From positions 30,001 through 62,000 of the forward strand of contig NC_010633.1 of the NCBI RefSeq assembly GCF_000020025.1: DNA of 32,000 nucleotides. The letters are read 5' to 3'. Every line of letters starts with the position of its first letter. Positions within the stretch are counted from its first letter, which is position 1. Both the position numbers and the translations under genes were made by a program. Below are positions 1 through 32,000 of the stretch, in pieces. Below the pieces are notes generated by a model, which made no database searches, was not told the origin of the DNA, and saw only the letters and a list, made by a program, of their open reading frames with translations. The DNA is from Nostoc punctiforme PCC 73102 (GTDB taxonomy: Bacteria > Cyanobacteriota > Cyanobacteriia > Cyanobacteriales > Nostocaceae).

Positions 1-102
1 AAAAACCAGAGGCATGAGGTTTTTAACTTCCGTGTCCTACTAACACTGGATAAAGAGTCTAATAAATTGCTATTGATTCAAAAATACAGTGTCAAGTATT
101 AG
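1..102 (+). CDS. Possible 3' end of a gene entering from the left edge (33 codons, then TAG)
   Basis: Frame 1 is open from base 1 to TAG at 100-102 (...EVFNFRVLLTLDKESNKLLLIQKYSVKY*). There is no start in the window and no recognisable domain. Confidence 0.2.
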   Translation, partial: KNQRHEVFNFRVLLTLDKESNKLLLIQKYSVKY

Positions 103-150
103 TATCAGTAAAGTTCGTGCTAATTTCACATTATTAATTTTGAGTTCGCC

Positions 151-873
151 ATGTTAGCTGTGAAAGACCCACATACCGATTTTCAACTCCCGCTGCATAA
201 CGAAGCAGCATTAAAGTGGATTAGGGAGACGAAAAATTACCTGTCCACTGTTGCTCTAGCAGTTGGTGGTGCGGCGCTGGTATCTGGCAGCTTAATTAAT
301 CCGGCTGCCTGGGCTGCTTTTGCACTGGCTTACAAACCGTTGGTGATCACTCAAAAACTTGCGCGGTTGGAAAAATTAACCGATCTACTTTTACAAGAGT
401 TTAAAAGCGTTGGTATAGAAATCTTTCCATTTCCGGGAGGAGAGAAAAACCCTATTGACTTGTTTATTAGATTTCCACGAACAACTCACCTGTTTATCTC
501 CATTCGTTCGATAGGAGATAGGGAGGTAGTCTACAACGAAGCCAGGGAAGCTTTACAACTCAGAAAGAAGGATAAGAATGGTTTGACAACCTGGAAACCT
601 TGTCCACTGCTTGAGTTGGCTGATTACGAAAAGTGGCTTAACAAAAACAGAGACTTGTTCGCAATGTCATCCCGTGAAGCTACAAAAACCCCAACAGCAA
701 AAGTTTTAGCCCTATGGCCTCCTACTAGAGCGGCTTCAAATCTCAATGAACATTTATATTCTTCCGTGGGAAGCATGAGAATTCTGGCTCTCAGGAGAAA
801 AGGCACTATGTTTGTGATTCAAGAGGAGGAAGTAATCGAGTTTGTTAGGGCTTGGTTAGCCCAATACAAATAG
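151..873 (+). CDS. Hypothetical membrane-anchored protein, possibly with a NERD / PD-(D/E)xK-like nuclease core
   Basis: ATG-initiated 240-aa ORF. It has an N-proximal hydrophobic stretch (STVALAVGGAALVSGSLINPAAWAAFALAY). The central segment PIDLFIRFPRTTHLFISIRSIGD weakly resembles a NERD-type core. The family assignment is not secure. Confidence 0.55.
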   Translation: MLAVKDPHTDFQLPLHNEAALKWIRETKNYLSTVALAVGGAALVSGSLINPAAWAAFALAYKPLVITQKLARLEKLTDLLLQEFKSVGIEIFPFPGGEKNPIDLFIRFPRTTHLFISIRSIGDREVVYNEAREALQLRKKDKNGLTTWKPCPLLELADYEKWLNKNRDLFAMSSREATKTPTAKVLALWPPTRAASNLNEHLYSSVGSMRILALRRKGTMFVIQEEEVIEFVRAWLAQYK

Positions 874-881
874 GCTAAAAG

Positions 882-922
882 TTGAAAACCCCTTCGTCCA
901 GTGTGGACAACGGAGTTTTCAA
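882..922 (+). terminator. Imperfect hairpin downstream of the 240-aa ORF
   Basis: TTGAAAAC (882-889) pairs with GTTTTCAA (915-922), and there is an inner GTCCA/TGGAC pair. No clear T-run follows, so this is a weak call. Confidence 0.2.
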
Positions 923-1139
923 AATTGATTCCATTGGAATTGGGGGATTGGGTGTCACGCCTAATTAATATCCCTAATAGTAATCTTATCAAACCTTTTG
1001 GAGTGTTAAGCAATTGTAACACTGGCTACACAAAAAACGGCAACTCAGGAATTTTACCAGATTAAATTTCTGAAGTTGTAGAAGATTACTTTCGGGATAG
1101 CTCCAATTCCTCCAATACACATACTGGAGGATTTGTAAA

Positions 1140-1379
1140 GTGTCACAAAAAGAACTATCTCATACCTCAGCTACGAACAAGCTGCTATTCGCAACTAAAG
1201 CTAATCCCTGTCCTCACTGCGGTAAACCAGACTGGTGCTACTCAATAGGAGAATTTACAGTTTGTGATCGCGATCGCTTTTATCAGCCTAACTATGCACT
1301 GGCTCAACCGGAACAATCGCCAACTTATGTATTAAGCAATAGTCAAAAATTAAATAATGTTCAAGGAGGTATCGCGTAA
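1140..1379 (+). CDS. Small zinc-ribbon protein coupled to the primase gene
   Basis: A GTG start lies 10 nt downstream of GGAGG (1126-1130). A Cys cluster CPHCGKPDWC...C is present. The TAA stop overlaps the ATG of the next gene (TAATG at 1377-1381). Confidence 0.6.
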   Translation: MSQKELSHTSATNKLLFATKANPCPHCGKPDWCYSIGEFTVCDRDRFYQPNYALAQPEQSPTYVLSNSQKLNNVQGGIA

Positions 1380-4300
1380 TGGTTGCACAATTCTCCAATC
1401 AGCAAGCACTCGCCTCCTTTGATATTCGCAATTTTGTAGACCAGTTAGAACCAGCCAGAGAGAAAAATAAATACATCTGCCCAGTTTGCGGTGGGCATAA
1501 TTTATCCATTGTCCAAGAAACTGGGAAGTACAGCTGCTTTAACCAGTGTGAGTGCAAAGACATCCGGGAGGCGATTAAACCTTGGGCTGAAGTCTTAGCA
1601 GAAAGAGCAGGGGTTAATTATACAACTTCCCCAAAAGCGAAAATACCCAACCCCAAGAGAATCTTGCCCAAAAGTGCGCCAATTCCAGATGGTGAATTAG
1701 CACTGGTGATGTTGACCCAAGCGGCGACTGACATACCCCAAACTCAAAACATAACTTGCAAGCTACCAAAGGGAATACCAGGGAATGCAACACAAACAAT
1801 CTACCCTTACGGAAAAACCCAATGGGTAATTCGCTATGAATGGGCGGATTACATCAAAGAGAAGGGTTATGATAAGTCCTTCCGCCAATGGCACAGGCTT
1901 CCAGATGGCACTCCAGAGATGAGAAAAGGGGATGAACCCTGGAAAGCTTACCGCATTGATGAAGCAATTGCCTGTGCTAAATCAGTGAATGTCACCCCGG
2001 CGCTACTCCAGCATGAAGGTGAGGGATGCGTAGAAGTTGGTCGCGCACATGGTCTGGCTGGGATTACGTTTCAAGGCAGTGCATGGGATAAGAAAACAAT
2101 TACCTCGGAATATCAACGCGCAATTGAAGCAGGCATAGGATTAATCGTTTTTCTGCACGATGCTGACGACACTGGCTTAAAGAAACTCCAGACCTGCCAA
2201 GATTGTGCCGACGAGGTGGGGATTGCATTTATTGGAATTAACCCTCACGACATCTGCCCCGATTTACCATATAAATCAAGTGACATCAAAGAAATCTTGG
2301 GGCAGATGGAAACACCAGAATTTATCCGTCGGTTAGAGCAGGAGATTCACGCGGCTGTGGCAAAGCGTGAGCAACTGGCAGAGGTAAACGTCATTGATAG
2401 CGATGATGACCAAAATCCGGTTGTAGCCTTTACCCAGCAAGCTTTTCAAGCTCTCTACGGAGATAAGAACTGGATTTGTGCTGCTGATAAGCTTTACTAC
2501 CACACTGGCAATCATTATAAACACTCCCCAGATTCCACAGAACGCAAAAGAATCTACGACTTTTGCAATTCTTTTGTGGTCGAGAACGAGCAGGGTAAAA
2601 AAACTTGTCCTTATGCTTCGCCCAGTTCAGTCAAAAAGGTTTTGGAGTGGGCGAAAATGGGAACAGAAATTGACCCAGAACTAATTAATCCTCCTGGGGT
2701 AAATTGCACCAATGGGATAGTCAAGGTTGAGTGGGAAGGCAGAAACTTTACAGTAAGACTAGCCCCACATACACCGGAGGATTATTACATTTATGAACCA
2801 TTGATTGAATATAACCCTAATGCTGATGATACATATTGTGAGCAACTTTTAGCTTGTTTAGACAAGCCACAGCAAGAAATATTTCTTAGAAATATTGCTG
2901 CATCCCTTGACCTTCAAACTGTTAGAAAATTCAGAGGGAGAGAGGTAAAAGCAATGTTCGCAATTGGGCTTGGTTCTAATGGTAAAGATGCTCTCCGCGA
3001 GTGTGTATCAACTATTTACGGGAAGAATGGGTTAACTTCTGTCTCCTTGGGTGACTTTCAATCTTATGACGAAGGCAGAAAATTCGGACTAGCCCCACTT
3101 ATATATAGTCGAGTTAATTGGGCTTCTGAAAACCCACAAACATCTAGAATTGACAGACTTCAAAGTTTAAAATTATTTGTCACTGGAGATACATTACACT
3201 GCGAACATAAAGGGAAAGACCATATAGAATTCTCTTCTAACGCAATAGGTATTTTCAACTTAAACGAAACTCCCGCTTTTCAGGGTGTAATACAAGCAAT
3301 CAAAGATAGGATTGCAATTCTAGAATTCAAGAAAACCTTTGTAGATAATCCTTCGCCAAATAATCTAAATGAGATAAAAGGCGACCCCAGATTTCGCTAT
3401 GACCAAGATTTTATTAGAACAAAATTAGCTCCCGCATTCCTAAATAGAATCTTAAAAGCTCTTAATAACCTTATAGAGTCAGGTATCGATTATGAATGCA
3501 CAACCGACGCTTTCCGCAACCTTCAGAGAGAGAATAATCATCTTTTTGACTTCATTGAAGATGAAAAACTGGGTTACGTCGAAGGTGGGGAGATGTCGGC
3601 AAGTGCTTTGTGGATGTTGCTGGAGAATTGGTACATCCAAAATGGCACATTAACTATAGATGAAAACAACCGTAGAACATGGATTGACCAAGTACGCCCC
3701 AGCGACAAAAACGTGAAGGGCATCAACCAAATCATCGCTCGAATCGCTCAACTCTTCCCCAAGGCAGTCAGGGCAACTCGGTACTGTGACATTCGGAAAA
3801 AACAGATTCCAATTCTCAAAGGCATCGGAATTATTGAGAATACCCGCCCCATTATTGAGAATACCCGCCCCATACCCGCCCCACTACCCGCCCCAGAAAC
3901 CCAGTCACAGCAAGCAACCCGCCCCACCCGCCCCACTTTTTCTAATTTTGGAGAAAACATTGAAGAGTCAGATATGAAAATTGAATTGCTTTCTCCGACA
4001 ATGGAAAAAGAGGAATATGTAACCCAAACTGGGGCGGGTGAGGCGGAACCCTTACCAGATAAGGAAATCTGGGGCGGTAACTGGGGCGAAACTGGGGCGG
4101 TTAGCTCCCAAAGTGGGGCGGGTAGCTCCCCAAGTTGTGCGGAAAAGCTAGAAAGTGGTGCGGGTCAATCGGACTCTGTGCCATCTTCTTCTGATTCCAA
4201 GGTTTTAGCCTTTGAAGCGATCGCTTGTATCTTGGAATCCCCTAATCCAAGTTGGGAGGTAATCAAGGATATTTTGAGCGAAATGGAAATCTCTTCTTAT

Positions 4301-4387
4301 TTAGAACTGCACGGGTTTTTGACCTTGGGTGAATTCGCGCAACTTGAGATGCTAATACCAGCCGCCGAGAGGGAGGTTGATCTTTAG
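1379..4387 (+). CDS. Replicative primase-helicase (zinc ribbon + Toprim primase + P4/D5-type SF3 helicase); likely plasmid Rep
   Basis: 1002-aa ORF with a Shine-Dalgarno sequence (AAGGAGG) just upstream. It has an N-terminal CPVCGG...C..C.C zinc ribbon. Toprim-like acidic motifs are present (QHEGEGCVE, FLHDADDTG). A Walker A motif, GLGSNGKD, sits in a context typical of phage/plasmid P4-family primase C-terminal domains. The C-terminal linker is low-complexity (IIENTRP x2, TRPTRPT, GAG-rich). Confidence 0.85.
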   Translation: MVAQFSNQQALASFDIRNFVDQLEPAREKNKYICPVCGGHNLSIVQETGKYSCFNQCECKDIREAIKPWAEVLAERAGVNYTTSPKAKIPNPKRILPKSAPIPDGELALVMLTQAATDIPQTQNITCKLPKGIPGNATQTIYPYGKTQWVIRYEWADYIKEKGYDKSFRQWHRLPDGTPEMRKGDEPWKAYRIDEAIACAKSVNVTPALLQHEGEGCVEVGRAHGLAGITFQGSAWDKKTITSEYQRAIEAGIGLIVFLHDADDTGLKKLQTCQDCADEVGIAFIGINPHDICPDLPYKSSDIKEILGQMETPEFIRRLEQEIHAAVAKREQLAEVNVIDSDDDQNPVVAFTQQAFQALYGDKNWICAADKLYYHTGNHYKHSPDSTERKRIYDFCNSFVVENEQGKKTCPYASPSSVKKVLEWAKMGTEIDPELINPPGVNCTNGIVKVEWEGRNFTVRLAPHTPEDYYIYEPLIEYNPNADDTYCEQLLACLDKPQQEIFLRNIAASLDLQTVRKFRGREVKAMFAIGLGSNGKDALRECVSTIYGKNGLTSVSLGDFQSYDEGRKFGLAPLIYSRVNWASENPQTSRIDRLQSLKLFVTGDTLHCEHKGKDHIEFSSNAIGIFNLNETPAFQGVIQAIKDRIAILEFKKTFVDNPSPNNLNEIKGDPRFRYDQDFIRTKLAPAFLNRILKALNNLIESGIDYECTTDAFRNLQRENNHLFDFIEDEKLGYVEGGEMSASALWMLLENWYIQNGTLTIDENNRRTWIDQVRPSDKNVKGINQIIARIAQLFPKAVRATRYCDIRKKQIPILKGIGIIENTRPIIENTRPIPAPLPAPETQSQQATRPTRPTFSNFGENIEESDMKIELLSPTMEKEEYVTQTGAGEAEPLPDKEIWGGNWGETGAVSSQSGAGSSPSCAEKLESGAGQSDSVPSSSDSKVLAFEAIACILESPNPSWEVIKDILSEMEISSYLELHGFLTLGEFAQLEMLIPAAEREVDL
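3830..3934 (+). repeat. Array of six ACCCGCCCC 9-mers, including a 21-bp tandem duplication at 3830-3871
   Basis: Exact ACCCGCCCC copies occur at 3842-3850, 3863-3871, 3874-3882, 3886-3894, 3917-3925 and 3926-3934. ATTATTGAGAATACCCGCCCC is repeated in tandem. Confidence 0.9.
4031..4165 (-). repeat. Array of the reverse-complement motif GGGGCGG(GT), five to six copies
   Basis: GGGGCGGGT occurs at 4031-4039 and 4115-4123. GGGGCGGT is at 4071-4078, GGGGCG at 4083-4088 and GGGGCGG at 4094-4100. A degenerate GGTGCGGGT lies at 4157-4165. One further GGGGCGGT copy sits at 4467-4474, downstream of the stop codon. Confidence 0.85.
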
Positions 4388-4637
4388 TACTACAAGAGGG
4401 ACTGTCACGGTGATGCCCAATACGAGAGTCAGCCCTGACTGGCGCTCACGTCAAATTAAGGTTTTGGGGCGGTTAGGCGAACTTCTTGACAAAATATCAC
4501 CCCAGATATACATTGCTGAAACTATTACTATAAAAGGATTACAGCCTTAACGAACAATTTCCCCGTTTCGGTGATCGCTTCAATAGGCGATCATACAAAT
4601 TATCCGAAAGTACTAAACTTCAACCATCAATACTACC

Positions 4638-5084
4638 ATGCTCAAACTATTGCCCAAATTTTCAATTGGGATCGCAACTGCTGCTCTTACCACTGGTGTA
4701 ATTGCAACAAGTCTTGCCCAAAACTCTACTGTTAGCTATGACTTCACAATCAATGTGACCAAAGGCTCGTTAGCAGGCAAATCGTTCAATGGCAGCTTCA
4801 GCTACGATAACTCGACCTTAAAAGGCATTGGAGTTGAAGAGTTGGGAGTTAATCAGGGATTAAAGGCTTGTTTTAACTATCTTGGACGTAACTATAGCGA
4901 GAGTAATGATCGTGACTATCCTACGTTCCCGAAACTAGTTTTTGAGAATGGCAAAATCAAACAACTAGACTTTTGGTTACAACCAGAAAAGCGCGTTGTC
5001 TGGTGGAATTTACCTGGATGGGAAGTTAAGTATTCCCAGCGTCAAGCTTCTACCCCTACCATTCTAAATTGCCAAAAACGCTAA
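4638..5084 (+). CDS. Secreted hypothetical protein
   Basis: 148-aa ATG ORF with a signal-peptide-like N-terminus (MLKLLPKFSIGIATAALTTGVIATSLAQ). No domain recognised. Confidence 0.6.
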   Translation: MLKLLPKFSIGIATAALTTGVIATSLAQNSTVSYDFTINVTKGSLAGKSFNGSFSYDNSTLKGIGVEELGVNQGLKACFNYLGRNYSESNDRDYPTFPKLVFENGKIKQLDFWLQPEKRVVWWNLPGWEVKYSQRQASTPTILNCQKR

Positions 5085-5329
5085 AGCGATACCTACGGTG
5101 AGCTACGCTAACGCACTTTATTGGTAGTGCCAGCGTAGGCGCAGCCCGTCGTAGACACTGACTTTTCCCGTTAAGTCTTAAAAGGCTTGCTCACAAAGGA
5201 TTTAGGAAACAGCATAGCAGATATGGTACAGTAATTGAAATTGGGTGCTAAAGGTGACGAGCAATGCTGGACTAATAGGAGAAATCGCCCCAAGTATCAT
5301 CATAAAAGCTCACTGCCTTATCATTAGTG

Positions 5330-6355
5330 TCAACCGAGTAAAATTTTACTTTTTTGCTTACGGCTCAGTAGCTTGCTTGCTCCTAGCGTAGCCCCAAATG
5401 CCAACACAGCTAGCGTCATTCTAGGTTCAGGAATAATAGTGTTGTCTTCAGTGAAAGCTAAAAAGCCAGCCCCATTTAATCCACCTCGACCGGCAGGGAT
5501 AAAGGTGTCAATAAATGCTCCTGTCTTGCCGTCGTAACGCAACACGTTGTTACTATTTAAGCCACTAACATAGAGGTTTCCATCAGGGCCGAAGACTGGC
5601 TTGAGAGGATCGTTAAGTCCTCCACTGCCAGCAGGAATAAAGGTGTCAATAAAAGCTCCTGTTTTTCCATTAAAGCGCGAAATATTGTTACTCACAAAGT
5701 TAGCAACATATAGATTGCCATCTGCTCCAAAGGTCAAACCACCAGGTTCTGAACCTTTTGCCTCTGTAGCAAAAGTGTCAATAAAAGCTCCTGTTTGTCC
5801 GTTGTAGCGAAGAATATTATCCGTTAGAACACTACTGACGTAGAGGTTATTGTCTGAACCAAAGCTCAAACCAAAAGGTGCAGTGAGTCCGCCGCTACTT
5901 GAAGGAACAAAAGTATCAATAAAAGCTCCTGTTTGTCCGTTGTAGCGGAGAACACTATTACTAGTGCGGCTGTTAATACTGGTAACGTAGAGGTTGCCAT
6001 CAGGCCCAAAAACTAAGTCTTCAGGTGCATCTAGTCCACCACTACCAGAAGGAACAAAGGTACTAATGAAATTCCCTGTTTTTCCGTCGTAACGTTGGAT
6101 ACTACCGTTCAAAATACTGCTTACATAAAGATTATTATCCGGCCCAATAGTTAAACCAGTTGTTCCCTGTAGTCCTCCACTACCATTCGGAACGAATTCA
6201 TCAATGAATTCTCCCGTTTTTTCTTCGTAGCGTAGGACGGAGTTATTGTTATAACTCCCTACTAAAAGTGCTGCGTTAGCTCTTGGGGCTATCCACCCTA
6301 GCAATGCGAAGCTTATCAGTGGGACACCGATCTGACAAAAATTGAAAAACTTCAT
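5330..6355 (-). CDS. Six-repeat NHL-like beta-propeller protein with signal peptide and PEP-CTERM sorting tail
   Basis: There are six ~47-aa repeats (N.vLRY.G.TGaFIDtF.P.GSGGL...FGPDGNLYVs). An N-terminal signal peptide is present. The C-terminus reads IPEP, then a hydrophobic helix, then basic SRKQKSK, which matches the PEP-CTERM pattern. Confidence 0.85.
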   Translation of the reverse strand: MKFFNFCQIGVPLISFALLGWIAPRANAALLVGSYNNNSVLRYEEKTGEFIDEFVPNGSGGLQGTTGLTIGPDNNLYVSSILNGSIQRYDGKTGNFISTFVPSGSGGLDAPEDLVFGPDGNLYVTSINSRTSNSVLRYNGQTGAFIDTFVPSSSGGLTAPFGLSFGSDNNLYVSSVLTDNILRYNGQTGAFIDTFATEAKGSEPGGLTFGADGNLYVANFVSNNISRFNGKTGAFIDTFIPAGSGGLNDPLKPVFGPDGNLYVSGLNSNNVLRYDGKTGAFIDTFIPAGRGGLNGAGFLAFTEDNTIIPEPRMTLAVLAFGATLGASKLLSRKQKSKILLG

Positions 6356-6829
6356 AATTTTGTTAGCTAACAGAACTATAATTACTTAGTATACTTAATC
6401 ATACATTCGTAACATTTCTGTTATTAATTCAAGTTGCTAGTTACGCAGATAAGCAATCTTGAAAAAGAGAGAGTATAGATTTATTTTTGTCAATATGTCT
6501 ATCAGTAGAAATAAATCTACTAACACAATATAGGACTCATATTTGATTTTTGAAAAAAGGTAAAGGGAAAAAACCTTATATATCGAGCCTTCCAAAACTA
6601 CGATATTGGCTTAAGGGGGCAATACTTGGGTCATAGTGGCAGCATAGTGCAAAGGGTGAAATGAGCAGTGATACCCCTGACTGTCTTATTGTTATATCCT
6701 TTATTCCAAATAAGCAGAGGAAACTGGACAAAGGGAAAGACACAGACAAAATTCTGTCACTGGTGAATGAGGAATTCTGTATTTTTTCATCCTTATGCTA
6801 TTCGTGCAAGAGGTCTATTTATCAGTCGT

Positions 6830-6871
6830 CCAATACCCAATACCCAATGCCCAATGCCCCATGCCTAATCG
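6830..6871. repeat. STRR-like heptamer run (CCAATAC / CCAATGC / CCCATGC), six units
   Basis: Directly visible tandem heptamers: ccaatac ccaatac ccaatgc ccaatgc cccatgc ctaatcg. The run abuts the stop codon of the substrate-binding-protein fragment. Such runs are typical of heterocystous cyanobacteria. Confidence 0.7.
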
Positions 6872-8040
6872 GTTACTTTCAATTCATAAAGATTCCAAAA
6901 TGGGCCACCAAGAGCAGTATATTGAATTCCTTGGAAGCGATCGCGCACTGCTTGCAGATTCAACCCCTCCACTAAATGAATAAAAGGCAACTGTTCTGAG
7001 GCAATGCGCTGATATTCATAATAAATTTCCTTGCGCTTGTTTTCATCCAATACCTGTGCGCCTTTAATGTAAAGCTTGTCAATTTCCTTTTCCCAGTCGG
7101 AAACTTCCCAGCCAGTCATGGGTGGATCTCCCGGTTGTGGCCCCAAATTAAATGCGTGGGATGCACCGGCAATTCTCCATATTTTGCTAGCGCTGTGAGG
7201 TTCAATACCGCCTCCAGCAAATCCTCCCAGGTAACAATCCCAATTATGCGTCACTTTGAGTTTTTCTAGATAAGAATTAAAGCTGAGAATTTGCAAATCT
7301 ACTTGAATCCCAATATTACCGAGATCCCGTTTGATTTGAGATGCCATATCTCCTCTAACTTTTCTTTCAGAATTAGTTAAGATTGTAAATCTTACTCTGT
7401 TACCATCAGCATCTAAAAGCTGATTTTGGGCATTATATTTGAACCCAGCTTGTAACAGCAATTTCTTCGATTTATCTGGTTCACAATTATATACCTTTAA
7501 CCCTTTTTCTGGAGGCAAGAAATAGGGACTTTTGACATAAACAAATGAATTTTGTAGTTCACCCAGTCCTCGATAAACATTTGTTTTCATGGTTTCGCGG
7601 TCGATGGCGTAGGCTATAGCTTGCCTGAATTCCTTTTTATTAAACCACCTAGATTTGATTGGGTCTACAAAAGGATTACCCTGAGAATTCTTAGCTTTAC
7701 TCAGATTAAAAGCAATAAAACCTGTACTTGTATCTGGGCCACCATTATAAATTTCAAACTTCGCCCGTTTTTCTTCTCGCTTCAACAAACTAAAACCTTC
7801 AGGAGGAACTTCTAAATTATCCAACTGCCCAGAGCGAAAACTAATTAACTGATTTTCAGTAGATTCAATAATTTGCCAAACAATACGCTCAATGTAAGGC
7901 TGAGAATTGCCCTGAGCATCTTTGCGCCAGTAATATGGATTACGCCGAAATATAACTCGCTGACTGGAAACGTAACTTTCCATAATATATCGCGTAAACC
8001 GGACACTACCAGCGAGAATAAATGAGGTTGCCACCCCCAA
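6865..8040 (-). pseudogene. 5'-truncated ABC transporter substrate-binding protein (family 5, peptide/nickel type)
   Basis: The translation carries the typical ...SQRVIFRRNPYYW... core and a C-terminal lobe. Family-5 binding proteins are ~500-600 aa with a signal peptide, but only ~390 codons remain here. The reading frame runs into the recombinase gene, so the first ~15 codons are probably fortuitous. Confidence 0.7.
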
Positions 8041-8624
8041 CTCGTCTACCCAACAAACATTACAGGTCTAGAGAATACCTTACACCAAGTGAAGTGCGAT
8101 CTCTACTCGATGCTGCGCTCGATCGTAAAGCTCGTTATTCTCACCGTGATTATACACTGATGTTGCTCATGTTTCGCCACGGTCTGAGGGTGGGGGAAGC
8201 TGTAGGGGCTAAGTGCGGTTTAAGGTGGGATGCAGTAATGTGGGGCGAACGTCAGATTTTTATCACTAGGGAAAAAGGCAGTGACTCTGGGGTGCATCCC
8301 TTGAGAGACGATGAATTAGTTCTCCTCAAAGAACTCAGAGAGATGTTGCCTGATAGCAAATATATTTTCGTTTCCGAACGCGGTGAGGTGATGTCCACTG
8401 ATGCAGTGCGAAAGCTGCTTGGGCGGCTGGCGGCACAGGCTGGACTTGATATCAAAGTTCACTGTCACATGATGCGCCATGCCTGCGGCTACTATCTGGT
8501 GAATCAGGGTTACAACACCAGAGAAATCCAAGACTTTCTGGGACACCGCGATATCAAACATACTGAAAAATATACCAAGCTGAATGCTCGACGCTTCCTT
8601 AATTTTGATTGGGGCGATTTGTAA
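8022..8624 (+). CDS. Small tyrosine recombinase, FimB/FimE-like in size and layout
   Basis: 200 aa. Candidate catalytic residues are R in FRHGLRVGEA, H..R in HMMRHACG, and GHRDIKHTEKY with the nucleophile Tyr. Length and N-terminus (LTPSEVRSLLDAA) match the ~200-aa fimbrial-switch-type recombinases. Confidence 0.85.
   Translation: MRLPPPTRLPNKHYRSREYLTPSEVRSLLDAALDRKARYSHRDYTLMLLMFRHGLRVGEAVGAKCGLRWDAVMWGERQIFITREKGSDSGVHPLRDDELVLLKELREMLPDSKYIFVSERGEVMSTDAVRKLLGRLAAQAGLDIKVHCHMMRHACGYYLVNQGYNTREIQDFLGHRDIKHTEKYTKLNARRFLNFDWGDL
8521..8624 (+). repeat. Copy A of a 104-bp direct repeat (3' end of the recombinase gene)
   Basis: Aligns with 11016-11119 with about 13 mismatches by my count. Weaker homology extends back to 8496 (codons LVN). 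Confidence 0.9.
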
Positions 8625-8856
8625 AAACTTGTGAAAATTTTCTTCATAAAAAGAACAAAACAGAATAATTAAGGCTTTTGTTAGACAAATGTATTATGCT
8701 ATGTTGTGCTAGTTAACTTAATTTGGCATAAAAGGGTATTAAATATCTTAATTTTTGGTTGTTTTATTTAATAAATTAGTAAATATTAAACCTGCTAATT
8801 GCATTTAGTTAAATAAATTAGCAATTTTTCAGAGTTAATCTAAATGAGGTAATGAG

Positions 8857-9906
8857 ATGCAAACCTTTCAACTAATTGAAGATTTTGAGTTTTTACAAAA
8901 ATTGCTAGAAAAAGACGAGAATAAATTAGTATTTGAATGGCTGTTTTTTTTGGCAGATTCAGAAATAAATGAAATTTTGAAATCAATTGGAGATTCTATT
9001 GACGAAGGAAATAAGGGATCTGTCGGCAGCGCTCAACTCTATACAAGAAGTTTGATCAACCAAATAAAATTACGTATAAAACCTAAAGTTTTTTTTAGCT
9101 CATTTGAAATACTACAAAAAGATTACATTTCATTTCTAAAAACAATAAACCCAAATAGTGAAATAGAAAGTTATATTCGTTCTCAGTTTTCCCTATTAGA
9201 AGAGGCATACGAAAGATTTATTGATAATTATGATTATAATTCAACTGTCAATTTAATTACTTGTGCAAAAGTTCTTGTAAATATCCTATCTACTTTTAAC
9301 GAAGTTAATAGTTTTCTCATTAAAAATCTTCAACAAACTTATGATTTTGAACTTGATGAAACTTTAAATTCTTTTTCTCTTTTTATAGATTCTGATTATA
9401 CATTTAAAGAATTTATACAAAAACTAGAAGCTATTCAAGCACTGTATTCAGAATTATGCTTTCTTTATGATATTTCTGAGGTTGATTTTCCTCTAAGAAT
9501 AATTAAGATAGAATCTGGGAGTTTATGGGTTAAAATCTTTGGAGAATCTCGAGTTATAGAGACAATTGTATCTTTAATAAAAGACGCTAAGGAATATGGC
9601 TATAGAAACTTAACTAAAGAGGGAAAGATTGAAGCAGAGCAGCAAAATTTTAAAGCTATAGAATCAGCTTTAGAACTTAGAAAAAAGTTACAGGAAGCTA
9701 ACATTGATGTTGAAGAATTTGATGAAAAAATAAAAAAAAGTTCTATTGTAATCATAAACAATCTTAATACTCTTTTGTCTGGTGAAAAGAAAATAAAACT
9801 AAATGGTGAATTAATAGAATCAGATGACACAACTCAAAAACTTTTAAAAGGCAGTAACAGATATTTACTTGAAGGTTCCAAAGATGCTACAGAGGACAAT
9901 GAGTAG
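8857..9906 (+). CDS. AT-rich orphan protein (349 aa), no recognisable domain
   Basis: The ATG is preceded by GAGG (8846-8849). It is a long uninterrupted ORF in a region much more AT-rich than its surroundings. It appears helical/coiled-coil rich, with no P-loop and no catalytic motif I can name. Confidence 0.7.
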   Translation: MQTFQLIEDFEFLQKLLEKDENKLVFEWLFFLADSEINEILKSIGDSIDEGNKGSVGSAQLYTRSLINQIKLRIKPKVFFSSFEILQKDYISFLKTINPNSEIESYIRSQFSLLEEAYERFIDNYDYNSTVNLITCAKVLVNILSTFNEVNSFLIKNLQQTYDFELDETLNSFSLFIDSDYTFKEFIQKLEAIQALYSELCFLYDISEVDFPLRIIKIESGSLWVKIFGESRVIETIVSLIKDAKEYGYRNLTKEGKIEAEQQNFKAIESALELRKKLQEANIDVEEFDEKIKKSSIVIINNLNTLLSGEKKIKLNGELIESDDTTQKLLKGSNRYLLEGSKDATEDNE

Positions 9907-9971
9907 CTTAACTAGAAATAATCAGGTGTCCAAACGTCGTAGGCTATGGATCACAGGGTCTACAGTCAACG

Positions 9972-10085
9972 ATGAAAATTAATCGGCATGGTCGCGCCAA
10001 GGTTCTTACACAATCAGAGATACAGCTAATTTTCAGTCACGGCTTGGACAATGACCGTGATCGCGGTTTATGTCGGGATTTGATA
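9972..10085 (+). pseudogene. Possible N-terminal remnant of a different tyrosine recombinase (37 codons)
   Basis: It translates to MKINRHGRAKVLTQSEIQLIFSHGLDNDRDRGLCRDLIV*. The start resembles the N-termini I recall for cyanobacterial site-specific integrases (MKINRHG.A..L...E...L). It stops prematurely. Confidence 0.35.
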
Positions 10086-10195
10086 GTTTGACGACATCAC
10101 ACGAAAAGCGCCGACTGTAGAGCATTCAGTCCCAGATTAACCTGCAAAAGCGCGATGGCGTACCCGCCCGCTGGAAGCGATCGCTCTGACGGCTA

Positions 10196-10891
10196 ATGCT
10201 GGTAGATACAGTTGCTAATTCCCAGTACCAAGGTGTATGCTGTTACACAAACTGTCTGCCAGTCAGACCGCCGACTATGACCAAACTAGACCGGGTACCA
10301 GTCGCCCAGCTTCCCGATAAATATGGGATTGTTAAATCTGTTATCTACGATCGGATCAATAGGTTAGGCATCAAGCCAACCAAAATCGGCAATAAGTCTT
10401 ATGTCAGTGGAGAGCAGTTAGAGTTACTTGACCAGCTAGATGCTCACATGAAAGCGGGTGGCAGCATGGCAGACTTTGCCGACCAATACGCCAGACAGTC
10501 CGGGGGTCAGTCTGAGCATTTTGATTCTGGCATAGAGTCTGCCAGTCAGCCTGACGGTCAGTTAACAGTCGCCGGACTAACCGCCAGTCAGTTCGGCCAA
10601 CTTTCGCAAGTGATTGAAGGGTTAGTGACACGGCTGATTCCCGCCATTGTCCGCCAGCTTCCAGTATTGGCTTCTGACCCAGTTGCCCATTTGAGGGCAT
10701 TGGAAGAAGCTTATAAAAATGGTTGGCTACTCAGCACTCGTGAACTGGCGACTTTACTAAAATTGTCTCCCTCTACAGTTTGTAGGTACGGTTCAAAGTT
10801 TGAAGACGCTGGTTTTGTGTTTACCAGGGCAGGACAAAGGAAGGGGGGAGAAGTGGCTTGGTCAGTTGGAAAACAGAGAAAATCTAAATAA
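10196..10891 (+). CDS. Putative DNA-binding protein with two HTH-like segments
   Basis: 231-aa ORF. An internal ATG at 10277 (MTKLDRVP...) is a more plausible start. HTH-like stretches are AQLPDKYGIVKSVIYDRINRLGI and STRELATLLKLSPSTVCRYG. G+C content is normal for the window, unlike its neighbours. Confidence 0.65.
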   Translation: MLVDTVANSQYQGVCCYTNCLPVRPPTMTKLDRVPVAQLPDKYGIVKSVIYDRINRLGIKPTKIGNKSYVSGEQLELLDQLDAHMKAGGSMADFADQYARQSGGQSEHFDSGIESASQPDGQLTVAGLTASQFGQLSQVIEGLVTRLIPAIVRQLPVLASDPVAHLRALEEAYKNGWLLSTRELATLLKLSPSTVCRYGSKFEDAGFVFTRAGQRKGGEVAWSVGKQRKSK

Positions 10892-11002
10892 GTATTAATT
10901 GTGGTCGTTAAACAAATTACTCGTGCTTATAAAAAAAACTGTAAGCAGATTTCGAGTACTTTGTTCATCCTCCACTAAAAGCACTGTGCTGATTTATCTT
11001 AA

Positions 11003-11119
11003 TTAGTCAACGTCAGAGAAATCCAGGACTTTCTGGGACACCGTGATATAAAAGACGCTGAAAAATACACCAAGCTAAATGCTCGACGCTTCCTGAATTT
11101 TGATTGGGGTAATTTATAG
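11003..11119 (+). pseudogene. Orphan 3' fragment of a second FimB/E-like recombinase gene (copy B of the direct repeat)
   Basis: It encodes LVNVREIQDFLGHRDIKDAEKYTKLNARRFLNFDWGNL*. The intact gene reads LVNQGYNTREIQDFLGHRDIKHTEKYTKLNARRFLNFDWGDL*. A stop codon lies immediately upstream at 11000-11002. Confidence 0.85.
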
Positions 11120-11190
11120 TATTCCATTTTTTATAATATAGTTAGCTATAATTAATATTAAAATTATCAATTTAAAATTGTAGATTTTTT

Positions 11191-12177
11191 ATGAAGTGCA
11201 TTATATGTAAACAAGATAAGCCTAATGAAAATTTTAGTGAAGAGCATATATTTCCTGATAGTATTGGTGGAAATATTAAACTAAATTGTGTTTGCAAACT
11301 ATGTAATGATTTTCTTGGACATTCAGTAGATTCATTTCTTGTTAATCATGATTTTGTTAAATTGTACCGTCTTATTTTAAAGATACCTGGAAAATCAGGA
11401 GAAATTCCAAATCCGTGGAAGGAAGTGTATCTTACTGAGACTAACGAAAAAATTCAATTTATATTCGATAGGGATGGTAATCCTCAAGGACTAAAAACAT
11501 TTACCAAAATTCAGAAAAATTATATAGATAATAAATTAGAATTAAAAATCCAAGCTGACGCAAAAGATAAAGATATACTACCAGGAATTATTAATAAAAA
11601 ATTAAGAAGAGATGGGTTAAATCAATTAACCGAAAAAGAAATAGAAAAAATTATAAATCCTCAATCAATCATTAGATATCGACCACAGATTTATAAAAAA
11701 TTTTCGATTGATTTATTTCTTTATAAACGTGCAATTATAAAAATTGCATATGAATTAGCTTATTATTATCTTGGTTCTACTTACCTAAATGATGAAATGG
11801 GGGAATTGTTGCGGTTGACTATTAAGGATAAATCTCCAGAAGGAAAGCAATTAACTAAATATCCAATTGATGCTTTTATTGAAATTTCAGGAACAATGTT
11901 ATTTCCTTATTTTAAGAATGAACATGAGCATCATATTGCTATAATAAAACGACATAAAGATTGTCTAAAGTGTTACATTAGTATTTTTGATGTTTTTCAA
12001 AGTATAATTACTGTTAGTAATGATGCAAATCTATATCAAAATTTTAAAGATAAATTTATAGCAATTAATGCTAAAACAAGAAAATCACGACAATTAGAAC
12101 TTGAAGAAGAACTTTTAAGGATAGCAAACGAAATATGTGGCACTACTTCTAGTTTTGAATTATCTGCTGATTTTTAA
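11191..12177 (+). CDS. HNH (His-Me finger) endonuclease-domain protein with a ~250-aa uncharacterised C-terminal region
   Basis: The N-terminus reads CIICKQ...EEHIFPDSIGGN...CKLCNDFLG (CxxC...H...N...CxxC). The gene is very AT-rich. The remaining ~250 aa match nothing I recognise. Confidence 0.75.
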   Translation: MKCIICKQDKPNENFSEEHIFPDSIGGNIKLNCVCKLCNDFLGHSVDSFLVNHDFVKLYRLILKIPGKSGEIPNPWKEVYLTETNEKIQFIFDRDGNPQGLKTFTKIQKNYIDNKLELKIQADAKDKDILPGIINKKLRRDGLNQLTEKEIEKIINPQSIIRYRPQIYKKFSIDLFLYKRAIIKIAYELAYYYLGSTYLNDEMGELLRLTIKDKSPEGKQLTKYPIDAFIEISGTMLFPYFKNEHEHHIAIIKRHKDCLKCYISIFDVFQSIITVSNDANLYQNFKDKFIAINAKTRKSRQLELEEELLRIANEICGTTSSFELSADF

Positions 12178-12403
12178 ATGCAAAGATATAGGCATTACCG
12201 TGCCAGAAAAGGTTTTTTGTACGCTAAGAAAAATTATGAGCTACGACCGCGCAACGACTCTGCTCGGTCGGGGCTTTTTCTGCTTTGTATGGCTCGCGCG
12301 TCAAAGACATGAATGAAGCGAGAAGAGTTTGAGACTCTAATTCCACGTAATGGCTCAAAGGTGTAATACGATTTCTTACTAAAGATGTTGTTCTTTAGGG
12401 TGG

Positions 12404-12447
12404 CAGTTAGGTCGAGGGGGAGTATTATCTCCCCCTCGACCTAACTG
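12404..12447. repeat. Perfect 18-bp-stem hairpin
   Basis: CAGTTAGGTCGAGGGGGA (12404-12421), an 8-nt loop, then TCCCCCTCGACCTAACTG (12430-12447). Confidence 0.8.
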
Positions 12448-12580
12448 ATACCCAGCTCCTGCTAACAATGATTATCATTATTATTATGTTAATAATTCAT
12501 CTTTAAAAGTCCGTTGGGAGTACGGTGTCCTCCAACAATTCACAATCATACCTTGAGCATTCAATATTCAATATTTAGAT

Positions 12581-12697
12581 GCGTTCGCGCTGTTCTGCTT
12601 TTTGGGAGACGCTACGCGAACGCTGCGCTAACAGCAGTTACGCTCGTTCGCTCTTAGTGTCTCCCCTTGGGAGAAGGCTCGCTAGCGTTGTGCTAAC
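12581..12697. repeat. Cyanobacterial dispersed-repeat-like GC-rich palindromic block
   Basis: GCGTTCGCG (12581-12589) pairs with CGCGAACGC (12615-12623). 'gctacgc.aacgc' style motifs are also seen at 5102-5140. The block sits in an otherwise AT-rich spacer. Confidence 0.4.
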
Positions 12698-12932
12698 ACC
12701 ATTTCTGCTTCTGAAAACGCAACTGTTTTGTAAATTAACTAAGTGTTTTTGTATACAAATATTGTAACTGCCAATTACTACTTTTGTAGTATCAATTTAT
12801 TGAAAACCTAAGACTATTGGAAGAATACAAGTAATTTTTTTTTAACTACAACTCTAAGCAATAGAAGAGTTAGAACAAATCAATTTGTCCCAACTTTGAT
12901 AATTAAAAGACATACAGCAAGCACAAGAGGCA

Positions 12933-13448
12933 ATGGTCATGAGTACGGTCATGAACCAACGGGTCAAAGTTGAAAAGACTTTAACCATTAACAAACCAGT
13001 AGATGAACTTTATCGCTTTTGGCGTAACTTTGATAACTTGCCACGCTTCATCAAGCATCTCAAAGAGGTGAGGGTATACGACGAGAAGCGATCGCACTGG
13101 ATTAGCAAAGGATTCTTAAATGAAAGCGTTGAGTGGGATGTAGTCATTACCGAAGACCGAGAAAACGAATTGATTGCCTGGACTTCGGTTGAAGGCGCAG
13201 CAATTGAAACCTCTGGTCGCGTCCACTTCAAGCCAGCACCTGGGAATCGTGGCACTGAGGTAAAAACAGTCCAAGAATTTACCCCGCCTGGGGGTGCGAT
13301 TGGGGCTGCGTTGACGAAGCCCCTCGCAGACATTGCTAAATTATTTGGTGAAGACCCAGAACTGCAAATTAAAGAAGATTTACGCGGCTTCAAAATGCTG
13401 ATGGAAGCAGGCGAGATTGCCACAACAGAAGGTCAACCGCGAGGTTAA
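12933..13448 (+). CDS. SRPBCC-superfamily (cyclase/dehydrase-like) protein
   Basis: 171 aa with AGAGG upstream. The pattern [24 protein letters not shown]...........W......VEWD..ITED.ENELIAW is typical of SRPBCC ligand-binding proteins as I recall them. Confidence 0.75.
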
Positions 13449-13459
13449 TAAATATTGCT

Positions 13460-13861
13460 ATGAAAGCTGTTTGTTGGTACGGCACTAACGATGTGTGGGT
13501 GGAAACAGTGCCAGACCCAAAAATAATTAACCCCCGCGATGCCATCCTCAAAGTTACATCAGCAACCATCTGCGGTTCTGACTTGCATATCTACGATGGC
13601 TACATCCCGACGATGGAACCGGGTGACATTATTGGTCACGAGTTTATGGGAGAAATCGTTGATATTGGCAATGAAGTCAAGAAATTGAAAAAAGGCGATC
13701 GCGTTGTTGTTTCTTCCATGATTGCCTGCGGTCACTGCTGGTATTGCCAACAGCAGATGTGGTCGTTGTGCGATAACTTACCCCTAACAGAAGCCAAGCA
13801 TGGCTTCGAGCTGTTCAACCAAAGAAAAGACCACTGCATAAAAGTTAGGTTACAGCCTTGA
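13460..13861 (+). pseudogene. Internally deleted paralogue of the downstream Zn-dependent dehydrogenase
   Basis: The first ~105 aa parallel 13947..15122 ([25 protein letters not shown]...CGSDLH.Y.GY.PTME.GDI.GHE.MGE.V.IG). After ...WSLCDN it jumps in frame to [27 protein letters not shown], which matches the last 27 aa of the full-length gene. The Rossmann domain is absent. Confidence 0.75.
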
Positions 13862-13910
13862 GTTGGGGACTCACAAGAGCAGGGGAGCAGAGGAGACAAG
13901 GAAAATAACC

Positions 13911-13938
13911 ACTGACAACTGACAAGTAACTACCGACA
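13911..13938. repeat. Short heptamer run (cactgac aactgac aagtaac taccgac)
   Basis: Four tandem 7-mers are visible between the two dehydrogenase genes. The run is STRR-like. Confidence 0.5.
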
Positions 13939-13946
13939 AAGGACTA

Positions 13947-15122
13947 ATGGCTATGAAAGCAGTTTGCTGGAACGGTGCCAACGATGTACGGGTAGAAACA
14001 GTACCCGATCCAAAAATCATTAATCCGCGTGATGCTGTTATTAAAATCACGACAACAGCAATTTGCGGTTCTGATTTACACCTTTATAACGGCTACGTCC
14101 CTACAATGGAAAAAGGCGATATCCTGGGTCATGAAATGATGGGGGAAGTCGTTGAAATAGGTAGTGCCGTCAAAAATTTAAATATAGGCGATCGCGTGGT
14201 TGTACCATTCCCTATCGCCTGTGGTAACTGCTGGTACTGTCAACATGACTTCTGGTCATTGTGCGATAACTCTAACCCAAACGCTTGGTTAGCAGAAAAA
14301 TTCATGGGTTATTCACCCTCTGGTATTTTTGGCTACTCTCATATGCTAGGTGGCTACGCTGGTGGTCAAGCTCAATATGCCCGCGTTCCCTTTGCCGATA
14401 CTGGTTTGTTTAAGATTCCTGATGGACTAACAGACGAACAAGTAGTGTTTTTAACAGATATCTTCCCCACCGGATATATGGCGGCAGATAACTGTAATAT
14501 TCAGCCCGGTGATATTGTCGCAGTCTGGGGGTGTGGCCCAGTCGCACAATTCACAATTAAGAGTGCTTATCTACTTGGTGCTGAACGAGTCATCGCTATC
14601 GATCGAATTCCCGAACGCCTACAGATGGCTAAAGATCAAGGCAAGGCAGAAATCCTTAACTATGAGGAAGTAGATGTTGGTGAAGCCCTCAAAGAAATGA
14701 CAGGTGGACGCGGCCCAGATGCTTGCATTGATGCTGTGGGGTTGGAAGCACACGGCACGGGTCTAGAAGGAGTATACGACGAAGTAAAGCAAGCAGTGCG
14801 TCTGGAAACAGACCGGCCCCATGTGCTGCGGCAAGTGATGATTGACTGTCGCAAAGGCGGTCACGTGTCAATTCCTGGTGTTTATGTCGGCGTTGTAGAC
14901 AAAATACCTATGGGTGCTGCCATGAACAAAGCCTTAGTATTCAAAATGGGACAAACGCACGTTCATAAGTACTTAAACACGTTACTCGATCACATCCAAA
15001 ATGGCAGGATCGATCCATCTTTCGTGATCACCCATCGTCTACCGTTAGATGAAGCACCCCGGGGTTACGAAATTTTCAGAGACAAGAAGGAAAACTGTAT
15101 CAAAGTTGTACTCAAACCATAA
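13947..15122 (+). CDS. Zinc-dependent alcohol / formaldehyde dehydrogenase family (MDR superfamily)
   Basis: 391 aa. Catalytic-Zn motifs are CGSDLH and GHE. The structural-Zn cluster is [15 protein letters not shown]. The Rossmann motif is VWGCGPVA. Confidence 0.9.
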
Positions 15123-15134
15123 GGCAGGAGAAAA

Positions 15135-15184
15135 GACACGGAGAGTGGGAGACGCAAAGACGCAAAGAAAGAACTCTCCGTGTC
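15135..15184 (+). terminator. Hairpin after the dehydrogenase gene
   Basis: GACACGGAGAG (15135-15145) pairs with CTCTCCGTGTC (15174-15184). This is an 11-bp stem with a 28-nt loop that contains GACGCAAA twice. There is no strong T-tract. Confidence 0.35.
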
Positions 15185-15284
15185 CTTCTAATCGATGATA
15201 TCTCTATCGGGTGATGGGCAATGCAGGAATATCCCCAGGCACTCTCACTCTTGGTGCCTTAGTTCATACACTTGGGGTTGTTAT

Positions 15285-15336
15285 GGTATTGAGCCGAGAT
15301 GCACAACTTTCACGTCGCGCATCTCGGCTCAATACC
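15285..15336. repeat. Solo hairpin built from the MITE terminal 18-mer
   Basis: GGTATTGAGCCGAGATGC (15285-15302) pairs with GCATCTCGGCTCAATACC (15319-15336). It is the same 18-mer, with one mismatch, as the termini of the element at 15371-15788. Confidence 0.8.
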
Positions 15337-15370
15337 GTGTAGGTGTTTTACTTGAGCTTTCATTTCAAAT

Positions 15371-15788
15371 GGTATTGAGCCGAGATACAAGTAAAAAGCA
15401 GCAAGATGGTCTGGAAACTCTTGCTATATATAGGGTTCAGGCATTTTTAAGTAAAATTGGCTCTATAGCGTAAATCTTGGGTATGTATCGCTACAAGAAC
15501 TAGAGTTTTTATTAATTTTATTTACAGGTTTTACGGGTTGAACGATGAATATCTTTCGCAGTAAAACCCCTGAAACTCTTACAGGCAATGAATTATAGCC
15601 CCAAGTATTAGCCTCCTACCACAGAGTATTTATAATTCTCTTTGGTAGGCGAAAAGCAAATATGGGGTCAGAAGTGCCAGTGCATTCATGCACAAATTCT
15701 CATTAGATATGAAAAATAATAGAACGTATATATAGCAACGCTTTCCAGACCATCTTGCAGGTTTTTACACGTATCTCGGCTCAATACC
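15371..15788. mobile_element. MITE-like non-coding element (~418 bp) with ~62-bp imperfect terminal inverted repeats
   Basis: The left end (15371-15432) is GGTATTGAGCCGAGATACAAGTAAAAAGCAGCAAGATGGTCTGGAAACTCTTGCTATATATA. The right end (15727-15788) is its reverse complement with a few mismatches. The interior has further hairpins and no credible ORF. The element lies between convergent genes. Confidence 0.55.
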
Positions 15789-15837
15789 TTAAGGACTTCA
15801 AGCCCTTGCTGTACCGTGTTAAATAGCTTCAAATTAA

Positions 15838-18800
15838 TTAAAAGTCTAGCAAATCCACAATTGTCTTGACCAATATCTCTGGTTCCACAGGTTTTGTAAT
15901 GTGGCCTTGGAACCCTGACTGAAGCGCTTTTTGCCGATCAAAGTCCCTCGCATAAGCGGTCACGGCGATCGCTCGAATTGTTCCTCCTTGATGGGGTGGG
16001 CGGGAGCGAATTTGCCGTATCAGCATATAACCGTCCATCTCAGGCATACCGACATCGCTGACCAGGAGATCAGGAATGAATCGATCTAGCACTTGCAATG
16101 CCTCCAAGCCAGAAGCAACAGCAATTACCCTCGCTCCACTTTGCTCCAGCAAAAATGCTTGAAACTCGCGGGTATCCGTATCATCATCCACCAGTAGAAT
16201 TTGCAGATTACTTAAAGGATTTTTCGTCTTTTCTGCTTTAGCCTGAACAAGTTCAGCTATAGTCGGGATTGTCTGCTGAATGACGGGCAGTTGTACCGTA
16301 AAGATCGCGCCTCGATCTTCACCTAAACTCTCTGCCTTGACCGTTCCCCCATGCATTTCTACAATTTGTCGCACAATCGCCAGCCCTAACCCTAATCCAC
16401 CGAATTTACGGGTTGTGGTGGAATCTGCTTGACGGAAATACTCAAACACATACGGTAGGAACTGCGGATCGATTCCTTTTCCGGTGTCACTCACCCGAAT
16501 CTGAGCCAATTGATCGAGTTGTTTCAGTTCAACGATGACTTGTCCACCTCGAGGAGTGAATTTGACGGCATTGGTAAGTAAGTTCCACACAACCTGCTGT
16601 AAGCGGTTCGCATCGCCCGAGACATAGGATACTGTCGTGCTAAGGTCAAGCAATATCTGAATGTTTTTGGCTTCTGCTGCCAAACGCACCGTTTCGATTG
16701 CCGCAGAAATCACAAAGGTCAAGCTAATGGGAGCCGCTGTTAAAGTCAGCTTGCCCTGCATGATGCGGGAAATATCGAGCAGGTCTTCGATCAGTTGCGA
16801 TTGTAGTTTGGCGTTGCGCTCGATCGTTTTCAAAGCTTCAGTTTGCCGAGGTAGATCGAGTTTGCCGTTTTGTAGCAACCGTATCCAACCCAAAATCGGG
16901 TTCAAGGGCGATCGCAACTCGTGCGAGAGTACTGCCAAAAACTCATCCTTGATCCGGTTGGCGCGGTCGGCTTCCGCTCGGGCGGCTTGTTCGCGGACAA
17001 GGAGTTGTTCCCGTTCCGCCTCAATGCGTTTTTGCTCAGTGATATTGAGTACAGTGCCAACAAAACGTTGTGGGTTCCCACCTGCATCAAAGTAAGCCTG
17101 TCCTCTTGCTGCAATCCACCGTTCCACCCCATCCTCAATCCCAATCGTCCGATATTCTACGTCATACTTGCCGCTGCTTGCTGGGTTCAAAGTCCATTGT
17201 ACTGCCTGTTCTAGTCGTTGGCGATCGTTAGGGTGCAGCCCTGCAAAAAAGACCTCAATGCTGCTTTCGGCTTGTGGTAGTAACCCAAACATGGCTTTAC
17301 AACCCTCATCCCAAATCAATTGATTGGCGATCAGATTCCAGTCCCAGGTGCCTAATTGGGCGGACTCGATCGCCATGCGAAAGCGGTTTTCACTGTCGCG
17401 CAAGGCTGCTTGGGTCTGCCGTTGCTCAATCAGGTCAGCAGCTTGACGAGCGAGTAAATCGAGAAACCGCAACTCGCGATCGCTGGGTTGGCGGTACTCT
17501 TGCCAATGCGTGGAAACCATGCCAATCGGTTTACCAGAACGGGCGATCAGCGGGGTGGACTGCCCAAAGAAGTATCCAGCCTCCACATGTATTCGCAATG
17601 AACCATCAGGGTCTTCGCTCTCCGGCACATCAAAGTCAATGAAGGTGCGATTGCCATTTTTGAGGGCGATGCCGCAAGACGTGTTAGAACTGGCATTCAC
17701 GCGGTGAAAATACTCAGTCAGGTTTGGCTCAAATCCCTGCGTGGCAAGCAGCACCAAGTCTTGTGTTGCGGTATCGAGAATTTGCACAGTTCCGGCATCT
17801 GCCCCTGTAAGCACGATAGCGGTTGCCATAATCTCGTCATAAAGTACCTGAATATCGGTTTCGTTAGTGAGTTGCACGCTTAGGCCATGCAACAGTTGTG
17901 TATCTCGAAGGTCGGCTGCAATGGCTGCTTCTGCCTGTTTATGATCGGTAATATCGGCAAGCGCACCGGGAAACGCAATCGAGTTGCCTGCGGCATCATA
18001 TTCAACCTGCCCGCGTGCAGTGAGCCAACGCTCCTCGCCAGTGGCAGTATGAACGCGGTATTCAGCCGTATACTCCTCTCCCGTCTCGATCGCCTGCTGG
18101 ATGGCGGCTGAAACGCGAGGACGGTCTGACTCATGTATCGAGTTGATAAAGAACTCGATTGGCAACCCTGCCGTCGTTGCGTCTGCTGGGTCTACGTTAA
18201 ACAGGTGAGCGAAGGCAGCATTGACAACAACGCGATCGGCCGGAATGTTCCAACGCCAGGTGTAGACTGATCCTGCCGCTAAAGCAGACTCCAACTGCAC
18301 ATGGGCTGATCGCAGCACCAGTTCTGCTTGCAGGCGTTCGGCTTCTGCTTGTTTAAAATCGGTAATATCTCGTGAAATTGCCACCAGTTGCACAACCTGT
18401 CCAGACGCATCTCGCACAGGTGTGATCCGGCTATCCCACCACTTCGGTGTGCCCTTGGCAGTCACGAGATAACCTTGGAATTGTCCGATGTTGCCCAGGG
18501 TGGCAGCCGCTAAAGCAGCTTGGGCATTCTCGTAATCTTCGCCCTGCCAGCGATCAACCCAAATTGTATTCAAGATAGAAGTCGGATCATCGATTTCCAA
18601 GAGACACAGCCCACCGGGACTGATGTAGACGATTTCGCTGTTCAACGTTAAAACTTTGATGCAGTCTCTACTGCTGTCCAGAATGCGTTGCTTTAGCTCC
18701 TCAGATTCGCGTAGGGTAATTTCTGTTTGCTGACGCTCTAGTTCTATCGCAATGCGATCGGCGAAGACTGTTAGCAACGATTCTGCTAGATGCACATTCT

Positions 18801-19731
18801 CTAGTGGCTGACCATGCATTACCCCTAACAACCCTAACGGTGTGCCGTTCGAGTCAAAGAAGGGAGTCGCTACATAACTTTCGATCGCAAGCGGTTTAAG
18901 CAAGGGCGCATTCGGAAATTGAGCTTGCACATTGCGCGGGTAGCAGCAAACTTTTCGCTGCTCAAGCACTTCCCAGCATGGCGTATCTTGCAAGAGATAT
19001 TCAAAGTTTTCGACGATTCGACCGTGAGCGCAGGTGGCGATCGTTCTCAGCCGTTTGGGGTCATCACTCTCGACCAAGCCAATGTAGACATAATCGGTGT
19101 CTAAAACATTGGCAAAGTGCTGTACCAATGCATCAAAAAAAGCGCCACCCGTTACTGTCGCTACGCCTTGCGTGATTTCCAACAGCGCCGCATCGACTTG
19201 AGCAATTTTGTGAGATGCCAATCTCAGTTCCAGTTCATCGACCACTATTGCTGCCAGATCCACCAGAGTGGCTTGCTGCTCTACGCTCAAAGGGTCGTGG
19301 GGCTGACTGTCGAGCAGACACAATGTTCCCAGATTGAAGCCATCCTGACTGAGCAGGGGCGCACCCGCATAAAACCGTACTCCCGGTTCACTCTGCACAA
19401 ACGGATTGCAGGCAAAGCGATCGTCGAGTCGAGCATCAGGAATAATCAGCGGCTCGTCTGTTAACACCGCAAAGTTGCAAAGTGTATCATCACGCGGCAC
19501 TTCGCGGGCATCAAAACCAACGCAGGACTTGAACCAGGCTCTTGACTCATCAACCAGAGAAATTAGCACGGTCGGCATATTAAACAGCCGTGCTGCCAAC
19601 CTAGTAATGCGATCAAATGCTACTTCAGGAGGGGTATCAAGAACCCTGTAGCGATGCAGCGCGGACAACCTCTGTGTCTCGTTTGCAGTCATAGACTTAA
19701 TTAATCGCTTTTGCGGCAATGCCTCAGACAT
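15838..19731 (-). CDS. Multi-sensor hybrid histidine kinase (GAF/PAS arrays + HisKA + HATPase + receiver)
   Basis: 1297 aa. The H-box is FLAVLSHELRSPLN. ATP-lid motifs are DTGKGI and GGLGLGLAI. The C-terminal receiver reads ILLVDDD...SDVGMPEMDG...K. The N-terminal two-thirds has repeated GAF-like and PAS-like modules (e.g. ...ERW..ARG....D..GN). An alternative start is M14 (MTANETQRL...). Confidence 0.9.
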   Translation of the reverse strand: MSEALPQKRLIKSMTANETQRLSALHRYRVLDTPPEVAFDRITRLAARLFNMPTVLISLVDESRAWFKSCVGFDAREVPRDDTLCNFAVLTDEPLIIPDARLDDRFACNPFVQSEPGVRFYAGAPLLSQDGFNLGTLCLLDSQPHDPLSVEQQATLVDLAAIVVDELELRLASHKIAQVDAALLEITQGVATVTGGAFFDALVQHFANVLDTDYVYIGLVESDDPKRLRTIATCAHGRIVENFEYLLQDTPCWEVLEQRKVCCYPRNVQAQFPNAPLLKPLAIESYVATPFFDSNGTPLGLLGVMHGQPLENVHLAESLLTVFADRIAIELERQQTEITLRESEELKQRILDSSRDCIKVLTLNSEIVYISPGGLCLLEIDDPTSILNTIWVDRWQGEDYENAQAALAAATLGNIGQFQGYLVTAKGTPKWWDSRITPVRDASGQVVQLVAISRDITDFKQAEAERLQAELVLRSAHVQLESALAAGSVYTWRWNIPADRVVVNAAFAHLFNVDPADATTAGLPIEFFINSIHESDRPRVSAAIQQAIETGEEYTAEYRVHTATGEERWLTARGQVEYDAAGNSIAFPGALADITDHKQAEAAIAADLRDTQLLHGLSVQLTNETDIQVLYDEIMATAIVLTGADAGTVQILDTATQDLVLLATQGFEPNLTEYFHRVNASSNTSCGIALKNGNRTFIDFDVPESEDPDGSLRIHVEAGYFFGQSTPLIARSGKPIGMVSTHWQEYRQPSDRELRFLDLLARQAADLIEQRQTQAALRDSENRFRMAIESAQLGTWDWNLIANQLIWDEGCKAMFGLLPQAESSIEVFFAGLHPNDRQRLEQAVQWTLNPASSGKYDVEYRTIGIEDGVERWIAARGQAYFDAGGNPQRFVGTVLNITEQKRIEAEREQLLVREQAARAEADRANRIKDEFLAVLSHELRSPLNPILGWIRLLQNGKLDLPRQTEALKTIERNAKLQSQLIEDLLDISRIMQGKLTLTAAPISLTFVISAAIETVRLAAEAKNIQILLDLSTTVSYVSGDANRLQQVVWNLLTNAVKFTPRGGQVIVELKQLDQLAQIRVSDTGKGIDPQFLPYVFEYFRQADSTTTRKFGGLGLGLAIVRQIVEMHGGTVKAESLGEDRGAIFTVQLPVIQQTIPTIAELVQAKAEKTKNPLSNLQILLVDDDTDTREFQAFLLEQSGARVIAVASGLEALQVLDRFIPDLLVSDVGMPEMDGYMLIRQIRSRPPHQGGTIRAIAVTAYARDFDRQKALQSGFQGHITKPVEPEILVKTIVDLLDF

Positions 19732-19947
19732 ATTTTAATGAAGGCGCTGTATCTGGCGTTTAGTAGTGGAGTTTCTTCTCCTACCCAAACTAATCACAAA
19801 GGTTTAGACACTCTCATGTTACCTTGCTCGTCGAGACTTCAACTCTGATGAGTAACCGAAAAACCTATAGCCGCTTTACGGAAGTGTAAATCTTTCCACA
19901 AGCTCACACGACAGCTTGTAAATAAATGTTTAACTCAGTGGAAAATT

Positions 19948-20142
19948 ATGAATAATATTAACCAAATCATTTTAGAACATCTGCGTTCTGGGGGAAAAAC
20001 TTCTGGAGAATTGAAAGATTTGTCTAATTGTAGTTACAGCGTCCTCGACGAGGCTTTGCGCGAACTGATTAATGCTTAAGAGATTGAACTAGGATGGAGT
20101 AACGATGATTGCCCTGTGAGAATTTACCAACTCAAGCGCTAA
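19948..20142 (+). pseudogene. Small winged-helix-like ORF interrupted by an in-frame TAA
   Basis: The translation is MNNINQIILEHLRSGGKTSGELKDLSNCSYSVLDEALRELINA, then TAA at 20077-20079. The same frame continues EIELGWSNDDCPVRIYQLKR* to 20142. Confidence 0.3.
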
Positions 20143-20330
20143 TATTGATGATTTTCTAAAGGGATTTCTCACAGCGAAGCTGCCAATAGAAAACCCTGGA
20201 AAGATGCTAACTCTATCGAGATTGCAATTTATCCGGGGTTGTAAAGTATCTATTTATGTCTCATCAAAACGTAAACTTATCAAGGATTTAAGTCGGCTAG
20301 GTGATTATTGTAGAATTTTCTAATTTGAAG

Positions 20331-20633
20331 TCAAGCACTGTCTTGCCATTCGTTCTTAGAAATAGTTAATTCTTTTGGCTGACACTGTAAAATCTGGAAC
20401 CGAATTTCTTGATTACCCTCCTGTTCTAGATCCTCTATATAGCCAGGTAGGAACCAGTAAGCCTCCTTTGGACTAATAAAAGGGCCAAAGTAGTAAGTAC
20501 AGTTAGGATGATTAGTGATAATTTCTATCCACCAAGCAAATTCAGACGGTTCCTGTTTTAAATTATGTGTCAATTTCATAGCAACCTTTGCAAGTTCAAG
20601 ATATGAGATTTGACTGATAATGGTTTCAGACAT
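20331..20633 (-). CDS. DUF1816-like cyanobacterial protein
   Basis: 100 aa. The core WWIEIITNHPNCTYYFGPFISPKEAYWFLPGYIEDLEQEGNQEI matches my recollection of the DUF1816 signature (WW.EI.T..P.C.YYFGPF....EA.....GY.EDL..EG). Confidence 0.7.
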   Translation of the reverse strand: MSETIISQISYLELAKVAMKLTHNLKQEPSEFAWWIEIITNHPNCTYYFGPFISPKEAYWFLPGYIEDLEQEGNQEIRFQILQCQPKELTISKNEWQDSA

Positions 20634-20959
20634 TTCCAGGCAATCAAAAGCTTCGGCAAGGGCTAAATCCTAAGTTCTCAAGAAATTTAGAAAAATTAAG
20701 CTCCTCTTGTGAGTTTTACAGGTTTTGTGCTAATTTACTTATCTTGTCAGATACTAGAGTAAATATACTTAGCTTCTCAAAACAAATAATTATTAAAGTT
20801 GTTCCACCAAACAGTAACTCAAGCAACTCTTAACTTCTGAGGCGGCGAAGCAGAGTGTCTGCCTCTGCCTGCAACAAATTGGTTGGCTCGACAAGTGGAT
20901 TTATAGCAGTGGCAGACACCAACTATTTGAGCTTTCTAGGTTTTGAGTTGTGCCATCGC

Positions 20960-23413
20960 CTAGAGAGAGATTCCTTTATCTTGTCTTCTTAATTGTTGTT
21001 CTGCTGATGATCTTATTTGTTGCAATACGCGCTCTGCCTCTTGCCAAAAAATTATATCTCCTGTTTCTACTGACCCCACATTAATCGGTGAATACTCAAG
21101 CTCACCTGACGAGTTTCGGTTGACTGCCACTCGAAAACTCTCACCTCGTTCATCATGGGTAAATACCAGTTCTCTACCCTGCTTCTCTAGAGTGGCACGT
21201 TTGAATCTAAGGCTATTTGAGCCAGTTTCTCTTAACTTCCAGTTGATTAATTCAACAGCAATAGGCACAGCCATCGCTAAAAATTCCGATTCAATACGCT
21301 GTTTTTCATCGAGTGACTGTTCTGGTTCTGACTTTTGAGTTGCCAGTTGATTGCTAGCGATAAGTACCAATTCTCTAGCTTCATCTTGTGTCCATCCGGC
21401 TGGACTGGCTTGGAGAATTTCTTCAACTTCACCGACTGGCTTATCATCTTTGAGCGCCCTCATTGCAATTTCTTTGTCTCGGTCAGTCACTAATAAGTTT
21501 TGCAATTCGGTGCTGTAATATTTGTATAATTCTGCTCTTTGTTCCTCTTTAAATTTTGGTTTATCTGTGGTTGGAATTTGAGCTTTATTAAGAGCGTTCG
21601 CATCCACTGTTCTTTGTTCACTGTGGAGTTGCTCTAAATAAACAATCACTGTTTCCAGTCCGTCGAATGTGGTTATTCCGGCTTGTAGCTGCTGCTGATA
21701 CGCGGACAATTGCTCTGTTAATCCTAATACTGTTTGGGTTAAAGCAGACTCGATAGCTGATTGGTCAATATAATCAGAGATTGATAAAATGGCTCTTTTT
21801 TCTGCATGAGATTGCAACTCAGCCGTTAACGCTGTTTCAAAGTCATTGAATGCAATTTTTGAAGCTTTTAACTGCTGCCAATACCCGAACAGTTGTTCTT
21901 TTAATTGTGGTAACGCCTCAACCAAGGCTGATTCAACTACTGACTGTTCAATAAAATCAGCAACTGCATCCACAGCTTTTTGTGATGAAAGTCGTTGCTC
22001 AAGTTCAGTAATCGCCACTAATAGATCGTCGAATGTAGTTTTATTATTAGCTAGCTGCTGGTGATATTGAGAGAGTTGTTCTGTTAATTCTGGTAAGGTT
22101 TCACTTGAGGTTGACTCAACTACTGACTGTTCAATAAAGTCAGCAATTGCATCCACTATTCTTTGTGATCTAAGTTGCTCTTCTTCAGCAATCGTCGCTA
22201 ATAGCTCGTCGAATGCGGTTCTACCTGCTTCGCTCTGCTGCCGATATTGAGAGAGTTGTTCTGTTAATTGTGGCAACGTTTCAATCAAGGCTGACTCAAC
22301 TACTGACTGTTCAATAAAGTCAGAGATTGAATTGATGAGTTGTGAGTTGGCTTGTTGTTCAGTATCTGATTGAGTTGGGGTTAGCTGGGATATAGTTTCG
22401 GCTAGAGTTGGAGTTTTAACAGGTAATATTTTCGTTACTAGTTGCTGATTAACTTGGTTATTAGCTACAGATTCTAAGAAATTATTTAACTGTTTAATTT
22501 CGCCATCGTCCCTTTTTGGGTCGTAACTTATCCCTAATTCGGTCTGGAGCTTCGTAAAGGAACACTTATATTTATTGAGATTACCTCCCTGTTTCCAGAG
22601 TAGACGAGGGCTACCATCTTCATTAACTGAGCCGACATCAATGCCAAACTTGATGCCCCTTACCCCGCCGTGATCGTAATAACTGACGATAGCTTTAACT
22701 TGATGCTCTCTCCATAAATGCTCAATTAGCTGGGGCATTGTGGGTTTATTCACTGCAACTTGTTCAATCGCTCGGCGCATTATTTCTTCGCCTGGAAGTC
22801 CATCGTGTTCGACTCGTTCCAATTGATTACGAGTCATAGCTTTCTGCTTACTCTCCCAACTACTCTGTACTTGGGTTAGTTTAAATTCTCGCTCTAGTAG
22901 TCGGGCAGAGTGTTCCGAGTAAGCGTAATTATTCCAGGTACGAATAGATTTGCCATCTAGGTTATTGACTCTAGATGCAACGATATGGGTGTGGTCGTGT
23001 TCTTTATCGGAGTGCCGCGCTATGAAGAAGTCATAAGCTGGTAGTTCTGTCTCAATAAATTCATCAACTAGCTGTTTTAGTTTGGTATCTGATATTCTTT
23101 TTTCTGGCTGTTTGACTTGGGATTCATCACCTTGAAGCCGTGATAGTACAATGACCGATGCCAAGTGACGTTGGGACAGATTAGCTAATACGTCATCATT
23201 TAGTGTTCTATCAGTCTGAGGTACACTAAGCATTAGGTGATAACATGGGTCTTTAAGTTGGGGGTTAAGGTGGGCTGATAGGGTAAACTGCTCGACCAGT
23301 TCATTGGTACTTTTACCATACATATTCCCGCCAATAATCTTAGCTTTCTCTTTCTCTAAGACGTATTTGGTAGTACCACGAAATGATTTATTAGCTTTCA
23401 CTTTGGTAATCAC
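20960..23413 (-). CDS. Relaxase / mobilisation nuclease (MobA/VirD2-type) with a long repeat-containing C-terminal extension
   Basis: The GTG start lies 4 nt after the mobC stop. The N-terminus MITKVKANKSFRGTTKYVLEK carries the candidate catalytic Tyr. The histidine triad is HSDKEHDHTHIVASRVN. The protein is 817 aa. Confidence 0.88.
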   Translation of the reverse strand: MITKVKANKSFRGTTKYVLEKEKAKIIGGNMYGKSTNELVEQFTLSAHLNPQLKDPCYHLMLSVPQTDRTLNDDVLANLSQRHLASVIVLSRLQGDESQVKQPEKRISDTKLKQLVDEFIETELPAYDFFIARHSDKEHDHTHIVASRVNNLDGKSIRTWNNYAYSEHSARLLEREFKLTQVQSSWESKQKAMTRNQLERVEHDGLPGEEIMRRAIEQVAVNKPTMPQLIEHLWREHQVKAIVSYYDHGGVRGIKFGIDVGSVNEDGSPRLLWKQGGNLNKYKCSFTKLQTELGISYDPKRDDGEIKQLNNFLESVANNQVNQQLVTKILPVKTPTLAETISQLTPTQSDTEQQANSQLINSISDFIEQSVVESALIETLPQLTEQLSQYRQQSEAGRTAFDELLATIAEEEQLRSQRIVDAIADFIEQSVVESTSSETLPELTEQLSQYHQQLANNKTTFDDLLVAITELEQRLSSQKAVDAVADFIEQSVVESALVEALPQLKEQLFGYWQQLKASKIAFNDFETALTAELQSHAEKRAILSISDYIDQSAIESALTQTVLGLTEQLSAYQQQLQAGITTFDGLETVIVYLEQLHSEQRTVDANALNKAQIPTTDKPKFKEEQRAELYKYYSTELQNLLVTDRDKEIAMRALKDDKPVGEVEEILQASPAGWTQDEARELVLIASNQLATQKSEPEQSLDEKQRIESEFLAMAVPIAVELINWKLRETGSNSLRFKRATLEKQGRELVFTHDERGESFRVAVNRNSSGELEYSPINVGSVETGDIIFWQEAERVLQQIRSSAEQQLRRQDKGISL
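21600..22334 (-). repeat. Four tandem ~183-bp (61-aa) repeats inside the relaxase gene
   Basis: Protein units begin (S/A)DFIEQSVVES...LP.L.EQL..Y.QQ........F..L. On the + strand, the DNA word ACTGACTGTTCAATAAA[AG]TCAG recurs around 21940, 22120 and 22300, with a diverged copy near 21755. Confidence 0.8.
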
Positions 23414-23417
23414 TACG

Positions 23418-23843
23418 CTACCCCTCTACCGTAGATTGAGTAAGTGATTGGCGAGTCTGTTCTAAAAGTTCTGTCAGTTCCTCAATAGTTATCAGATATG
23501 ATTTCACCTCCACCGTCAACGGTTGGCTACCAATTTTCACAGCTTCGTTAATAGCTCTGGTCTGCTGATTCAGGTTGTTACCAATCTTCTTTAACTCGTA
23601 GATAGCCTGTCTATTCACTTCGGGAATGACTAACTTAGGATGTGGCAAAGGGTAATCAAATAATCTCGCTCTAATATAGTCACTTTGCACCACTCCACTG
23701 CAACGCTGTTCTAATCTAGCTTTCTCGGTAGAGCTTACCCTAAACGTGATGGTTATTTCTCGCTTCTCATCTGGTGCTACTGACCAATTACTTAATGTGT
23801 CAGCTAGTTGATTACTGAGATTGGTACGCGGGTCTGGCTGCAT
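23418..23843 (-). CDS. mobC: MobC-type relaxosome accessory protein
   Basis: 141 aa. It has an RHH-like segment (ITITFRVSSTEKARLEQ) and the characteristic ELKKIGNNLNQQTRAIN motif. It lies immediately upstream of the relaxase. Confidence 0.85.
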   Translation of the reverse strand: MQPDPRTNLSNQLADTLSNWSVAPDEKREITITFRVSSTEKARLEQRCSGVVQSDYIRARLFDYPLPHPKLVIPEVNRQAIYELKKIGNNLNQQTRAINEAVKIGSQPLTVEVKSYLITIEELTELLEQTRQSLTQSTVEG

Positions 23844-23883
23844 AACTGGTTAGGAGTTCATTTATCTGCTTATTCATTTTTCA

Positions 23884-23944
23884 CCGGGTTATTCGCTGTA
23901 GCTGCTATGGCGCGGAGCGCCGAGCAGGTAGGCGAATAACCCGG
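23884..23944. promoter_or_regulatory. Long-loop hairpin 41 bp upstream of mobC; candidate oriT or operator element
   Basis: CCGGGTTATTCGC (23884-23896) pairs with GCGAATAACCCGG (23932-23944). The 35-nt loop contains GGCGC-GGA-GCGCC. A structurally similar hairpin precedes the second relaxase at 29911-29967. Confidence 0.4.
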
Positions 23945-23960
23945 AACCTTTTCTCACTTA

Positions 23961-24235
23961 TTAACCCCTTGAAAAGACTTGTTTAAAGGGGGTTTGGGGG
24001 ACACCCCCAACAAGCAAACATGACGCTTTACCCGGAGGGTAAAGTAGCACGAAGTGCGTTACGGCGTATTGCTTGCCTATGCCCCCACGACGGGCTAGGG
24101 TAAACCAGAACCAGGGGGCACAACCGGAGGCTGGGGGAGTATGAGACTTTGGCGATCCACGAGTGGCTGTCTGCAATCACCTCGGTGTAAGCGAGGGCAT
24201 GGTCTATTGGGCAATGCTGGCCATACTAGTGATAC
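23961..24235. other. GC-rich, hairpin-dense non-coding block (ssDNA initiation / oriT-associated structure, or a structured RNA)
   Basis: Consecutive tight hairpins lie at 23965-23991 (CCCCTT/AAGGGG), 23994-24010 (TTGGGGG/CCCCCAA) and 24026-24044 (CTTTACCC/GGGTAAAG). Several shorter hairpins follow. The block is clearly more GC-rich than the flanking intergenic DNA. Confidence 0.35.
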
Positions 24236-24267
24236 AAAGGATGTTGATTCATGGGTAACTGCTTTTT

Positions 24268-24279
24268 TAGACTAGTCTA
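24268..24279. promoter_or_regulatory. Perfect 12-bp palindrome TAGACTAGTCTA upstream of the parA-like operon
   Basis: Exact palindrome about 115 bp upstream of the ATG at 24395. Its half-site TAGTCTA recurs in the motif cluster at 30680-30870. Confidence 0.4.
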
Positions 24280-24394
24280 CCTCACGAAGATACAAACCAT
24301 TTTTTGTTGATATTCGTCACATCACGACAAGAAACTTAAACTTTTTTTGACCACGAATTTTTTACAATGGAATAATTTATTACTAGTGCTGAAT

Positions 24395-24889
24395 ATGTCG
24401 CGCAAACCGAAAGCTGTCCCTCTATCAAAAATAGAAGATATTCAAATCAGTCTCAAACAGAAAGCCGCGACACCTAAAACTATCAGCGTGTCAGATTTAG
24501 TTCTCAGTTTGGCTAAACCTATTCAAGATATGTTGGATGCTGGCTACTCCTATGAAGATGTTTCTGATGTGTTTAAAGGTCATGGGGTAGAACTGGCGGC
24601 CAGTGGTCTGAAGAGTTTTCATAAAAAGGCAACAACAATAAATGATAATAATTCAAGTAATGAATCATCATCTAAAGCGGTTGATGAATCAGTTAATTCT
24701 GACTCCGAACCAGAATTAACTGATTCATCAACCTCAAATAATGACTTGGTTTTACCAGTAGAGCCAGATAGTTCACCACCTGATAGCAGTGAACCATCCG
24801 GCTCATCATCAACTAAAACTAGTAAACGAAAGAAAACAACTCCTAATACTTCTTCCCAATTTAATATCACTGATAGGAGTGAATTATGA
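24395..24889 (+). CDS. Small basic-N-terminus protein with a Ser/Asn/Asp/Pro-rich disordered tail (possible ParA partner or DNA-binding adaptor)
   Basis: The ORF-track start at 24347 is TTG, so the ATG at 24395 (MSRKPKAVPL...) is preferred. The stop overlaps the parA start (ATGA at 24886-24889). Confidence 0.6.
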   Translation: MSRKPKAVPLSKIEDIQISLKQKAATPKTISVSDLVLSLAKPIQDMLDAGYSYEDVSDVFKGHGVELAASGLKSFHKKATTINDNNSSNESSSKAVDESVNSDSEPELTDSSTSNNDLVLPVEPDSSPPDSSEPSGSSSTKTSKRKKTTPNTSSQFNITDRSEL

Positions 24890-25707
24890 AACGTATCGTG
24901 ATGATACTGGGGGGCAAGGGTGGTACAGGTAAGACTGCCTTTACTCGCTTGCTATTGGATGTAATGCACAATAAAAGCATTAATTATCTAGCTTATGACG
25001 CAGATACAGAGAATCCAGAACTGTACGAGTACTATCAAAACTTTGGCTCAGGGGTAAGGCTGTTAAATTTCCTAGAAGTGGCAGAGGCGAAACGCTTCTT
25101 TACGGAAATCAAAGCCGAATCACCCGACTCAATAATAGTAGATATGCCGGGGGCATCAAGCAATAAAACTAGGGAGATTATCAGTAAGTTTGGGTTATTC
25201 AAGATTGCAGGGGATTTGGGTTATCGAGTAACGCTGGTGACTGTGCTTAACCTTGGGTACTCGGTAATAACCAGCTTAAAAACTATGGCTGAGTTCTGTG
25301 GCGATAAAGCAGATTATGTGGTGGTAAAAAATCTCTGCTGGGATAAAGGTTCAGGTTTTCAGCGCTGGGAGAATAGTAAAACGTCTGCAGCTATAGCCGA
25401 ACTAAAAGGCATAGAAATAGAAATGCCAGAGCTAGACTACTCGACCTTTGACACGTTGACAGAAAAAGGTCTACCTTACTCGGCTGCGACTGAAGAGAAT
25501 GGTTTTCCTTTTGGGGATTACCTACTAGTCAGTGGGTTTTTAGATCAGGCTAAACCAGAGCTTGAAAAAGCTGGGGCTTATCTGGGGTTACAACAACCAT
25601 CAGTTATACCAGATGCTTTAGAGAAGGCTACAACATCAAAACAGACAAAAGTTACTGCGTCTACTTCTCGTCGAGGTCAGAAGAAAACTAATGATCAACA
25701 ACAATAA
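24886..25707 (+). CDS. parA: ParA/MinD-family P-loop ATPase
   Basis: Deviant Walker A motif GGKGGTGKT at the N-terminus. 273 aa, with AGGAG upstream. It is translationally coupled to the ORFs on both sides. Confidence 0.88.
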   Translation: MKRIVMILGGKGGTGKTAFTRLLLDVMHNKSINYLAYDADTENPELYEYYQNFGSGVRLLNFLEVAEAKRFFTEIKAESPDSIIVDMPGASSNKTREIISKFGLFKIAGDLGYRVTLVTVLNLGYSVITSLKTMAEFCGDKADYVVVKNLCWDKGSGFQRWENSKTSAAIAELKGIEIEMPELDYSTFDTLTEKGLPYSAATEENGFPFGDYLLVSGFLDQAKPELEKAGAYLGLQQPSVIPDALEKATTSKQTKVTASTSRRGQKKTNDQQQ

Positions 25708-26434
25708 TGGCAACGGCAATCACAGCAATCCTCACTCTGAAACTGCCGATTCCGTAGAGAGCAGTGAACAGGGTGAGGTCAAGATAGCACTAGGCAGATT
25801 ATATAGAGAGTTTGAAAATTTTAAGCAATCACAAAAAACTGAACGCGAAAGAGATAGGGCGGAGTTACAAGCATGGGCGCAAACGAATTTAATTCAGAAT
25901 CAACTCCTCAGCAAAGCGATGGTGACAATCGAGATGCTAACGGGGGAGTTGAAGAATCAGAATCTCTGCTCGAACGAGTCCGAGCAGAGCAACGAGAATT
26001 TGAGGCAAGAATTAACTCCCTTACTGACGCAGTTAAAGAATATGCCCAAGTCCTCAGCGACATTAGAGAGCTTAGAGTTCAAAGGGCTGAAAAGCGAAGT
26101 ATTGCAGTTGAGGCAGAACTGGGACTCACTGTTGATTCACACGAAGAACTTGACTACGGTTATTCAGGAGTTGAAGAATACCCCTCCCCCCAAACCCATC
26201 ACCATAGAGAAAGAGGTTTATCGCGCTGAACCCATAAGTAAATATGGGACGATGGGGTTGTTTACTGCATTATTTACTTTGTTGATTTTCCTTGGATTCA
26301 ATCAATTTATTCCGGTAAATATCTCGAACGATATCGACATCTATTTGAGAGCAATTTTGCGGCGTACAGATTATAGTAATGCCAAGCTACAACGGGTAGA
26401 AAAGCGTTTGGGGACTGACCCAAATCGAAGATGA
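25691..26434 (+). CDS. Coiled-coil protein with a C-terminal transmembrane helix
   Basis: 247 aa. The ATG overlaps the parA 3' end by 17 nt. The central region is heptad-like and Q/E/L-rich. The TM segment is MGLFTALFTLLIFLGFNQFIPV. No family recognised. Confidence 0.6.
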   Translation: MINNNNGNGNHSNPHSETADSVESSEQGEVKIALGRLYREFENFKQSQKTERERDRAELQAWAQTNLIQNQLLSKAMVTIEMLTGELKNQNLCSNESEQSNENLRQELTPLLTQLKNMPKSSATLESLEFKGLKSEVLQLRQNWDSLLIHTKNLTTVIQELKNTPPPKPITIEKEVYRAEPISKYGTMGLFTALFTLLIFLGFNQFIPVNISNDIDIYLRAILRRTDYSNAKLQRVEKRLGTDPNRR

Positions 26435-26708
26435 AGGGCAATATATAGCGATTGGGGCAAACAGGCTTAAGGTAATACTTGCCCCAATCATACAAATAAT
26501 CAGAGATAAGAATCCACAAGTTTACCTTGAGTTGACCACTTCTCATCAAGAAGTCTACAAGCAACATAGACAACTTTTTGACTTCTTTACGCTTATGTTT
26601 TCCATTTATCCCCCAGCAACGGACAGTGAAATCACTTTGATAACCTAAAACAAGTGCAAGCTCATCATAAGTTAACTGCCATTTTTTCTTAAATTCTATT
26701 GGGTGCAT
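26307..26708 (-). CDS. Hypothetical small protein, HTH-like N-terminus
   Basis: 133-aa ATG ORF. The first ~60 aa look protein-like (KKKWQLTYDELALVLGYQSDFTVRCWG). The last ~42 codons run antisense through the 3' end of 25691..26434, so the true extent is uncertain. Confidence 0.35.
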   Translation of the reverse strand: MHPIEFKKKWQLTYDELALVLGYQSDFTVRCWGINGKHKRKEVKKLSMLLVDFLMRSGQLKVNLWILISDYLYDWGKYYLKPVCPNRYILPFIFDLGQSPNAFLPVVAWHYYNLYAAKLLSNRCRYRSRYLPE

Positions 26709-27027
26709 AAATTTAGATCCATTACTAGGATTCAGGCTTTTGATGTCTTGATGTCTTTGAACTAAGTGCTTTCTTAATGGCTTTTTGAGATTGCAGTAAG
26801 ATTAAAAAACGGTAAAGCCTAACTTCTCACTACCGTTCAATTGCTTGGATTCTATAAGTTGTGCAATCGCACACCTTAAATAGCGAACACTAGGTTTATC
26901 TTCGCCCCACTTCCGGCTATTTCTAATTGTTGCGGCTCGCAAACATAAACGCTCCGGCTTGCAAACAAGAAGATTGTTGGCTCAAATTAATTGCAAAAAG
27001 AAAAGGGCTTCGGCTTACATTATGGTT

Positions 27028-28822
27028 CTTGGCAACTTTTGATACTGCTGGCGAAATATTGCTTAACAAATAAGTTGGCTCCATCAAGAGTTATTTAGGA
27101 TCTAAAAAGCGATCGCTTGAGGTATGATTTGATGTCACTGAATCCACAACCGGGCTATACTGTACCAGCAGAAACGGCTAAAGTTGCCAAAGCTATTTTT
27201 ACGAAGGGTAACCTCTGCATCACGATGGCAGATCGCCTTGACTCCTTTGTGAGCGACCAAGATTTTAGTACATTGTTTTCTCACCAGGGACAACCTGGAG
27301 TATCACCGGTACGATTAGCTCTAGTCACAATCTTGCAGTACATTGAAGGACTCACAGATCGTCAAGCTGCTGATGCTGTGCGAAGCCGAATTGATTGGAA
27401 GTACCTCCTGTGTTTAGAGCTAACAGATAAAGGGTTTGACCACACTGTTTTGAGCGAATTTCGCACTCGCTTGATCGCTCAACAAGCTGAAAGTTTAGTG
27501 TTTGATCAACTCCTTAGCTGGTGTCAACAACAAGGCTGGCTGCAAGCAAGAGGTCGCCAACGGACAGACTCCACCCATGTTGTCGCAACTATTCGGGCAG
27601 TGACACGACTGGAGTGTGCTGGAGAAACGCTGCGGGCTGCATTGAATGCGCTGGCTGTTGTTGCACCTGCTTGGTTGCAAGCTCAAAGCCAGCCTGAATG
27701 GATAGAACGTTATAGCGAGCGCATGGAAGACTATCATCTACCGACTTCAAAAGCAGCGCGAGAGGAACAAGCTCATGTGTATGGCGAAGATGGAAAACAG
27801 CTGCTTGATGCAATCTTTGATGGTCATAGTCCAGAATGGTTACAACAGGTTCCAGCAGTCGAAACACTACGACGAGTATGGGTACAGCAATACTATGTAT
27901 GTAATAACGAGATTTATTGGCGAACAGAGCAAGGAATACCACCAGCTACATTAATGATTAGTTCACCCTATGATTTAGATGCTCATTATTCAAAAAAGAA
28001 TACAACATCATGGGTAGGATACAAAGTTCATTTGAGTGAGACTTGCGAACCTAATTCATTACATCTAATTACAAATGTTGAAACGACGGCGGCACCCATT
28101 GCTGATGGTGATGTAACTGAAGCAATCCATACTTCACTTGCTAACAAGGATTTGCTTCCCAGTAAGCATATCGTTGATACAGGATATCTAGATGCCGAAT
28201 TGTTGGTAACCGCTCAACAAGAGCATCAAGTTCAATTGCTGGGACCGACCCGCTCAGACCTACGCTGGCAATCCAAAGCAGGTAATGGATTTGCAGCGAG
28301 CGATTTTAAAGTTGATTGGCAACAAGAAGTTGCCATTTGCCCCGAAGGAAAGACGAGTACATCTTGGACACCTGCAATCGATGGTCGAAACAATGAAGTA
28401 ATTAAAATTAAGTTTGCACGAGCTGACTGCGCCAATTGCCCCAGCCTGCATCTGTGTACTCGTACCAAAGAAAAGCGACGGTTGGTTACACTTCGTCCAG
28501 AAGCACAGTACAAAGCATTGCAAGCTGCACGAAAACAAGCAATGACTGACGAGTATAAAGCAGACTATGCTCGACGGGCTGGAATTGAAGCTACTCTCTC
28601 TGAAAGCATTCGCGCTCATGGACTCCGCCATGCTCGATATATTGGATTAGCGAAAACTCATCTGCAACATTTGATGACAGCAACAGCAATTAACTTCAAG
28701 CGCATATTTCACTGGCTGTCCGGTATTCCACAAGCTACCACGCGAACTTCGCAATTTGCAAAGCTTATGGCTCAGTCGGTAGGTTAAGCAATATTTCGCC
28801 AGCAGTATCAAAAGTTGCCAAG
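27028..28822 (+). mobile_element. Insertion sequence (IS1182/IS5-like) with perfect 40-bp terminal inverted repeats
   Basis: The left repeat is CTTGGCAACTTTTGATACTGCTGGCGAAATATTGCTTAAC at 27028-27067. Its exact reverse complement lies at 28783-28822. Imperfect complementarity may extend ~12 bp further out (27016 / 28834). The element has a single transposase ORF, and I saw no clear target-site duplication. Confidence 0.85.
27132..28787 (+). CDS. DDE transposase (IS1182/IS5-like)
   Basis: The ORF-track start at 27117 is TTG, and the first in-frame ATG is at 27132. The N-terminal block GQPGVSPVRLALVTILQYIEGLTDRQAADAVRSRIDWKYLL is typical of IS5/IS1182-group transposases. The C-terminus contains RRAGIEATLSE...GLRHARYIGLAKTHLQ. 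The stop lies inside the right inverted repeat. Confidence 0.85.
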   Translation: MSLNPQPGYTVPAETAKVAKAIFTKGNLCITMADRLDSFVSDQDFSTLFSHQGQPGVSPVRLALVTILQYIEGLTDRQAADAVRSRIDWKYLLCLELTDKGFDHTVLSEFRTRLIAQQAESLVFDQLLSWCQQQGWLQARGRQRTDSTHVVATIRAVTRLECAGETLRAALNALAVVAPAWLQAQSQPEWIERYSERMEDYHLPTSKAAREEQAHVYGEDGKQLLDAIFDGHSPEWLQQVPAVETLRRVWVQQYYVCNNEIYWRTEQGIPPATLMISSPYDLDAHYSKKNTTSWVGYKVHLSETCEPNSLHLITNVETTAAPIADGDVTEAIHTSLANKDLLPSKHIVDTGYLDAELLVTAQQEHQVQLLGPTRSDLRWQSKAGNGFAASDFKVDWQQEVAICPEGKTSTSWTPAIDGRNNEVIKIKFARADCANCPSLHLCTRTKEKRRLVTLRPEAQYKALQAARKQAMTDEYKADYARRAGIEATLSESIRAHGLRHARYIGLAKTHLQHLMTATAINFKRIFHWLSGIPQATTRTSQFAKLMAQSVG

Positions 28823-28837
28823 ACCCAGAATGTGGTT

Positions 28838-29848
28838 TCAAAATCGCCTTGTTTGCAGTTTTATCGCTGGATGTTTGCAGTTCGCTACATCTATATTAAT
28901 GATGTGACCGTGGCCCTTCCATCTGCTCTGATGAGTGCGATCGCAATCTAACCCCAACTCCCAAGCCACATCCTCTAAGGGCAAGTCGCGCAGTTGTTGA
29001 GTTTGAGATTCTAACAATTGCACCCGTTTTTCTAATTGCTGTCGCTCCTTCTCGCTAGCCCTAGCCCGTTGTTCTGCCCTCTCCAATCGTTCTATCAAGA
29101 ACTTGCGGTCAGCCAGTTGGTGGTTAATCGCTTGGAAGTGTTCATCTGACTGAATCCTGTCTACATAACTCCTAGCTGATTCAAACGGTGTGGGTGCTAA
29201 TTGGTTATTTGTAATGACTGCGGTGAGTGGTTCACTGTTAACCGCTTGGTAATATTCTTTGACTTTAGTGTGGGTTGCCTTACTGCCCTTGACCCCTCGT
29301 TCAATGCCCAAAGGAGCGAGTGCAGCAGCATAACTATCTTGGAGTTTGGATAACTTAATTCTTCCCTGTCCACCTCTACCGCCAAACATCGCGTCATGAC
29401 TGACTCTCCCGGTTTTTTCATTCAGTGGCACGATGTAAGCGTGGATGTGTGGGGTACTTTCATCTAGGTGAAGTTCTGCCCTGACGCACTTTAACCCATA
29501 GTTTTCAACTAGCCAGTCACGAGATGCGATTGCCCACTGCTGCATCCTCTCATCAGACCACTGCCCCGAAAGAGATGGATCACCAGGGCGGAAATATTCA
29601 GGTGATGCCGAGAGAAACATTTCGGTGCATAACACCGCATCATGCCGTGGGCGATGCTTGAGCGTAGAGATTTTTTCTTTAACTATCTCTTCGAGTGCGC
29701 GGTCGTCTTCTCCCCCAATCAACCGGACATTCTCTCTAGTTGGATCTGCGTTGGGTGTTTCTCTATTCCTGGTAACATGGTCATCACTCCCGGCAACGTT
29801 GCCGAATGTTTTTAGTTTCTCAATCCTGAGAATTGTTAGTGGCGACAT
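28838..29848 (-). CDS. MOBV-type relaxase (Mob/Pre plasmid recombination enzyme family), possibly 3'-truncated
   Basis: The HxDE..PHxH motif is present (HLDESTPHIHAYIVP). The N-terminus ILRIEKLKTFGNVAGSDDHVTR and a central coiled coil are also typical. The ORF stops 16 bp from the IS right end. Confidence 0.85.
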   Translation of the reverse strand: MSPLTILRIEKLKTFGNVAGSDDHVTRNRETPNADPTRENVRLIGGEDDRALEEIVKEKISTLKHRPRHDAVLCTEMFLSASPEYFRPGDPSLSGQWSDERMQQWAIASRDWLVENYGLKCVRAELHLDESTPHIHAYIVPLNEKTGRVSHDAMFGGRGGQGRIKLSKLQDSYAAALAPLGIERGVKGSKATHTKVKEYYQAVNSEPLTAVITNNQLAPTPFESARSYVDRIQSDEHFQAINHQLADRKFLIERLERAEQRARASEKERQQLEKRVQLLESQTQQLRDLPLEDVAWELGLDCDRTHQSRWKGHGHIINIDVANCKHPAIKLQTRRF

Positions 29849-29910
29849 AAAGATTTATGCTACAAATGCAGTGCAAGTGTAGTACGAAAAAACCCCTTTG
29901 GGCGAACGGC

Positions 29911-29967
29911 GGTTTCATGTCACGAGCGCAGCGAGAGATGGCGCAGCCACCCGCAGGGCATGAAACC
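29911..29967. promoter_or_regulatory. Long-loop hairpin 63 bp upstream of the MOBV relaxase; candidate oriT element
   Basis: GGTTTCATG (29911-29919) pairs with CATGAAACC (29959-29967). The 39-nt loop carries ATGGCGCAGCCACCCGCAGG, which resembles the loop of the 23884-23944 hairpin. Confidence 0.4.
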
Positions 29968-30205
29968 ATAGTGAGTATGTATGGTATCACTTCTACAAAA
30001 CCCTAAAATCCACTTTTGGGGGAGAAATCGCCCTTACTGCCTGGTGCGAAAATACGCCCAAAACTACCTCTAGGGGGTATAACGACAGTCGTTTGGTACA
30101 GTAAAGGGGTACTTAGGGGTAGTTTACGGCGCATTTTGACAGTCATCGAAATTTGGTATCAATCAATACAATGGCTCACTTATAAACTCCTATAATTCGG
30201 TAGGA

Positions 30206-30481
30206 ATGCAGGACATGGAGCAACCTAATTTGGAAGTGCTTTCGATTAAGCGCAGTCACGACAGTAGCGATGGCCAGTTGCTGCAATTTTTACGAGAGCG
30301 AGAGCGTAAAATGTCGGGCAGAGGTTTGACTAAAATTGTTTTGAGTACTTTGAGAATGTGTTGGGGGCCTTTTGTCATGAAGCGTATTGGTGCTGACAGC
30401 GACACTCTCAAGATTGCTGTGATTTACTCTATCTCACAGTTGGAATTACAGATTCGCTTGCTCAAGCAATTACTTGAGTAG
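30206..30481 (+). CDS. Hypothetical 91-aa protein
   Basis: ATG ORF with TATAAT (30191-30196) just upstream. No recognisable domain, and coding status is uncertain. Confidence 0.4.
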   Translation: MQDMEQPNLEVLSIKRSHDSSDGQLLQFLRERERKMSGRGLTKIVLSTLRMCWGPFVMKRIGADSDTLKIAVIYSISQLELQIRLLKQLLE

Positions 30482-30679
30482 ACACTTGCTTTGATCGTGA
30501 GAGCGATTTGCAGTCTATCTCGAATGCTGGGTTGGCAAGTTGAAGTTAGGGAGAGGGATTTTTGAAGTATAAGTGCAACACAGCCGTAATATAGAAACCC
30601 CGCCCGAAATTGGGCGAAAAAGTAGCTCCAAGCTAGTGGCAACAAGGATTATAGGCTTTTTGATGAGAAATAGCAGATG

Positions 30680-30807
30680 CTTTTGGCTTAGTGCAGACTA
30701 AGCTCAGGCTTAGTCTACAACAACTTTTTTGAATGACTTACTGAAATTACTCAAATCCTAGAATTAGTCTAGGCTTAGTCTACGACTATCCTGGACTAAG
30801 CCAAAAG
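30680..30807. repeat. Cluster of TTAGTCTA / TAGACTAA motifs bracketed by a 13-bp inverted repeat
   Basis: CTTTTGGCTTAGT (30680-30692) pairs with ACTAAGCCAAAAG (30795-30807). GGCTTAGTCTAC occurs at 30707-30718 and 30772-30783. TTAGTCTA is at 30764-30771, and AGACTAAG lies in inverse orientation at 30695-30702. Weaker copies extend to ~30867. Confidence 0.6.
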
Positions 30808-31152
30808 AAATTGTGATTGGATATACAATTTGGTGATTTCAAGACCACTAATTGCATAGACTTAGTGGTGATTATAAATGTGTAGCTAGTGTCCACTGAT
30901 AATGACCAAACCTGGGATGAGGACACTGACGGTTTGATCGATTTAGAACTGTCATCGGAAATGAAACAGAAATACAAGCTGTTTGGTGTCGAGTAGTAGT
31001 TGAGAAAAAGCTCATTTCTTCAATTGCCTTGGACATTTCCTCTCTCCACCCCTGAACCCCCCCCGCAATACGGGGTAAATATAGCGAAGCTGTCACCAGG
31101 GGCAAGATAGGCTGAAAGTATTGTGGAGTCTGGGTTTGAGAAAAAGAGTTGA

Positions 31153-31620
31153 TTATTGGATTTTAGCGGTTTTGACAGGCGTTTTATAAGCACAGCCACA
31201 AATTGGACAAAATCGGTGTCTCAAAGACAACACCAACTCACCGCAATTCGCACAGTTAGCTCGAATCGGTGTACCGCAGAGATAACAAAACTTGGCTTTG
31301 ATATGACTCCACATAGGGTCAACCGCCGCGCCAGGATTCCAACATTGGGGACAAAACTTAACCCCTCTAACCTGAGATACTTCCTCACCCTTGATCACAG
31401 CATCAAAATATTCTTGAGGTACGCCAAGTGCGATCGCTAACCCTTGAAGTGTCCTACGATTAATTTTAAGCGTAAGTCCTCGCTCGATTTTCCCGACAGA
31501 GCGTCCATGTATACCAGCAGCATCCGCCAACTCAGACTGAGTTAAATTGAGTTTCTTCCTGACCCGTGACACGTAACTAGCAAGGGATTCATCGCTATTG
31601 GGAGTTTTAAAAGTATCCAT
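31153..31620 (-). CDS. XRE-family HTH regulator fused to a C-terminal double zinc ribbon
   Basis: The HTH segment is LTQSELADAAGIHGRSVGKIERG. The C-terminus has CPQC...CYLC...CANC...CPIC, i.e. four CxxC pairs. Confidence 0.8.
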   Translation of the reverse strand: MDTFKTPNSDESLASYVSRVRKKLNLTQSELADAAGIHGRSVGKIERGLTLKINRRTLQGLAIALGVPQEYFDAVIKGEEVSQVRGVKFCPQCWNPGAAVDPMWSHIKAKFCYLCGTPIRANCANCGELVLSLRHRFCPICGCAYKTPVKTAKIQ

Positions 31621-31697
31621 AAAAAGCTCAGGGCTAACTCATAAAAAGATATATAATTTATCAATAAAAAACCAAGCGAGAGAATACAGAAACAACC

Positions 31698-32000
31698 GTG
31701 AAATCGGCTGTAACTTTAGCCACTGTCACGACCGAATTTCTAGAGCGTCCTGGTCTAGCACCAAGTACTAGAGAAACCTATGAACTGACCCTCGGACTTT
31801 TACTGCAAAAGTATGGAAGTTGGTCAATAGAAATTATCAGTAAGCAAACATTAGTTGAGTATCTAAATAATCTCAGTCATTTAAAATACACAACACACCA
31901 CAAGCATCAAGCAATATTACAAAGTTTGCTTAACTTTGCAGTAGAACAAGGGTATATAAAATCCAACCCTATCCGGGGACTAAAACAACGTCTACCTGAA
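31698..32000 (+). CDS. Tyrosine recombinase, 5' part only (runs off the window)
   Basis: The frame is open from GTG at 31698 to the end of the window (101 codons). The translation ...FLERPGLAPSTRETYELTLGLLLQKYGSWSIEIISKQTLVEYLNNL...HKHQAILQSLLNFAVEQGYIKSNPIRGLK looks like an integrase N-terminal SAM-like core-binding domain. The gene is divergent from the XRE regulator. Confidence 0.65.
   Translation, partial: MKSAVTLATVTTEFLERPGLAPSTRETYELTLGLLLQKYGSWSIEIISKQTLVEYLNNLSHLKYTTHHKHQAILQSLLNFAVEQGYIKSNPIRGLKQRLPE

Follow-up and report, generated by a model that had tools for sequence, protein, structure and literature searches.

A central question raised by this locus is why a short DNA word should be arrayed in one orientation and then in the other, on either side of an AT-rich spacer, inside the coding sequence of a primase-helicase gene. 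We addressed it in a 32-kb stretch of Nostoc punctiforme PCC 73102 (contig NC_010633.1, positions 30,001 to 62,000; hereafter the window, in whose coordinates all positions are given). An earlier, sequence-only reading had taken the arrays for iterons flanking an unwinding element and bound by Rep within its own gene, and the analysis that follows supports that interpretation. The dyad-symmetric element as a whole spans 284 bp (3841-4124) and is, we argue, probably the origin from which the plasmid replicates vegetatively, carried inside the gene for its own initiator. The features on which the argument draws are as follows.

1379 to 4387, + strand: rep, a primase / SF3 helicase gene encoding 1002 aa and containing the whole element (ORF list, Pfam, TIGR01613, Foldseek)
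3476 to 3841, + strand: winged-helix-like domain, residues 700-821, the proposed iteron-binding domain (AF2 models)
3803 to 3805, + strand: codon 809 (CAG), where the second strand of a beta-hairpin (the wing) begins
3839 to 4198, + strand: stretch encoded by the element, residues 821-940, predicted to be a disordered linker (AF2 pLDDT about 28, versus 80-95 on each side)
3842 to 3935, + strand: left arm, six CCGCCCCA sites at 3844, 3865, 3876, 3888, 3919 and 3928 (gaps 21, 11, 12, 31, 9)
3936 to 4029, no strand assigned: AT-rich spacer of 94-96 bp, the proposed unwinding region (31% G+C versus about 42% for the window)
4030 to 4121, - strand: right arm, six mirror-image TGGGGCGG-type sites at 4030, 4039, 4070, 4082, 4093 and 4114 (gaps 9, 31, 12, 11, 21)
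4135 to 4163, - strand: distal extra copies, TTGTGCGG at 4135 and TGGTGCGG at 4156, in 21-bp steps
4190 to 4384, + strand: C-terminal tail domain, residues 938-1002, an exchangeable module modelled as four short helices
4466 to 4473 and 4486 to 4514, + strand: an isolated GGGGCGGT and a promoter-like TTGACA-17-TACATT (promoter scan)

The symmetry of the element is exact. Six perfect copies of ACCCGCCCC start at 3842, 3863, 3874, 3886, 3917 and 3926 on the + strand, just as had been claimed for 3842-3934. Facing them, the five to six reverse-complement copies previously described at 4031-4165 do form a real opposed array, composed of four exact GGGGCGG (4031, 4071, 4094, 4115) and two sites with one mismatch (TGAGGCGG at 4039, TGGGGCGA at 4082); the two distal copies once counted among them are another variant of the word. 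With both one-mismatch sites included, the gaps of the right arm are the exact mirror of those of the left: right_start = 7958 - left_start holds for all six site pairs, and the dyad axis at 3982.5 – between 3982 and 3983 – is common to the six pairs and to the long inverted repeats I1 and I3. The GGGGCGG core occurs 11 times in the window, all 11 at the rep-internal locus, and shuffling of the 32 kb leads one to expect 1.29 +/- 1.14 (maximum 4). The spacer had been placed at 3935-4030 and estimated as 96 bp of about one-third G+C, which its 31% bears out; in the homologues it measures 94-106 bp with a G+C fraction of 0.29-0.41. Its duplex stability (z = +0.6 to +1.5, versus about -2 for the arms) marks a moderate instability, and the duplex-stability scan did not find it to be the least stable stretch of the rep gene.

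Evidence that this arrangement is maintained came from 35 close homologues on Nostoc plasmids and contigs, which together with the window make up the 36 family members examined. Two opposed arrays, in both orientations and within the rep ORF, are kept by 35 of 35; they lie 250-540 bp ahead of the stop codon in these and in the window, and the left-arm gaps are identical in all 36 members. The replicons concerned are circular Nostoc plasmids of 35-69 kb, and those that are complete carry one word cluster each, plus 1-4 scattered single copies elsewhere. Variation in the word is limited to two central bases of the frame CCG-NN-CCA, which read CC, CA or AC and switch jointly across the core sites of the two arms. 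On CA plasmids the switch turns TRP into TRT in the left arm and is silent in the right (GGG to GGT); on AC plasmids it is silent in the left arm (CGC to CGA) and replaces Ala with Ser in the right. CA-type plasmids have also lost two right-arm sites or hold them in degraded form, and strict six-plus-six symmetry is therefore not required.

The two arrays encode TRP-rich and then GAG-rich peptides, as the sequence-only reading had stated. Entropy at codon positions 1/2/3 is 0.00/0.06/0.00 in the word frame, as against 0.74/0.66/0.77 between sites and 0.37/0.22/0.91 in the upstream coding flank: within the words the third codon position never varies, and the inter-site codons drift alike at all three. 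The words thus stay as DNA while the peptide drifts. These values, along with the joint switching of the central bases in both arms, support the original claim of a DNA-level function in place of selection on the peptide; the constraint on the arrays acts on DNA.

Two sets of copies lie beyond the dyad. The distal copies at 4135 and 4156 carry the CA-type word, unlike the CC type of their own plasmid; they are found in all CC-type plasmids with the first version of the C-terminal tail and are missing from the CC-type locus with the second (L022). The 12 core sites are homogenised and the two distal copies are not; the latter are probably vestigial or accessory. Further downstream, a TTGACA box had been noted at 4486-4491, where it is indeed found, along with an extra copy of the word at 4467-4474. 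That copy exists, one base to the left of the position first given, and we judge both it and the promoter-like sequence to lie outside the element: the copy belongs to an unrelated module of about 100 bp that is common to plasmids without this rep and absent from the nearest homologues. Pieces of unrelated Nostoc plasmids match the module with an identity of 93% or more (one reads GGGGTGG), and it is missing 3' of rep in L001-L003; on the other plasmids that share it, which are without a rep of the 1002-aa type, no arrays lie near it. The copy at 4466 was accordingly rejected as a seventh right-hand iteron.

Relatives at greater distance show that the layout need not be coding. In a Rhizonema relative (L042, 44% identical) seven plus six CGTAACCC sites flank an AT-rich centre just 3' of rep, with near-identical gaps (...12, 33, 9 | 9, 33, 13, 11, 21); the rep stop codon falls within the first of these sites. 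Other relatives have dyad arrays of other words (TCCACACCA, GCCAACGCA, CTCCAGCA). The Rep family as a whole has 267 or more relatives in the databases, spread over the filamentous cyanobacteria.

Rep itself is the sole annotated initiator candidate on the three complete homologous plasmids. A Cys-rich N-terminal region and a primase part precede D5_N (354-492) and DUF5906 (529-632), the only two domains returned by a Pfam scan at E<=0.01, both above their cut-offs; TIGR01613, the C-terminal region of P4-family primases, matches at E=6.6e-23 with 81 bits, below its curated cut-off of 108.7. A sequence search of the PDB gave a single match, ASFV C962R (E=2e-4), and no SaPI or P4 chains; the SaPI relationship is seen by fold comparison only. 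There, Foldseek matched the Rep model to ASFV PrimPol and to SaPI5 PriRep5 (7ola; E=2.3e-14, TM on target 0.58-0.64 over 414-487 aligned columns), relating the modelled fold of Rep to that of a known self-loading, iteron-binding Rep. Immediately ahead of the element, residues ~740-820 are modelled by AF2 as a winged-helix-like sub-domain (pLDDT 87) with helices at 741-755 and 782-792 and a hairpin of strands 797-803 and 808-818. Its best fold matches are winged-helix DNA-binding domains (RFX, PadR), all of them weak, the top one being RFX1-DNA (1dp7, probability 0.93, E=0.2). Beyond the linker, the tail exists in two unrelated versions among the homologues, in free combination with the word types.

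Outside the array-coded peptide a single column of Rep, residue 809, tracks word type perfectly (Q in CC plasmids, N in CA, D in AC), an association that may reflect mere physical linkage, since 39 bp separate the codon from the first site and there are only three word types. Mosaic plasmids map the determinant to residues ~701-930, and three CA plasmids have CC-like helicase domains. Other candidates fared less well. The C-terminal tail is eliminated, both versions being found with both CC and CA words, and the recognition helix 782-792 is unsupported, its variants not following word type. Of the upstream genes, a 79-aa ORF was rejected as word binder given its near-identical sequence in CC, CA and AC plasmids, and a 240-aa ORF and the ParM neighbours were rejected given their absence from several homologues that keep the arrays. 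The two-base difference is at most a candidate marker of incompatibility groups: strains C057, UHCC 0252 and NMS7 hold different word types, but several strains – FACHB-838, UCD121 and FACHB-393 – each hold two family members of the same type.

The closest precedent for such an arrangement is found in the SaPI/PICI elements, islands of S. aureus with counterparts in E. coli. Their Reps are self-loading SF3 helicases, sometimes fused to a primase, in which a winged-helix domain reads short iterons, and their origins comprise 6-12 iterons, divided equally between the two sides of an AT-rich centre, opposed and attached to rep (PMC9371898, PMC6092414). The Nostoc plasmid shares the SF3 helicase with its PriRep5 fold match, the opposed iterons and the AT-rich centre. 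The differences are equally clear. SaPIs are phage-inducible islands and not plasmids; their iterons are of 5-6 nt, compared to words of 8 bp, and the exact six-plus-six mirror is a feature of Nostoc; and there is no detectable sequence similarity between the Reps in the PDB search, the likeness being at the level of the fold. The SaPI winged-helix domain binds iterons specifically without ATP, and its Nostoc counterpart is a prediction, modelled at 740-818. Finally, the SaPI origin lies directly 3' of the rep stop codon, a position met in the Rhizonema relative only, whereas the Nostoc ORF runs through the origin into an extra tail domain. For this last property the parallel is phage lambda, where iterons and an AT-rich tract make up an origin that is placed midway within gene O and is translated, extra iterons adding extra residues (PMC7466680). 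The O protein is unrelated: it has no helicase and recruits DnaB via P, whereas the Nostoc Rep, of the D5_N/DUF5906 kind, has its own SF3 helicase, and lambda iterons stand on one side of the AT-rich tract and not in two opposed arms. We read the element as a SaPI/PICI-type iteron origin that, like the lambda origin in O, sits within the gene of its initiator.

The analogy first offered, with the alpha protein of phage P4, holds in part. Alpha is a primase-helicase whose origin-binding domain, at the C terminus, recognises 8-bp repeats, and P4 requires both ori and crr, cis sites that lie apart from each other and outside the alpha gene. The same broad family is indicated for the Nostoc Rep by D5_N and by the TIGR01613 match, sub-threshold as it is; the two sites outside the gene contrast with a single cluster inside it, and the nearer precedent remains the SaPI/PICI Rep-ori, since the Nostoc plasmid has one iteron cluster and lacks a second site of the crr kind. 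Classical iteron plasmids (Rep_3 / RepA / pi / TrfA) differ in having 17-22-bp direct repeats that all point one way in place of 8-bp words in two opposed arms, and Reps that pass from dimer to monomer, bind by winged helices and recruit the host helicase, where the Nostoc initiator carries its own. Among cyanobacteria, CyRepA1 and CyRepA2 (Synechocystis pSYSA and pCC5.2) are large primase/helicase-like Reps whose rep locus alone gives autonomous replication; the papers make no mention of iterons, and for pSYSA they describe control by antisense RNA and priming thought to start in an intergenic spacer (PMC10079941, PMC9978351). CyRepA is of the DUF3854 (Toprim-related) type, for which the Nostoc Rep gave no Pfam match at E<=0.01. 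For ORF904 of the archaeal plasmid pRN1, likewise a primase-SF3 helicase fusion, 166 bp downstream of rep are reported to be required (PMC4234260); the essential cis region there adjoins the 3' end of rep, and differs in lying outside the ORF and in not being described as opposed iterons, the primase being of the prim-pol kind.

Do the arrays mark the place where replication starts? In P4 crr and P1 incA, control sites are separate from ori, and the Nostoc arrays might similarly be Rep-binding sites for control – copy-number handcuffing, incompatibility, or a transcriptional roadblock inside rep – with the true start elsewhere. All evidence for a plasmid-specific protein-binding element fits this equally, binding within the ORF could block rep transcription, and the AT-richness of the spacer is moderate. 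Nevertheless we consider it unlikely. There is one word cluster per plasmid, and a second Rep-bound origin would therefore need a different sequence; in the Rhizonema relative this same layout falls beyond the ORF and so could not stop transcription of rep; and opposed arrays around an AT-rich centre beside rep are the layout of functionally proven SaPI/PICI origins (PMC9371898, PMC6092414). That the element is nothing other than low-complexity coding sequence of an ordinary kind, which encodes a TRP/GAG-rich linker and does nothing as DNA, would suit its in-frame place in a real gene and the modelled disorder of the encoded stretch, and yet is already contradicted by the codon-position entropy and by the non-coding layout of L042; synonymous and non-synonymous changes are, moreover, coordinated between arms that encode unrelated peptides, and the probability left to this explanation is negligible.

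Coordination between arms would also follow if they were selected to pair, as a long mRNA or ssDNA hairpin or a cruciform that serves as primase entry signal or regulates translation of the tail, central-base changes being compensatory. The strand does fold into a long hairpin (dG -73.7 kcal/mol, z = -9.4) and the left- and right-arm changes are complementary. Pairing, however, leaves unexplained why one and the same word stands at all six sites of an arm within an invariant CCG..CCA frame; complementarity about the axis reaches 89% within the words but falls to 40% between sites and to 23%, the random level, inside the spacer; and CA-type plasmids have lost right-arm sites without matching loss on the left. 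Rfam gave no true match, its single miRNA match being spurious and due to the inverted repeat. Selection for pairing appears very improbable. A separate terminator scan found no terminators. We attach a shade less credence still to the idea that the arrays are a centromere for partition, to which the adaptor of an adjacent ParM/ParA system would bind; it is suggested by ParM/StbA genes upstream of rep in several homologues and by parC of R1, likewise two blocks of short repeats. Centromere repeats are normally direct and located upstream of the par operon, while the arrays keep their place in rep whatever the neighbours, L002, L003 and L005 being without an adjacent ParM; and word type follows a residue of Rep, the 79-aa upstream protein remaining near-identical across all three types.

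Assuming that the element is the origin, as we think probable, the following course of events may be envisaged. The initiator, a P4/D5-type primase fused to an SF3 helicase, would bind the 8-bp word CCG-NN-CCA through its winged-helix-like domain (residues ~740-820), with plasmid-specific recognition set by the two central bases. Six helically phased sites per side, in opposite orientation, would have two Rep assemblies face one another across the AT-rich centre; the centre would melt, each helicase would load itself – giving a double hexamer – and the primase domain would prime, the outcome being bidirectional theta replication. The ORF would read through the origin, its words translated as a disordered linker joining the body of helicase and winged helix to the exchangeable tail. 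Cumulative GC skew in the window and the three complete plasmids does not change sign of slope at the element and has no clear V-shape anywhere, which, because the plasmids are mosaic, is uninformative and not contradictory.

A more speculative extension, which we put forward tentatively and regard as rather unlikely, is that an origin within the ORF makes a compact, evolvable cassette for specificity. Central bases read by one or a few wing residues (809: Q, N or D) might set the pairing of Rep and origin and so let sister plasmids coexist in one Nostoc cell. As exchangeable protein modules flank the cassette, recombination within the origin would give new combinations of helicase body and tail, and Rep bound in its own gene might act as a transcriptional roadblock feeding back on full-length Rep.

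Nostoc and its relatives harbour many plasmids whose replication is uncharacterised, and literature searches returned no description of this Rep family or of its origin. The present analysis offers a base-precise origin prediction for this family with its 267 or more relatives, and a candidate recognition code in which three word types that differ by two bases are tracked by one residue of Rep. In practical terms, a minimal rep-ori cassette of ~3 kb could give mutually compatible vectors for Nostoc and Anabaena. In terms of evolution, the occurrence of the same putative origin outside the gene in Rhizonema and inside it in Nostoc suggests that a cis element has been absorbed into a reading frame, its DNA kept while the translation drifts.

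The opposed arrays lie within the gene of the proposed initiator, Rep, and the sequence-only reading of their layout largely stood. The six exact copies of ACCCGCCCC that it placed in the left arm are all present (3842-3934), and the AT-rich spacer that follows (3935-4030) is 96 bp long with 31% G+C, against about 42% overall. Its five to six reverse copies at 4031-4165 do form an opposed array, but the six right-arm sites (4030, 4039, 4070, 4082, 4093 and 4114) appear only when one mismatch is allowed, and in two extra copies beyond them, at 4135 and 4156, the word is a variant, GTGCGG. The right-arm gaps (9, 31, 12, 11, 21) exactly mirror those of the left arm (21, 11, 12, 31, 9), and all left/right site pairs fit right_start = 7958 - left_start. 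The relevant features are:

1379-4387, + strand: rep ORF, 1002 aa, containing the array region
3841-3897 with 4068-4124: long inverted repeat, axis 3982.5
3919-3939 with 4026-4046: long inverted repeat on the same axis, 3982.5

Because six sites mirror six others about one shared axis, the element is an imperfect palindrome of 284 bp and twelve sites, whose gaps are close to whole numbers of helical turns. Of the 7-mer core, GGGGCGG, the 32-kb window has 11 copies, all of them at the array locus, as against 1.29 +/- 1.14 in shuffles.

The gene matched Nostoc plasmids only in a megablast search of plasmids; a single scan across representative genomes yielded 79 loci, and a protein search at least 267 relatives, the named ones all cyanobacterial. 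In 34 of 35 close homologues the ORF runs unbroken across the arrays; in L016, a metagenome-assembled contig, the frame is broken upstream of them. Both orientations are kept in all 35 – six or seven forward copies, then three to eight reverse ones – with identical left-arm gaps and a spacer of 94-106 bp (29-41% G+C). The word is an invariant frame, CCG-NN-CCA, that varies between plasmids at its two central bases only: CC in 11, the window included, CA in 18 and AC in 7. Core sites in both arms of any one plasmid share the same variant.

These substitutions have unequal coding effects. In the CA type Thr-Arg-Pro becomes Thr-Arg-Thr in the left arm, and the right-arm substitution (GGG to GGT) is silent; in the AC type the left arm is silent (CGC to CGA) and the right arm replaces Ala with Ser. 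Codon-position entropy (positions 1/2/3; 36 family members) is 0.37/0.22/0.91 in the upstream coding flank, 0.74/0.66/0.77 in inter-site bases and 0.00/0.06/0.00 in word-frame bases, where 12/12 third positions are invariant; the words are thus kept as DNA while the bases between them vary at all codon positions. Together, the unequal coding effects and the entropy profile show selection on the DNA word, not on the encoded peptide.

One to three CA-type words lie beyond the right arm (window 4135-4163) in all CC-type plasmids with C-terminal tail 1, one of two alternative Rep tails, and CA-type plasmids with that tail, L003 for example, have repeat units of 63 bp there; this suggests right-arm recombination between plasmids differing in word type. 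A near-copy of the word, ACGCCCCA, occurs 150 bp before the left arm, at 3694-3701, in a conserved segment coding Arg-Pro-Ser-Asp. At the equivalent place all seven AC-type plasmids (e.g. L004, 4819-4826) have the full AC word CCGACCCA, the Arg codon being CGA, not CGC. The near-copy may represent a seventh site or have arisen by gene conversion.

An isolated copy at 4466-4473, which the sequence-only reading had listed as one more copy, proved not to be a conserved part of the element. It sits in an intergenic module of about 100 bp (about 4415-4495) that is at least 93% identical to intergenic stretches from unrelated plasmids of Nostoc (p057_I, N. commune HK-02 plasmid4 and others), one version of which reads GGGGTGG. 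The nearest homologues lack the module 3' of rep, and no arrays were found near it in the unrelated plasmids that share it. The module, which could be a small mobile unit or a promoter shared between plasmids, ends in:

4486-4514: promoter-like site TTGACA-17-TACATT, a good match

Elsewhere in the window, two kilobases are low in G+C (9001-10000, 0.295; 11001-12000, 0.272; about 0.42 elsewhere), and a 341-aa ORF (5330-6355, - strand) weakly matches ScyF/ScyE-type NHL beta-propeller proteins of scytonemin biosynthesis (E=1.6e-17, far under the curated cut-off).

In a distant Rhizonema relative (L042, 44% identity) rep terminates (TAA) inside the first of seven CGTAACCC sites, with six opposed copies beyond an AT-rich 115 bp (gaps 10, 11, 11, 12, 33, 9 / 9, 33, 13, 11, 21); there, then, the same layout occurs without coding for protein, in the SaPI position. 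Anabaena-type relatives have the word TCCACACCA, left gaps of 12, 11, 32 and 9 and a longer spacer, and oscillatorialean relatives compact dyad arrays of GCCAACGCA or CTCCAGCA within the ORF. One of the latter (L055, 5545-5838) has, besides its in-ORF GCCAACGCA arrays, six copies of the palindrome TGTATACA just 3' of rep. Two Nodularia loci (L037, 5079-5303; L038, 5080-5195; 49% identity) have, in place of opposed arrays at the equivalent position, an 18-bp unit (…ATCAACCAG…) in 7-12 direct tandem repeats. A second Nostoc Rep family (L044-L066, L075) has only its first ~340 residues, the primase part, in common with Rep; CTGTCCA arrays in the 3' part of its ORF (e.g. L047, 5112-5392), often in pairs 9 bp apart and in both orientations around an A-rich centre, look like an analogous origin within the ORF.

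That the arrays are a coding-only linker is scarcely tenable given the non-coding L042 layout and the codon-position entropy. The arms might instead have been selected to pair as a hairpin or cruciform, and the strand does fold strongly (z = -9.4); yet mirror complementarity falls from 89% in words to 40% between sites and 23% in the spacer, and pairing leaves unexplained why six sites within one arm are identical, so we consider this very unlikely. A partition centromere is likewise very unlikely, being contradicted by the inconsistent par neighbourhood. A control element other than an origin is unlikely in view of the single cluster per plasmid, though it deserves more weight than these. Strong comparative evidence supports the original proposal, that the arrays are a candidate replication origin.

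Rep itself has the following parts:

residues 354-492: D5_N, Pfam match
residues 529-632: DUF5906, Pfam match
H741-755, H782-792, E797-803/E808-818: helix-helix-hairpin domain (AlphaFold model), directly before residues 821-940
residues 938-997: small helical tail in the model, after the array-coded stretch

It matches the NCBIfam P4-family primase C-terminal model under the curated cut-off (E=6.6e-23), and its sole sequence match in the PDB is the ASFV C962R primase-helicase. The AlphaFold model (mean pLDDT 76) resembles ASFV PrimPol (E=2e-17) and SaPI5 PriRep5 (7ola; E=2e-14, TM 0.58-0.64 on target); residues 821-940, exactly the element-encoded stretch, have a pLDDT of about 28. Modelled by itself, the helix-helix-hairpin domain reaches 87, and its best fold matches, all weak (E >= 0.2), are winged-helix DNA-binding domains (RFX1-DNA, probability 0.93; RFX5, PadR, TFE).

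On three complete plasmids rep is the only initiator candidate, and the word is restricted to the arrays except for 1-4 single copies. One neighbour was considered as a binder:

1140-1379, + strand: 79-aa ORF, ending exactly at the rep start

About a third of homologues keep this ORF upstream of rep. Its CPHCGKPDWC motif resembles a zinc ribbon, and its sequence does not follow word type; its label 'chrB 23S rRNA methyltransferase' (PLSDB resistance predictor) looks like a mis-call, given a length of only 79 aa. Other neighbour genes are not conserved across homologues. Since the two alternative tails pair freely with word types, and three CA plasmids have helicase domains of CC-like type as far as residue ~701, Rep residues ~701-930 are left as the determinant. 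Outside the array-coded peptide, residue 809 alone partitions perfectly there (Q-CC, N-CA, D-AC), residue 740 tracking word type with one exception. Residue 809 would lie in the wing of the winged-helix-like domain; its link to word type is only suggestive of a specificity determinant, given its closeness to the first site (39 bp) and the existence of just three word types.

Literature searches on this Nostoc Rep family found nothing. Synechocystis CyRepA proteins fall in another domain family, and neither paper on them mentions iterons (PMC10079941, PMC9978351). Lambdoid phages offer a parallel in location, their origin lying mid-gene O (PMC7466680). The closest match in architecture and fold is to the SaPI/PICI origins. 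These have 6-12 short iterons immediately 3' of rep, divided equally between the two sides of an AT-rich centre and in opposed orientation, and a self-loading SF3 helicase binds them through its winged helix (PMC9371898, PMC6092414). By analogy, Rep would act by a mechanism like that of the SaPI Reps. Comparison of homologues supports the view that, in an uncharacterised family of cyanobacterial plasmids, a SaPI-like opposed-iteron origin would have been absorbed into the reading frame of its own initiator.

Follow-up and report, generated by a model that had tools for sequence, protein, structure and literature searches.

Why does the 3' end of a tyrosine recombinase gene occur twice, in direct orientation and 2.5 kb apart, in a stretch of DNA from Nostoc punctiforme PCC 73102? 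The stretch analyzed here, which we call the window, comprises 32,000 nucleotides (contig NC_010633.1, positions 30,001 to 62,000), and all coordinates below are counted from its first letter. A preliminary description of this DNA had noticed a repeat of about 104 bp at about 87% identity and proposed that it might represent attachment sites at the ends of an inserted element or the stacking of recombinase-linked cargo genes. The repeat is real and extends further than described: a repeat search reported 8513-8623 and 11008-11118 (111 nt, 87% identity) as the sole repeat family, MAFFT alignment recovered the same block, and a BLAST search of the window against itself gave 87.4% identity over 111 nt (E 2.3e-33). 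The two copies, here called A and B, match without interruption over no more than 17 bp.

Copy A (8513-8624, + strand) is the native 3' end of an intact gene (8022-8624, + strand) and includes the region of the presumed catalytic tyrosine (HTEKYT). The encoded protein of 200 aa consists of a catalytic domain only, matching PF00589 (Phage_integrase) over residues 19-189 (E 5e-36; 124 bits vs. the Pfam cutoff of 27.1 bits). Its top NCBIfam model, "tyrosine-type DNA invertase", scores 129 bits, under the cutoff of 221 bits, and among solved structures XerA and a XerC-like protein come closest to it. Literature searches returned nothing on this 200-aa recombinase. Near-identical proteins (98-99%) are present on Nostoc plasmids, and across 79 related loci we counted 52 copies of the full-length gene at 79-93% nucleotide identity; small Nostoc plasmids carry it as part of their backbone. 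The window itself is a mobilizable Nostoc plasmid. It carries genes for a primase (D5_N/DUF5906), a MobA relaxase, MobC and a ParA-like protein, and it is collinear with Nostoc plasmids of 29-40 kb. At about 66 kb, the source plasmid has roughly double the size that is usual in this family (29-42 kb).

Copy B (11008-11119, + strand) is a non-coding 3' remnant that corresponds to codons 164-200 and the stop codon. As first described, it keeps the reading frame and the stop (TAG at 11117-11119) and is closed off upstream by another in-frame stop (TAA, 11000-11002). Within it there is no in-frame ATG, GTG or TTG, and the list of + strand open reading frames is empty at this position. The codon differences between A and B are mostly silent (nine synonymous, four non-synonymous). 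The 14 differences include eight whose states also segregate among 71 alleles of the gene, and at 8561, 8600 and 8615 it is B that has the majority state and A the minority state. The alleles of loci L007 and L030 resemble B more closely (about 89-90% identity) than A does (87%), and the latter value lies inside the range seen from allele to allele (median 89.7%, 5-95% range 82-94%). The first bases after its stop codon, "tattcca", are of the class that follows intact genes in L010 and L076. The clear amino-acid changes, among them H>D, T>A and D>N, are all private to B. Because B combines shared allele states with private changes and lacks a start codon, it is the decayed 3' end of a second allele. 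This shows B to be the remnant of an independent, diverged allele, and not a duplicate or split product of A. The partial homology, missing start, upstream in-frame stop and private non-synonymous changes are those of a pseudogene fragment. A B-type allele that is still intact and has the HNH gene discussed below after it was sought by DNA pattern, in a metagenome protein scan and among the contexts of HNH relatives, and none was found.

The DNA between the copies is mosaic, and its parts have different relatives. The segment directly after A (8625-10129, + strand) is common to L048 as a single block at 91% identity. It contains an ORF of 349 aa (8857-9906), 232 bp from the end of A, and the truncated 5' part of another small tyrosine-recombinase gene (9921-10091, + strand). 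The preliminary description had attributed this remnant (9972-10091) to a different type of integrase; it is genuine, and a longer version in L035 continues through the box-I-like ...LFSACRIRECCTL... sequence. It is followed by a block (10070-10907, + strand) that carries a 231-aa HTH gene (10196-10891), correctly described as having normal GC content, and that is 87-97% identical to L003, L023, L030 and L074. The HTH matches of the protein are weak only. In these four loci the gene lies 1-3 kb 3' of the recombinase, with different intervening DNA each time and with no copy of the tail 3' of it, which shows that four other plasmids have the HTH gene as part of their backbone. In L003 it is followed by 60 bp and then by the counterpart of 20186-20277 of the window, and in L023 by the relaxase/MobC block. 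The window thus exceeds the L003 backbone by about 9.3 kb (10908-20185). This extra DNA contains 100 bp that are unique, tail B and the HNH gene, together with a hairpin element and genes for an SRPBCC protein, an ADH and a hybrid histidine kinase. Given the arrangement in L003, B lies near the left end of this extra DNA. No match was obtained for the 100 bp that separate tail B from the HTH block. Large Nostoc and Trichormus plasmids carry segment 12485-15160 at 97% identity.

Both copies of the tail are followed by AT-rich genes (GC 0.23-0.30 vs. 0.48-0.51 in the recombinase gene), as the preliminary description had stated. It had also called them orphans, which they are not: the 349-aa protein has 686 representative relatives (E<=1e-3), and the HNH protein has 26 besides its own sequence. 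The former gave no match in PADLOC or PHROG and only sub-threshold matches in Pfam, and its predicted model (pLDDT 78) resembled no PDB fold at E<=0.001. The HNH gene (11191-12177, + strand; 328 aa) begins 71 bp after remnant B. An N-terminal HNH_5 domain (PF14279, E 2e-17) is the sole Pfam match in its product, and PADLOC gave none. Relatives at 30-59% identity occur in Nostoc, Clostridium, Bacillus, Acidiphilium and on a methanogen plasmid, and their neighbors in L093, L095 and L097 are unrelated.

We consider it probable that fusion of plasmids or insertion of a plasmid segment, followed by deletion, left B behind as a pseudogene fragment comprising the final 37 codons of another backbone recombinase allele. 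Along this route, two related plasmids or segments, each with a recombinase gene and its own downstream gene, would have been joined in the same orientation by cointegration or segment insertion. A deletion would then have taken the upstream site and the first ~490 bp of the second copy, fusing tail B to unrelated DNA about 100 bp beyond the HTH gene, with its own HNH cargo still following. Disabling amino-acid changes would have accumulated in B thereafter, and the tail would have no role as a recombination site. The earlier suggestion of stacked recombinase-linked cargo survives in part: tail B with its HNH gene has the appearance of what is left of a second such unit, but fusion or segment exchange with deletion is a likelier origin than insertion of cassettes at the tail. 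Remnants in mosaic and cointegrate plasmids offer a close parallel, as they too consist of a truncated, direct second copy of a backbone gene with allele-level divergence and adjoining foreign cargo; they differ in that for the window plasmid we infer the fusion.

If the tail is not a site, where might the recombinase act? A 33-bp palindrome (7975-8007), with 7-bp inverted arms around 19 bp, ends 15 bp before the ATG of the recombinase gene. The motif [AG][CG]TGTCC-N19-GGAC[AG][CG]T (consensus ACTGTCCATAATATAGCGCGTACACCGGACACT) occurs once per locus and in the same place in about 60 loci, with 10 kb scanned in each. In the window the palindrome is a hybrid, with its left 16 bp from a chromosomal gene and its right 17 bp from the plasmid. 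The chromosomal part belongs to a gene fragment (6832-7990, - strand) that represents the 3' two-thirds of a gene for a peptide/nickel ABC-transporter substrate-binding protein (SBP). About 200 N-terminal codons are absent relative to full-length relatives of about 596 aa, and the Pfam SBP_bac_5 match is restricted to profile positions 121-360. DNA homology to L084 (98.9%), L086 (93%) and L085 stops at 7990 in each case; the match in L086 sits on a contig of 577 kb, next to AIRC/Lyase_1 genes. The overlap of 16 bp, ACTTTCCATAATATAT, is part of the SBP gene's own sequence and agrees with the plasmid site in all positions but one (15 of 16). Since the captured chromosomal fragment takes up its left half, the palindrome is likely a recombination site, and it is the likely target of the adjacent recombinase. 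The junction suggests a past recombination event between the plasmid and a look-alike site on the chromosome, in which the plasmid picked up a fragment of a host gene. A single conserved palindrome per replicon, beside a recombinase gene, would suit multimer resolution or cointegration. We also considered whether two types of upstream flank reflect independent swaps at the site, and dropped this reading because the types are diverged homologues.

This site underlies the alternative that fares best, though we regard it as unlikely: units of site, recombinase and cargo, or whole plasmids, would integrate at a resident 33-bp palindrome, and deletion would trim the older copy. It differs from fusion and deletion solely in making the enzyme's own site the joining point. 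The single conserved palindrome at the left edge of every copy fits such a scheme, as do the chromosome-plasmid junction inside the site of the window, the replacement of the left arm of the palindrome in L024, the shared orientation and order of A and B, and the recombinase fragments that lie 3' of an intact copy in L005 and L014. However, the palindrome occurs only once in the window, where we found no second site or half-site, including downstream of the cargo, where an attR-like site was sought. The HTH backbone gene and 100 bp of unmatched DNA separate the two units, and homologous recombination within the 650-bp gene would yield the same tandem.

Does the stop codon of the recombinase gene nevertheless mark a place where cargo enters? 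The preliminary description had called the spot a variable hotspot, and variable it is: among the 57 ORFs that come first after the gene, 50 are distinct. Several of the downstream genes are defense-like, with many nuclease, NACHT, TIR and PIN proteins among the cargo. In 88% of 1227 locus pairs, homology stops <=5 bp from the recombinase stop codon. Two controls behave in the same way: junctions behind the stop codon of the HTH gene are equally sharp, and homology at the primase is confined to the primase gene. What does not stand is therefore the idea of a special spot: because junctions at the HTH and primase genes are sharp too, they reflect mosaicism across the plasmid family, not a property of the tail, and we dropped the stop-codon boundary as a site-specific feature. 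The 88% figure describes a boundary sharper than fusion with deletion fully accounts for, and we count this against our explanation. We count against it also a degenerate stretch of about 24 bp in L012, L013 and L021 that repeats the very end of the tail immediately behind the stop codon; these echoes hint that exchanges near the tail end may recur. The failure to find an intact B-type allele with the HNH gene behind it, and the lack of any match for the 100 bp at the presumed deletion junction, weigh against it as well. It is conceivable, but we think improbable, that small Nostoc plasmids carry a gene-capture platform consisting of a minimal recombinase, the 33-bp upstream site and a slot, beginning exactly at the stop codon, for the site-directed exchange of often defense-like cargo. 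If this were true, tail B and the echoes would be scars of successive captures, and the platform would amount to an integron-like arrangement of another geometry.

The first reading of the repeat, as attL- and attR-like ends of an element (8625-11015) inserted site-specifically into the recombinase 3' end and supplying a replacement tail, is very improbable. The repeats are direct, in frame and flank a mosaic segment of 2.4 kb, and mostly synonymous differences could fit a functional replacement tail. The segment, however, includes the HTH backbone gene, which related plasmids have without a second tail, and B derives from an independent allele. The interval is therefore not missing as a whole from related replicons, and the post-HTH backbone resumes only at 20186, not at 11120. 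The two tails share perfect identity over 17 bp at most and contain no inverted-repeat core, and the only conserved palindrome lies upstream of the gene. Breakpoints elsewhere do not point to a fixed site either. Head-only, tail-only and internal recombinase fragments are present in many contigs; the tail-only fragments begin at varied positions from 8255 to 8513, and this scatter led us to reject a fixed breakpoint for them. When all loci were scanned for the tail-end motif (24 nt, <=5 mismatches), two tails were found only in the strain of the window, and no locus of another strain had a second tail end within 10 kb.

Tandem duplication of the recombinase gene in place, with decay of the intervening sequence, had been named as a possible refutation of the insertion model, and it would account for two direct copies on the same strand 2.5 kb apart. 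It is contradicted by the allele-state analysis, in which B has states of other plasmids that are absent from A and is closer to L007 and L030, and by the intervening DNA, which matches cargo and backbone of other plasmids and not decayed recombinase; we give it almost no weight. Equally hard to credit is that the tail was kept because it serves the HNH gene 71 bp away, for instance as promoter, leader or terminator. A weak promoter-like match lies at 11113-11142, but such matches (14) are no commoner than in shuffled sequence (16 expected); the minus-strand terminator-like hairpin is conserved in both tails because the coding sequence is, and HNH relatives elsewhere have no such tail upstream. 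An Rfam scan of 6000-21000 gave no match.

Comparison with characterized systems places the recombinase near, but outside, several of them. It shares with FimB and FimE a length of about 200 aa and a catalytic domain only, and their models (NF007370 and NF007371) are its top NCBIfam matches, at 128.8 and 117.5 bits vs. cutoffs of 221 and 222. Unlike them, it is plasmid-borne and has a single palindromic site, and no inverted pair of sites flanking an invertible segment was found in the window or within 10 kb in about 60 loci. Single-recombinase Xer systems, such as XerS/difSL and archaeal XerA/dif, use one tyrosine recombinase and one palindromic site next to its gene. The window recombinase gene likewise has a palindrome immediately upstream, and multimer resolution is its likely role. 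However, the protein lacks the N-terminal core-binding domain (no match in 200 aa), its best score among Xer models is 96.5 bits vs. 220, and the arms of 7 bp spaced by 19 bp differ from the 11-6-11 layout of Xer sites.

Other likenesses concern the exchange of genes. The pdif modules of Acinetobacter lie between XerC/D sites, of which each plasmid has several, and depend on the Xer proteins of the host. They resemble the Nostoc case in that accessory genes are shuffled among related small plasmids with tyrosine-recombinase sites (PMC9455709). The Nostoc plasmids differ in having one site each and a plasmid-encoded enzyme. Integrons (IntI, attI and attC) also place a tyrosine recombinase beside a highly variable gene slot, but the Nostoc cargo follows the stop codon of the recombinase gene and does not lie at the upstream site. 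The integron integrase model TIGR02249 gave 50 bits vs. a 265-bit cutoff, and neither attC-like repeats nor repeated sites bracketing cargo were found. In lambda-type specialized transduction and F-prime formation, integration at a secondary site is combined with aberrant excision. The hybrid site of the window, half from a chromosomal look-alike and adjoining a captured gene fragment, resembles their products, but the 16-bp microhomology could also support illegitimate recombination.

As the remnant of a gene in a mosaic plasmid, the repeat is nothing out of the ordinary, and it should be annotated neither as an attachment site nor as a cassette boundary. A widespread, uncharacterized minimal tyrosine recombinase now has a candidate site, the 33-bp palindrome, that is directly testable, and the enzyme might be a compact recombination tool for Nostoc. 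The natural junction within this site suggests that the plasmid once took up part of a host gene by recombining with the chromosome. The picture of these Nostoc plasmids that emerges is one of conserved backbone genes with almost wholly unshared cargo between them.

The direct repeat that prompted the preliminary description is real. A repeat search, in which it was the sole long direct repeat in the region, placed its copies at 8513-8623 and 11008-11118 (111 nt, 87% identity), and it was also recovered by MAFFT and by BLAST of the window against itself (87.4%, E 2.3e-33). Copy A is the native 3' end of the gene for the 200-amino-acid tyrosine recombinase (8022-8624, plus strand); copy B keeps the reading frame through a terminal TAG, has no start codon and follows an in-frame TAA at 11000-11002. 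Other features described for this region were likewise recovered, namely the spacings from A and B to the next ORF (232 bp and 71 bp), the low GC content of both downstream ORFs (0.23-0.30 vs 0.48-0.51 in the recombinase gene) and, between the copies, an integrase remnant (9972-10091) and an HTH gene of normal GC content (231 amino acids, 10196-10891, plus strand). Copy B is an ordinary object, a decayed fragment from the 3' end of a second allele of the recombinase gene, in a mosaic plasmid. It is likely that two related replicons or segments were joined and that a subsequent deletion produced the arrangement around B. The main alternative, to which we assign a fairly low probability, is that the replicons or segments were joined through the recombinase's own upstream site.

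Copies A and B differ at 14 positions, with nine synonymous and four non-synonymous codon changes. Among 71 aligned recombinase alleles, their 87% identity falls within the normal allele-to-allele spread (median 89.7%, 5-95% range 82-94%), and the state found in B segregates among intact alleles at eight of the 14 sites; at 8561, 8600 and 8615, B carries the majority state and A the minority state. The alleles closest to B are those of L007 and L030 (about 89-90%), two of the related loci from other strains, rather than A, and the "tattcca" immediately after the B stop codon belongs to the class found after intact genes in L010 and L076. Judged from these alignments, B derives from another allele and not from copy A. 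It thus evolved under protein-level constraint in a working gene of another lineage, and was later truncated and began to decay. All clear amino-acid replacements are private to B (H to D and T to A in the DIKHTEKY motif, and D to N). Simple duplication of the recombinase gene in place was rejected on the basis of the other-lineage allele states and the nearer matches of B to L007 and L030, and we give it almost no credence. Within both tails lies a terminator-like hairpin with a T-run on the minus strand (8574-8592 and 11067-11089), probably a by-product of coding conservation.

The tails had also been read as attL/attR-like ends of an inserted element. The region 7975-10129, which holds the recombinase gene, the 349-amino-acid ORF (8857-9906, plus strand) and the integrase remnant, is common to the window and L048 as a single block (91%). 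The HTH block (10070-10907) is 87-97% identical in L003, L023, L030 and L074, where it lies 1-3 kb 3' of the recombinase gene with wholly different intervening DNA and is not followed by a tail copy. The HTH gene is followed in L003, after 60 bp, by the counterpart of window 20186-20277, and in L023 by the relaxase/MobC block. Compared with that backbone, the window contains extra DNA at about 10908-20185, and B is located 100 bp inside the left end of this stretch. Since the HTH gene is backbone DNA elsewhere without a second tail, and the backbone resumes only at 20186, the interval bounded by the tails is not a unit of gain or loss.

Nor did the spread of breakpoints, the search for second tails or the length of perfect runs give any hint that recombination acts on the tail. 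Truncated recombinase copies are frequent in other strains, with scattered inner breakpoints: tail fragments begin at 8255, 8310, 8349, 8361, 8376, 8393, 8396, 8402, 8427, 8450, 8477, 8493, 8502 and 8506, and head fragments end over the range 8228 to 8494. Some truncations are plain insertions, such as that of IS5 in L004, and in L005 (5175-5260) and L014 (11119-11315) an intact copy is followed downstream by an internal fragment. Debris of the recombinase gene is common in Nostoc plasmids. When all loci were searched for the terminal 24 bp of the gene with up to five mismatches, only this strain had the sequence twice, and A and B match without interruption over at most 17 bp (MAFFT). With scattered breakpoints, no second tail in other loci and an interval that is not gained or lost as a unit, the attL/attR reading is very improbable; frequent homologous deletion between A and B also seems unlikely to us. 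Further internal or head-only recombinase fragments occur near or downstream of the intact copy in L003 (1477-1640) and L094 (8424-8909). In L012, L013 and L021 the final ~24 bp of the gene recur in degenerate form directly after the stop codon, ahead of the cargo (for example cattttgactggggggatttat, matching at 18/24 positions), which looks like a miniature of the tail echo in the window.

After B, the extra DNA carries, in order, the HNH gene (11191-12177, plus strand), a hairpin element, genes for SRPBCC and ADH proteins and one for a hybrid histidine kinase; large Nostoc and Trichormus plasmids share the SRPBCC and ADH segment at 97% identity. The hairpin (25-nt arms at 12398-12422 and 12429-12453, 92% complementary) sits inside a short element, 12384-12454, that had no Rfam match and recurs in Nostoc plasmids (L094 4983-5053; partially in L007, L039, L054 and L059). 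An N-terminal ADH fragment (133-amino-acid ORF) just 5' of the full gene (13454-13788 vs 13947-14282, 74% identity) adds another partial duplication to the 9.3 kb of extra DNA, and a 62-bp inverted repeat (89%; 15371-15432 and 15727-15788) lies between a 92-amino-acid ORF and the point where the histidine kinase gene ends. The sequence 20186-20277, 91% identical to L003 10068-10158, is a conserved non-coding backbone element, which related plasmids carry in the interval from the HTH gene to the relaxase region and which may resemble an origin of transfer. At 9921-10091 lies the 5' remnant of a second small tyrosine recombinase family, which recurs with its break at nearly one point (after ...GLDNDR), directly 5' of the recombinase's palindromic site in many plasmids and 140-280 bp 5' of the recombinase in L012 and L014; L035 has a longer version (about 19450-19800).

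The window is a small mobilisable Nostoc plasmid, encoding a D5_N/DUF5906 primase (1379-4387), a MobA-type relaxase with MobC/NikA (20960-23843, minus strand) and a ParA-like protein. It is piecewise collinear with Nostoc plasmids of 29-40 kb, and short-read contigs 99.8% identical to it have the same arrangement, with no polymorphism seen there. A short conserved non-coding element just 3' of the primase gene (4404-4497; 87-95% in L011, L012, L024, L048, L055 and L094) recurs separately from primase homology. The relaxase gene holds internal tandem repeats (21600-22332, 68-84% identity), with repeated matches also in L023 and L030, and a 556-amino-acid ORF (27117-28787) with 51-bp inverted repeats around it (96%; 27017-27067 and 28783-28833) looks like an insertion sequence.

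The recombinase consists of a tyrosine recombinase catalytic domain alone (PF00589, E 5e-36). Its best NCBIfam models are FimB/FimE-type "DNA invertase", at about half of the cutoff scores, and among solved structures it is closest to archaeal XerA and a XerC-like protein. Many Nostoc plasmids encode proteins 84-99% identical to it, and BLASTN against 79 related loci, from a scan taking one genome per species, found a full-length copy in 52 (79-93% nucleotide identity). It is a backbone gene of this Nostoc plasmid family. Homology stops within 5 bp of its stop codon in 1082 of 1227 full-length locus pairs and continues beyond 50 bp in only 11, and the DNA 3' of it usually has a lower GC content than the gene. 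The proposed hotspot therefore stands insofar as this slot is highly variable (of the 57 ORFs that come first after the gene, 50 are distinct) and often defence-like: 20 sampled first ORFs included a Cap4-type nuclease, NACHT/STAND NTPases, TIR plus Mrr, ResIII and PIN_12, alongside maintenance proteins (ParA, ParM-like) and a histidine kinase, an epimerase and orange carotenoid protein. It is not specific to the tail, since similarity at the HTH stop codon is lost within 0-17 bp in every plasmid and primase homology is confined to the primase gene; such sharp gene-end junctions are family-wide and not caused by the recombinase tail. Either AT-rich gene may have a defence role. The HNH protein carries an HNH_5 domain at its N-terminus and had no PADLOC match; its relatives (30-59% identical) are scattered over replicons of Nostoc, Firmicutes, Alphaproteobacteria and archaea and do not share a gene neighbourhood. 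The 349-amino-acid protein belongs to an uncharacterised family of 686 representative clusters (invariant Y197, P212, E219, G221, G229 and G256); it matches no Pfam model, and its predicted structure, mostly helical (pLDDT 78), gave no significant PDB fold match.

The conserved block common to other loci always has its left edge at 7975-7979, where a 33-bp palindrome, [AG][CG]TGTCC-N19-GGAC[AG][CG]T (7975-8007), ends 15 bp before the recombinase ATG. It occurs once per locus in about 60 loci (for example, L009 8576-8608), and even a copy of only 69% nucleotide identity retains the arms; the left arm in the window is off-consensus (ACTTTCC). On its left lies a 1.16-kb fragment, the 3' two-thirds, of a peptide/nickel-type substrate-binding protein (SBP) gene of an ABC transporter (6832-7990, minus strand; 98.9% to L084), from which some 200 N-terminal codons are missing and which extends to 33 bp beyond the stop codon. 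Full-length relatives (596 amino acids) are chromosomal, for example amid housekeeping genes on a 577-kb contig. Because homology to the chromosomal SBP gene reaches 7990 in three independent comparisons and plasmid homology begins at 7975, a chromosome-plasmid junction lies inside the palindrome. The 16-bp overlap, ACTTTCCATAATATAT, is native to the chromosomal gene and matches the left half of the plasmid site at 15/16 positions; L024 likewise has other DNA in place of the left arm, joined within the AT-rich centre. The palindrome is probably the site at which the recombinase acts. The hybrid junction has the pattern expected if the plasmid site had recombined with its chromosomal look-alike and imprecise excision had then captured 1.16 kb of host DNA. 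Illegitimate recombination through the 16 bp of microhomology could also have produced the junction, and the palindrome may serve as a promoter or operator as well. The presence of one such site on each plasmid is consistent with multimer resolution or cointegration. The candidate 33-bp site and the hybrid chromosomal junction, which are directly testable, are a more useful outcome than the repeat itself.
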